Both the position numbers and the translations under genes were made by a program. 64,000 nt of DNA from Amoebophrya sp. A120 (taxonomy: Eukaryota > Protista > Dinoflagellata), in contig CAJINV010000002.1 in NCBI GenBank assembly GCA_905178155.1, positions 8,761,224 through 8,825,223 of the forward strand, in the 5' to 3' direction. Of the stretch, positions 1 through 64,000 are shown in pieces; the first letter of the stretch is position 1; every line of letters begins with the position of its first letter. The notes below the pieces were generated by a model. The model had not been told where the DNA came from. It did not search any database and saw nothing but the letters and a program-made list of their open reading frames with translations.

Positions 1-277
1 CTGGTTGATGGAGAGGTTGCTGCGCGTCTTGGACGAGTTTCGCCGCGACATGATGGCGCTTTGGGTCTGGTCGAGCCAGCTGCTGCTCGCACTACTACCC
101 ACGCTCTGCGCACTGCGCGTGCGGGTAAACCCAAAGTCGGGCAGTTCGCTCAGTGTGCTGCATACGCTTTGCGCGTCCTGGTGTTGCAGCAAACTCTGCC
201 CGAGCTGCAGCCGCGCCTTCTGCAGCCGTGCCTCGTGGTACAACGAAAATCGCTTTTTGTCAAAATGCAAAACTACG
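1..277 (-). CDS. Partial exon of a hypothetical protein running off the window start
   Basis: Open minus-strand frame (VVLHFDKKRFSLYHEARLQKARLQLGQSLL...SNLSINQ) to position 1. An in-frame stop lies just upstream, so a splice site is needed. The + strand ORF 5..313 is probably its antisense shadow. Confidence 0.4.
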
Positions 278-1305
278 TATCACGGTTGTCCTCGACCTGA
301 TCATCCATCGTGATCCATCAACATGATCAACATTCACAGGAAAGATTTAAGATGCACATACCAGAATCTTTCCGCTCAATAAAAAATAAGCAAGAAATAA
401 ATCTGGATTAATATGTGCCGTGCGTCATCTCCTTCCAAAATGACACGCACTGCTGCTCCTGCTGCATCCGTTTCTAGACTCTTTCCGACTCGGCGTTTCA
501 TTTTGAAACCACATCGGCCTCGGCGTCACAATGCCTATGTCTATGTCAACGCAGATATTACTTACAATCGATACGATACACTCAATGAAATACAAGGCGA
601 GTACAAGCTTCTTCGATAGTCTTAAAACTATCTGGCGAGCCAGGAACTGTTTACATGCTGTGTGTTTTCCTCTAGGTTAATTGCCTGCACTGGGTTGGTC
701 GCCAGCCGCATCACTCTTGTCCGAACGCGGCCCGTTTTAGCTGCGCGCGAACAATCGTTTAGTGTCCACCAGGGCTACCACCTGTCCGCCCTTAGTGTTC
801 AAGAGATCAAGAGCAATCCCTAGCCACCAATCAAACCATCGAGGGTCAATAGCAAAAGGCTAAGATCTGCCAAAAGCCATCTTCCTTCGGCGTCGAAGAG
901 GAAAACACACCCCAAGCTAATGCCCAGCCACTTCTTCCGCGCTAGGCTAAGAAGCGGACACATAAATCGCCACCGAGCGCCGTGATCAACTCGAAGTTAT
1001 TCACACTTTGCTGCGGTCAACCATCCTACCTAGTCGGGGTGTCGCTGCTTTACGTCTCTGGGCGTAGTCTCAATGAAATACAAACCTAACTTCACGCACG
1101 ATGCCCAGCACGAGCACGACCGTGACACTTTTTTGCATGATGCGTATTGTGCGGCACTGATCAACAACTTTTCCTCGCGTATTGCAGCCTCGCAGGCAGC
1201 ATAGTCCTGGTCGTCATCCGGGGAGCGGTAGCGGGGTATCCTAGATAAAATGTCCGTCACCTGCATCAATTCGTAACCGACTGTCAAATACTGCTCACCT
1301 CAAGT

Positions 1306-4300
1306 TCAACACATTACCATGCATAGCAGTAGCACGGAGCATGCCAAAGAAAAACTGATGTTGGCGACGGAAATTTCATTTCCGATACGATGCTGCTCTA
1401 GCTCACTGGCAGTACCATCTTCCTCGTCCCCTTCGCTGTCGCTGACGGGTTCCGGGCTGCTTTCCTCACTAGCCTGCCCTTCCTGCGCAGCGAAAACCGT
1501 TCCAAATTCGCGCGCCAATTCCCCGCCCGAGGAATCGAGCAGCTGCGGGTAATCTATTTGCGGACCACTGCTGACCTCCTCGTCGTGTGCTCCTTGCACA
1601 GCACCGCTTGCGGCTAGAGGCATCGTCGTCTGCAGCCCCCGCCCGTGGTGCCACTGTTCCTCAATCTTTGGCACAACTACTTGAGCCGACTCAAGAGAAG
1701 ACCTTTGCACCCCGTCGTCCTCAAGCGTCATCATGGTTCGAAAGGACTCTGACAGCGATTGCAAAATGGCTGCTTGCGTCTGGACGTCGTCGTCAGCTTC
1801 GACCACGTAGTCGTGCGCGCTGCTTTCCTCTGCTGCCCCGACGAGGTGGCCCACTGCAGTTGCAGCTGCCTGCGTCGCCATTGGCTGCTCTCGTTTGGCA
1901 TGATCCTGCTGCTGCTGCTGCTGCTGCTCCACTTCCTTCTCCAGTTGCGCTGCGAGAGCGTCCCTTGCTACATGCATGTCTAGCAGCTCCACATCGGTGT
2001 CCACGCCACCACTTGGCCGGGAATACTCACAACTCCCATCCCGCTTCCAGTGTACGACGTCGTCCTCCGGAATGGAGTCCGTAGCAGAGTTGTAGCCATT
2101 GCTCGCCGAACAACTGGAGGCCCCCTTGTTCGGGCCACGCCGACGGTGCCTCGCGGCCGGGGAAAACATTCGCAAGTCGTGCTTGTTCACGCGCATTGGA
2201 TTGAGGGTGGGTGATGTGGCGGAAGATCCAGCAGCGTTTGCAGCGACAGCTACTCCCGCTGTTGCCTTCCCTGTGGGCTGGACCATCCCACAAGATTGCG
2301 CGCGCGTGCGGCCAGAGGAACGGGGAAGCGGAGAGTTCGGTCCACTTCCCAAAGCTGTCGAGGATTTTTCACTGGAAGACCGCGCAGAGTCTCTTCCCGT
2401 TGTGGTCGACGTCGAGCACGCCGCGCCAGAAAGAGAGGCTGCAAGACCTGGACTCCCGTGATGTGTCAGCGCCTTACAGCCCTTGTCACTTCTCCGGGTT
2501 GTACCTTCACCGTCACTCCTGCATCGCGGAAAGCCGGGAGTGATGCCTGCCCTCGCCACAGCGGTGAGCGTGGGTGCGTAAGGTGTGCCTGTTCCAAACG
2601 ACGCCGCGGACAGAATCTCCTTGGCAATCGCAGCCGAGAACGAGGACTGCGCAGGCTGCACAAGCAGTGGTTGTAGTTCGGCGTGGTCATCTTCAGGACG
2701 AGTTCTTGCAAGCAAGTTCAGAGAGGTCTCGACGTCAAACGTGTTGAAGTGGAACTGCCGTCCCTGTACTTCAACTTCTCCGTTGCTTTCATCTCTGGCT
2801 CGGATGGCAAATAATGATCGCTGCCCGTTGTAAAACTGCAGCTCTTCCTCATCGCTCGTAACACGGAACGGCGCCATTAGAATATCGTTGTCAATCAGAC
2901 CTGTGTCATCTGTCGTGTCGTCGATCTGCTGAGTAGCTGTTCGCTGCGCTTTTGTGGTTAATACCGGTTTATTTCTCACTTCTTTCTCCGTACTGAATCC
3001 GCCCAGTCGCGCATACAGCTGCAAATATTTCAGGAGGAAGGAGAAATCGTCCACACGAGGACCTGGCGATGAAGACAAGGCTGGTTCGACAGATGCTGAG
3101 CCTGCCGAGCCTCCGCCAGAAGTCCTCACGGTACTAGAGCCGCTCCTGAAGACACTCGCCATTGATGTTGTCGCATACTCCGGGCGCGACGCCGGTGCAG
3201 AGGAAGATGGGATCGTCCTCTCGTCTCGATCTTCTACTGCACCTGCATCTAAATCCGACATCATCTGCGCTACGTACTGTTCGAAGTCCGGTAACTGCTC
3301 CTGAACCAGCGTCGCGTCCACCTCCTTCAGATACTCTGCCACTTCAGCCAAATTCTTGAATTGCCCGTGGTAGAACGAGATCTCACTGTAGTGGAGCGAA
3401 AATGAGTTCTTCTCAGCGAATTCGGAGTCCAGGTCCCGGCTGATGGCAAAAGAACGCAGATGGTCTTGCGTAGAAGAGAAATGCTGGGTATTTTCATCCG
3501 CAGAGGACGACATCGTCGTGCCGAGTTTCTGCATGCCGAAGAAGTCCAGTCCCTGCCACAGGAAGCCCCGGATCGCGTTCTGCTTGATCTTTTTGTCCTC
3601 CCAAAACTGTTGCTCGAACGACTCCGTAACGTCGTCATTCACCTTCTGGTTCTCCTTGACGAACTGCCGGCGCTTCCAGTACTCCGCCTCGGTCTGGAAC
3701 CACCAGACACTGCAGGCCCGAAACAAGTGCTTGCGCAAGTGGTCTCGAAGTAAATCATCCATCTGGTGCAACTCGTGCAGGCCCACGGACGTCCTCGCGG
3801 TGGAGGTCTCATCTTGCACATCAACAACATTTACGTCCGTAATTTGCGACAGCTGCTCCCGTGCGCTCGTCGTCGGCACGCCGGCAGCTCTTTCCGGGGA
3901 GGGAGGGTGCAATGATCGCTCTCCTTCGGCATCCGCACTTCTAGGAGATGAAACATCAGACGTTCGATGCGCTTGGGTTCGTCCCTGCCCGTCCTCTACA
4001 ACTTTCTCGTCCAGGTAAGTGCCCGCTAGGGTCGCGGTCACCGCGTCAATGGCGCTGCCGTAGGTTTGGGCGAGGCCTCGCTCTCGCTCCTTTGCTGGGG
4101 CGCTGCTCAGGAGCGCACTGCCACCTTTCGGGGGGACATCGCCATCGCCGCCGTCGTCCGAATCGCTACTAGTATCAGAAGAGCCGCCCCGCAGGGACGA
4201 CTTCGACTCTACCCTCTCCTCGGAGCTTGATCGGCTGGAAAGATTGCCCGTGCGCCGGCTAGAGGATGACCGAGACCTTGGCTTCATCTCGATTGGACCC

Positions 4301-7300
4301 GGAGCGGCTGGTCCTCGCTCCTCGCTCGCCATGCGTAGGTCGCGGTACATTTCAGTCAGGTTGGTGCCCGCCGCTACCCGGTGCAGACCGGCTGATTCAT
4401 TCCGATGGCCTGTGGTCACCATGTCAATGTTTTTGTTCACTCCTGCTGTAGCGCAGGTGTCTTGCTCTTGACCACCCGTAAGTGAAGAAGATGCTGCTGA
4501 CATACTAGTTGTAGCTGGACTGTTAGGCCCGCCGGTCGAAGTCTGCTGCTCGCTGCACGGCCTCGAAGCAGGAGAACCACCCCGCTGTCGACCCGCCGAC
4601 CGCTCCTGTGAGGACGAACTTCCGGTCCTCGTCGTCGTGCTTGGATACAGGGCCGCCCGTGTCCGTTTTTGCGATGAGCTGCCCTTCGCATCGGCCGATC
4701 GCTTCTGCCGTCCGCCCGCTCCAGAGGATCCGTCGTGATCGGGGCTCGGGTCCTCCTCGTCGGCCGAGGACAGAAGAGCTTTCAGGTGGAACAGCGCACG
4801 CCTAGCGACGGCGTCGTCCGCAGGCGAGATCTCGAGCAACAGACTGCCCATGTCCTCGCCGAAGCGCCGGCGAAACTTGTCTTCTAGGCCGAGGATGTGA
4901 AGCCACTTTTGGGGTATAGCAGATCTGCTTTCACGCACTGGAATATCGCTGGGGCCGCGAAAGAAAGCACTCGTGTGTCCGTCCGAAGTGCGCGGAGGTC
5001 CTCCACCCGCCCATCCAAGATGGCTCGCCGTACGAGTGCGGGCACCGAACTCGACCTCTGCCTGATGGTGAATGACGCTGACTCGTACCCGCTCCTTCAG
5101 GTCTGCCTGAAAGGTGTGCTGCAGCCGGCGCCGCGTTTCTGAGTCCGCGCGGCACCGAATTGCGAACGTCATCCACGGTGACAGTGTGGGTAGAGAAAAC
5201 GAGGACACGGTGGGATTCTGGGATTCTGTTTCTCTACTCTGGTCGATGAAGCCTTGTGCACTATTTGAACGAATCGTAGCCGTGTTTACAGTAGCTAGGT
5301 CAACAAAATCTCCTTTTGCGCTATCAAGGGCTTCGTCAAAGGCCGCTAGAAAGGAAGTGTTCGTGTTCGCCGACATGTCACTCGCAAATGCCGAAGATGA
5401 GGCACCCCCTGTGCTCATCGGCGCAGCGGCCGGCAGTCCAGCGGAAGCAGAAGCCAGAAGTGGTGTGGGTTGTTGGGATCCTAAACTGCCAGCGGAGGTA
5501 AGGTCAGCTGCACTGCCGGCGGAGGTACTAGAGGTCGGCGGAGACAGCTTCGCGCTCGGCGGAAGAACCAGTGCCGGCACGACGAAGTCCCCTGAGGGCA
5601 CGCCCTCGCCAGGCTCGAGTTTGGGGGTCGGAGACTCATCCGAGTCCCACAGCTGCAGTTGGTCCCAGGGCGTGCCGCCTGCCGCGCCGGGGTGGGGCCA
5701 AGGCGCAGCGCGCGAAACCCACAAGGGCACTTGGCGCATCAGTTCCGCGACCGCCGGTGGCATCCAATTCTGCGCAAGTTGCCCATGACGGTCCATCAAT
5801 TCATCTCCCTCCCGGGGACCATGTTCCAGTTTCTTCACCGACGGAGGCATCGTGGCCGCTGAGCTCTGCTTTTGTACTTGCCCTTGCATTTGCGGCGCAG
5901 CGCCGATTCCATCTGGACCTTGACAAGGATGTTCCTGAGCACTTTGCCTGTCCGCTTTGCGTGACTCGTAGTTGTTGTGTTGCGTGATTGCGTCATCAAC
6001 GGCACCGCTCGGGAGCTGCTGGTGGCCGTCTGGAGATTGCATGGACTGGTCGAAAAATGGTTCGCGTACTGGTCCAGGAGGCGTCCTCTCTACTACTCCC
6101 ATTCCCTCTGTCGTCGTTTTTGAAGAGAACAAGTTCCTCTTCTTCGTCGCGCAGCCGTCTCCCTGATACAAAAATTGCGCCCCGGATTGCAGCTGCTCCC
6201 CCTGCTCGTAGTGGCTATCAGCACCCTGCTGCTCCTCAACTTCCTTCTGTTTTTTCTCTAAGTCCCGCCGTGCATTCGCCAAGCTGTTGTGCAGCAGAAG
6301 AAAGCTGGGGTCGCCGCGCACGCTTCTCTTCAGCAGGGGCTGGAGGACTTGGCGCCGGAAAAACTGGTCATCGTAGTTCGTCTTTACTTTTGCCGAAAAG
6401 ATGCTAAACAGAATTCGGAACAGCGCGCGGTCCGTGGCCAAGCGGACAGGCTCGCCCAGCAAAAACGGAAAGCGCGATACCAGTGGGACCTTCGCTACAT
6501 GAACCTCGTCTAGCGGAAAAAAGTCGCCCGCCGGCAGTGGCAGATACGATTCCCTTGTCGTGCCGCTTGGAGGTTCGTTAAGAGTACCGGCCGCCCTCCT
6601 GGTGCTCGTCAGCACGGGTGGAAGTTGTGCGCCACTAATTCCGGCAGGAGCGTTCAAAACTTCCGCGGTCTCTCTAAGAAGAGCACTTTGTCGTGGTTCC
6701 CACGCGGGCGAAGCATCTCGCACTTGGTCTTGGTCGCCGCACCGCCTTTCCGATAACAGCCGCCTGCTATCGCCAAAAACGGCCGTTTCCTCGCCTACCG
6801 AGGGCAGGCTGTCCTTACTGGCGTTGTAGCTCCTTATCAGGTGTTCGCTCTGCTCCCTTGTTTCAGTAGCACAGGAGGCAAACGTGCAGGAGCTGTTTCC
6901 GGAGGAAAACTTCTCCCGCATCTTTTTCGTCGTGATCTGTACTGCTCGGCTGACGTTTTCGAAGATACTCCGAGTTTTCTGGTCGCTCACGCTCTGCAGG
7001 TGGTCCGTGACGCTGGGCACAGTGGAATCTTCCGACGCGTAATACGGAGGCCGGCCTCCGAGGCTCGAGCCGCTCGCTCCGCCATCAGTAAAAACGCCCC
7101 GACTCACAGCGCTGCTCGGTGAGCAATCTGACTGCGCGCTTTGCATCTCTGTAGCTGAGAACGGTGCACCGTCTGCGCCGCCACTCACGCTTGACTGCGT
7201 GGAACCGCGCCGTCCAGCGTGGAGCAAATCGGGCACTCGCCCGAGCCGGTCGTGCAGCGCGGCGAGACCTCCGGTTGCCGTCAGGTTCATGTCCAGTGAG

Positions 7301-7323
7301 GCCCGCAGCGTCTCCGCATTCAA
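1306..7323 (-). CDS. Large low-complexity hypothetical protein (2005-aa ORF, probably an internal exon)
   Basis: 6-kb uninterrupted Ser/Ala/Gly/Gln-rich ORF starting at TTG, not ATG. A GT donor-like site (ATG|GTAATG) is at 1317. No recognisable domain. Confidence 0.75.
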   Translation of the reverse strand: MNAETLRASLDMNLTATGGLAALHDRLGRVPDLLHAGRRGSTQSSVSGGADGAPFSATEMQSAQSDCSPSSAVSRGVFTDGGASGSSLGGRPPYYASEDSTVPSVTDHLQSVSDQKTRSIFENVSRAVQITTKKMREKFSSGNSSCTFASCATETREQSEHLIRSYNASKDSLPSVGEETAVFGDSRRLLSERRCGDQDQVRDASPAWEPRQSALLRETAEVLNAPAGISGAQLPPVLTSTRRAAGTLNEPPSGTTRESYLPLPAGDFFPLDEVHVAKVPLVSRFPFLLGEPVRLATDRALFRILFSIFSAKVKTNYDDQFFRRQVLQPLLKRSVRGDPSFLLLHNSLANARRDLEKKQKEVEEQQGADSHYEQGEQLQSGAQFLYQGDGCATKKRNLFSSKTTTEGMGVVERTPPGPVREPFFDQSMQSPDGHQQLPSGAVDDAITQHNNYESRKADRQSAQEHPCQGPDGIGAAPQMQGQVQKQSSAATMPPSVKKLEHGPREGDELMDRHGQLAQNWMPPAVAELMRQVPLWVSRAAPWPHPGAAGGTPWDQLQLWDSDESPTPKLEPGEGVPSGDFVVPALVLPPSAKLSPPTSSTSAGSAADLTSAGSLGSQQPTPLLASASAGLPAAAPMSTGGASSSAFASDMSANTNTSFLAAFDEALDSAKGDFVDLATVNTATIRSNSAQGFIDQSRETESQNPTVSSFSLPTLSPWMTFAIRCRADSETRRRLQHTFQADLKERVRVSVIHHQAEVEFGARTRTASHLGWAGGGPPRTSDGHTSAFFRGPSDIPVRESRSAIPQKWLHILGLEDKFRRRFGEDMGSLLLEISPADDAVARRALFHLKALLSSADEEDPSPDHDGSSGAGGRQKRSADAKGSSSQKRTRAALYPSTTTRTGSSSSQERSAGRQRGGSPASRPCSEQQTSTGGPNSPATTSMSAASSSLTGGQEQDTCATAGVNKNIDMVTTGHRNESAGLHRVAAGTNLTEMYRDLRMASEERGPAAPGPIEMKPRSRSSSSRRTGNLSSRSSSEERVESKSSLRGGSSDTSSDSDDGGDGDVPPKGGSALLSSAPAKERERGLAQTYGSAIDAVTATLAGTYLDEKVVEDGQGRTQAHRTSDVSSPRSADAEGERSLHPPSPERAAGVPTTSAREQLSQITDVNVVDVQDETSTARTSVGLHELHQMDDLLRDHLRKHLFRACSVWWFQTEAEYWKRRQFVKENQKVNDDVTESFEQQFWEDKKIKQNAIRGFLWQGLDFFGMQKLGTTMSSSADENTQHFSSTQDHLRSFAISRDLDSEFAEKNSFSLHYSEISFYHGQFKNLAEVAEYLKEVDATLVQEQLPDFEQYVAQMMSDLDAGAVEDRDERTIPSSSAPASRPEYATTSMASVFRSGSSTVRTSGGGSAGSASVEPALSSSPGPRVDDFSFLLKYLQLYARLGGFSTEKEVRNKPVLTTKAQRTATQQIDDTTDDTGLIDNDILMAPFRVTSDEEELQFYNGQRSLFAIRARDESNGEVEVQGRQFHFNTFDVETSLNLLARTRPEDDHAELQPLLVQPAQSSFSAAIAKEILSAASFGTGTPYAPTLTAVARAGITPGFPRCRSDGEGTTRRSDKGCKALTHHGSPGLAASLSGAACSTSTTTGRDSARSSSEKSSTALGSGPNSPLPRSSGRTRAQSCGMVQPTGKATAGVAVAANAAGSSATSPTLNPMRVNKHDLRMFSPAARHRRRGPNKGASSCSASNGYNSATDSIPEDDVVHWKRDGSCEYSRPSGGVDTDVELLDMHVARDALAAQLEKEVEQQQQQQQDHAKREQPMATQAAATAVGHLVGAAEESSAHDYVVEADDDVQTQAAILQSLSESFRTMMTLEDDGVQRSSLESAQVVVPKIEEQWHHGRGLQTTMPLAASGAVQGAHDEEVSSGPQIDYPQLLDSSGGELAREFGTVFAAQEGQASEESSPEPVSDSEGDEEDGTASELEQHRIGNEISVANISFSLACSVLLLCMVMC

Positions 7324-7383
7324 GGTGGGCGATTCGTATGCAGAGAAAAGGTTTCATTCGTGGAAGCAAGAGAATTCGAATTT

Positions 7384-8418
7384 TCAGTAATACGAAGTTC
7401 GAAAACGAAAACAAGAGGACCTTGGCTGGATCAAATTTTTCCGCCGGGAAATCTTTTTCAATGTCACGATATCATGCAGTAAAGCCAGAGAGCAGGAATA
7501 TGGCACTCCCAAACCCAACCAAAGCAAAACTATAGAATTGTGTATGTTGAATGAGCGGTGGTAAAAATGCAAGTGCAATTCGTACGACTGAAGGCAAGTG
7601 CTTGCACGATGATCGACCACTTCTGCATATAATAAATCTGGGCGAGATTCATAAGTCATGTCGACGTCGATGTCAACAGTGTTCTGATAGCCTGATTCCT
7701 CCAGCATAGACGTTAGGCTCTGGTTGCTCAAAAACTTGTCCTTGGATTTTGGTTTCCTGTTCTCTCGCCGGGTGCTGGGGTAGGGGGTACTCCGGGCCGC
7801 GTGCGAAGGAGACAATGGTGACAAAGACCCGGCTGCGTCGGCATGTCCGGCGGAGGTGGGAGCTGCACCAGCTGCTGCAATTGTGTGTTCGGAGGTTCTC
7901 GAGCCGCTCGCGCGAGCCTCTGCCGTTTCCTTTCGCCGCTCTGAGTGCCCCGTAGCAGCGTGTCGCACAAGTATGTTTTGTCGCTGCCATTCTAGGGATC
8001 CAAACGCTGGTGCTGGTTGTCCCACAAGAGGAGCAGCGGGCTTTCGACTCATCGCCGCATTCTCGACCCCGCCGGGCGAACGACTCTGCGGGGACGACGT
8101 GACAACCCGCTTCCGTTGCAGCTGCGCCACCCCCAACTCCAGCAGGCTCGGCTCGTCGGAGCAGAACTCCAACACCCAGGTGCATTTGTCGCGCAGCGTC
8201 AGGCTCGGAAACTTGGGAATCGTTCGCTCCACGTCGGCGGCGCTACTTCCGTAGGACGCACGAACCTGCTCTCCCATTTTCCGCAAATGGGTCAAGGCGG
8301 AGCTCGCGCACTGCGCGCTCAAGCTCAAACTCTGGATTAAATCTGGCACCGGAGAAATCTCCGGACTCTCGTGCATGATGGCTTTCGTCGCCGACCATAT
8401 CACACGGAATTCATCTCC
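7384..8418 (-). CDS. Hypothetical protein exon, probably spliced to the flanking large ORFs
   Basis: The frame opens right after a TAG acceptor-like site (8421-8419). Coding-like to about 7650, then AT-rich and intron-like. Same frame as ORF 1306..7323. Confidence 0.55.
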   Translation of the reverse strand, partial: GDEFRVIWSATKAIMHESPEISPVPDLIQSLSLSAQCASSALTHLRKMGEQVRASYGSSAADVERTIPKFPSLTLRDKCTWVLEFCSDEPSLLELGVAQLQRKRVVTSSPQSRSPGGVENAAMSRKPAAPLVGQPAPAFGSLEWQRQNILVRHAATGHSERRKETAEARASGSRTSEHTIAAAGAAPTSAGHADAAGSLSPLSPSHAARSTPYPSTRRENRKPKSKDKFLSNQSLTSMLEESGYQNTVDIDVDMTYESRPDLLYAEVVDHRASTCLQSYELHLHFYHRSFNIHNSIVLLWLGLGVPYSCSLALLHDIVTLKKISRRKNLIQPRSSCFRFRTSYY

Positions 8419-8650
8419 CTACGACCACCCAGAAGCTCAGAACATGTTGCATATGTCAGAATGCGTATGCGAAAAGAAGTCCCAACATGCTGCTATTGCT
8501 ACGCATAGTTGACAGCAAGACATACATTTACATTGACACAGTTCCAAAATTACGATTTGATGATTAAGTGGCACATACTCATGGAGAACCGAAATTTTCA
8601 AAACCCTAGCTCTAATCACCGCATAACCATTTTTTCAGACTCCAATATTT

Positions 8651-11600
8651 CTATTTCATGCCCCGCATGACAAAATAGGTAAAAACAAACCAAGCTAGAA
8701 TAGTGAAGGAAGACAAAGTTTTCCGCGTGATAGAAAAGTAGGCCGCGCTTCCGACAACATTCTCCTGATCCTTCCCTTTTCGGTCCCCTTCGGCGGTCCT
8801 CCCCCGTGCCTTCTTTTCGCGGGCGCTGCGCACTTGACGGCGAGCGTTGTCCCGGACGAGGCCCTGCTGAAAATTGGGTAGATAAATCACTTCGAACAGA
8901 TTGAGGCAGGGCACTGTGATTAGGTTGTGCGCGAAGGAGTACATGCGTGTGTCTTCGTCCTGCTGGACCTCCTCGTCCTCTGGAAAAAGACTCGAGACCC
9001 CGAGCGGCTTTATGTGCGGGGCTCCCGGATGTTGAAACTGTTGCTGCAGCGGCCGCTCCCTTCTTGCCTGTTTTGCAGCACGAGAACCCGCCCGCCCAGA
9101 TGCTGGATTGCCTGGAGCAGCGGCCGCCGCAGAGGCGCCCTGTTCCTTCGCAAAGGCTGCCTCGTGGTCCCGATCCCGCATGAAGACCCGCTCCTGGACG
9201 AACCCCGCATAGCGCAAAATGCGGAGAAACACCAGCAGCGCGAGCATGCGTGCCTTCTTCCGTACGGTGTTGTAGGAATCCGCGTGTTCGTGCCGGAGGA
9301 TGGAAAATCTCTCCTCGAGTTTCTGCCACCACTCCGTCAACCCCGGCTCCTCGAGCGCTTCTTCTTGTTCTAAAAAGTGGTAGAAGGCGGGGCTGCGCGG
9401 GTCTTCGTGCAGCTTCTCCCGCCTCGCTTCTTCTCGCAACAAGTCCTGCGTCGTTTTCTGTGTGGCGGATTGAAATTCCGCGTCGCGATTCGTGTAAAAG
9501 CTCCGCAGCTCCTGACGAATCTGCACGTAGAGCTCCGGAAAATCGCGGTACTCCGGCGGGATTAGGGACTCCTGGTGCGCCGCCGACGGCAGGGAGAAAA
9601 AGGTACTAGCGGCCTTCGCACTGGCAACACCAGCTGCGGCAGCGTAAGCAGGAGCTTCTTTGACGTTTTTTCCTTCAGGTTGCTGACTGGTGCCCGACGT
9701 TGCTGCTGTCCTCGTCGGCGCTTGGTCGATGGACATGGGCGAGCTGTGAGTGTTCACAGGAGCATTGACGAATGCACTGGCGAGCGCCAATGCGGTCGCC
9801 ATAGAAGAGTTCCTCTCCACATCCACGGCTCGGCCCTCGAGAACACACCCGCCGCAGGCTACTTCCATCGCACCGTTCGCCCTCGGCAGCTCGCACGCCG
9901 AAGGCAGGCGAAAGGACGCACACGTGGTCGACCCCTCCGGTGTAGTTGTAGCTCCGGGGGTGGGAGAGGGGACGCGACCGCGAGCGCGACCCAGCGCCTC
10001 CGCATTAGGTAGTTCCACTAGAGGCGGGCCGAACAGCTGGTCGACCGAAAGCGGCAGCCCGCCCTCGGTCGGGGTCGAGGGTCCCGTTTCCACCAGGGTT
10101 GCCGGCGACCAGTCTCTGCGGTCCGAACTGGCCCCGCCCGTGGACTTGGCCGAGGAAGAGGGGACCGCAGTGGACTTGGCCGAGGAAGACTCGCCGTCGG
10201 CAGACTTAAACGAAACGCGACCTGATTTAGTGGACCTGACACTTCTCGTGCGTAGGCTACAAGAAGTCGCCCCGTCCTCACCAAAGCTTCGTGGCGTCAG
10301 CGACTCGTAATCGACTTCCTCGTCCGGGTAGTTGCAGGTGGTGCTTGCAACCTCTTCCCGTTCGATAACGCCCGGGAGGACAAGACCCTCTCGGGCTGTA
10401 TCGTTCTCCCTTGCCGCTGTTGCATCGACGCCGGCATCAACTTGTTGCATTTGTCGCTGCTCCAAATGCACTTTGTCCTCCGTCTCTGTCGCGTTTTGAG
10501 CCAGAAAAGCTTCCTGAATTTTGCGTCGGAGCTCCATGCGAGTGAGTTGGGACCGTATGTGTCGCCGGGACCGAGGGCTCCAGCTATCCGAACGATCACT
10601 CTCCGTGTGCTGACAAAGAGGTGTCGGTAAGGCCGATGGCTCTCCTTTTGTTCCCTCTCGGCAACTCCCCACTGGACAAGCTGCACTAACACTGCGATCT
10701 GCGGCTCCTGATGGGTCTCTTTGGTGCCGGTGTTTCATTGTGCCTGCTTCATACTCACGACAAAATTTTCGACCGCGGAATATGTCGTGATGCTCGGGTC
10801 CAGCAGCTCGCCTGGCAAGCGCACGGGCTCGCGTTACGGCGGTTTTTTTTGAAGAAACGTACACATGATCTGCGCCAGGGCCTTTCTGGTCGCTCTTGCT
10901 TTCATCTTGATCAGCATCTATTTGCATCGCTGCTTCGCGATCTGAACCCGTCTCGTCGCCGTCGCATTCCAGATCGACTCCAAGTGCCCAGATCTTTTTT
11001 TTCATCGTATCCTCTCGACAACTTGTAGTTGTGGGGAAAGCCTCGTCTACCGCAGAATCACAGGAACGTCGTTCCTCTACTGGCTTCTGAGAAGAAAAAG
11101 TTTTCTGATGTAATATGTCATCTTTATCTTCCTGGCCTTCGGAGGCGGAACCACGACCAACTCCACCACCGACTACTTGCCGATCCTTCCGAGACACTTT
11201 GGTACACGGAGCCGCTGCTGCCAATTTTGTTGCGGGAATCAGATTCGTAGCAGGGACCGGTAAGGAGGATCGAGCCGTCGTGTGCCTCACTTTTTTCTTT
11301 CTAGACTTGGGCGCGTCAGCACCAATATCAAGTGACAGGTTGTAATCTTTGACGATAGCGAAGCCTGCGAGCCAACCGAACGCCTGCCGTGCCGTCACAC
11401 CGGAGCGCGTTCCCAGTACAGGCTCCGCTACTTCTTCGTGGTTTGAGCTTCGTCCCCCGACGCCAGCAAAACGCGTCTCCGGTAGTTGCACGTCCGCGGA
11501 CTCGGGCTCCACCGCTGCCAAGGTGGTCTTCCTCTGGGCCCTCGACGTTGTGTCCTCCTGTGCAGTCACACCAAGACGAAGGCCGAAGAAGGGCTTTCTT

Positions 11601-14600
11601 GCTTGCTCTCGCTCTTTTGCGACTCTTTCTTCTTCGGCCGACGATGCGGGAGCCGGGGCCGATTTCTCGTCCTCGTCCTGGTCCTCCACTTCTAGAATCT
11701 TCCCACGAGCCACACACGAGCCGCTGGACCCAACACTCGAGCTGGTGAGCCTCCCACAGCTACCGTCCAAGCTCGTCACACTGCTGGCTTCGCTGGCGAA
11801 GAGATCCGCGCAGACGTAGCGTTCCTTAGTAGCAAGGTCTGCAGGGTCCCAGCGCAGATCCTCTGGCATCGATGTCAGCGAGCTGCTTCTTGACGGCAAG
11901 AAAAACCCGGGCGGCGTACTGGGAGCCGCGGCTTCATGATCTACTGGGGTACCTACTTCGCTGAAAGTATGCATCAACGACCGACCCCCGTTAGATGTCG
12001 TTGAGCCCTTTCCGCCGCAGCGGGTGCTTTGCGGCGACGCAGCGGGTGATGTCAGCGGGACAGAGATAGTCGAACACCGAGATACCACCTCGGGCGAGCC
12101 GTCGCAAGCACGCTCATTCCCGACGAAGCATGCCAGGGCCGCCAGCTGGAGTGTCTCCGGGCCCTTGGCACCAGCATCCGACGGGACGCTACTCGAAGCG
12201 GTGGAGCATGCGGCCAGTGACCGCGCGCTCATCTGCCGCTCAAACTGTTGAAAGCCATGGTGCATCTCAGGTTTTGGGCGGCCTTCGTCTTCTTCAGAGG
12301 CAGCTTCTGACGGTCCAGCATACGAACCGACCGGGTGATCGTCTTGTCGATCGGGTAGAAGTCGTGCGGGCGCGCCTTGGATATCTACGCCTGCTCGTGG
12401 TTTTCCTCGTCTTTCGCTGCGATAGTGCGTTGCGGCCCCTGCTCGACCACTTCTTTCCGCCGCGGCGAGCGCCATCCCTACATCAGCTCCCGGACTTTCG
12501 TCCTCGGGGGAGGCGTCCTCTGAGGAAAGCGCACTCTCTTGCGCCCCAGCCTCCCGCTCTGCACCGCTCGTCATTTCCACCAAAGACTCCAGCGTCTTCA
12601 CGCTGTTGCACCCCGGCGTGGTTTGTTGGTCCGTGTTTGGAGATGAACAAGGCGGGTGCTGGTACGGGCCGCTGTATTTTGCTGCTTTTTTCATCTGCTC
12701 TAGTGTGGCCGAATGCTGGTCCCCGCTCGTAAGGTTCATTGCAGTGTGCTCGTCTGGCTCTTTCTGCACGACCTCCTTCGGCTCTACCGCCAGCTGAAAT
12801 CGAGGGCCCCGTCCCCGCGACCTATCAAGAGTCTCGGCGGCAGCGTTTAACACACTGCTGGTGCTGCTGGGTGGGGGCGTAATCTGCCGAGTGAAAAAGG
12901 CCGGCTCTTGCTCTAGAGGGCCGCTGAAGGATATGGTAGGCCCCGCAGCTCTGGTATTCGCACAGCCCGCATTTTGAGCGCTCTGAAGTGGCTGCTTACG
13001 CAGCGCCTGCCTTCGTGTCGGCGACTTTTCTCCATCTTCGGCCGCGTACTGGTCGAAACATGGGGCTGCTGGTGCTGCTGCAGCTGCACCTTCCTCTTTT
13101 TCCGCATTACCACGTTTGCCGGCGACGTGGTGCTGGCGAATGACCTTGGCTAGTGCGTCTTTGGCTGGAACACGACCAGCGTCCCCGGGTTTTGTTGTAT
13201 CGCCCCCCGCCACTGCTGCTGCGCTCTTTCCGATTTTGCATCTACTCGACGCACTTTCGTCCTCGTCGACATGCATCTCTGCGTCTGTCATCTCCAGGTC
13301 ATCTGCAGCTCCGGAGGAAACGAACTGAGGACACGAACCGGACTTTTTGAAATTCAGCAACTCGGCCGCACACGGGGATAGGAAATTGGAGGTCCATGTG
13401 TGTCTCCTCCGCTGATCGCGCTTCACAAAAATCGAGTTGCCACTGCGGTCCGGACCTTCTTGAAGATGCTCTTTGTTTTCACGATCAGAATCTGCCTGTA
13501 CGAGATGATCTTCCGCCGTACGAACATCTTGTCCTGAGGTTCCGTGTTCTTGTTCTCCTGCGGTATGGCTTGTTCCTGGCTGGGCACGAACAACCTGTGG
13601 AAGGTGGTCAACATCTCCCGGCCCGGCTGCTGACCCTCCTGCTGCCCGCACCGCAGATGATGAAGATCCGCCTGCTCGCAGCTGACCACTCTTTGAAACA
13701 GAACAACGGCGGGAGGGAGAACATCCCAGCGTGGTGTCGAGCTTGCTCCAGTGTAGTTGCTCGCCGTTCATCACTTTGTAATTCCGTTCCGCAATGTCGT
13801 ACGCCAGAACCATCGGTTCGACGGAGAAACTCATCAGATCCTCCTTCTCCCCGCAAGCCGTCCACAATGCATGGATCACTTCGAGAAAACCCTCCACAAT
13901 GCGGTTTACGGCCGTAAACTCGGTGAAGTCGCAGCCCGGCCCCGCGCACGTGTGGCTGCAGAGCCACCGCTGGATCGCGTTCCGGAGCACACGCAGGATC
14001 GCTACTTGCTTCTTCACGATCGACTGCGCGACTGCGGTCTGCTGTTGCTGGTCGTTCGCGTCCGCATCGGGGGACTTTCTTCGTTTCTCGCGTTTCGCCT
14101 CCTTTGCCCGCGCTGCCAGAAGAACGCTGATGTGTTCCCGCAGCCGGTTGCTCCACAGCTGGAGCAAGGCTATTCGCTTCTGCTCGAGGGCCGCCGCAAT
14201 AGCGCTCGGGGGGTGGTTTCTGTGGTCCACAACGATGTTGTTTCTCTCCCGTTCCTCCTCCTCCTCGTCTAGATCGCAGTCGCTGCTGTTCGGCGCGCAG
14301 GAACTGTTCAGCGAGGAGGCAATACTGCTCGGAGAATCCGAATCTTCTTCTTCCCCTAAGAGTTCTCCTCCTTCAAAATGCTCTACTTCATCCGCTGAAT
14401 CACTAACGCGTTGTCCTCGGGGGACTCGTGTGAACCCCGATGCGCTGCGGGGTGGGCGGGACGTGGAAAGACGCAAGCTCGTGGGTCTACTTTCGTGACT
14501 ATTGATTGGCCCCAGCGGCGACCGGCTCCTCGAGCGACTGGAGATCCGCCCATTGACCAATCTTTCCGGGAAAAAATCTTGTACTTGCGTTTCCCTCATC

Positions 14601-14995
14601 GTACCGGCCTGCTGCTCCCTTGCAGTTCCCGGCGGGTCGTCAAGTTGGCTCAGAGGCACTTCTGCCGCTAAAACTTTCCGCCAGCCGTGGTGGTGAAAAA
14701 ACAATTGCAGTGCCGGGCGATTGAACAACAGCTCCGAGATGGCGAAAAAAAGTGCCATCGCATGAAAAACCACCGGAAACAGGACCAACTGCCGCTGCTG
14801 CATCTTCTTTAAAAAGGGGATGAAACGCAAACATTTGAATCTGCTCTTCCTCCACATCTTCGTAATGTGGAAGTTGTCTTCTCGCAGTACTACTACTTCT
14901 TCTCCTCGTGGTGCAGCAGGCTGAGGTGATGTAGAGGTGGTCACGGCTCTTGCTAAACGGGGAGAAGAATTCCTCCTTCGCGGAAAGACCCTCAT
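8651..14995 (-). CDS. Large low-complexity hypothetical protein (2114-aa ORF) with an N-terminal hydrophobic segment
   Basis: 6.3-kb ORF with ATG start. Hydrophobic stretch LVLFPVVFHAMALFFAISELLF near the N-terminus. The last ~30 codons look intronic. Confidence 0.75.
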   Translation of the reverse strand: MRVFPRRRNSSPRLARAVTTSTSPQPAAPRGEEVVVLREDNFHITKMWRKSRFKCLRFIPFLKKMQQRQLVLFPVVFHAMALFFAISELLFNRPALQLFFHHHGWRKVLAAEVPLSQLDDPPGTAREQQAGTMRETQVQDFFPERLVNGRISSRSRSRSPLGPINSHESRPTSLRLSTSRPPRSASGFTRVPRGQRVSDSADEVEHFEGGELLGEEEDSDSPSSIASSLNSSCAPNSSDCDLDEEEEERERNNIVVDHRNHPPSAIAAALEQKRIALLQLWSNRLREHISVLLAARAKEAKREKRRKSPDADANDQQQQTAVAQSIVKKQVAILRVLRNAIQRWLCSHTCAGPGCDFTEFTAVNRIVEGFLEVIHALWTACGEKEDLMSFSVEPMVLAYDIAERNYKVMNGEQLHWSKLDTTLGCSPSRRCSVSKSGQLRAGGSSSSAVRAAGGSAAGPGDVDHLPQVVRAQPGTSHTAGEQEHGTSGQDVRTAEDHLVQADSDRENKEHLQEGPDRSGNSIFVKRDQRRRHTWTSNFLSPCAAELLNFKKSGSCPQFVSSGAADDLEMTDAEMHVDEDESASSRCKIGKSAAAVAGGDTTKPGDAGRVPAKDALAKVIRQHHVAGKRGNAEKEEGAAAAAPAAPCFDQYAAEDGEKSPTRRQALRKQPLQSAQNAGCANTRAAGPTISFSGPLEQEPAFFTRQITPPPSSTSSVLNAAAETLDRSRGRGPRFQLAVEPKEVVQKEPDEHTAMNLTSGDQHSATLEQMKKAAKYSGPYQHPPCSSPNTDQQTTPGCNSVKTLESLVEMTSGAEREAGAQESALSSEDASPEDESPGADVGMALAAAERSGRAGAATHYRSERRGKPRAGVDIQGAPARLLPDRQDDHPVGSYAGPSEAASEEDEGRPKPEMHHGFQQFERQMSARSLAACSTASSSVPSDAGAKGPETLQLAALACFVGNERACDGSPEVVSRCSTISVPLTSPAASPQSTRCGGKGSTTSNGGRSLMHTFSEVGTPVDHEAAAPSTPPGFFLPSRSSSLTSMPEDLRWDPADLATKERYVCADLFASEASSVTSLDGSCGRLTSSSVGSSGSCVARGKILEVEDQDEDEKSAPAPASSAEEERVAKEREQARKPFFGLRLGVTAQEDTTSRAQRKTTLAAVEPESADVQLPETRFAGVGGRSSNHEEVAEPVLGTRSGVTARQAFGWLAGFAIVKDYNLSLDIGADAPKSRKKKVRHTTARSSLPVPATNLIPATKLAAAAPCTKVSRKDRQVVGGGVGRGSASEGQEDKDDILHQKTFSSQKPVEERRSCDSAVDEAFPTTTSCREDTMKKKIWALGVDLECDGDETGSDREAAMQIDADQDESKSDQKGPGADHVYVSSKKTAVTRARALARRAAGPEHHDIFRGRKFCREYEAGTMKHRHQRDPSGAADRSVSAACPVGSCREGTKGEPSALPTPLCQHTESDRSDSWSPRSRRHIRSQLTRMELRRKIQEAFLAQNATETEDKVHLEQRQMQQVDAGVDATAARENDTAREGLVLPGVIEREEVASTTCNYPDEEVDYESLTPRSFGEDGATSCSLRTRSVRSTKSGRVSFKSADGESSSAKSTAVPSSSAKSTGGASSDRRDWSPATLVETGPSTPTEGGLPLSVDQLFGPPLVELPNAEALGRARGRVPSPTPGATTTPEGSTTCASFRLPSACELPRANGAMEVACGGCVLEGRAVDVERNSSMATALALASAFVNAPVNTHSSPMSIDQAPTRTAATSGTSQQPEGKNVKEAPAYAAAAGVASAKAASTFFSLPSAAHQESLIPPEYRDFPELYVQIRQELRSFYTNRDAEFQSATQKTTQDLLREEARREKLHEDPRSPAFYHFLEQEEALEEPGLTEWWQKLEERFSILRHEHADSYNTVRKKARMLALLVFLRILRYAGFVQERVFMRDRDHEAAFAKEQGASAAAAAPGNPASGRAGSRAAKQARRERPLQQQFQHPGAPHIKPLGVSSLFPEDEEVQQDEDTRMYSFAHNLITVPCLNLFEVIYLPNFQQGLVRDNARRQVRSAREKKARGRTAEGDRKGKDQENVVGSAAYFSITRKTLSSFTILAWFVFTYFVMRGMK

Positions 14996-17900
14996 GATCG
15001 AATGTGTTCAAATGCTTCTTTGTCGGATGCGAAAAATTGACGGTGCAGTAGTGGCCAGGATTTCCAGCTCATGGTCAAGCTACCGCAGTAGAGGTTGAGA
15101 CTTTCTTGAAAGTACCCAAGTCAGCATACCGGTGCTTACCCAAAAGCAACGGATCACGAGGACTACTGCTGCTCTTTTCGAACTTCGAAGCCTTTTCTCG
15201 TTCGCTATCGTTGTTGATGTCCGCAGATGAAATTTCAGCTGCCGTTCCTCCGTCGATTACTGGCAGCGAACTTCATAAGTTGGCAACCCGTACCCGGTTT
15301 TTCAAGACACAAAAACTTATGCTAGTCTAGATAAGAATATGCTTGCGTTTTTCACAGAACGAGCTAAGATACAAGGAGTCTATCTCAGTCCCTTTGTCTT
15401 CTGCAGTGGGTGCTCGTTATTTTCGTTCGCGAATTCCAAGTCGTGGTGCTGGAAATAAAAAACGCAAATAAATATCGTACACGAGGTTCATACACACGTT
15501 TTCAGTATGTTCCTGCTATGTTCGTGCTAATGATTTATCATGGATGTATGTGTAAAAAAAGACTTTCTAAAACGGCATTTTTTTGATACGCGTTGGCCTC
15601 ATAAAAAGTTGAATTTCGGAGGCAAAAGCAAAAAAGATTTTCTCGTTCAGTCAAGACGAGAAGATGAAGCAGCAATCGATGGTCTGATAGTAGCCAACTT
15701 CCAGACACAGTTTTTGAATCGTCAATGGCTTGACGGGTAATGATCGATCGCTGCCTAACTGCTACTTCTGAACTTTCCTTGAGTACTAAAAATTATCGTA
15801 CGAGAAAAAATATACTTCGCCGCGCGGCATGAAAATACTAGAGTATAGACTGCGACTGCTCACAACTGCTCCGATACCAACAATCAGAATCTGCGGCTAA
15901 GACGCGCGCCACTCTTTCAAATAGTCGTATCCGGAGTGGAAGTTGTGGTCCAGATGAGTGTACAACTACAGAGGTACTTTAAAAACTACTTTCTTCTACT
16001 TATGTAGAACTCGTATATTGCTGTGTGGAATCAGCAGAAAAAAAATGGTTTATGTATCTTTGTTTCGGACTTCCATGACCTTGACACTGTTGATATGGGT
16101 AAACACATTGAATCCGTAGCTCGCCTAGCTGTATTCTTTTTGGATGGCGAATTCCTAAAGGTGGGGTACCCAGTTCAGACCGCTCTGGTCCGCATCGCGG
16201 TGGCCAGCGCTGCCTCGTCGTTTTCTTTTATGTAGTACTTGCTCGACGCAAAGCGCAGGCTACCCCCTGCGCGCCGACTGCGAAAATAATTGTTCGTCTT
16301 GTTCTTGCGAGTATCGATGAGGAATCGTGAGTCACATCAGTGTCAGAACTGAGACGCCGAGAAATCAAAGCCAGCTTTCGGGTCAAAAGGACACTTGTTG
16401 AGGCCATGGCCATACCTGAAATGCAAATGCGAACGCGGACAAGCGACGCAACATCTGTTAGAAAGCGCCACAGCATGCATTTTCCCCACAAACCGTACCT
16501 GACTCTGACTGTGACTCATGAGTGAATTCGATACGAATGATTCCGAATGAATGCCGCAGGTGTAGGAGTTGTAAGGCGTAGGAGTAGAGCACTTGGATGG
16601 CTGTGATATTACCCCGTGGCGCTTTACACTCTATGTAGCTCTGCCGGTGCCGCCGCTAACCACCAGAAGCAAAAAAAATTAGGGGCGCCTACAAAACAAA
16701 CTTAAATCAGGGCTGTGTATGTTTTTCTATTTTTTTATCACGATGAGCTGTCTGCTTTCTGTATGTAAAAATTTTACCGACAATATTCCGTACTACTAGT
16801 TGTACTATCCGTTTTTTGTTTACAAAGCCCGACCAGATCCATAAAACAATCCGCGAGATGTTACAACACTCGAATCTTCAATCACCCTCACCCTGCTGGA
16901 AAAAGAAGGGCGCGAAGAGATAAGGATGACGTCTATCGCTTGAAAAATGTGAGGAGCTTTACAATTGCTTCAGGTGGAAAATAGTAAAGCGCTACTCGGG
17001 CTAAAAAAATCAACACTAAATATCTATTGCTTGTCGTTCTTCTTGTAGAATCTACGAGTTGTATGATATTCTTTTTTGTCTCGATTGAAATCTCTTATAG
17101 CTCCAGCTACTGCAAACCTAAAACGGCTCGGCCAGAAACAGATGAGCGGACTGTCAGAGAAAATTTGATGTACTGCATTGAAAACTCGATAGTTCATAGA
17201 TTTTCAGAGTAGATTAGTTACATTCTTTGAGCTCAGAATTACAAGCTAGAATTAAGTTTTGAACGAGGAGGCGGACTTGCCATCAAATCGGCTACGCAAC
17301 ACTAGGGCGTTATGCTTGGTTACGTCCTCTTATGGTCCAGATAAAAATTTTTGGCTTTTGTCACTAGTGGCGAAATACAACTACGTATTCTAATATCTTT
17401 CACAGCTGCTATCGCTGCACCTTTCCAGGGTTTATATTTTCATCTTCGTTCCTCCATGGCTTTTCGTCGTGTGCCATACCAATTTCATTCAGAGTTCGAT
17501 CGGGAAAACGGGAGCTTTTCGTAAAAACGACTGCACTTTTCGCATGCAACCGCTGCCAAAGTTGAGCAGAAAATCAGGTGGCATGTTCTCGCACGATCAA
17601 CTTGACACAAGATCCTCCATGCAGACGTCAACAAAAACATCACGTATGGCTCCAAAATTCCTGAAAAAAAGAATGGATGCGCAGTTGTGAACTACAAGAC
17701 TGCAATTTTATGTTGATGCGAACACTAGTGAACAACAAACACACCATCATGAGGCCTCAATACATAGATATTTACTGTTGCTCGATGTATTCAATTCCAA
17801 CTGACAACGTTCATCTGCAGCTCGGCAATACGAATTCGGAGTGCAAGTGAAAAATGATTTATGTCCTCATGTATCGCGACGTGGAGGCGATTTGGTTTCA

Positions 17901-18323
17901 CACCGCCCTAGCAGGTGCTGAACATTTTCGAAAGGATGTCGTTGTCGGAAGCAAGAGGCAAAATACGAGGACTGGAATATCAGGCTGCCGCAAAAACAAA
18001 ACTAACACTAGGGCTGCCTTAGATAAATGACTCCTTATCTACCCGTCGGTGAGAGAAGCAACAGCTCAGCAATGGCTTCCTATGCATGTGGCGGCAATCG
18101 GAGATTTCCGTGCGGTTATAGTGCTGCACTTCAACATGTTTAAAGAACTTATGGCGAGGCACGAGGCGTACGCTGGAGATGAGTCAAAAAGTACCAGCTG
18201 ACCAGAAAAATCAGTGCAAAACAAAATTAGTGTGAGTGACAAAACTTAAAAATCCAGTCAGTTCGTTGATGCCCGACATTGGTGCGCTATATGAAGCTGA
18301 ACTTGATGAAGTTCCATTTTTTT

Positions 18324-21300
18324 TTACAACAGGTCGCTGTACTCGTAACCAAAGTGCCCGAGATGCACAAAGAAGTTTTCGTCATCTTCCTTAATCGGCG
18401 GTTCTTGCCCAAGTTCTGGCCGCATGTGCACGACACTTCTGCTGCCTACCCAATGCTCGTTTCCCCGTCCACGCTCTTTTGTCCCTGGACCGCCTGCAGG
18501 TGATGAAGGTGCAGCTGCTGCCTCTGACGTCGAAGAAGCTGATTCATCGTCGCCCTCTTCGGATGAGGCGCCGTCTGATGTGTCCTCCTCGTCTTCCATT
18601 TTCTGCAGTTCTACCGCACCACCACCGCCAGGACTAGGACCACAACTTCTTTCCGACTGCGATACTTCGGTTTCGGCGTCCGAGGTGGCGAGATCATCTC
18701 CAGGAGCATCATGTCCGAATACGTTACCGCCCCCAATCACCTGGTCGAGCAGCAGCCGGTGCCGGCTGACGATGGTCTTCATACTCGATGGTATGATCGG
18801 GATGAAAAACTCCAACGAGTACTTCATCAACCCCAAGATGCACAGCAAGAAGCAGAAATTGAACCAGTCTTCGCTCCGGCCGCCCACCTCCTGCTCAGGG
18901 TGGCTTTCTCCTGCTAAGATCGAGCTGCCATTCGACCCACTGATGCTCGGCGAGGACCCCAGTGCAGCTGCAGCACTTGATTCTGATTCAACGCTGTTCG
19001 TCGCCGCCGGAGGCTGAGACTGGCTAGCAGTACTGGGGATAACTCGGAACGTCCAGACGAGGAGTGCCGCGTTTGTCACCAACGAAAACCAGGAAACCAG
19101 CTCTAGGAGGTACAGCCACGAGCCAATTCCCACGCAGCGACGCGGAGTTGGGCGCCGGTGATACTTGAAAATCTGTTTTTAGACAAATGAATTTTGCGAG
19201 AGAGATAGTCAGCCGTTGGTCTGCATCATCCATTACCATTTATTCTACTAAACAGGTGTATACGTAGCATGAAAGAAGATCAGACCAGCTCCAATAAACG
19301 CTTTTTTCAGCACAGAAAGTTTTAGGATTTGCAAGTTGCGGTGCAAAGCACTAAATCAGACTGGTGCCAGCGAGGGTGTCATCATACGAGACCCTGAAAG
19401 ATACAATCTTGCGTGCTGGCTCCACAGAATTGTAACCACAATGTCTGTGCGTGAAAGCTACAAAAGCCCAACTGGCACCGTCATGACTCTTCAAACTGGC
19501 ATGCGTAATCACAACTAAAAAACCTCAATAAACGCATCCCAAAAATGCAAATCCAAATCAGACCAGCTCCAATAAACGCGTTTCTCAGCACCGGTAAGGC
19601 TAGCCCCCGCGAGTTGCGGCCCAGAAAGCTACTAAGACTGGTGCCAGCGAAGGTTGTCATCATATTAAATCGACAGTGACGATATGGTCTGTCGCACACA
19701 CGCGAATTACAATATACAGCCCCAAAACGGTACGGGCACATAATGACACTGCATAAACGAAATAGCAAGAATCAGACCAGCTCCAATAAACGCGTTTCTC
19801 AGCACCGGAAAGTCTAGCCCCCGGGAGTTGCGGCCCAGGAAACTACTCAGACTGGTGCCAGCGAAGGTTGTCATCATAACAAATCGAGATTTGGATTGAT
19901 GATATGGTCTATCACAATAAACATACAGCCCCACCACGGCACATAAGGACACTGCATAAACGAAATCGCCAGAATCAGACCAGCTCCAATAAACGCGTTT
20001 CTCAGCACCGGAAGGTCTAGCCCCCGGGAGTTGCGGCCCAGGAAACTACTCAGACTGGTGCCAGCGAAGGTTGTCATCATAGACATAAGAATTCAAGCTC
20101 GAAGCGACTTTCGCGTTCAAAACCCTAAAACGCAGAAAACAAATAGGACTCTCAGTACCTTGTAGCTGTCGATGCGTATTTCAATGAGCCCCAGAATCAT
20201 CGCGAAAAGGGGCGCCAGCGGAAACACGACGGAAAAAAGCGTGACATCGCCGAACAAAACCACGATCTCGACCCAATCCTCAAAAGTCCCGTCTAGCTCG
20301 TGGTCGCCGTAAGGCTGCTTATCCATCATGTCAGTGAGCAGCAGCTTCAGCGACCGCCACGGGTGTTGTTTCTTCGAAATCGATGTCGTATCCTTCACTT
20401 CCGCACCACTTTCCATCGGGGCCGCCTTCTTCCTGAGCGGACTTGTTTCCAACTCAACGGAGGTAGTAGTGCTTGCGACCTCCGATACAACAGTACAACT
20501 AGACTGCTGCTCGTCTAATGCGGTCCCCGCGACGAGCGTAGAACCAGCGTACGTTCTGCCAAAGTCCCGCTCCAAATCCCAGTCCGGCGCTCTCGGTGCT
20601 GTGCTGATGGGAACGCATGCCTTCGATTTATCACAGCTATCGCTGGTCTCGAAATGAAGCTTCACCGGCGAGAAGTGCTGCTGTTGTGCAATCGCGCCTC
20701 CAACCGGGGCGGCCACCGAGGCAACATCTTGCGGTCCTGCAGGAGCGCCGCTAGTGCGGTTGCAATCCCCTTCTTCATCAGCAGCGGTCGTCTCGGCACT
20801 ACTGCTGGTTGTGGCAGCTCCAGCTGGTGATCCACCAAACCTCCTCGACAGCTTCGCGGACACCACTGCACCTGCGGAAGAAAAGTTCGTCAAGTTGCAG
20901 TGAGTTCATATTTCCAAAAAGAAAAAAGATTGAAAGAAACAAAGTAACGCGTCCGTATTGCAAGCAGCACTCTCACGGCAGGCAAAATGAATCGTAGATC
21001 GGCAAGGACGACGGGCCAATTCCGAGTGAAGAAAAGCAAATAGAGTGGACCCAAAACAACGATGCACGCACTTCTTCGGCGCAAACCGTCTGTCAGCTCC
21101 ATGGTTTGACCCGGCAGTTTGGCCGCAGAGCGACCCTACGCAATGGCTTTTCGCAACAGCAGAGATGCTGTGCAAGAATCCAAGTATGCGCACCTGCCAC
21201 GACAAGGAATATGAAGCAGGACCGCGCAGGAGGCTTGCGCCGTCAACCACGCGATCTTTTTCTAGGACGCTACTGGAGCCGAAACACCACAGGGAGCACA

Positions 21301-24300
21301 GAAGGCCCAGAGGTGCTCGAAGCGAGTTCAGTATCGCTGTGCAAGAGGAAAAGTGCTGCACAGCATGGCATCCGAAATCTACATTTCAAATACACGTAGA
21401 TTCTACTCAGACATCTAAGGAAGTTTGTCCAGCATATGCAGCCGCGCCCGTAGGAGCAGCTGCTTACTCGGACACTTACTGCGAATGTTTGAGAAACGGA
21501 TAGACATTTTCTCAAAAGTTGTCATCATTTCGGTCTTGCTCGCACTTCTTGCTCTTGGAGGTTACACCTGTAGATCACCAAGGTTGCGCCAGTTTCGAAT
21601 GGGAAAAATCGAAAGACGACGTAGTATGAGCCGAGTGAAGGTAGACTGCCACGCCATACAGCGCGACAGTCTCCTAAACTCTTCTATTGGTTTCCCGAGA
21701 GGATCATAGGACGGAGGGTACAGAATAAAACCTTCTAACCTTCACGAACGCGGGGAGTGCAAAATGTAAATTTCTCTCAGACTGCACCTTGGCACTGAAT
21801 TATTGACAGATGAAAGGCAGACTGCTAGTTTATCCCGAAGCTCAGCACTGGAAATCTGTCAGCTCCATGGTTTGACCCGGCAGTTTGGCCGCAGGGCGAC
21901 CCTACGCGATGGCTTCTCGCAGCAGCAGGAGATGATGCTGCGCACGAATCCAGGAATGCGCACCTGCCGCGACAAGGAATATGAGGCAGGACCGCGCAGG
22001 AGGCTTGCGCCGTCGACTACGCGGACTTTTTCTAGGACGCTACCGAAGCCGAAACACCATAAAGAGCACAAGAGGCCCACGGGTGCTCGAAGCGGGTTCG
22101 ATATCGCTGCGCAAGAGGAAAAGTGCTGCACAGCATGGCATCCGAAATCTACATTTCAAATACAAGTGAATGTCAGACATCTAAGGAAGTTTGTCCAGCA
22201 TGTGCAGCCGCCCCCGTAGGAGCAGCTGCTTACTCGGACACTTACTGCGAATGTTTGAGAAACGGATAGACATTTTCTCAAAAGTTGTCATCACGGAGGT
22301 TTAGATCAACAGCGAAGTCAGAACGATTTTTCGGGAGTGCTCAGTTCATCGAAATGTGTGCTGCATGGTTTGACTCGGTGGTTTGGCCGCATAGAGTGAC
22401 CTTACACATTTTAGCGCTCCCACCGCGACAAGGAATATGGAGCAGAAGACATCAGGAGACGACAAAAAAGCGCCTCAACCGAAGTCCCTTGTTCTGGGAC
22501 GCTACCGAACCCGTAAAACTACGAAAATCAGCTAATATTGCTGGTTAGTGCACGGGAAAACTCGGCATCGCTGCACAAGAGGAAAGTACTGCGCAGCATG
22601 ACATCCGGGTAAATTTCTCACGAGATCGCCTTGTTTTCGGAAGAGCAAACAGACATTTTCAGACATCTAAGGAAGTTTGTCCAGCATACGCAGCTACAGC
22701 ATTCACTGCAGCCACTTAGTAGGACACTTACTGCGAATGTTTGAGAAACGGTGTATGCTGTATCTCAAAAGGTGTCATCATTGGAGAAAATGCACTTACC
22801 GCGAAAGACCCAATTTTAAAATCAAAATCTATCGCTCGTCTCGCAGAAAAACAGGAAACCAGAGCCACTACATTAAAGATCAGTACCATACAGCTCCCAA
22901 ACGTTGCTGAGCGCCTGGATGAGAAAAATCAGCGCGTAGTTGAACTGCAGCTCTTCAACACACGCCCCTCCGTCGCGCACCACCTGCCCGCCCTCGACAC
23001 AGCCTTCCACGTAGGTTTTAGCGAAACCGATGTAGAAGAACACGTTGAAGTTGTTGATAAAGCGGAAGATGAAAAGCTTGACGATCAGTGCGTTGCAAAA
23101 CCGTCTCCGGCTCGGGTAATTCTCCCACTCGTTAAGCGTTCGGGCCAGCGTGTCGCCGAGCGTGTTGAAAACATTGATTTGGATCGTGTTCAGCCAACCG
23201 GTCGAAATTTGAATGAACTTTACGGCGAGCACGTGGTCAGGGGTCGTCTGTCATTTTCATTACGTTGATACTAGTAAGTTGCATCACAAATCAAAACCGC
23301 TGAGAGCCGAGTCGTCATACTGGACGATGTGAACTAAAAATTTAAAGTTAAAGATTGAAAGCAATGTGTCGCGTTGATAGTGATACGGCTTCTGATTTCA
23401 CAGAGCAACCGACCGTGGAGACACGAGGTTATTGTGCGCGTCAAGCGGCACCCGAATCGACCAAAACTGTCACTGAAACGGGTGCTTGACAAAATGACGC
23501 GGGAATGGACGGTTCCTCTCTTGAATGAAAATAGCATCACCAACTGATATCGAAGGTTCCGGCGGGCGCGGAAAAGCCGGCGAGACAAGAAGAGAACCAT
23601 GCCACTGCAGGGGGAAGCTAAGCGTGCGAAAACTGGATCGACAGTCAGTGCCCGAAGGAAAGAGGTAACCTCCGATGGAGTTCGAGTGAAGGAGAGAGTG
23701 GATGACGATTGTCAGGCCTTGATAGTGATGCGGTTCCCCACAACACAGAGGTAAGCCGACCGTGGAGAGACCCCGAACAATTTCCGCGTCAAGCGGCACC
23801 CAAGTCGACAAGAAATTGCCACCGAAACAGGTGTTTGACAATATGACGCGGGATTGCGGTAAAAAGTACTGGCGATTTCGCCGAGGCAGAATGACGCCAA
23901 AGAGCAAAGTACAAACATGTGATGAGGCGGCGAGGGCGACCTGTGTCGAAGACAGCGTCGGTGTCAGCGGCGCTAGGGGGCGCGTCCTGGTCTAAACTGG
24001 TGGGAAGCAGGTGACAGAAAAAAGAAGCGAATGACGATTGTCTGGCCTTGATAGTGATACGGTTCCTCACAACACAGAGGTAAGCCGACCGTGGAGAGAC
24101 CTGAAACAATTTCCGCGTCAAGCGGCACCTAAATCGACAAAAAGCTGTCACTGATACAGGTGTTTGACAATATGACGCGGGAAGTGCACACATACCTTAA
24201 AGGTGGACACAGACGTCAGCAAAAAAACGGCTTTCAACCCAAAACAAAAGTCGCTGTGCGACCTCGACACAATCGCCAAGGACGTGCGCAGGTCACTAGA

Positions 24301-27300
24301 ACTTTCCAGACCATTGCCCATCCTCGTCGAGATCAAAGTGCTAGTTCTCATGCTGTGAGGCAAGAGAACTGAAACACCTGTTGTTCTAGAATCCATGAAA
24401 CGAGGAAATACGTACACGAAAAGTCGTACTTCCTAGCTGAAGGATTCGGACTCGGAGTCTCCCACTGTTTTTAAAGGAAACAAGGCAAATCGCATACGTT
24501 TTCTATTGAGAAAGGACGCAGTTGCAGTTCGCTACAAGGTTCCAATATCAGCATTAGCATGGACAATGTTTCGAGTAAGCATCATGTGAGTTGGACTCAG
24601 CCAGGGGCACTCGGTAATTTGGTCATCATAATGGAACAACTGGTAGTGCAACTGCGAATCCTAATCCTACGTGAGCAACCATTGTGCACTGAAAGTATCT
24701 AGCTGTACCTGATCCACGCCATACGTTCGTAGCTTCGCGATCAGCAACACGAGCCAGCAGCTAACAAACAGCAAGCTGCTCAGCAGCACCCAGCTGATCA
24801 CCTGTCGAAAGGTCCTCACCGATCCCGGAAAGTGCAGCGCGCCCGGCTCACCGGTGATCGGCGACCGGATCGGGATGCCCGTAAACCGAGGTCTCAGCGG
24901 CTCCACATACCCCAATTGCTTTTCATTTCCGTTCGGAAGTCCGTACCACTTGATCCGCAAAAACGACTCATTTCGCCGCCAATTCGCTAAGAAAACCGAG
25001 CACCACAGACTCGTGCAACAGCTGTAGATTCCGAACGCGGTCGAGGGAATTTGCCACAAATTGCTGTCCTCCTGGGAAGTCTTGGTGATCGTCCAGGAAC
25101 GGGCGAACGATAGCTGTATTTTTTCGCTTGGATTTTGTTGGGAGACGATCTCGCTAGCCGACATTTAGAGGCGCACTCACTCAGTCTTCCACGTGATCAT
25201 TTACTTTTAACAAAATTGTGAACTGTGCCCCCTTCTTCAGTACCTTCGAGCGCCTACAGACACGAATTTATGTGTCTCCAGATCAAAAATGCTCGGAGCG
25301 GGGTTTCTCCAAGCGAAGGCTCCCGATGCGAATTACTAACACGCTTCGGGAACGCAGCGCTCGAATAAGACCATCGCTCCTCAAGCGCATGATTGATGCC
25401 AAAAAGCGGAAGGCTGTCAGACGTGGGCTAAGCGCATTTTAATACAGCAAGATAAACTACAAGTGCAACGATTACTAAAAGTTACACCTGCACATCTCGC
25501 CTGCGCTCGTTGCTTTAGGTCACGCGCTCGAAGTGACTATCTGAGAGAAGCAGAGTAGCACAAGCGGTGGCGGACCAAAGTGGATCAGTAAAATTTTCGT
25601 AGTGTAGAGCAGGTCGGATCAGATTTCTTGCAGTGTGATCGGAATTTTCTCGAATTGTTAGTCACACGAGCAACGTACGCTAGCATACAATTACACAGCG
25701 GCTAAATCATTTACAAAAATTATAGACGGTGCAATTCCCACCCGATCGACTGGAAAAGACTCCTCAATTTAGAAAAATCACAGACAAATTTACCGCCACC
25801 AACAGCAGCCCCAGCACCGCGATCGGGATTAACCCCCGGGCGAAAAACGCCACAAAAGCGAAGTAAAACGCCAGGGACGGCCCGTAGTAGTCGTGGAGCT
25901 CTTCGATCGGCACTTTGAAGGAGAGGTCTTCGCACAGAAAGCATTTCAGACACTTGAACAGGTCCTTCATCCCCCATCTCCTCCCTTCATCATCCATCAT
26001 TTGCACGTATTCGCCCCAGGTTGCGATCGAAAACTTCCTGATTTTCGTGTTGCGCTCCGGGTTATCGAGCGCAAAGTGCGCTTCCAGCAACTGCTCGTCC
26101 TCGAGAAGCGAGAGGTTGACGGAGCGCAGTGCCACGTCGTAGGCTAGACGCACGCGCTGACAAGAAGTGAACATTGACATGCTTGTTGGTGTTGTTGGTA
26201 AAGGATTTCGGATTTCACCATCGGCACGGTATTCCTTTATCCCATTTATTTCGTCGTTGTACTGAAGGTGCAGGTTCTGTGCGGTGTGGACTCCTCTGTG
26301 CACCCAGAAGCAGCGCGGAACTTCAAAGGCGCCGACGTGCGCAAAGAGCGGCAGCCCGGATTTCGGCAGGTTCAACGATGTCCAGAGATTATGCAGCAGT
26401 TGGTGCTTGTCCTTCTCCTGTGCCTGATTTCGACCCGCCTGGTCGACGGCGGAAATCGCCTTCCCGGTGGTTTCCATCGCGAAGGCGGCTGCGTACTTCC
26501 GGTTGACTTTTGCCAAGATCCCGCTAGGATCGCTGCTAGCGTCGTCCTTTCTTAAGTCAAGGTAGAGTTCGTATGCCTTGTCGTAAATGGACTTATACGC
26601 TGTTTTCATCACACCGCCTCCAGCAACATTAGCACCGCAAACGGATCCACTAACTGACCCACTGACCGACTGGGTGGAGTGCTGGCGAAGAATCACACGT
26701 CTCTCCAGCACGCCGGCGTTCTCCAGTAGCCTTTTCGCTTTTTCGCCCAAGCCCCCGGTGGACTTTTGCAAAATCTTTCCTGTTGGCGCAAAGATCCACT
26801 TACAGCTCATTTTCTTGACCCACTGCATCGGAAGAAAAACAGCCTCTTTGATTCTCATCGCAGCTGAAGGCTGTTGCTCCTGTGCGGATATCCTTCTTCG
26901 CGTGCTCCTGTCAGTTGCAGTCGAGGACGAGGAGATTCTGCCCTGCCGGTTTATTCCATTGAGAATTTCATTGTTGTTTCTGCCTGCAGTCACAACCCGA
27001 TTCGGACTGTCGCGATTTCGCAGCGCTGGGTTTGTGACTTCTTTGCCACCGTGCTGTTCAACAGAATCTCCGTCCGCACCAAGAATCTCCGGTGAGTTTC
27101 TAGGTTCTGAGGGGTCCTGGATCAGTATGTCGTCCAGTCCCACGGCAAACATGTCGTTCCCGAACTCTTCGATGACGTTTCCCGTCTTCGCGATGGCGTT
27201 TTCCGCTCGGTGCAACAAACCCCTCGCGGTGGATTTTGCCATCTCGACCGGGGAGGAAAAAAGATGTCCTGCGGTGGAGCGGAGCTGATTATTCATGTTC

Positions 27301-29402
27301 TGCCCTCCGGCTTTGTTGCGATTCCTGTTCGACGACGCCGTCGACGTGCGCGGCTTCCCTTTAGCACCTCCCGGTGTGTGGTCTGACGGGGAAAAAGCCG
27401 TTCGGGAGAGCATGCTCGGCTCTTCGTCTGGAATAATCGAATCGATCCAAACTTCGCTCAGTTCCGCCCTGTTCTGCGCTGGAGAACAGGCTGACCCGAT
27501 TTGTCTTCGTTTGGTTGCAGAATTTGGATTTGCAGCTTCATGACGCCGGCGCGAGGCAGCAGATGACATCTTCCCTGGAGATAAATTCAAACTTGATGTC
27601 TCCACGTCAGCTCCATTTCCGTAATCGATGGACATGTCCACTCCGCGCAGCGCGTCGCCGAAAAACCTGCGAGTGAGATTCCGGAGCGATTTCGACAGCT
27701 CATCGTCGTACAGTGCGGAAATGACCGAATCCACGGAATCCACGGTCTGTGCCTTTTCCAGCTCTCGCTGGTAGTACGTCAGCGCCGCTCGTGCGCGAGC
27801 AAGTTGAAAGCTGGTTCGAGTTGTACAACTTTGCAGCGATGCGGTTGAGAGTTGTCGTCCTTTCTCCAATAAACGGGTTGTCTTCCGAACATCCGCCTCC
27901 TCTTTCTCCCACTTCGAGACCACCTCCTGGAGTTTCACGCCGATGTTCAGGTAGTTCCGCTGCCACGGACGGCTCATCACATACGCCAGCGAGTAGAAGG
28001 TCCGCGGGTGACAGGGCTCGAACGCCTCGATATCCACAATCCGCGGGTCGAGCGCGGCAATCTGCCCCTGCCGCTGCGCTTCTTTGAAAAGGATCGGCTC
28101 GGAAGTGGCAGATGAATTTGTGTCACCGATAATCGTAGATCCCGTGCAGCTCGCTTGCCCCGTGGTTCCAGTCACGTAGCTAAGCAACAAATACATGCGC
28201 TCCACGTCCACTCGCACCGTTTCCACCTTGAATCCGATCTTTTCCAGGTTCCAGACGAGGGCCTTCCGAAGCACGTAGAGCAGCGCGCGGCTGTTGGCGA
28301 CCGTAGTAAGGTCCTCCAGCTCCTCGGGGTCGAGAACGTATTTTTGCTGCTTGTCTGCTTCGCTTCTTTTCAGCGCCGGATTAGCGGAAGGTTTTCCCGC
28401 GAATTTTTTCGGCGATTCCCGTTGCAGTTCTCTTGCATATTCTTCTGCTTTTTCCTCCTCCACTTCTTGCCGCAGGAGCGTCAAAAAGTGCTTCCGCATG
28501 CGTTCCCAGGCGTAGACGAAAACGCCCCGCTCAAACGAAACCAGCGCCGCTTTCTCCCGGCTGCACTGATACAGGTCCGGCTGGGTGAACACTTTTGTGT
28601 ACAAACTCGCCACTTTTTCCGGACTGCAGCTGTAGTAGTGCGCTCTGTTTTGCAGCCCGAGGCTGTTCGTTAGCGTGGCCATCAAAGTTTGCTTGTTCAC
28701 CTGGATCGAGTCCTCATGCGGCAAAGCAATGCAGATAATGCGCTCATACGAGGCGGTACAATCATCTACAACTTCGTTCTGCGAACATCCTGTCCGTTGC
28801 CGCTGCACGCTGCCTTTTGAAAAGGTTTTAGACGCTTGTCGATTTTTGCCTGACGGCCGGGAGAGGAGCGTCGGTCCCGCCGTCGCATCGCTACTGTTCG
28901 AAGGTTCGAGGCCGAGAAACACGTGAGAGAGACTCTTCAGAAACACCGTCGTGGATTTCTGATACAAATGTGATGAAAATGGTGCGTTCTGCCCCTGCGT
29001 AGCTTCTGCGGCTCCGTTCTTCATCTTCCGGTCGCCTTGATTTCTCTTCGCTTTTTCTTGTTTGCCGGCTCTTCTACTCAGGTCGCCAGTGCTGCCTGAT
29101 GTCGGTGTCGGACCAGTCTTGCTCCCTTGCGTTCTTTCTACCGACGATATAGGCCCCTGCTTGTCGCCACCCAAGCGGCCGGCACCCGATTTCTTCTCGA
29201 GCATTCCCGACTGCGGAGCCACGTCAACTGGCTGCGATGATTCCTGCGCTGAGCTTCCATCACCGGCAAAAAGTTGCCGCGGAGCGACGATGCCAACGGG
29301 CAGGGATGCCGATTGTTCAGATGCCGCAGCACCATCGTCTAGGCCGAAACGCACTGGGCTCAAGTGCTGCCGCTTCAACTCCGAAATCCGGTCTTCCGGC
29401 AT
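18324..29402 (-). CDS. Anoctamin / TMEM16 family Ca2+-activated channel or scramblase; 5 exons, about 1978 aa; snoRNA host gene
   Basis: Exons 29402-25794, 25113-24709, 23247-22887, 20871-20159 and 19172-18324 join through four GT-AG introns into one frame (5937 nt). Family motifs: YYGxxLAFYFAF, FLANWRRNE, RPRFTG..SPITG, WENY, KLFIFRFINNF..FFYIGF, EDWVEIVVLFG.VTLFSVVFPLAP..IEIRIDSYK, RRPTP..GIGSW. Confidence 0.92.
19280..19385 (-). ncRNA. C/D box snoRNA, double guide to 18S rRNA (copy 1 of 4, most divergent)
   Basis: Minus strand ATGATGA (C) ... GCTGGCACCAGT-CTGA (D') ... GTGCTGA (C') ... TTATTGGAGCTGGT-CTGA (D). Guides are complementary to conserved 18S CUGGUGCCAGC and CCAGCUCCAAUA. Confidence 0.85.
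19558..19663 (-). ncRNA. C/D box snoRNA, double guide to 18S rRNA (copy 2 of 4; D' box is CTTA)
   Basis: Same boxes and both 18S antisense elements as the other copies. D' box is degenerate. Confidence 0.85.
19772..19877 (-). ncRNA. C/D box snoRNA, double guide to 18S rRNA (copy 3 of 4)
   Basis: C, D', C' and D boxes intact; 11- and 12-nt 18S complementarities. Confidence 0.88.
19975..20080 (-). ncRNA. C/D box snoRNA, double guide to 18S rRNA (copy 4 of 4)
   Basis: Nearly identical to copy 3. Confidence 0.88.
21088..21375 (-). ncRNA. U17: U17/snR30 (SNORA73) H/ACA processing snoRNA, copy 1
   Basis: 5' hairpin closed by GGATGC/GCGTCC, H box AGAAAA, then a 3' hairpin with m1-like ATATTCCTT and m2 AAACCAT above a GCTTC/GGAGC basal stem, and ACA plus 3 nt. 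Confidence 0.85.
21407..21528 (-). ncRNA. U14: U14 (SNORD14/snR128) C/D snoRNA, copy 1
   Basis: ATGATGA ... domain A ACATTCGCAGT (pairs 18S ACUGCGAAUG) ... domain B TTCCTTAGATGT-CTGA (pairs 18S ACAUCUAAGGAA; Cm414-equivalent). Confidence 0.92.
21854..22145 (-). ncRNA. U17: U17/snR30 H/ACA snoRNA, copy 2
   Basis: Close paralogue of copy 1 with H box, m1, m2 and ACA conserved. Confidence 0.85.
22173..22294 (-). ncRNA. U14: U14 C/D snoRNA, copy 2
   Basis: C box GTGATGA, domains A and B, D box CTGA. Confidence 0.92.
22352..22608 (-). ncRNA. U17: U17/snR30 H/ACA snoRNA, copy 3 (shorter, divergent)
   Basis: H box AGAACA, ATATTCCTT, AAACCAT and ACA retained while the intervening helices diverge and shorten. 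Confidence 0.8.
22659..22781 (-). ncRNA. U14: U14 C/D snoRNA, copy 3 (divergent)
   Basis: C and D boxes and domains A and B invariant; internal hairpins differ in sequence but keep pairing. Confidence 0.9.
23362..23503 (-). ncRNA. H/ACA snoRNA, copy A of 3 (predicted 18S Psi1290- and possibly Psi1181-equivalents)
   Basis: Hairpin (CGCGTCA/TGACGCG), H box ACAATA, second hairpin, ACA plus 3 nt. The 3' pocket CTCCAC / ACTA brackets 18S UAGU-[U]G-GUGGAG 14 nt from the ACA. Confidence 0.8.
23707..23853 (-). ncRNA. H/ACA snoRNA, copy B of 3
   Basis: Same architecture and pocket strands; hinge is AAATTG, a deviant H box. Confidence 0.75.
24036..24182 (-). ncRNA. H/ACA snoRNA, copy C of 3
   Basis: Same architecture and pocket strands; hinge is AAATTG. 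Confidence 0.75.
24252..24448 (-). ncRNA. H/ACA snoRNA, snR37-like (predicted LSU Psi2944-equivalent); 3' end uncertain
   Basis: Hairpin GAATCC/GGATTC with pocket TTCAGCT / CGTTTC pairing LSU GGAACG-[U]G-AGCUGGG. H box AGAACA is 15 nt from the pocket top. Candidate ACA at 24257-24255. Confidence 0.7.
24548..24629 (-). ncRNA. C/D box snoRNA, snR53-like (predicted 18S Am796-equivalent)
   Basis: ATGATGA ... CTGA ... ATGATGC ... CTGA. D guide TCCATGCTAATG is complementary to 18S CAUUAGCAUGGA. D' guide CGAGTGCCCCT can pair with 18S GGGGGCAUUCG using G-U pairs. Confidence 0.85.
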
Positions 29403-30296
29403 GTCGTTAGTCCACTTACCGTGCCGGTAACCAACAACGACTAGCCGGCGTTGTCCCCATAGACGCCATCGCGTGCTCTGCCGTTCTTGCAGAGGAGCGG
29501 GGACTGGATCACAGACCCCGAGAGCGTGTCACGACGACCACGCAGAGGCATTGATGTGCGAATTCGACTTTGGATTTTTTTTGCTGCAAATAAATGGTAA
29601 TCGGTATGGCTATGGTCTTCTGGAGCGCATAACCACAAGCACATATGCTTGCTACGCTTTCCCCCCTGGCAGCGCTCGTTCGTCGGTCTCAGAAACCACC
29701 ACGGACAAGCCGCTCATTCTCTCACTCAGGTCTCAGGCTGCTTGTACCCTTTGCCTCGATCTGGTACGCCAACTGAGCCAGACAAGAATTCTCAGGGCTG
29801 CGCAAACTCTCCCGGCTTGTTGTATCTCTATTTGCATAGCTTTCGAGGCCCGATCTTCTTTCTATCTTGTCCCACACCAGAGAATCAAACACGGAATCGG
29901 CGAGCCAACCCACAGTCTGCACGCATCAGACAGACAGGCGGTAACCTTTTCCATTAAGAACAAAACAAAGAGAGGGAAAGCAAAACGCGTCCACAATTCA
30001 ATTGTCAATCACAAGAAAAATATACATTTACAACTTACGTGTACCTCAAAGAAAGAGCATCATGTCTGAGTGGAAAAGCATTTATGAGTAGATTGATTGC
30101 ACACGAAAAACTTGGTTGACGAATGGATCAATCATACAGAACTTCTGAACAAGCAATCATCGGGTCAACCTTGGCGATCAAGACGGAATTCTTCTTTTTG
30201 ACAAAATTTGCTACGCTGTTCCACGAACGTTTACGTTTCCTTAGTCGCAGCAGAAAAATCGAGCACATGCTACACTCATGTCATTTTCCCCGAAAA

Positions 30297-31304
30297 TCAC
30301 CGCAACGCGGCTCCTAAAATCGCCGCGCCCGCGAGCGCCCCGATGCCGACACCCACGGCGGCCCCAACCGCAATATCCTCGTCGTGACGGCGGCGTCTGT
30401 GGTTGTAATTCGCATGATGCGCCCGGTACGGCTGATGATGCACCACCTGGGGCCGTGGGGAAGCGTACATCACCGCCGGCTGTGACGCCGGTACGACAAC
30501 GGTCGGCTGTGGCTGTTGCGTCATGATGGTGCAGGAAGGTGTCTGCATCACCGAAACGGAACCGGCTGCACCGCCGCCCGCGACGACGACCTGTAGTAGA
30601 ATCGAAATAATGGGGGTACGGTACGCATTTCTTCTTACAGTCAGCACAAAAATGAAGTAGAAGTAATGAAAGAATACTGGCGCTCCAGGCGAAGAATTCA
30701 CAACGACCTGCGGCTGCGGTGGTCTCGGCTGCGCAATCGGTACTCTCGCTCCTCCGGTCATTGGTTTCAGAGGCACGTCGTATGTAGTCGTCGTTGTCGT
30801 GGTCTGCTGCTGCACCTGCTGCCCGAGCATCGGAGGTGGTTGCGGTTGCTGCTGCATCGTCGGTGCTGGCTGCTGGTACATCATTTGTGGTTGCTGTTGC
30901 ATTTGTGGCTGCTGCTGCATCATTTGTGCTGGCTGCTGGTTCTGGTACATCATTTGTGGTTGCTGTTGCATTTGTGGCTGCTGTTGCATCATTTGTGCTG
31001 GCTGCTGGTTCTGGTACATCATTTGTGGTTGCTGTTGCATTTGTGGCTGCTGTTGCATCATTTGTGCTGGCTGCTGGTTCTGGTACATCATCATTTGTGG
31101 CTGCTGCTGCATCATTTGTGGTTGCTGTTGCATCACTTGTGGCTGGTTGTGCTGTTGCATCATTTGTGGTTGCTGCTGCATCATTTGCGGTTGCTGCTGC
31201 ATCATTTGGGGCTGCTGCTGCGCCACCTGTGGCTGCTGCATTGTCATCTGCATCGTCACTGTTTGCGGGTGCTGTTGCTGCTGCATCATTTGAGGCTGCT
31301 GCAT
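30297..31304 (-). CDS. Gln/Met/Pro-rich repeat protein with a C-terminal Gly/Ala hydrophobic tail
   Basis: ATG at 31304; probable in-frame 87-nt GT-AG intron 30677-30591; C-terminus IAVGAAVGVGIGALAGAAILGAALR. Confidence 0.75.
   Translation of the reverse strand: MQQPQMMQQQQHPQTVTMQMTMQQPQVAQQQPQMMQQQPQMMQQQPQMMQQHNQPQVMQQQPQMMQQQPQMMMYQNQQPAQMMQQQPQMQQQPQMMYQNQQPAQMMQQQPQMQQQPQMMYQNQQPAQMMQQQPQMQQQPQMMYQQPAPTMQQQPQPPPMLGQQVQQQTTTTTTTYDVPLKPMTGGARVPIAQPRPPQPQVVVNSSPGAPVFFHYFYFIFVLTVRRNAYRTPIISILLQVVVAGGGAAGSVSVMQTPSCTIMTQQPQPTVVVPASQPAVMYASPRPQVVHHQPYRAHHANYNHRRRRHDEDIAVGAAVGVGIGALAGAAILGAALR
30845..31304 (-). repeat. Coding tandem repeats (QQQPQMM heptads and a 60-nt unit repeated about 3 times)
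   Basis: MMYQNQQPAQMMQQQPQMQQQPQ-type unit with 60-nt periodicity at about 30877-31100. Confidence 0.9.
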
Positions 31305-32468
31305 TTTACAAGTGCCGTATCCTTTTTGTGTACTCAAGTAAATCTCTATCCGTATCCCTTTCGTCCCTTGTGGTTCGTGGTGTAATTCTAATTCACAGTG
31401 TTCACCAGCACTAATAACGACAGCAAGAGCAGAAGCCGAGCTTCAGACTCGTCGAGAGAGAAGCAAGAAGAAGAACTTGCGGTGGAATACTGTCTCAAAA
31501 ATATTTACTTCGCTACTAGCAAAACACCCTTCATCATCCACAAAAAGAGCACTGCCACACTATGCTATGTTGATTCCAGTCAAATTCAAAACGAATACAC
31601 AGATAGGTAAGTCCGAAGCAAAAAGAAAGCGGACTGGAACTACAACTACAACTACTACTGAGCAGCTTCTGCAAAAGACTATGACACTACGTGGACATAC
31701 TCCACCAGGCAAGTACTATGAAAGTAGCCGACGCGGAAGGTGCAAAGCGTATGTCTTTGGATCCTGAAACCATCGGTGCAGTGGACTTGACTAGTATCTT
31801 GATCGGCTTCTGGAATAGCGTTGATACCTAGCTCAAGACGATCTTCCATGGATAACACCTTTGGGCTACGTACTTCGTCAAGGTCAGGATCGGCATCGGG
31901 GGCATCTCTTTGCGTGGAATAGTGAGAACGTGGCAAAGAGGACAGCAGAACGAAGCACTCGAACACCCTAGTTAAGAGGAAACCAAAATGAAATTCCACG
32001 CCGTAGCAGTAATTTCATTCCATGCCGCAGATGACTCACTCTCGTGTCGATCGCATGAGGGAGTAAATTCTCAATACTTCGTGCATTCTTAATTTTTGCA
32101 GTCGAGGTCGTCAAATCATGAAGGAGGTCATGGGGTCGCTTTGAGATAGGTGGAGAATACTAAAGATTCATTTCGACTTCACTTAGGTAGAAGGGCCAGC
32201 ACTGTGTTGATTGTAGTAGCTACATTCTCATCAACGCATATACTGGCATGACATTCAGGAAATCACTTCACAATATGCTCAACCTGAACTTTTTAGAGTG
32301 GCATTTGAAGCTCCGACACCATACTTGAATCTTAAAACAGGAGCGAAATTGACCGTAAACGAGCAACGAGCTTTGCTGATTTCTCTTACCGTGTGTCGAA
32401 TTCTTGGAATATCAATCAGCAAGACGTGTACCAAAAATTATCCAAACGCTTTGTTGAGTTCCAATTTT

Positions 32469-35400
32469 CTACAAGAAATCCAGTCCATCGTCCTCGCTTT
32501 CGTCCTCTGAGCCATCGCTGTCTTCGTCTTGCAGCAAATCCATGCGGCGAACTTCCACTATCAGACCCTCCATTTCCACCCGGGTGACCTGCACCGGAAA
32601 CTCCGTCCCGGTTGTTACCTCGTCCTTCTGCTTGTTTTCATCGTCATCATTCTCTTCCTGTTTATTTCCGCCTCCGAGTCCGACATGATCGGGAAGAAAA
32701 GCATATGGGAGCCGGCTCGTTCCGGTTATTTTCTGACGGGGAGAGGGAGACGACGAAAGAGCCGTATTTACTTGTATTCCTGATCCTGGCGTAATATTCT
32801 TATCGTTGGCGGCCGGAAGCCTGTTCAACAGAAGTTGGTTGAAAAGTTTGTGCAGGTGAGAGGTACTACTAGTGGCTCGATCCTCGACGCGAAGTTCTGG
32901 TGCAGCCGGTCGTGCGTCTTCATCTGCTAATAGTTGGGTCCAAATTTGTGCCATGGTAATCTCTAAATTCTGCAGGTATCTTTCCTCGTCGTCGTCGCCA
33001 GACGCTGCTAAGCAAGAGCTGCTTCGCGCGTTGTTGCAACTTCCCGGTGCTCCTTCGGCTACAACTTCCGCGGTGGTAGAAGATCGCTCCGTCATCCTCA
33101 CGATCCACCCCGTCAGTGACCTGGAAGTGTTTGGTCCTCCACCGGTGTGATCCTCACTGTGGGTGTGGTCGGAATTTCTTACTATCCTCATCCTCCGAAC
33201 CGCGACGCCGTCGTACAATTGGCCAAGATCCGGTTTCCGCCAGCATTTCTCCAACTCTGTTTTCTCGAAGTGGTCAGCCTGACGGAACAACTCGGAGAAA
33301 TGGGGAGCTTCGGGCGGAGGAAGGTCTTCAGCATGCGCGGGTGGATGGAGGGCTGCGCTTGCCACACCAGGATGTTGTTCGAGGTGTGCCGTTTTTATCG
33401 GAACAAAAAGTTCCTGGCTCTTCTCGACCTGGTGCTGCTCCTCTGCTGCAGAAGATCCCTCCACTGCAACAGCAATACTCGCTCCTACGACAGTAGGATC
33501 TACTACTACTTCCGGTGTACCGTCCAGCAGAGCCGTTTCTTCCACGAACTGGAACTGGGCGGGCGGATAAAACTGGGCTGGTGGGTACTTCAGCTGCGAA
33601 AGTTCTTCCTCCTCCGACTCGTCTACGGCTGCCGAAAGGTTGTCATTGTCTTCAGCCGGCACCGCATGCGGATCCGCAGTGGAGGGTTGAGGGAGAGCCG
33701 AAGAATCAACTTCGGCTGGCAGCTGGTCGAGGTCTCGTGGCGGTTGTTCACCGTGTTTCTCTCCTGCGCTTGCTGTCTCTGCGGTCATTGCTACTGCAGC
33801 AGAAGTTGCAGTGCCCAGCACTAGGTCATCTTCTTTTCCACCGTCTGCAGCCTTACCGTCCTGCAAGGCAGAAGATTTTGTGCGCTTTTTTACATTTTCA
33901 ATCTCGATGTAGGTCCCCTTCTCCTTATTGGCCCACACCTTCTTCGTCAAGGGGGTTCCTCCTTCGCTGGCCGATTCGCATTCAAACACGATCTTTGAAC
34001 TAGCTGCCTTGACGAGTGGCCGTGACTGGTCACCTCCACTACTTCCGGTACTAGACAGTGGCAAGGTTAACGAGGGGGTCTTCGGAGGCTTGGTGGATGC
34101 AATGTTCTTGTTTCGCTCTGCCGAGTTCCGCTTCGAAGCCTCGTCACTCCGACTTGCCGGACGGCTTCTCGTCTTGTCCGCGATGTGCCGTTTCATCTTG
34201 CGCCGCAGCTTCTCCAGGTTCGAGTCCCGCTTGCTCTCACTTTCTTCCAGATCCTTGTCGCCTTCCTCCTCTCCTCTGCGGGTTGCTCGCTGTCTGCTCC
34301 GACTTCGGCTACTTCTTTTGCGCCCGTCCTTGCCCTGCCGCTTATTCGTCCTCGACAGAGAGGCGGCCCGCGACAAGTCATTTGCACTACAATCAGCGGA
34401 GGAGGTCTGCCCTTTCTTCTTGGCTTTCGAGTCGTTCTTCTTCGACGAGTGGCTAGCTTCCATGATTGCCAGTGCCTTTTCCGCCGCAAGCTGCCGCTCT
34501 GCGCGGGAAGTGACTTTGTTTTTCGCGGCGTCCTTTTTTTTCTTTTTCGCTGCAGGGTGCTGTCTCTTGGAGCCCTCACGATTTTTTTTGGAAGATGCCT
34601 TGGACGAGTGATCGCTTGATGTCTCATCATGATCCGAAGAGGAGGATGTTCCTCGCCGATCGGCGTCTGAAGAAGATGATGAACCGCTTCTACTGCCTTT
34701 TTTCGCAGGTCGATTTTTGCTTCCTTTCCTCGCTTTCGCTTTCTTGCTTTTGTCCTTTCCATCCGCGGCAAGTGTGGAGGTAACGCCAGACTTCGAATTG
34801 AGTCTGCGTGATTTGTTCGCCTTCGCTTTGTCACCAGTCTCATTTTTGCTCGTCTTTCTTCGTTTCTTGTCTGCTGAAGTCTTCTTTTCGGCTTCCGAAG
34901 ATCGGCTGCTACTCTCTTCATCGGAGGAACTTGTGAACTCAACACTGCTGCTAGCCCCGCGACGCCGTCGCTTTTTCTTACTCTTATCCTTTTCGCTATT
35001 TTGCGCCGCGCTCTTGTTGCGCTGAGATTTCTTGGAGGTATTCCTCTTTTTATCCTGCTTCTCGGCCACCGCCTTGCGGAGTTGATCTTTCTCTTTATCC
35101 TTCTTGTCGGTTTCGACGTTTTTGCCGTCGTTCCTTGTTTTAGCATTCCTATTTTTCCTCCGGCCTGCTCTTGATACGCTTCGCTCGCTTGAAGAGCTGG
35201 ACAACCCGTCGGAGGAAGAGCTTTTGGATGATGCGTTTCTCCTTCGTTTCTTGTTTGCTCTTTTGCTCGGATCACGATCCCTGCTCTGGTCTTTTCTTTT
35301 CCGGGCTGCTTGCTGGACGCCTTTCTGAAGATCTGACCGGTCGTTCTTTTTGGAGGTCGAACCAGACCGTTGTCTCCGGCCGCGTCGGGGACGTCCGCGC

Positions 35401-38400
35401 GAGGATTGCGAGCGACCGGCGCGAGAAGAGGCATCCCCCGAAGAGCTTGTGCTGCTTCTTTGTCTGTTTCTCCCCCTGGAGCAGTCTCTGCTTCGATTGC
35501 GATTATTTTTCAATTTTCCCGCCTGTTTCGCCTTTGGTGTCGCCCTCTTGTTATCAGGAACAAAACTATTCCTCGATCTCAGGTCATTCCGTCGACGGTC
35601 CTCGTCACCCCCGTGCGGGGAGCGTGACCGTTGCCGTTGCACCTCGCTGCTAGCAGACAATTCCTCCTCCATCTCAAATCTGTTCTTTTCCTCTCTCCTC
35701 CCGCCAAACTGCAGACCGCCCTGACGTCGGCGCGCTTTTTCCTTCTTTAGCCTCAGTTGTTGGAACTTGCTTCTATTTATCGAGCTATTCGGGTTACTAG
35801 TTAAGGCGCTCGCTGCCGTAGAGGCCGTGGTCGTGGTCATGTTGCCATTGGTGTCCCTCTTGGTCGCGTGTTGCTCTTGGGGAAGAATGTAACTTTTCTT
35901 CGGTCCATCTTCCCCACGCTTAATATTTGCGGTTGGACTCGTCGCTCTGGTGTTTGCAGCTGGATCTTGTTCACTATCTTGCACCAACGAAGATTTTCCG
36001 GATTTGTCCGTCACGCAGCTTGGGGTGTCGTCAAGAACCGTCGTCGAGGATTTGTTCAACATATTCGATGTTGAATCCGGACACTTTGTGGATACGTTCG
36101 GCGTGTTTTGGATCATCTGAAGGTGGCCAGAAATCACTTTCACCGGAGCTCCATCTGTGTTGGCACTGCTCGTCGTGGCCACATTTGGCGTTGCGGCTAG
36201 CTGTTTTTCCTTGTTCGCCGAAGCACCTCCAACCTCTGGCGCTGCACCTGCACAAGCCGACGTTGGCAACGGTTGCAGACCGCCCATCCCTGGAAGCGGC
36301 TGCAGGCTCGCCGCGCCCGGAAGAGGCTGCCCCGGCGGGACGCTGGGAGCCATTTTGGTCGAGCTCGGCACGATCGGAATGATCTTCGGAACCGGGAGAA
36401 GCGGATTTGCCATCGTAGGGGGACAAGATGTGCTTGCAGGTGGGGGCACTGTCAGACCGATAGGAAACGGCAGTAACGGATTACCGCCCACCGTCCCCGC
36501 GGGAGAAGAGCGTACAGCAGCTGTTCCAGGCGGGAGTGCGCTTGCTTTAGGCAACGCAAGTTTCACAACGTCTCGCGTGATCTCCTGCTGAGGAGTGGCT
36601 TCATCATCTTCCGGTGAAGCTGCCCCTGTCGTCGTGTTCTCGCTCTTGCCTTGTTCTGTACACTCAACAGCCCCAACACCTACCTGGAGTTGGTTCGAAG
36701 GAGAATTATTCCCCGCCAGTTCCGCTTTTTCCGCTCCTGCAACGGAACCGTTTTCCCCTTTCGAAGAAGGTTTAACATCAAAAGCGGCCTCTGGTTTTTG
36801 GCCTTGATGTTCCTCGCCGTCGTTCTTCGTGTTGTTTTTTCGCCGGTCGCGCGAACAAGACCGTTTGTGACCCTTCCTGCCGCGGGAAGAACTTGTGGAC
36901 CGTTTCCGGCTGACCGGATCCCCGCGCAGTTCGACGTTTCGCCCCCTCGGTCGCGACCCGAAGAACATGAACTTGTTATTCCGGTCGATCTCCTGCAGCC
37001 GCGAATTGGCTTTCTGAATTGCGATCTGGTCTTCCGTCAGAGGTGTACCTGCGTGCTCTCCTGTTGTTGACGTCACAGGGTTCTTGCTGTTCATCATCAT
37101 CCCCGAGGATGATACCGCTGCCCCCGTCGCGGTGACTGCACTGCCAAACGCCGCATGCAGGTCGATCTGGTTTGCTTCGTTTTTGATCTTGTTCGTGTGA
37201 AAAAGCTCCTTCGCGTGCTTTTTGTCGTCGTCGGAGTAATTCGCGCTGGACTCGTAGTCCGAGGGGATGCGATACTGCTCGATCGGGGACTGGTCCAACG
37301 AGGAAACCACGGACTCGATCGGGGACTGGTCGAATGAGGAGTTGTTGTGTTTACAACTTTCGTCCAAGTTGTCCTCCTCGCACGGGAGCTGAATGTGGAG
37401 GGCAGAAGAAGAAGACTTGTCGTCGTTATTTGTTCTCTTGTTCGTGCGGAAGAAGCTCTTCCCGGTTCTCCGGTTCCAGAAGTCGTCGTGGTTGTTTCTG
37501 TTCCGATTCACCGCGTTGTTGTAGGAGGAACTGCTCACACTGCTGTTCCCGACAGAAGAGGAATTCAAGGAGCGGCAGCTGTTCGAGTTCGTCGGCGTGA
37601 TGTACTTGCCCGCGGCGATCAGCTTCCGGATTTCGTCAAAGAAGCAGCTGTTCAGGCAATGCTCGATCTGGTTTTCCTGCGCAAAGTCGATGCAGAGTGC
37701 GGGGAAAAGGTCCAGACTGAAGTCCGGCTTGTCCTGCGTGACCCGGTGCATGATGCCGTGCTCCTTGTAGCAGTCCTTTAAATGCTTCCTTCGGTTTTGC
37801 AGGTCTTTCAGCGAGATTTCGGGCAGAATTTTCCCGGCCGACCCGATGTAGATCTTTTTCAAGCGCAGGGGCGGGTTCTGCTTCGTCAGAAATTCGATCC
37901 ACTGCTTCCGCACCGCGTCGGCCTCCCCGGGTTTTGGCAGCCACAGCTTGAACGGAAGGCACGCAACGGACACGTGATTTCTCTTATTGTTCCGGCCTTT
38001 GTTGTTGTTCGCGTAGGAAGATGAACTCTTGAAGTTTCGCGAGAAAGCCTGTTTTGCGCCCGCGAGGATGGAATCCTCGTCTTCCTCGTTTTCCTGCACG
38101 ATGCGCGGATAGCCCTCGTGGTAGTAGAGCATCTTCAGCATCTGCCAAAACGACTCCGGCAAAACCTGGCCGTACTCGGAATCACTGTCGCTGTCGCTGT
38201 TATTGCAACTGTCCACGATTTTGGTCGTGCCGATCCCGAACACGGCCGTGCCGCGCAAGTCCACGGACCGAACCGGGGACGCAAAGCTGGACATGTAGTG
38301 CAGCAGCGCGGGGAACACCAGGCCGGACACGAGCGGGTTGTCGCAAAATTTGAAGTTTTTCACGTGGACCCGAAAGATACGCAGGAAATCGAGCCACCGA

Positions 38401-41400
38401 ATGACGGCACTGCTGTCGAGCTCGTTGGAAGACAGATCCAGCGTGTTTAGTTCGAAGCTCGGCTTCTGCGGCAGGTGGTCGCCCGTGGTGCGCGAATTGT
38501 TGTTGCTCTCCGTGACGTCCCCCGTTTCCGGGTCGTACCAAGCGTACAGATCGCACACAAACTTGTCCTGTTGTTGTATGATACCGATTTTGTATTTTTA
38601 TTCAATGCAATTTAATGCCAGCAACGACACATCATGGTGCAGTCATTTAATAGCCAATTCTCGAAAAAAAATCGGTCGTCTACAAGCCAGGGTATGTTGG
38701 AGAATGAATACAAGACGGACGTGCGAAACCGAAAAAGCAACAAATAAGGCAAAATAAGTGCAGTACCTTCATGTCTCCGGCGTCCATCATGTCTGGGATG
38801 TTTTTTGGTGATCGGTTCATGACAAACCACGTCTGCACAAACAGCATCACCAGCTTGCTCGCGTTTCGGTGGCACTGGCCCTTTGCCAGGACCAGGTCGT
38901 ACCGGTTGCTGTTATCTCGCTGGACAAACCAGTCCTTTGAGAGCGACCGGAAGATTCTATCGCAGCGGAATTTAAGCGCCGCCAGCTGCTTCTGTGTCTT
39001 CAACGGGTAGGTGAGCTTGTTCGAAGCAGCGGTGGATTTACTGCTGTTTTTGTGGACCTCGTCGCTGTCGTATGCCAACTGCGTTTCAAGCCACTGGAGC
39101 TCCGACTGCGCACCCTGGTCCTTGGCCTTCAAGATCACCGCCGGGAGCTCGCTCGTCGCGTTCGGGTTGGCCGCCGCGAGCTCGAGTAGTTCGGTGAAGG
39201 ATTTGGTCCCCAAAATCACGTCGTAGATGCCGCGCCCAGCGGTGGCCGCGCCGCCAAAGTGGTACGGATGGCTGCAAAGTTGGAAACTGCTCAAGGAACT
39301 CGGGGCGGCACCCCCGGCAGCCGCGCCATACGGATTGTCAACGTGACCGGAAGCAGCAGCCGCCCCGTACGGATTGTCCACGTGCTGTGCCAGCTGCAAA
39401 TTGTTAGAAACGCGCTTTGCCAATTCGACCTCCTGATCGGGCACGGTGGCTCGTGCGCCCCAGGGTCCGATAGAGGGAGAGCACTGTGCGGACTTGGAGG
39501 ATTGAGACTGCTGGTCTGCTTGCACTTGATCTCCAGGATTCCCTGCACCAGCCTCGGAGCAATTGCTCATTCCTGCCTGATCAGCGGTAGTGTAGTTTTG
39601 AAGATGCTCCTGGTCGTGATGTTGGTTGTTCGCCTGCTTCTTTTTGTTCTTTTTCCCCTTCTTTTGAACATTCTGCTCTTGCTGCTGCGCCATCTGCATA
39701 TGCGCCGCCGCCGCCGCTGCCTGGCTCTGCATCAAGTAGTAGGCATTGTAGCTGGGATCCGGGTAATACTGCCCCGTGGCATAATCGTAGTAATGCGGGC
39801 ACCCGGTTTGGTCCCACCAAGTCCCGTTTGCGTCGTGGTAGCCAGCTGCTGCCATACTCGAAGAGGAAGCCGCTGCTGCAGCTCTTTGCTGTGCATACTC
39901 GAACGCCTTCATGGCTTGGTGCGCGCCCGGGTTTTCGAACAAGCTGGCGCCGTTGTTTTTCTTCTTATTCTTGTTCTTCTTCTTGTTCTTATTACCCGCG
40001 CCACCAGGGGCCGCGGGCAAATTCTTCGCGCCAGCAGTTGCACTGCCCGCGTTATTTCGCGGAGGTGGTCCACTTGCACTTGCCACACTTTCCTCGTAGC
40101 TAGCTTCCGGCTCTGACGGCGACGCGATCGAGACTCGGTCCGCGTTCTTGTTGCCTTTTCTCACGAGCTGCTTCTGGCTCGTTTTCTTGCGGAACGACCG
40201 GGAGGTGGGACGTGGTGCGACCTCTTCACTCCTGTCGCTGCTTTCATCCGACAACGAAGAGCGCGACCTGCTTCTGGAGTTGTCGTGAGACCTTCCCCTA
40301 CTGTCTTCACTCGAGTTGCGAGAGCGATCGGAGGAATTGTCATCCTCCTGGGAAGAGGACCCCGATCGCCCTCCTGAGTGACTTTGATTTCTCTTCCGAC
40401 CTTGCCTCTGTTCTCGTCTGCTCTTCGATCTCTTCTTCTGCTTTCTCTGCAGCTTCAGTGTGAGTTTCTCCCGGTCCACCTCCGCGCTTTCGTTTCGACT
40501 TGTTCGCCGCGAAGAGTAGCGAGACCCCCGAGAGCGGCTGTGCGACCGAGATCGGCGGCCGGCATCAGAACAGTCGTCGCGGTCGTCGGTCGCAGCTTGA
40601 GCGTCAACTACATCAGTCGCTTGCATTTCCACTGCTGGGAAGAAGTTTCCACCGCTGGAATTCTGCTGCGCAAGCGTGGCAGGCGGTCTTAGACGAACAT
40701 CCTCGTCCGCACGAACCGACGCTCCTTGCTGCGCGACCGGCTCTATTGGGGCGATCACCGGCGAGGCAGTCTTCGGCACGAGTGCACCAAGCGGGTTCGT
40801 CGAACTAGTGCTGGAAGCCGAGATAATTGGAGGAGCGGGCTGTTCTACCGTCGTGTGCGGACGAAGAGGAACGCCCTTATTCCCAAACGAGGACCCAAAC
40901 GCTGCGCCTGCGTTTGAAAGAACCGCCTTCTGTTGCTGCCCGGTCGGAGTCGCTGTGGGCGTTTTGTTGGCCGCACTGCCGGTCGCTGAGGTGGATACGT
41001 TCTGAATTGCTAGCCCAAGAACGTTCTGCACGTCCGAGTTCGGAGGACTGGGGGCGCCGCTGGTTTGAACAACGGCCTGCTGCTGGTGCTGTTGTTGGGC
41101 GGGAACAACATTTTGCGCTGTTGCGACTTGCGGGGTCGACGTCGCCGTGGTAGTTTGCTCTAATCCGGAAATGTGGTTCATCAAATGCTCCATCTCCAGC
41201 GCGTTGCTTTCCTTCTTGTTCGCATCAAAAGCCGCCGCAGCCGCTGCCACGCCACATGAAGATGTCGTTGGTGCAACATTCGTTGTTCCAGAAGCGCCAA
41301 GAACATTGGTGCCGGTTTCTCCTCGGCCCTGTGCGGCGCTTGCAGCGGACCAGGCGCCCAGCCCTGCGACCGCAGAGCCGAGATCTGCGAAAGGGTCCAC

Positions 41401-42531
41401 ATTGCGGCCCGTGGGCGTATGATGTTGAGCACCACCAGAGGTCGAAACGCCAGTCGCGGATTCCAAATTGAAGTTGTCCAGCAAGTAGCCGCCGGAGCTC
41501 CTGGGTGTTGGCACTTGCGAGGAGCTTACAACATTACCCCCGGTGGTTGTACTAGCAGGATTGTCTAGCATCCATTCCGTCGTTTCGTTCAAAAAATGCA
41601 TCAAATCCCCGCCGCCGCTAAATTGCTGCTGCTGCTGCTGCGAAGGACCTGCTGCTCCCGACGTCGCAGGACAACTACCCTGCTGGCTTCCGTTCGACGA
41701 ACTTCGCGACAGGCCGGCGATAAATCTTGGTGTTTGCTGTCTTTTCGCGGCTTTTTCTTGTATTTTGTCCAGGACGGCCTTCAGCTGTTGATAATTCAGC
41801 CCCCTTTGATTTGCCGACTCCGTTATCGTTTTGATGTTCTGCTTCAGCTGTTCCGGGTCCGCAAACTGGGAAAAATTGATGCTCTGCAAGTACTGCTGCA
41901 GACCCGGGTACCGCTGCGACGGGGTCACATTTCCGCCGTTCATCGGCGTCATACTGTTGTTGCCCTTTCCATTAGTCGGAGTCGAACCCGAAGATCGGCC
42001 GTTGTTCAAGAGAAAATTGAGATTCAGTTGTGCCCCAGAACTGCTCCCCGGCGCCGCGCCGCCCTGCTTCTTGCCTTTTACGCCCTTCATGATCTGAGCC
42101 AAGCGCCCGAGTGTCTCGTGCGAAAGCCCGATTGTTCCTGATCCCTTCCCAGCGGAAGAGGAGGATCCCCCTGAGAAGTTGTGATTATTATTTCCTTTCG
42201 TGTTAATGTTGTTCCCCGGTTGTAGTCCTGCACCGAAACCGCCGATGTTATTCGGATTATTGTTCATCCCCTGCGGATGGTACGAACTCATTGGGGCGGG
42301 CGGTGCCGGTAGTTCGGGCGGCCGATTCAGGGTTACGTTCGTGGAAAATCCGTCGGACGCCGTCGCATTGCCCCCCGGCCGGCAATCCATAAAAACATTC
42401 ACATTGCGAGTAGACAAAGTGTTTTGGCTTGCCCTGATGGTCGTGCCAGGTCGGTTCTGATTTACACTCGGGGGCAGCTGCCAGGAGCCGCTCTGGCCGC
42501 CGTTGAGGTTGAACCGATCGTAGTTGCTCAT
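32469..42531 (-). CDS. Giant (about 3290 aa) protein with an LRR-like region and Arg/Ser/Lys-rich low-complexity regions; 2 exons
   Basis: ORFs 38680..42579 and 32469..38558 join in frame through GT-AG intron 38766-38568 (DMK|DKFVCDL). LRR-like segments LNTLDLSSNELD, FKFCDNPL, VRSVDLRGT. Confidence 0.75.
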
Positions 42532-43460
42532 GGTTGTTTTAATGATTTCCCCCTGAAAACGGACGCGGATTGTTATCAAACTCTATTTTTACACATTTTG
42601 GTTGCGCAACCGCGGATGCGAATCCTTTTCGTATTTCATCGTGAGGCAGCTACGGATTGTAGTTGTTGTCAAGGAAGTGTCTTACGTCGCTTTCGATGTA
42701 GTAACTCGTGGTGTTTGTTTTTCTCTTTTTAAGTGTACAAAACCGTGAACAGAACAAACGTTCGTACGTTGAAAAGGACAGGAATCATCGAAAAATCTTT
42801 CGGATCGGTTTCAGTCTCCAGGGCGTTTTCTTACATCCTTCCTAAAAGAAATGTAGGGGACATAGCTACAATGCTGACAACGGATGTCGTGAAACGTTCT
42901 CTTTATTTTCTACTCATACTAGATGAACGAGAAAGAGACTTGATTACTTTCTGCGAAATACAAATCAATAATTTACAACGCTTCGTCCTGTCTGAATCGG
43001 TGGATTTGGTTTCTTGTCCTCGTTGCAGTTGCATATCTGCTGCCATTAAACTCAAGGAAGGGCGTCACTTTCTAATATATTCATCGGCCTGCAAAGCCGC
43101 GCCAACATTTCAAGATCGTACATTTTGGATTTATTGAAGATCGCTTCGATTTGTCACGGAACCAAAGATAGTGAGTAGACCTGTCAGTATAGGGAAGTAG
43201 CGGTCCCCGTGGTGGAGCAAATTTTCGGATCGATTGGTAGAATATTTCAAAGTTTGATGGATCTCCTCGTAGACGCGAAATTATGCTGATTCACCGACTT
43301 GAACACGACGGCATTCCACATCAGTAAGGTTAAAGTACTTAGACAAGTCACGTTCTTGTGAGACGATTTTCGTTAAAAAAATTTTCATGCGCCAGTGTAA
43401 AAAAATGCACTTCATGTGTCACAGTACAACTTCACATCTACATATTTCAAGTTTATTTTG

Positions 43461-46400
43461 TTACATTCTGAGAAGGTCGGCCTTTTTCACACCCTTGACC
43501 ATTCGCAACAAGGCTGCTCTGTTGTCTGCCATGTTCGAGCCGGATTTTGCTAGCGCCTCTCGCATCTGCGCCCTTCGCTCCGCGACTTCGCGTGTCTTCT
43601 TTTCTTTTTCCCTTGCCGCGGCAATGGCGTTTTCCCGCTTCAGCACTTCCGATCGCTTCTGAAAAATGTCCAAAAATTCGTCGTGTGCGTAGGTCTGGTC
43701 TTCTTTCTTCTTGTTCAGGTCTGTTAACCCTTCCCGCACCTTGCTCCAGAAGTAGTCGATGCTGTTGCCTTTGCGAAAACCCCGCAGCGCGGACTCGGGG
43801 AGCCAATTGGCGAGGTCAGAATCGGACAGAGGCTCTTCGTCCTCTGGTCTTCTGGCATCTTCTGAAGGATGCGGATCCGCGCGACTACTAGCAGCTCCAG
43901 AAGCAAATGCGGGGTATCTTTTCATACTCGGATGTTTATTTTGCGTTGCTGTTATGTCCTCTTCGTCCGGACTGCTTTCCAGAAAATCGTCGCGATTTGC
44001 AAGACGTTCCAAGCGCGCTCGTGAAGAAGACGCTGTGCCTCTCACTTCTGCTTCGGCTTCTCCTTCGTCGCTGGAAAGACCCAGGTCCTGTTCGCACTCT
44101 TCCTCTTGTACGTCCATCGCTGCCGTCGCCAGAACGACGTTTTTTGCCACGACCGAACGGGTGCGGAGATTGTCGGCCAGGGCGTCGAGTTCGTCGAGTT
44201 CGTCAAGCTCTTCTTCCTCCTCCTTCGTCATGGGATGTTTTACCTCGTCCGCTAGCGCATCTAGATCATCGAGGTCGTCTTGTTCTTCATTCTTACCCTC
44301 TGGCTCAACAAGGTCATCGTGTTCAACGTCATGATCTTTACCTAGCAGCTCTCCGGTACTGTTGTTAACACTATCAGCGAGGAGGTCTAAGTCGTCAAGC
44401 TCCTGCTCATCTTGGCTCTCATCATCATGTTGATCACCACCTTCTGGCTTGTTCAGATCGTCCGCGAGGAGATCAAGGTCATCGAGGTCGTCAAGCTGTT
44501 CGTCTTTTTCGGAATCAGCATCTTCTTGTAGCAGCCCGTCCGCGAGAAAATCCAACTCATCCAGCTCGTCGGCCACACCTTCTGGTTCTGCTGCGACTTC
44601 CTTACCTTTTGGCGGCCGGTTCTGTTGTTCTTCGGCATCTTCAACATCCTCGTAGTCCAGAGTGACAGGCTGCTTCGCAAGCTGATGTGCTGCGCCTGAT
44701 GAAGACGAAGAGGGTACTAGTATCTCCTCATTCTGCTCTCGTCTTCTTAGCGGTCGACCTACTTCCTCGAGCTCTGTGGTCATGGTACTGCGAGAAGCAG
44801 CTGCGGTCGTCGTGTCAGCGTCTTTTCTAACACTAAGATCCACTTCATCTTGAAGACCGCCAGCATCCCCTTCTGGTGGGAACTCCACTGCCTCTGTCAA
44901 CTCCTGTAGTTCATCGCGCAACTGCTGTAGTTTCATCAATTGCCTCTCTTTTTTCCTCTTCGTGCTCGGGTGCTCGTACTTTTGCAAGTGGTTCATTAGC
45001 CGCGCGATCTCTCGCACATTTTTCTTGTGCTTCTCGTCGTCCTTGCCCAACCTGGGCGGCAGCTCGTCCTCGAGTTTTCGGCAAACATGGTCGAAAAACT
45101 GCGACAGCTGCACCAAATCGTCCAAAACAGAATTATGGTGCACGGCCTTGCCGCCCTTCAGCTGCAGGTGCTGCTGGTGGCCCGGCAGCTCCATTTCATC
45201 GAGTTCTTCATCGTCCTCAGCCTCATCTACTTCATCACCATCTTCATCTGACTGATCTGGATCCTCGGTAGTACCACGCTTCAAAGATGTTTTTTCCTGT
45301 TGCGGAAGAGCGTGTTCTTCCGGAGGAAAGATTTTGGCACTGCTGCTGCCGGAGGCGGGGGCAGCCCGCGCCTCAGAAGCGGTGCTGTTGCCCGCTGCAA
45401 AAAGTGGTTCTTGCAGATTTTGTCCCAAAGAAGAAGAGGATGAGGCCGAAGCTCCTCCAGCTTCAGGTCCTGCTCCTGCGCCGGCAGATAGCGGGGAAGT
45501 TTTTTGCCTCTTCAGGTCCGGACTAACACTTCCATCCTCGTCGTCGGGAGATACCACTGCTCGGCCGTGTGTATTTTTGCCCAAAAGAGACGGAGGCGAG
45601 ACGCTGGTCGTGGGAGGGGGGGCATCCAGGGGTTGCCAAAGCTGCTGCGCCGGGCCTTGTTCGAGTTCTTGCTCTTCTGGGGCTCTTTCCGGAGGTGATT
45701 GACTTTTCATTGCGGCAGGCTGTCCGTCTTTCGAACCCGAAGTTGCAATGGGAACAAGCTGCGGTGCTGCTGGTCGGCCTTGCTGATCCTGATGCTGCGG
45801 CGATAAAGCCAGTCCTGTTCTACTAGCTGTCGCCAAGTCGCCCGGAAATGTCCCTGCCGCGACAACCTGCGTCCGCTGCTGCCCATTGCTTGGTGCAGGA
45901 ACCAGAGGCACAGAAAGTGCTCCTCCAGGCGGAAAGCTAGCGGATCCACTACTTGCGCTAGCAGTTCCGGGAAGGGTCGTGAGAAGCTGCTGCGGTTGCG
46001 CAACAAAGGCCGCAGTAGAAGAAGCGCTCGCGGAGGCGCCAACCAGCACGCCACCCTTGCCCGGCATCGCTGTAGTGGCGAAAGGTCCACTCACGGTACC
46101 TGGCTGCACCTGCTTCCCCTGCGTCTGCAGTGGAAGCATTCCTTTCGCTGCCGCGAGCTGCTTGTGCTTCGCCTGCTGCTGGAGCATGTAATAGTAGCGC
46201 TGCTGGTCTGTCATTTTTCCTTTCATGGTCGAGGGTCCGGCAGCAACTCCAACACCTTTCGCCTTCCCCGCAGCGGCTGCCTGCTGCTGGACAAACAACT
46301 GCTATGGCAGTGCACAACTCCCCCTCCCCCTCATTTGTATTGCATGAACAGCAATACAAGTGTCAGCAAGAATACAGGTTTTGCATGACAAATTTGAGCT

Positions 46401-47053
46401 GGATTGTAGTGCTATTTGGGCTACCAGAACTTGTGATGCAACCAGTGCAGAGAGCCAAGGCGTAAGTGAGGCATTTTGCATGACAAAAGAGGGGGAGGGG
46501 GAGTTGTGCACTCTCATAACTGCTGTTGCTGAATCGCAAGCTGCCGTGCTGTCGGCGCAAAACCTCCTGGTGGTGCGCCTGGCGCAACAGGAACAGCTGC
46601 TAAGCCGCCAACGCCAGAAGCTGCAACTGCTCCTGGCTGCTGTTGTAGTACTGTTCCTTGTGGTACTAGGTGACCCGCGACGCCCATACTACCTTTCAGT
46701 GCTTGTGCAGCCACTGCTTGTTGCTGCAGCATCAGCTGCTGTTGAAATTGCGCTCGGTGCAGCACATGCCCAGTGGGTGGCTGTTTGGCCTGTTGCGGTT
46801 GTCCACCTGGTAGCAGCATACTATTGCGAGCGGGTATTGTAGCAGCACCGGGTACAGCCTGTTGGGCTTGCAAAAACGCCGGATGATGTAACCCGGGTTG
46901 AAGATGCGGTGCTGGGAGTCCCACTGCGGGAGCGGCATTCGCTTTCGCCGCGGCCGCAAGTCTCGTGTTTCGTGCATGCGGAACTGCCTTCTGCTTCGCA
47001 TTTGCCTGCTTGGCGGCACCAGAGGAGCTAGAAGCAGCCTTTTTTGGGGGCAT
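43461..47053 (-). CDS. Hypothetical protein (about 1120 aa) with a Gln-rich N-terminus and five DxLDxLDxLAD repeats; split by an introner
   Basis: ORFs 46514..47053 and 43461..46298 fuse in frame (IQQQQ-L-FVQQQ) after removing the 214-nt element plus one 7-nt direct repeat. Confidence 0.8.
46304..46517. mobile_element. Introner-like / MITE-like element with terminal inverted repeats and a 7-bp target-site duplication
   Basis: TIRs ATGGCAGTGCACAACTCCCCCTCCCCCTC and GAGGGGGAGGGGGAGTTGTGCACTCTCAT; direct repeat AACTGCT at 46297-46303 and 46518-46524. Confidence 0.9.
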
Positions 47054-48166
47054 CTTTCACTTAATCTACTGGAGTACTTGTACTTCACTATCTACGTTTT
47101 TTAAGAAGTGATAGCGTAGTTGAAGAGTTGCAGTTGCATCCAAATCCAGAAAACTTATTCACGTTTCAAATCCAGAAAACTCGTCTTTTCCTCCATTTGC
47201 CTTCGAGAAAAGTGCCGGGCTTAGGGTTCCATATTGCCAGCCTTCGGGGCAGCGTGAGCGTGAGCGTCGAGGACACTGCATAAGGAAACTTACTACGTAG
47301 CCGACGTACAAGAAGCGTCATCATAGGTTCCATATAGATGAAGAGCAGTTGGTTAATGCGGTAAACGTAAGACTAACCATTTTTCCCCACGAAATAAAAT
47401 GAGCCCTGATCGCGGCATAGCATCAGAGAAGTAGTTGCACCTGGATGTAACTTCTAACACAACGTTTTTTTCGACCACTTTTGTGATCCTCTTCATTTGT
47501 TGCCACCTGCTCGACTGTATTTTTAGATTAGTGGGAATCCCCAGCAAATTGGCCGCTGGTAGAGATATCAATCCAGCAGGACATTCACGAATGAGAATTA
47601 TCTGGGTTGATGTCTCGTACTCCTGATCTAAGTCTCCGAATGGCAATAGCGAGGACTGCTGGGCTGAATCACACAATGATAATTTCCTGGTGGCCTCTTG
47701 CCTGTGAACTAGTAGCAGATCATACATACATGCCCTGCGAATGTTTCCGTGTCTTCCCCAAGAAGCGTAGGCAGGCGCGTGTGCTGCTCAAGCAGACATG
47801 TCGAACCAAATCACCACTGTGCACAAGATCTCTCCCTTTCTGAAGAAACTACCAGAAGCAGAACATCGTCTTGCGCGAAGTTTTCTCCTGCGTTACGAAC
47901 GTTTGCGCTCGCAGAACGAGGTCTCGATCGCAAACAGTATCCACATCAACCAGTGTGCGTGCTGGCGGGGATAAAGTCGGTGCAGATAAGCTCTCGTGGG
48001 ATTGAAGAGATTACCTGCTCTTCTATCCACGGACAGAAAAAAAACATTGTCGTAGTCGCTAAAGGATCTATATCTAGTAGAGATCAAGATGTCCATCTTT
48101 CGATACTTTAGGCATTCCTCGACGCGCACGGCTTGTCATTGCCTACGTACTCGAGATTCGAGAACC

Positions 48167-50940
48167 TCACATCATGTAGATGTTGCTGAAGTGAATGGCC
48201 GAGAACCTTGCGCTTTCTTCCTGGCACTTCGAGAGCATCATGGACGGTTGGTCGAGCATCAGGTAAAACTCCCGCTCTAGTGACCTGAAAAAATTGATGA
48301 CACTTACTTTGAAATGCATACTGAAACAAAAAAAAATTCAACATGATGCGTTGTCACTGTACTACAAACAAAAAAAAACATCAAACATGTTCTAAACCCC
48401 ACGCAGAAAAAGTACCTTTTCGCGCAGATCCAGCCTCTTTCGTGCTCTTTCAAACACACTTCCCGGTAATTGCAGTCGGAGTTTTTCGCAATTGTCGAAT
48501 GCAAACACTGCGCCAAGTACAAGTCTTTGTCGCCGTTTTGCAAATACTCCATCGTGTTCGGCGTGTTTACCTGCGACACGGTCAGCCGTCCGTTTTCCTT
48601 GTCGTCGTCCTTGCCCCCGGCACCCGAGCCATCCGCATTTCCGTCTCCCGGGGAGCTGTTGCCGTTGTTATTACCACCCGCCGTGTTGGACGTACTTGTG
48701 CCGCCCCCGGTAATGACGCTCGCCACAAGGTTGTAAACCCGCGATTGGGCGGACGCGGCTTGCTCCTTGTTTTTCTTCTTGCCGGACAGGGTGAGTGCGC
48801 CGTTTTTGTTCCCCTGGTGCGCATTAGTACCACTACCAGCTCCCCCGCCTCCGAGCAAAGTATTGCCGCTAGTACTCCCGCCCCCGAAGGCGGCGGAGAA
48901 GACATTTCGGCTCTGGGAACTGTGTCCGGTCGAGAAGTGGTTGGAGACCCGGAGCGCCTGGTTCGCGTGATTGAAGTAGAGAAAGCGGTACTCATCCTCT
49001 GCCGACATTACTAGGGAAAACTGCTTCTCGATAATCGGCACGAGCGTGGATAGATTCTCGCAGAGCTCTGGCGACGTGCTGTATTTTTTGATCGCCTCCA
49101 GTAGTCGTGCGTCCACGTTGACGTTCTTGTCGAAAACCAGCAAAAGTAGAACTCCGTGGTAGCAGAGCGCAACCAGCTGCCCCTCGGCGTTGTTACTCGG
49201 GAGAAACACCCGCGGGATGAACAGATTCCGATTGCTGGTCGCCGTGCTGGAGGTGTCGTCCGAGCCGAACAGGTAGCAACCGCTGTTGTGCGGCTGCGCG
49301 GATTTTTTCCTCCCAGCAGCACCTGTTCCGCTCCGCGCCGAGGGCAATACCGTGGCGGCACCGCCGAACAAGGTCGTTTCGATCAGGTTTGCCGCGGAAT
49401 TAGTGCTCGCACCCTCGGCGGCCTCGATCAAGTGCGATCTGCCGAACGCGCTGGAATGCGAATTGTTCGACGTGGGAATGCGGCCGTAGGGCGGCTGGTT
49501 CAGCTTCTCGTTCGAAACTTGCCCATTAAACAAATTAACGAGGTAGGAGTAGGCGACCTGGTTAAGTGTTGGTTGAATTTTTTAGACTTGACCATACGGT
49601 AAAAAATGCAGCTGACATCGATTGGCTCTGCCATAGATGTAGTTGCAGCCTGACGGCGATAACACTATGCCCTGGGACAACTTGTCCCAGCAACCATCTG
49701 TACGCAGCTGGCTACAAACATATGCTGCATGTGCTATATAACACTAGTATCATGTAGCAATCTATTTTCACATGAAAACCGCCACAAGTAATCTGGCGCA
49801 CTCTCTGAGTACCTTCATGTCCTCCAGATCCATGCCACTGTAGATGAGATGCGCCTTGTAAAACAGTGCGCAATTTCGGTACTCCACGCCCAGCATTTCT
49901 TTCAGTTTTGCCAGAAATGTTGCGATAGAGACGTAGGTGTTTCGTTCCACTGGTCCGTAGTGAAACCCATCGAGCTGGTAGAAAACACCGTTCGCCAACT
50001 GCGAGTCGAGCAAGTGGTGCGTCAAGGTTTCCAGATACGCAGGCACGAGGTCCTCCAGCAGGTCTGCCAGAAGTTCCCTTTGCTGCGACCTGGTTTTCAT
50101 GCTATGGCTGCTCATTTTTATTCCCGGTGCGATTTTTTTCCCATCTTCCTTTGAGGAACTTGACGCAGAAGTAGAAGTTCCTTGGCCCTTATTGTCGCCT
50201 TCCGGCAAAAAGTGCCGCACCTTTCCGTGAAGCAGTTGAAAGATGCTGTAGAGGTTTTTCAGCACCGCAAGCAGCGTGTTCTCCGGAATGATGGTTTCCA
50301 GTGACTCGCGAATGTCGATCACCTGCTGTCTGTGGTTGGGTCTGCTCGAGCTATTGTCCTCGCCCTTTTGCCCGTCAGGTGGTCCACCTAGGCCGTCATG
50401 GTCTCCCCGCGTCCTCGGGCTCTGCTTGTTTCCACCGGGAACCGTCACGGTTTTACTTCCGACAGTCACCGCGGGGTGCTTCACGGCGAGCGCGAACCAG
50501 ATGTTGTCTTCCACCTCTTCGAACCCGAAGGAGTAGTCCTTCGTCTTCATCGACCGCAGCGAGGAACATCGCTTCTTCTTTTGTTTCTTTATTCTACTGC
50601 TAGACGAACTGCTGCCTCCCGAGCCAGAGGTGCCGGCTGCGGCAGCTCCCGCCGGAGCCGTGGTTTTCGAGCCCGCCGGGCTGGCGGTGGATACGGTTTT
50701 TGTTTTTGGCTCCTTCGCAGGAGCATCCGTCATCATGTCCCACTGTCGCGTGAAATCCACCAAGCCCTGCACGAGCGACACCTGATTCCGTTTCTCCTCT
50801 TGCGTCACCAAACCGGGGTGGTAATACAGAATCTTCGCGTCCTGGTGTGCGAATTCCTTTTCGTCGTCCTGCAAGTGCGCGATTTCTTCGGGGGATGCTT
50901 TCGCTGTCGGATCCCACGCAAAAAAGCAGAACTGCGCCAT
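48167..50940 (-). CDS. CCZ1: Vacuolar fusion protein CCZ1 (Mon1-Ccz1 GEF subunit, longin domains); 3 exons
   Basis: KILYYHP...QVSLVQGLVDFTR, EVEDNIWFALAV, LKNLYSIFQLLHG, YRFLYFNHAN, GWICAKR|SLEREFYL, and C-terminal HFSNIY. GT-AG introns at 49812-49558 and about 48414-48285. Confidence 0.85.
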
Positions 50941-52523
50941 GTTTGTGCTTTTAAGGAGGAACACTGCAGGTCCAAATCAACAGAATGAGGAGAAATAACT
51001 GCAGCTATTGTAAAGGCGAAATTTTATTCCTTGCTCTCGAGGACAATAATGCGCGTCTTTCTAAACCTAAAATCGTATTGTAAACTACTTCCGTTCCTGC
51101 GTCGATGTACAAAAGCGAATGGGCACCAACAGGATAACACGTGTTCCAGAGAGGTTTTGATGCTTGCAAGCGCGAAGCGGAAAGAAATGGCGATCGATTA
51201 TCAGCTGGTCAGCTAATTCTTCATCGATCCTGAGCTCGCCCCGTGCAGCGATAATTTTTGCGTTTCGCTAGTTCCAACACAATCCAGGGTATCTTCAGAG
51301 ACAGAGAGCTGCAGTATGCAAAAAGAATTCGAGAGCTTGATGCGCTTGCCTGTGAACATCGGTCTTCATCATCCTTGTTCCTCCAGATTGGAGGGCGTGG
51401 AAGAAGGGTTGCAGGTGGCATTTTCAATTGCCTGCAAATGAAAAAGTCGGGGGGGAAAGTACGGTTTCTAAGTACTTTCATACCTATGATGGGCAAGTAT
51501 GTTTTTCGACTTGGACAGATAGCAGCATCAACACTGCTTTTTCTGCTGGTACGGTTTTTGCAATCACAAAGCTCTTTACTGGAGGAACATTGGTATGCAA
51601 AAGCAAAAGTAGTTGTCATGTGCATATAGCTTGCTTATCATCCAGTCGGGCGATTACCGTGCGGAGTTTTCTTTTTTTTCTGATACACGAGAAATCGCCA
51701 TCAATATGAGTAGAATCGATAGGGGTGGAATTCGCTTAGTTATCAGTTAGAGGTACACAAAATACATATTTTTCTTCATACTTAAAAATTTTATATGCGC
51801 GGAAATTATATATATTATCACGATCGGAAATAGATACAAGTGGCCGATATGTTGTACGAATTTATTATCATTGGAACGACTAGAGCAGTACTTGGTGCGG
51901 TTTTGACCTTGTAACTGATCAGGTGCCGAGCTTGATGCTATTTTTTCACGACCGACTACGATAGATCTCTACGTCGTTGCTTGAGCTTCATGATCCTTGC
52001 ACTTTCTATGAACGCGGCACATAATTAAGCGTTTTTTTTACGAGGATGCGGCCCCCTGCGATATCTACAACTAACAGCCTAGTGCTTTTTGACTCAAGAT
52101 CTGTGCTGCTGCGCACAACCATCGAGAAAAGGCTTGCAAGACGGAGAAATTATATAAGTTAATGCACCAGCACGAAGCGCGATGGCATTTCGACAGCGGA
52201 TATCTTCCCACCGCTGCGGGATGCGTTTATTTTTTTTACTTTTCAGTTGTGCTGTCAGCTGGGTGCACATCATTTTTGTTGTGAATTTACTACACTGAAG
52301 TTGACTGCTATGCTTTCGCAACACAGAAAGCGGATACAACATGCCTCGAAGCAACGCAGAGTAGTGCTTTTGTTGATGTGTCGATGTGGATGCGATCAAG
52401 CTAACTACGGAGTAGAAATTACATCACGCAAGACAATATCAAAAATAATACTACTTCTTGTGTTCTTGAAAGTGAAGTTTTTTTTGCATTACAAATCTGC
52501 ATGTTAATCCGAGCGAAAAAAAT

Positions 52524-53195
52524 CTACCCAAAAAGTTGCTTGTCGTTTACGGGGTCAATATCAAATTCGAAGCTATCGTCATTCAGCTCGAGGCTATCGC
52601 TTTTCGTTTTAGTATAAGTGAACTTTTGCGGCAAGCGTGGCAATTTCTTTTCGGTGATTCGGTCACTTTCCGCACAATTGCAGAGGGTATTATCACTTTC
52701 CCTGGCTCTTGCTTTTGCGGTAAGAATCGCGCAATTGAAAAGATCATCGCTACTTATTTCTTCACAAGTCAAATCTGAGCCAGTGTATAACTTTCCCCCT
52801 CTCCACCAACCACAAAAACACCTTCCCAACTCCGCGGCCCCATCCGGAACGCGGTGCGACATGGGGCCCAGTTGCACTGTCCTCCAGTTAGACTTTTGCA
52901 TTTCTCGGTAGGTGAGGCACGGCCCGCCGCCGGAAATAAAAGTTTTCTTGTAGATGATGATGTTTTTCTTGCACTTAGAGCATTCGCCGTTGTACTCTTT
53001 TTGGTGGTACTGCTTGTGCAGTTTGACGAGGTCGAGCTCCTTATGAAAAACGTCACTTGCGGCATCGACCTGCTTCTTCCACTTTCCACCCGCGTACTTG
53101 TTTCGATATTGTTGCAGCTCTTGTTCAAATTTCAGTTGCCCCTCGGATTTCGGCTCCTTCCGCACAGTGTCAGCAGTATGGATGCTAATTCGCGC
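52524..53195 (-). CDS. Hypothetical Cys-rich protein or terminal exon
   Basis: 213-aa ORF whose frame opens after a TAG acceptor-like site; CSKC, CFC and CNC motifs could bind zinc. Confidence 0.5.
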   Translation of the reverse strand, partial: ARISIHTADTVRKEPKSEGQLKFEQELQQYRNKYAGGKWKKQVDAASDVFHKELDLVKLHKQYHQKEYNGECSKCKKNIIIYKKTFISGGGPCLTYREMQKSNWRTVQLGPMSHRVPDGAAELGRCFCGWWRGGKLYTGSDLTCEEISSDDLFNCAILTAKARARESDNTLCNCAESDRITEKKLPRLPQKFTYTKTKSDSLELNDDSFEFDIDPVNDKQLFG

Positions 53196-53291
53196 CTACA
53201 AACAAGCCAGGTCATATAGTTGAAGCTCAGAGCCGTACATAAAAAAACTGGATGGCTACAGTTTGTCACGCGTGCAATGACTGCTGCGGTT

Positions 53292-54779
53292 TCATTTGTA
53301 GGCGGAATTTATTAGATATTTCAAATCAGGCAGCGGCTGCGGATTCTGCTGGTGCGGTTCGTCTTGCACCGCCTGTAAAATATTGGAAAAAATTATAAAC
53401 CGCACAAGGAGCGATCCATGCATGAGAAATCAGTCTGCTAATCGGGTCACAGCGAGAGCATTACACTGGGTGCACAAAATAGTTAGTACCTCTCTGTCTG
53501 CCACAACCTGCTTGCCAGCTGCTCCAAAAAGTCCAATCGCTCCTTCCAGAACCTTCTTCTCGTTCACTTTGATCTGGTCCGGGAGCATATTCTCTTCCTG
53601 AGTAGGCTCTTTAGCTTTCTTCGCGTTGTACTCGTCGATTTTCAGCCGGGCGTAGAACTGGATGTCGCTAGTCTTCTTGTCTATTTTTGCTTGCTCCATC
53701 TCGTCGGATAATTTTTTGTAAAAAGCCTTGATTGACATGCTCATCGTGCTGGCAACGCCGGTCGCGACGGCTTCATTTTTGTAGCACCCCTGCTTGACCA
53801 AGATCTTCTCGCCGTCCACTTCACCGAACATCATGCAAAACATAATGTCCCGCCAATGCTCGATCTGGTCTATTTGCTTCTCGACCCGCCGGAAAAAAAC
53901 CATCATCTGGTCCTTGGAGAATTCTTTTTCCTCCTTTTTCGGTCTGGTTTGCCACTCGTCAACTGCTGCAGTCGGTTTCTGTTGGCTTAGAATTTGCATC
54001 TCGGTAATGCCTTCCGGGGCATCAAAAAAAATTCCGTCCAGCATCTTCTTTTTCTCGCTGCTCGTCTTTTTATTTCCTTGGCGGGTCATGTGCTGAAACC
54101 TGACGTCCACCCGATAGTCTTGTAAGTCGCCAACAACCGAATCCGTGTTATTCTGCAGCGAGGAGTCATTTTGTTGTTGGTCATCTACCTTGGAGTTGTG
54201 GTGTGTGGAATTTTCTTCAAATACGTCCCACAAACGCTCCTCCCGTTCTTTCACACTGTTGTAGTCCAGCTTCCTCCAAAATTCGTATGGTTCGAAACAC
54301 TGCCGCCCATCCATGTCCGGGCGAAAGTTGATGATTCTTCGGGGTTCGTCCTGAAACAAGAACTCGCATGTTTTCTTCACGTCCGCTTGCTTGGAACTTT
54401 TTGCGCCCGTAGGATTTGGAAGAACACCGTACCCGGCCTCGATCGCAGCCTGCAACGGAGTAAGCTGCTCCGTGTCAAAAAACCAGCAAATTCTGCAGCG
54501 AGACTTGTTCAGGATTCTGTACCGCGCGTCTCTGACGACCCGGATTTCTTGAAAATGCCCCGAGGTGCACATATCAATGCGCGAGGAGGTGATGAGCAAG
54601 CATTTCAGCCGAGATTTCGTGGACATGGCGTGGGTTGGAAACGGAAGCGCCCAATTCCAATGCTCGTCTGGGTACTCGAACTCCGCGACGTTGCCAGCGT
54701 GTTTGTCATTTTCGTACTTCTTGGTCACGTCACCGCTGTAAGGTGACTCGAAACACCGGGCAAAACCTGAAGGCATCAC
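53292..54779 (-). CDS. Hypothetical protein (possibly a 3' continuation of the transposase-like gene)
   Basis: 449-aa ORF; a GT-AG intron at about 53489-53373 adds the exon AVQDEPHQQNPQPLPDLKYLINSAYK*. No recognised domain. Confidence 0.6.
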
Positions 54780-54934
54780 ATATTTACACTTTTAAAAAAT
54801 TATTGGCATGAAATTGCTGCTCGTTTTGCGCATTTTGGACGAACGTAAGCTGCTGCACAGGATTCAGCTGCAGATCAAATGCACAACCATAGGACACACG
54901 CATAAACAATTATACTTGTACTAGATGCACACTT

Positions 54935-57900
54935 TTATAAGCAAGCATGGCGCGCAGCATCCCGCAATTGAATTTCAAAAATACCTCTCCACTTTCCCAC
55001 AGCCTCGCCGCTGATCACCCGTGTGCTCCTCTGGAACTCTTGGTGTGCTTTCGGCAGGCGACCCGTAGCGGGTTGGTTAGGATCGGGCTCGTCAGATCCA
55101 GTTGCTTGGCCCTCTCCAAAATGCACTGCGTGGGGATCTAAAATATCCGCTTCCCGCAACACGACTACTACCAAGACCTGCAGGCTCAAATTGACGGACA
55201 GCACCTGGACAATGCGGGATCTCTTGTGGTAGAGGTAAATTTCCAGGCAGAGTGGTTTTCCTGCTTCGGTGTAGGCGTGGAGGAGAAAAAATAAGTACAG
55301 ACACTGGAGTCTGCCTCGCTGGCAGGCAGTTTGGTACTCTTCGGCTCCCTGGCAGATGTCGGTATGATGCTCGTCGATTATCGCCTCACAAACGCGGCGC
55401 TCGTGGAGACGCATGGTAGCGCACTTGTGATTTAGAAACTCTTTTACTTCAGCTTCCGACATTCCGTGTTTTGCGTGGTCCAAGTTCATGAATTGCTTCA
55501 ATTCTGGCAGGGCTTCCGCCAACTCGGGGTACTCGGTGTGCTGCTGGAGATTTCTTTGCAACTGCGGTTTCGGGTCGTTGTTCCACGCCGTGTTCTGTAT
55601 TTTCATCATGTAGAGCATGCGCACGATGTCACTGGGTTTGCGAAGCGTGGCCATATTTTCGAACTCCGTGCCGTCCGGCCACAAATATTCGCGGCATTTA
55701 TCATAGTCGACGTCGGGCTCGTTTTCCAGCAACTGCCGGCCGTCCAAGACACTGTTGCTGTCCATGCAGCCTTTCCGTGTATAGAGCGTGGAAACAGGAT
55801 CGTATGCTCGAAAACACGGCACCCAGGTCGGAAGACAAGACTCCTGCAACGCGTACTGGGTGCACTGTTTGATTGTTGTTTCAATGTGTGTCATTTGTCA
55901 TGCATAAAACGCAAGTCATTTTGCATTTCGGATTCGCAAAAAAAAATCAATATCTGCATTTTGGTACCTGCTGTAAAATCCCAGAGTTGTTGCCGCGACG
56001 CGACGTCCTGGAGAGAATGCCGCCGTACGCTTCTATACCCCGCGTACTGGGTATCATTACCGCCGGAAATTGTTCCAAAAAACTTTTCGCTTGTTCCGCC
56101 CCCTCCTTCTCATAAACTATTAACCACTTCCGGATGAGCCAACTATTCTCCATCTTCCCGAGTCCTGCGATCAGCTTACTGGCGATGGGATTTTTCCGCA
56201 GCCCCTTGACCTCCAAGATTTTCTCGAAAAGCTGGAGCTCGAACTTGTGCGAGCCCATGATCGCTCGATCGCGAAAGTGTGTGTAGCAAGCGGCCTTCGT
56301 CGTAGCAGTCTTTGTTGCCTGGATCGCGGATACTTCCTCCTCTTCCAAAAAATGGTACGGAGAACTTTCCAGGAATGCGAGGAAAGAGCGGTGCTGTTGC
56401 TTCAGGTAAAAATCCCGATCGCGACAAATTTCGGCAACTGAAGACTTCCACCCCTGGAGGTCGGATGGCAAATGCGCAAAATCCTCAAGCGTGAGGTCCA
56501 ACCCGGGCTTCATCCCGTAAAGTAACATTCTCTTTTCCATTGAGAGGCGGAGTTGCTGGGTTTTCACGGCCTTTTGCAATACCTGTTTTGTATTAGAACA
56601 TTATTTTTTTTGATGCAGTCGCGAAATAGAGATATTAACGGCCGCAGTGCCCTGATTGTGTATCGCCAGCAAAATGCAAAGCAATTTTCTTAGCATGAAA
56701 CTGCAGTAGTATAACCATAAACGTGTGCGCTTTGCATGACAAAAGCATGATCATCTGTACCCAGAAGAACCCCGCTCCGTAGGTTTCCGCAAATTTGTCC
56801 TCTTGATTCATCCGGAGAGATCGGCGAAGATCGTTTTCGAAGTGGGAATTGGACAAAAACGCCGTGTCCGCTAGCATGCTTGGAGACTGGCTGTAAAAAC
56901 CCGCCCGCTGGTTCAAATTCACCCAGCCGATGGCTATGGTGGCCCCATGATAATACAGGGGTGCTCTTTTGCACAGTTCGCATATTAACGCCGCCATCCG
57001 AATGCTTTCGTCAGCAAGTGTTGCACAGATGGAAACAATCGTGTTCGGATCGTCATCCGGGCCGAGTTTGGTCAGAGTTTCTTCCATCATGTTTCTCCCC
57101 TCCTGTTCCTTCCGCTCCCTTTTTCTCTCATCTAATTCCGTTATCCAGCTTGCAACGTCCCAAAAACCGTCTTGCTTGACCTTGTCGTCTAGCTCCTGCA
57201 CCTCGTCGTGAAAACTCCACACGGCCTTTTCCCTTCTTTTCGTGTTTGGTAGTTTGGCTTTGTTATGTCTGTTCTCGTCATCATCATCGGACTCGGAGTC
57301 GGTTTCAGCGTCGGCTTTGTCGATTGCTGATGTAATTTTGAATTCAAAATTTGAAAACAATTACGAAAGGCCTTACATTTGAAAACTTTGCATGACAAAA
57401 CCATCGGCGAACTACAGATGCAAAAAACAAAAAGTGCTTTTCTCTCTTTCCACTCCTGACCGCTTTTTGTCTTTGAACTGTAGCTTGTTGCAGGATTGGG
57501 CTAGGACGTAATCCAGTTCGAGTTTCTTCCACATGATTAACGAAGGCCTCCCATCTTTCGCAGCAGTTACAAAAATCTCCGAGTCGAGGGCCTTGCGATT
57601 TGGATTCTCGATGTAGAGAAAGCACCGGAATGCGAACCGCAACGTCGTCCACCCTGTTTTCGCGAAAAAACAAGTATAATCCATCTGGCAGAACCGCTCC
57701 TTGCTACTGAAGTTTCCCAATTGCGAGCGGATGAGTTTGCACCGAATCCTCACCGCATCTGCAAAATCCGGACTATCGTACGAGCAGTTGATTTCCGCCT
57801 CCAGATCCTCCCTGAACTCGCCGACCAGTCTGATGATGTCGTTGTCGTCGCAAGATTCGATGACCGCTGTGTAGAAATCGCCAAACTTTATGGAGTGTTT

Positions 57901-58888
57901 TCCTTTCGCCGTACTCCTCAGCCTGTAGAGGCGCTTCATCTTCACCGGCAGCATTTTCTCCGCAATTTTGATGGATTGCCGGTTCTCGTCGTGCGGGACG
58001 TCCCAATTGCAAATCGAGGGGCAGTATGAAAGTTAAAGACTCAGATACACATTTCAAAAATCGATCACCGTCGTATTTGTCATGCAGGTTTTCTAGTAGT
58101 GTCGCGCAAACATATATCTGAATCATTTTCACAAGATAAATCCCCGCGCTCAGCGCGCCACTGCGGGTAGGAATTCGCCGAACACTTGTCCATTGTGAAG
58201 ACCGTCGGGATGTCCACTCCAAGCCGGCCCCAATTCGTCAGGAAGGAAATGATCTCCAACAAGGCCGACAGCCAACAGCTGTATTTTTTTTGCTGGTAGG
58301 TGTAGTTGTAATCGGCGGTGTCAAGTTTTTTCAGGAACTTTTGGATATCCTGAAAAGAACCTTCCGGAAGCGCGACGAGCAGCATGCTCAGCGTGAACGC
58401 CTCATCAAGCGTGTCAAACAAAAACCCGCGAATTCGACTTTGAACAAACTCTCGTCCACCTAACCGCACGCCATCCAAGGCGCATCCCACTGCGTGTCCG
58501 TACCGGGTATTCATCATCGCGTTGACCTTGATCACCTGCAGAATCCAGCAAACATAACCCAAGACCAGCATTTGTCGTGCTTTTTCCAGATGCTGCGTGA
58601 AGAGCGGGCTGTACGGCACGGCGCACATGGAGATGTGATGAGCGAATGGTAGTTGTTTTCTCCCTGCTTCTGCAATGGTGATAATTACGGGCGTGCGGTC
58701 CTGCAGCTGGTATCCTGAGGTAGAGTGATTTTTTTGAAATATTGCATGACAAATTGCGGAATGTCATTTCACGCAAGTTTATGCATGGCAAAAATCTAAG
58801 TACCTAATCCCGGACGTTCTTGTGCGTCCCACATTTCGACAATGCGCCCGCACCACTGATTGAAATACTCCGCCATAGTTTCGATGCC
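54935..58888 (-). CDS. Divergent hAT-like DDE transposase, multi-exon; both ends uncertain
   Basis: Spliced frame carries in order CALDG (D1, ~58474), FTMDKCSAN (D2, ~58189), WDVPH (DxxH, ~58000), KTGWTT (hAT TRW-like, ~57650) and PSTRGIEAYG (E, ~56032). Introns: 58803-58715, ~58142-58024 (non-canonical), 57437-57327 (GC-AG), 56760-56583 and 55967-55865. Confidence 0.6.
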
Positions 58889-59468
58889 CTGATTCAAATT
58901 TTAAGGTCAGCACTGTTTGTCATGCAGATTTCAGTAATCGTGAACAGTCAATATGCATAATCACGCGGACAATAAAAAGCATGCATTTGCTATGCGCAGC
59001 GCCATCAAATAATACTCGCGTCGTCCCATGTTGCAGAAGCCAACCGACAAATTGCTCAGAGGAGAAGTCGACTGTGGGTGTATCTGATAAGAAGACTATA
59101 AAGATGCGAAATATTTTCCGACACGCCGAGAAAGGTGCAACAAACTAAAATCGCCAAAATATGACATGCGTTTTTTGGTACAACATAGATGCTTCGAATT
59201 TGTTGGCTTCTTTTGCGCAACACGGTTTTTATTTCCGGACGGACAAATTCGAAACAGTCCTGCCGTCGAATTGTTTCTGCTAAAGTACGCGCAGCTCAAA
59301 AAAGACAAAACGATGCGCAAATCGACAATAAACAACTCAAACGCGAACAATCGCTGTGAGCTAGCTTTTTTGTGCAATTTTGGATGTGCCACTTCTATGC
59401 GCAAGTATCATGCGCGATCAAAGTGCAGCGACGCTGCGTGCAATCATGATGCTGGAGCGCGAAGTAAA

Positions 59469-59556
59469 AGCTCCACGCTCGAGCTCCACGCTCGAGCGTG
59501 GAGCTCGAACGTGGAGCTCGAACGTGGAGCTCGAGCGTGGAGGTCCAACTTGGAGC
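59469..59556. repeat. 13-bp tandem repeats in head-to-head orientation forming a palindrome
   Basis: AGCTCCACGCTCG twice, then CGTGGAGCTCGAA-type units four to five times; perfect 30-bp palindrome at 59479-59508. Confidence 0.9.
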
Positions 59557-59595
59557 ATACTTGTGTATTCTGACGTGCGAAGTTCTGCTGTGTGT

Positions 59596-59812
59596 GATGC
59601 TCAAAAATATGCTCTTTGTTATGCTCAAAAAGTGACTACCTTTTTGACTACCCAAAAATTTCTTAGACCCCACGGCGCGCTCTCTGTTTGCGCGCTCAAA
59701 ATTATGCTTGTTTTTATGCTCAAAATTATGCTTTTTCTTATGCTCAGAATTATGCTCAATCATCGCGCTCTCGCGAGAAGAGCAAGCTCGACGCCTTAGC
59801 GTGATGCTCAAA
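59596..59812. repeat. Dispersed ATGCTCAAAA(TTATGCT) repeat array
   Basis: About 7 copies of ATGCTCA/GCTCAAAATTATGCT. Confidence 0.8.
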
Positions 59813-60339
59813 CGCGGAGATTGATCAAGCAGAGAAGCCTAAAACTACCAAAAGCGGAAGTGCTCGAAAAACCTAAAATGGATTTCGGATTTAGGCTTTC
59901 GCGAAGCCCCCTTTTTTTAAAATGCAGCTTCTTAAAGGCCGCGCTCTTTTACCCATCTTGAATGCGCGCATAAAATTGCAGCGCAGACCTCCAGCTCGCT
60001 GCCGTCCACAGCAAATAAGCACGTGATCCGCATCAAATACAGCATCAACGCTGCGGCGCTTTTCGGCAAAAAGGCTGCTCCCCAAGAGGATTAATAAGCT
60101 CTGGGCATTGTGGCATCAAAATACCATAACACATGTAGAAGGATTGCTACAATAACAAGTATTACACGCTTTTGGCATGATTTGCGCAACAAAAACACTA
60201 CTAAAAAAAGGTAAATATGTACTCGCTTTGCCTGTGAAGGTTATCATCCCGGACATGTGGGCTATGCTAATGAAACGTCGCAGCTTCACCTTGAATGTAG
60301 ATGCTGCGATAAATAACTGTGTTGCTTTACCATACAAAG

Positions 60340-60984
60340 CTACTGCATCCATTCAAGGCAGAACTGCGAGCTACATTTCTTAAACAGACCTTGCATCTGT
60401 TCGACAGGCACAACCTGCCCGAGAAACACGTCCCGAAACACATCTGCTTGGTAGTTGCAGGCGACCAGCGGCTTGATCAGCAGCTCGGCGAAGATTGCGG
60501 CAAACTGCGCCGTCGTATGCTCCAACTTTTTCTTCACACGATTGCTCTGCTCCTCTTTGAAGTACTTCTTACACCGGCCGTTGATCAACATGAAGAACGC
60601 GTCCATCGTCAGCAAATCGGGACCGTCTGACCCTTCCGGAATCATAACCCACTGCTGTTTTTTTGCGGTCTCGGATTGCCCTTGTCGCTGCACGAGGCAG
60701 GTGTGCGTTTCGTTTTTGAAAATCTCCAGCATCAGGGTCAATGCTTTCCCACGGAGCGTGTACTGCTGCAAGAAGTCCTTCTTCGGATGGTCTTGCCACT
60801 CGTCCCGAGTACAGTTGCGAAGGTCCGTGATGGTTTTTACAAAGTGCTCCAGCGGAACACCTAGCAACAGCTCATTGACAGCGATCAAAGGCACGTCTGT
60901 CAACGCCGTTGCCTCAATGTCGATGTCGACGGGGGAAGACCCCGCAAACGACGCCAGTCGTTCCATTTTAATTCTTTTTTTCAC
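60340..60984 (-). CDS. Hypothetical protein
   Basis: 214-aa ORF, GC-richer than its AT-rich flanks; no motif recognised; the ends may be spliced. Confidence 0.55.
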   Translation of the reverse strand: MKKRIKMERLASFAGSSPVDIDIEATALTDVPLIAVNELLLGVPLEHFVKTITDLRNCTRDEWQDHPKKDFLQQYTLRGKALTLMLEIFKNETHTCLVQRQGQSETAKKQQWVMIPEGSDGPDLLTMDAFFMLINGRCKKYFKEEQSNRVKKKLEHTTAQFAAIFAELLIKPLVACNYQADVFRDVFLGQVVPVEQMQGLFKKCSSQFCLEWMQ

Positions 60985-61752
60985 ACTACATCTTTCAAAT
61001 TATTCTATCTCTCAGCTTTTTCTATATCGGATAACAGATGCACTCGTCATAAGAAATTTTTTGGTTCGAAAAATACTTTTTGACATAACAAACAAACACA
61101 GCAAATCACTTCAGTAGTTTCATCACCATCGCACTTTCAATTTCACAGCGTATATTTATTCCCAGATATCGAAAAAACATTTTGGACCAAAGAGAACAAC
61201 GATGCTTTGCACTACATTCATTTTTAAACTCTTTTACATCGTGTCCAGTTGCGTTTCCCCAGAAAAAAGCAATAATATGGCCCCAGCAAACTTGTCTGCT
61301 ACCGCTGCAGTCAGTGTTTGCATATAGCAGGAACAGAAAACTCCTGGCTTCATTGATGAAAAAATCAATGGTCTTCGGGACAAATGACAGACAACTAGAT
61401 TGTGCAAACTGAGAAAAAGTTTACTTTATCTAGCGTGGATATGGAAAGGCAATCTATGCATTTTTTCCCAAAAAAATTCATTAATTGATACTATTTATTT
61501 CGAGCAGAGCCCCTTCATCATACAAGAAAATGAAATTCAATAATTTTTTACACAGTTGTGAACTACAACTGCTGCTTCGAAATAAAAGTTTTACAAAAAA
61601 TTGTACACGACGTGCAACAAAAAGGCGAAGGAGTTCACTTATATAAAAGTAAGACGATTAATAAGGAACTCGACTTCTAGTCATCTGCTGGCACTCACGC
61701 TTGCCCTACTTGGTGGTCTAATTCTTGTTCTAGAATTACTTGACTCCCTTGA

Positions 61753-63372
61753 CTAGATCAACTCATCCTCAGCAGCATCACTGCTTCCATCATCCATCGT
61801 GACGAACGGCACCTCGGTACCATCGGCCAGGGTCACGGTCGGAATCTGGGGGTTCAAGATGTCCTCGATTTCTTCTTCCGGAATCTCCTGTTCGACAGCG
61901 GTGCAGTCCATGACTTCCGATCCGTCGTCCAGCAACGTGGAGATCTGTTCCAAGGCGGCGATGGGCACGCCACGGGCGGCGTTCTCGACCATGGAGACGT
62001 TCAGGTCGACGCGGACCGTCGAGGGAACTTGCGCTTCCCCAGCAGTAGTACTCATAGTGCGGCGGCGCTTCGTGTCCGGCTCAGCAATCACTTCTTCGTC
62101 CACCTCCATCGGAGCGGCGGTAGACTCAGAACCACTGGCAACCGCAGCGGGCGCAGACGTGGCGTTGGAGATGATACCAGTGGGGGCCGCGGCCACGGGG
62201 ACAGAGGTGGTCGTCACAGGCACGTTAACGTTGGTGGGCTGCGCCAACATCGGGGTGACCGGAGGAGCCGGCTTGGCCACCTTCGGCAAGGACTTCTTCT
62301 TGAAACCGCTGCTCTTCGGGGCAGAACCGGCCTTGCTCACGACCGAGGCGGCACGCTGACCCGCTGTTTAGTTTTTGTTTGTAAATTGACAATTATCAAG
62401 CATGATGAGTCTTTGCATCTTATCATGCACCAAAAGCAAAAAAAACTACCTTGATTCGGTTCGTCGGTCGGCAACAACGTCTGGATTCCAGACGTTGTTG
62501 CCGACCGACACTGGATCGAGGCGGGCTTGGCCTTGGACGGCGGAGCAGCTTTTGTTCGAATATTGATTATATTGCAATCGATCACAATCGTGCTCGCATC
62601 AAAACCAGTTCTGCATGACAAAAACATTATACCCTTCTGCTTCGGCTGCACATTCGCACCAAGGGATCCTTGCGAAAACAACAACCGCTGCGGCTCAATG
62701 GCGTTGTTGGAAGACGGGGTGTGAAACAGTCCTCCAAACGCAGACCCCATGGTCGAATCGACGTTCTGTTCGGCATTCGGGTCCAGCGGCGGCTGCGATT
62801 GCAGATCGGGAGACAAGGACGCCTGCGCCGCCATCTCGGTCTGCACGGTCTCCTTAATGCCGGCCATCAACTTCGACTCCATCTGCACCATACTGGTCTG
62901 CATCAGGTTCTGCATCATCGCCAACAAGGCCTGCTGGTCGAGACCTGAGTATAATATTTTATGATAATACGCATGGTATAAAATGGCAAGCGATCACTTT
63001 TCAACACAAACTAAAAAAAATTATACCCAGTCCCGCACCCGCGGCTGCAGCAGCAGGAGCTTTCGCCACCGGAGCTTTCGCCTTCACCACCGGAGTAGCA
63101 GCAGCTTTCACCTTCGGATTAGCAGCAGGCGGCGCTGCCACCGGCGCTGCCGCAGCAGCAGCCGCAGCGTCCGGCATCGGCGTGTCGTCGACGGCAGCAG
63201 CAGCCGCACCAGCAGCTGGCTGCTCACCACCTTCTTGTCCCTCCTGCGGCAAAAATTCGGCGTCCATGATCACGTCGTTCTGCGGGGCGGCTCCCAAAGG
63301 AAGTTGACCACGGCGACCACGGCCGGCGATTCGTTCGGGGCTGGCCAAGGTGAACTCACCCAAACCATACAT
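61753..63372 (-). CDS. Ala/Pro-rich, acidic hypothetical protein; 4 exons, about 455 aa
   Basis: ATG at 63372. GT-AG introns 63026-62945, 62632-62549 and 62449-62364 give one continuous 1368-nt frame. Confidence 0.7.
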
Positions 63373-63546
63373 CGTCGGCTGGTACGTGGTCGTGTACAAA
63401 TATGCAATGCAAATTTCAACACCGACCATCAGAGGCACTACGACAATACCGTATCAAATACATTACCTAGACACAACACACACAAACACAACATGCGTAC
63501 TGTTTCTCATATTTCCACGCAAAGCCTCTCAGTCGGTGTATAGTTT

Positions 63547-63741
63547 TCAAAGGCATATTTCTCCCCACAACATGGCGATCTCCTCGTCCGACATGTCCGG
63601 GTCGTAGAACTTGTGCAAAGTGGTGAACCACAGCTCCAAAATGCGACGCTCAGACGCAGTTTGCAGCGGTTCGAGCACACGGACAACCTGAAGCAAGTTT
63701 TTAAGTGAAGGCTTGTATAATTTCGAGATTGCATCCACCAT
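63547..63741 (-). CDS. Terminal exon of a gene starting beyond the window
   Basis: Coding-like frame (...RILELWFTTLHKFYDPDMSDEEIAMLWGEICL*) preceded by AT-rich intron-like sequence. Confidence 0.4.
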   Translation of the reverse strand: MVDAISKLYKPSLKNLLQVVRVLEPLQTASERRILELWFTTLHKFYDPDMSDEEIAMLWGEICL

Positions 63742-64000
63742 GTCGCATGCTGATTAAAAAAAAGCAATAATTTCTGTACCTCCAACCAGGATTCGCGGTA
63801 GCTGCACGTGATGCGGGCGGTCGCGGCGTGGATCAACAAGTTTATGCTATGAAAAATCGCACACAAAGCAACCTAAACGCAAGCACTCTCTTCGCATCAC
63901 AGAATTTTTTATGCATAAAGCAGGACATTTTTTCAATCTGAAGACCGGTGCTCATCATGCAAAAATTTGCTTTGCGTAAGCAGCAGGTTTCTGCCACTTC

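Follow-up and report, generated by a model that had tools for sequence, protein, structure and literature searches.

Results

The host gene and its introns

The stretch of 64,000 nucleotides of Amoebophrya sp. A120 DNA analyzed here (the window) carries on its minus strand a gene for an anoctamin (TMEM16 family) at positions 18324..29402. It consists of five exons including a long N-terminal exon. In a profile search five open reading frame pieces matched the Pfam family Anoctamin (PF04547) in profile order, and the joined frame is open over 1978 aa. The nearest named relative is protein P0001 of Amoebophrya sp. A25 with 66% identity over 439 aa. Contigs of four sequencing runs (X3-X6), which all belong to one sample of one study and whose RNA nature is a guess, skip exactly the positions 25114-25793 (intron 1, 680 nt), 23248-24708 (intron 2, 1461 nt), 20872-22886 (intron 3, 2015 nt) and 19173-20158 (intron 4, 986 nt). 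All four introns are of the GT-AG type on the minus strand. Thus, the order of the Pfam pieces, the spliced contigs and the open frame confirm the host as an intact anoctamin gene, as an earlier note on this DNA had proposed. The same note had called introns 2-4 unusually long, and indeed their 986-2015 nt compare with a median intron length of 208-247 nt in the excerpt of the published Amoebophrya genome study (PMC7789003).

Introns 2-4 contain 15 elements belonging to six families, all located on the host strand. Eleven of these are well supported, namely three copies of U14, three copies of U17/snR30, four copies of a two-guide box C/D RNA and one snR53-like box C/D RNA. The remaining four are H/ACA-like; their assignment is based on structure and conservation rather than on a proven target. 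Intron 2 holds the snR53-like RNA, one H/ACA-like RNA in common with the metagenome locus L050 and three copies of another H/ACA-like RNA. Six elements in the form of three U14-U17 pairs and one further candidate (the 16th) are found in intron 3, and the four two-guide copies in intron 4. This reproduces the counts of 5, 6 and 4 given before and supports the snoRNA identity, the strand and the intronic position of the elements. Two or more snoRNA genes per spliced intron on the host strand constitute an intronic polycistronic snoRNA cluster, which is a recognized category (PMC11028025). In all three introns the first element begins 73-100 nt past the 5' splice site, and the spacers between elements measure 33-203 nt.

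In order to locate guides, CTGA words (the D-box word) were inspected for a preceding duplex with a score of at least 9.5 to the rRNA of at least three of six eukaryotes. This panel consisted of six eukaryotes other than Amoebophrya. Such a conserved guide was found at 11 of 30 words in introns 2-4 (four distinct guides), compared to 9 of 371 elsewhere in the window; the opposite strand gave 0 of 14. Intron 1, which forms some strong hairpins, showed a conserved guide at 0 of its 5 CTGA words and contained no supported snoRNA. All credible targets predicted for the cluster are in 18S rRNA.

Copies within a family are 74-99% identical, except for U17 with 55-86% owing to insertions and deletions. 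The old spacers are 36-44% identical, but the two recently duplicated spacers still share 68-71%. In the suggested check against Rfam covariance models no family reached its gathering score (0 hits), and sub-threshold matches were obtained to SNORD14 (three), Afu_190 (four) and SNORA73 (one). Mature RNAs were not seen; in a possible RNA run the sole intronic piece was one 189-nt contig with a depth of 3.5 which includes a spacer. The raw-read runs X9-X11 placed 0 reads anywhere on the window and, like the missing intron coverage in the contigs of X4-X6, are given no weight as evidence. Two further regions were considered as snoRNAs and rejected: 23266-23318, which has a degenerate C box, no CTGA and a fold z of +0.77, and the spacer 19395-19500 with a fold z of +0.84.

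Box C/D methylation guides

The snR53/snoR53Y-like RNA is located at 24548..24629 (minus strand, as are all elements below). Its D guide pairs with 18S rRNA at the yeast Am796 site, and a weaker, G-U rich D' guide pairs near position 880 of the plant 18S sequence used. A homologue with 74% identity is present in the metagenome locus L054. The two-guide RNA occurs at 19975..20080 (copy a), 19772..19877 (copy b), 19558..19663 (copy c) and 19280..19385 (copy d). Copy d is the most diverged one, with both guides intact. The D' guide is common to Afu_190 and snR40 and would target G565 of the plant 18S sequence used, while the D guide would target a G 24 nt downstream of this site. Sub-threshold Rfam matches to Afu_190 were found four times (E 0.008-0.47). 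A reading of Afu_190 as yeast snR190 was rejected because the guide pairs with 18S rRNA. C, D', C' and D boxes together with a guide of at least 10 nt before D or D' are found in five RNAs, with a degenerate D' box in one of them, copy c of the two-guide RNA. Both families resemble known RNAs, as they carry guides for the yeast Am796 and the snR40/Afu_190 sites. They differ from snR53 and snR40/Afu_190 in that each RNA of the window has a second guide, whose predicted site is absent from the 18S table of Arabidopsis, yeast and human. Equivalent 18S positions were taken from PMC8351944 (Table S3).

U14 and U17/snR30

The U14 (SNORD14) copies are located at 22659..22781 (copy a), 22173..22294 (copy b) and 21407..21528 (copy c), with Rfam E values of 7.3e-5, 1.5e-3 and 2.6e-5, respectively. 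Terminal C and D boxes are present in all three copies. Copy a additionally exhibits the A domain, a Y-like stem, a D guide for the yeast Cm414 site and an extra 10-nt element antisense to 18S rRNA. The A domain forms 10 of 10 possible pairs with the 18S 5' domain in five of the six panel sequences; such complementarity is described in the excerpt of PMC3273799. The B domain or D guide addresses the correct Cm414/Cm462 site, with 13 of 13 pairs in one panel sequence and 11-12 in the other five. The extra element pairs over 9-10 nt with 18S rRNA in all six panel sequences. It is also a mark of 8 of the 17 U14 loci from metagenomes. In single folds the 5' hairpin of U14 can mask this element. 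RNAalifold, applied to an automatic alignment of 13 U14 sequences, gave no consensus structure. With their boxes, the A domain, the Cm414/Cm462 guide and the stem between A and B domains the window copies resemble U14/SNORD14/snR128. They differ from it by the extra element with its predicted masking and by scores of 32-38 bits, which do not reach the gathering score of 64 (RF00016). The metagenome U14s also remain under this score (best 61.8).

A U17/snR30 (SNORA73) copy was assigned from motifs and folds directly downstream of each U14, at 22352..22604 (copy a), 21854..22141 (copy b) and 21088..21371 (copy c); the 5' ends are approximate. Copy a is composed of a 5' hairpin, an H box, an internal hairpin, a 3' hairpin with the motifs m1 and m2, and ACA. 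The arrangement of m1 and m2 in the 3' hairpin followed by ACA was found in all three copies and in the loci L054 and L057. The pattern m1...m2-7nt-ACA occurs three times in the window, always in intron 3, and not at all on the plus strand. Both motifs match those in Table 1 of PMC7601244, with m1 corresponding to the C. elegans variant, and each forms 6 of 6 pairs with rm1 or rm2 of ES6 in four of six panel sequences. In the 3' hairpin 8 of 29 pairs are changed on both sides among five sequences, a value as high as this being reached in 0 of 500 shuffles; the structure was derived from the same five sequences. Thus, H box, internal hairpin, covarying 3' hairpin, ACA and ES6 pairing all point to U17/snR30. 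The window copies differ from the known RNA by their occurrence several times per intron next to U14 and by a very weak Rfam score (13.1 bits and E 8.6 for copy c only, compared to the gathering score of 74 of RF00045). In Xenopus U17 is spread across six introns of one gene, unlike the several copies per intron observed here.

H/ACA-like elements

The H/ACA-like two-hairpin RNA at 24252..24447 (fold z -4.07) is also present twice in L050. Its H box is canonical in the window and not in the two L050 copies. It is predicted, with uncertainty, to pair with the 18S 3' domain and with a helix near position 960. The pocket scores of 14.5-16 occur at a non-canonical pocket-to-box distance, and the canonical scan did not recover the element. 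The three-copy family is located at 24036..24181, 23707..23852 and 23362..23503 (copies 1-3). A hairpin-hinge-hairpin-ACA structure was found in which both partners have changed in 4 of 45 pairs, with fold z values of -1.1 to -2.6. The H box is non-canonical in copies 1 and 2, while copy 3 has a canonical ANANNA hinge. The pocket scores of this family (10-12.5) lie inside the control range. Because control sequence readily yields scores of 10.5-14, the de novo pocket scan does not discriminate and we claim no H/ACA targets. A search of the 17 U14 loci gave no credible homologue for this family or for the C/D family of intron 4 (best E 0.077 for the two).

The 16th candidate at 21622..21745 forms a hairpin followed by an AUA box (fold z -3.62) and is possibly an H/ACA RNA. 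Its best pocket match is the large-subunit rRNA of one panel member. In a variant DNA contig five of five stem substitutions keep the pairing, with one pair changed on both sides; a 2-letter insertion in the same contig lies outside this evaluation.

Related loci

Metagenome contigs also carry homologues of these RNAs, in one case in an identical order: L054 has the A796 guide, U14 and U17 as in the window, on a stretch where coding exons are not evident. In L057 U14 and U17 lie 2 kb apart in neighboring genes and the host is IMPDH/GMP-reductase-like. The host in L061 is RBM22-like with its best match in Amoebophrya sp. A120. Further U14 and U17 copies with other flanks are found in DNA contigs. 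By tblastn an anoctamin was detected in 0 of 17 U14 loci, which is weak evidence for some of them as most are short contigs of 1.0-11.6 kb. A metagenome scan with exon 3 gave 325 pattern matches, of which none was confirmed, and hence no related anoctamin locus. The viral contigs searched contained neither eukaryotic 18S nor U14.

Discussion

The cluster sits on the coding strand of an intact, spliced host gene, and the boxes and guides of its RNAs are conserved between copies and across species. On paper, the RNAs pair with conserved 18S sequence. We therefore favor, with a probability of roughly 0.7, that the tandem snoRNAs of introns 2-4 are transcribed within the host pre-mRNA, freed by cuts between the units together with end trimming, and act on pre-18S rRNA, with the host as a mere carrier. 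From knowledge of the families, core snoRNP proteins would assemble on the boxes while the intron is still nascent. With 4-7 RNAs per intron, exonucleases alone would halt at the outer two, so that an endonuclease should be needed; we infer that it cuts in the spacers. In yeast the releasing endonuclease is RNase III-like. The hairpin loops of the spacers showed no common motif and no shared cleavage hairpin. As in other organisms, U14 and U17 would chaperone 18S processing. The C/D RNAs would guide 2'-O-methylation of 18S rRNA at four positions, and two of these are not listed for Arabidopsis, yeast or human. The copies probably arose by local tandem duplication.

The snoRNAs might be real and yet arise from promoters of their own within the introns, forming nested polycistronic units whose transcription does not depend on the host pre-mRNA. 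L054 with three of the same RNAs and no evident coding exons would fit, as would the upstream elements ahead of internal genes in Tetrahymena clusters (excerpt of PMC3273799). Transcription of an ion-channel gene may be too weak to supply RNAs as abundant as U14 and U17. However, all elements share the host strand in three separate introns and start so close to the donor site that little room is left for a promoter, and intronic snoRNAs of Ostreococcus are uncapped (excerpt of PMC7671301). We consider own promoters unlikely. Alternatively, only some copies might mature, the others being decaying duplicates or parts of long, sno-lncRNA-like intron remnants with snoRNA ends, and an endonuclease would then be unneeded. 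Mammalian introns with two snoRNAs do yield sno-lncRNAs (excerpt of PMC11028025), and the U14 and U17 copies with other flanks could supply the function. Against this, internal copies keep guides and C/D boxes at 75-81% identity while the old spacers have diverged to near 36-44%. This indicates that each copy is under selection and makes such partial maturation quite improbable.

It is very improbable that the link to the anoctamin was itself selected, for instance to couple ribosome synthesis to channel/scramblase expression or splicing at a life stage of the parasite. Intronic snoRNAs are documented to regulate their hosts in cis (PMC11028025), and about 4.5 kb of intron have been retained in a genus whose introns are short (excerpt of PMC7789003), but the scan with exon 3 offers no locus that would show conservation of the link. 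Since 0 of 17 U14 loci encode an anoctamin and the other hosts are RBM22- and GMP-reductase-like, the host appears incidental. Most likely, the anoctamin gene serves only as transcription carrier. The surprise expressed earlier at a channel/scramblase host is weakly founded. Other hosts are used at the related U14/U17 loci, intronic snoRNAs of Tetrahymena lie in dynein and translocase genes (excerpt of PMC3273799), and the hosts in Ostreococcus comprise 33% ribosome-biogenesis genes, 18% RNA-processing genes and one nucleoporin (excerpt of PMC7671301). That the array is an artefact of assembly or a repeat devoid of function has next to no probability. Run X1 does show a 121-nt back-jump at the C/D RNA of intron 2 and variant repeat contigs, so that the assembly may misstate the number of copies in the window. 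Nevertheless, the copies diverge by up to 25% and yet keep their boxes, other organisms carry homologues, splicing joins the flanking exons, and any collapse would under-count the copies.

The layout itself is known. Several C/D and H/ACA RNAs per intron of a protein-coding gene, with tandem isoforms on the host strand, are also described for plants and for green algae such as Ostreococcus (clusters 3 and 5) and Chlamydomonas. In contrast, the present cluster belongs to an alveolate, comprises about 15 RNAs in three successive introns, repeats a U14-U17 pair, has all its credible targets in 18S rRNA and would be processed by a putative route. The nearest described alveolate snoRNA sets are those of Tetrahymena and Cryptosporidium. 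Tetrahymena also has U14 and U17 and a few intronic snoRNAs in non-ribosomal hosts, its snoRNAs being mostly intergenic; those of Cryptosporidium are single-copy. The excerpts of these two descriptions report no multi-snoRNA introns, and an intronic multi-snoRNA layout for the dinoflagellate lineage was not found in the literature searched. The novelty lies in the lineage, in the repetition of a U14-U17 pair and in the bias towards 18S rRNA; no new RNA class or mechanism is revealed. Tentatively, Syndinian parasites may even possess a mobile operon of RNAs for small-subunit biogenesis, in which U14, U17 and 18S guides stay linked across unrelated hosts, release is adapted to the unusual Amoebophrya spliceosome and the U14 hairpin acts as a switch over the extra 18S-binding element. 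The linkage in this possible reading comes from the window, the same order in L054 and the neighboring genes of L057.

This appears to be the first snoRNA gene set for Syndiniales and dinoflagellates in the literature searched. At the curated thresholds of Rfam all snoRNAs of the window are missed, including the 18S-processing RNAs U14 and U17. The cluster extends intronic polycistrons of the plant and alga type to alveolates and predicts lineage-specific 18S methylation sites. Amoebophrya introns are mostly non-canonical and U1 snRNA was not detected, according to the excerpt of PMC7789003; canonical introns obliged to yield snoRNAs thus offer a handle on splicing and RNA processing in this organism.

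Host gene and its surroundings

Within 18324–29402 the minus strand has five reading frames, which matched consecutive parts of the Pfam Anoctamin profile. A protein search with host exon 3 yielded a single relative among 113 candidates, an Amoebophrya sp. A25 protein with 80% identity, which places the window in a near relative among the syndinians. Contigs of the sequencing runs X3 and X4–X6, which stem from a single sample of a single study and whose RNA nature was guessed, revealed that four minus-strand segments of 680, 1461, 2015 and 986 nt with GT-AG borders are spliced out. The joined host exons contain an open frame of 1978 aa. The last three segments, introns 2 (23248–24708), 3 (20872–22886) and 4 (19173–20158), are indeed unusually long, as the earlier note had remarked, compared to the median intron length of 208–247 nt given for three Amoebophrya strains in the available text of PMC7789003.

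The longest ORFs between 1306 and 63453 are all encoded on the minus strand and form a unidirectional gene block. For 19 of 21 ORFs tested no Pfam family was found; one ORF carries a longin domain (49771–50976). Two minus-strand ORFs flank an element (46294–46527) whose inverted-repeat arms of 51 nt are 84% alike; it presumably resembles the inverted-repeat introners described for Amoebophrya. Further repeats are a palindromic, hairpin-forming 13-nt tandem unit (59451–59542), a near-perfect 47-nt palindrome (62463–62509) and a degenerate tandem repeat within an ORF-like region (30837–31302).

RNA content of the introns

The Rfam check proposed along with the first reading of the sequence gave zero matches at gathering level. 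In E-value mode intron 3 had three SNORD14 matches and intron 4 four Afu_190 matches, and SNORA73 was matched faintly. Self-comparison and profile searches revealed four repeat families found in these introns only. Intron 2 contains an 82-nt C/D RNA and H/ACA-like RNAs of two kinds, the first in a single copy and the second in three. Three U14-U17 pairs, with 33–54 nt from U14 to U17, are present in intron 3, and intron 4 holds four copies of a 106-nt C/D RNA. This content reproduces the tally of five, six and four RNAs previously counted by eye. A degenerate C box near the 3' splice site of intron 2 (23266–23318) was found without D box or fold support and was rejected.

In one variant from the contigs of run X1 all five substitutions in the stem 21646–21669 preserve pairing. 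Because of this, 21622–21745 in intron 3 is a candidate 16th RNA, and its target is possibly in the large subunit. At the C/D RNA of intron 2 (24523–24643) the X1 contigs also showed a tandem back-jump by 121 nt. In the same contigs the intron-3 spacer was present in variant copies, and U14 and U17 occurred in copies flanked by different sequence (region 21090–22800). The window may under-count the copies, or paralogous loci may exist.

Intron 1 (25114–25793) exhibited two strong hairpins, 25280–25400 (fold z −4.6) and 25420–25560, and the best pocket match of the H/ACA scan (25658–25734; score 14, large-subunit rRNA). These may be further RNAs or chance.

Pairing with rRNA

The rRNA panel was composed of six eukaryotes other than this organism, taken from contaminant contigs (6 of 49 loci, picked by length). 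In introns 2–4 a conserved rRNA duplex preceded 11 of 30 CTGA words, giving four distinct guides; the controls gave 0/5 in intron 1, 0/14 on the opposite strand and 9/371 elsewhere. The D' guide of the intron-4 C/D RNA is common to Afu_190 and snR40; its site is G562 in yeast numbering. In panel duplexes the D guides of U14 and of the intron-2 C/D RNA are directed to the 18S sites that PMC8351944 Table S3 gives as yeast Cm414 and Am796, respectively. Two more guides, D of the intron-4 RNA and the weaker D' of the intron-2 C/D RNA, are directed to 18S guanosines absent from that table.

The A domain of U14 is present. An extra element of U14 pairs over 9–10 nt with 18S directly upstream of its methylation site in 6/6 panel sequences, and fold prediction suggests that a 5' hairpin could mask it. 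The m1 and m2 elements of U17 agree with PMC7601244 Table 1 and pair to ES6 in four of the six panel sequences each, a pairing whose mechanism is treated in the available text of PMC12095548. Covariation was observed at 8 of 29 pairs of the U17 3' hairpin in five sequences. H/ACA pockets scored 10–12.5, which control sequence reached as well, and the intron-2 H/ACA-like element shared with metagenome locus L050 scored 14.5–16 but at non-canonical distances from the boxes; therefore, no H/ACA target is claimed. Every credible predicted target lies in 18S, a bias noticed post hoc and including two families that are 18S-specific by definition.

Transcription and release

The established part of the model comprises the gene structure and its splicing, the boxes and guides, and their conservation. 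The intronic RNAs would be transcribed together with the host, and snoRNPs would assemble upon the intron. Spacers would then be cleaved and the ends trimmed, as suggested by analogy to yeast polycistrons, which are cleaved by Rnt1 according to the available text of PMC10557570. Among the spacer hairpins no shared loop motif was found. Mature RNAs were not observed among the contigs; one 189-nt contig of run X3 (depth 3.5) spans copy b and spacer and is compatible with a precursor or DNA.

Transcription from internal promoters, instead of together with the host, is unlikely, and that the elements are sno-lncRNA-like remnants or dead copies is slightly less probable still. Selection for the link to this particular host seems very improbable.

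Comparison with known systems

Among green algae, Chlamydomonas reportedly provides a precedent for intronic snoRNA clusters. Such clusters are a named category (PMC11028025, PMC12205218, available text), and two are described for Ostreococcus in the accessible part of PMC7671301. The host had been called unexpected, but snoRNA hosts of non-ribosomal kind are already known from the available portions of PMC3273799 and PMC7671301. In Cryptosporidium, by contrast, snoRNAs are few and single-copy (PMC9465071, available text). The literature searched, mostly at abstract level and with subscription journals largely outside, contained no account of snoRNAs from either Syndiniales or dinoflagellates, in line with the earlier impression of little description; the main text of genome papers had zero snoRNA mentions. 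The cluster is real and of a known type, in a lineage for which it was not described before in the literature searched.

Metagenome relatives and their hosts

A U14 pattern scan of metagenomes revealed 17 loci, eight of which share the window's U14 subtype. At locus L054 the A796 guide, U14 and U17 are ordered as in the window, among other C/D RNAs; coding exons are not evident there. All five guides detected at this locus are likewise directed to 18S; a faint snR75-like match is presumably a large-subunit guide. At locus L050 guides for 18S occur together with guides for the large subunit, and the shared element is present twice. Both loci (L050 3925–4010, L054 4152–4239) carry the same C/D RNA after U14, with a D guide to an 18S cytidine near position 1211 and no counterpart within the window. 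At L051 (1–1307) eight U14 copies, part of them incomplete, stand in tandem.

No anoctamin coding was detected by tblastn (0/17). At L061 one intron of an RBM22 gene, with Amoebophrya sp. A120 as top match, holds two U14 copies. At L057 (599–866) U14 and a tRNA gene lie in the same apparent intron of an IMPDH/GMP-reductase-like gene, about 2 kb from an apparent intron with U17 alone, both introns being deduced from sequence instead of transcripts. With RBM22 and IMPDH/GMP-reductase-like genes as other hosts, these sequences suggest that the RNAs are conserved across changes of host gene.
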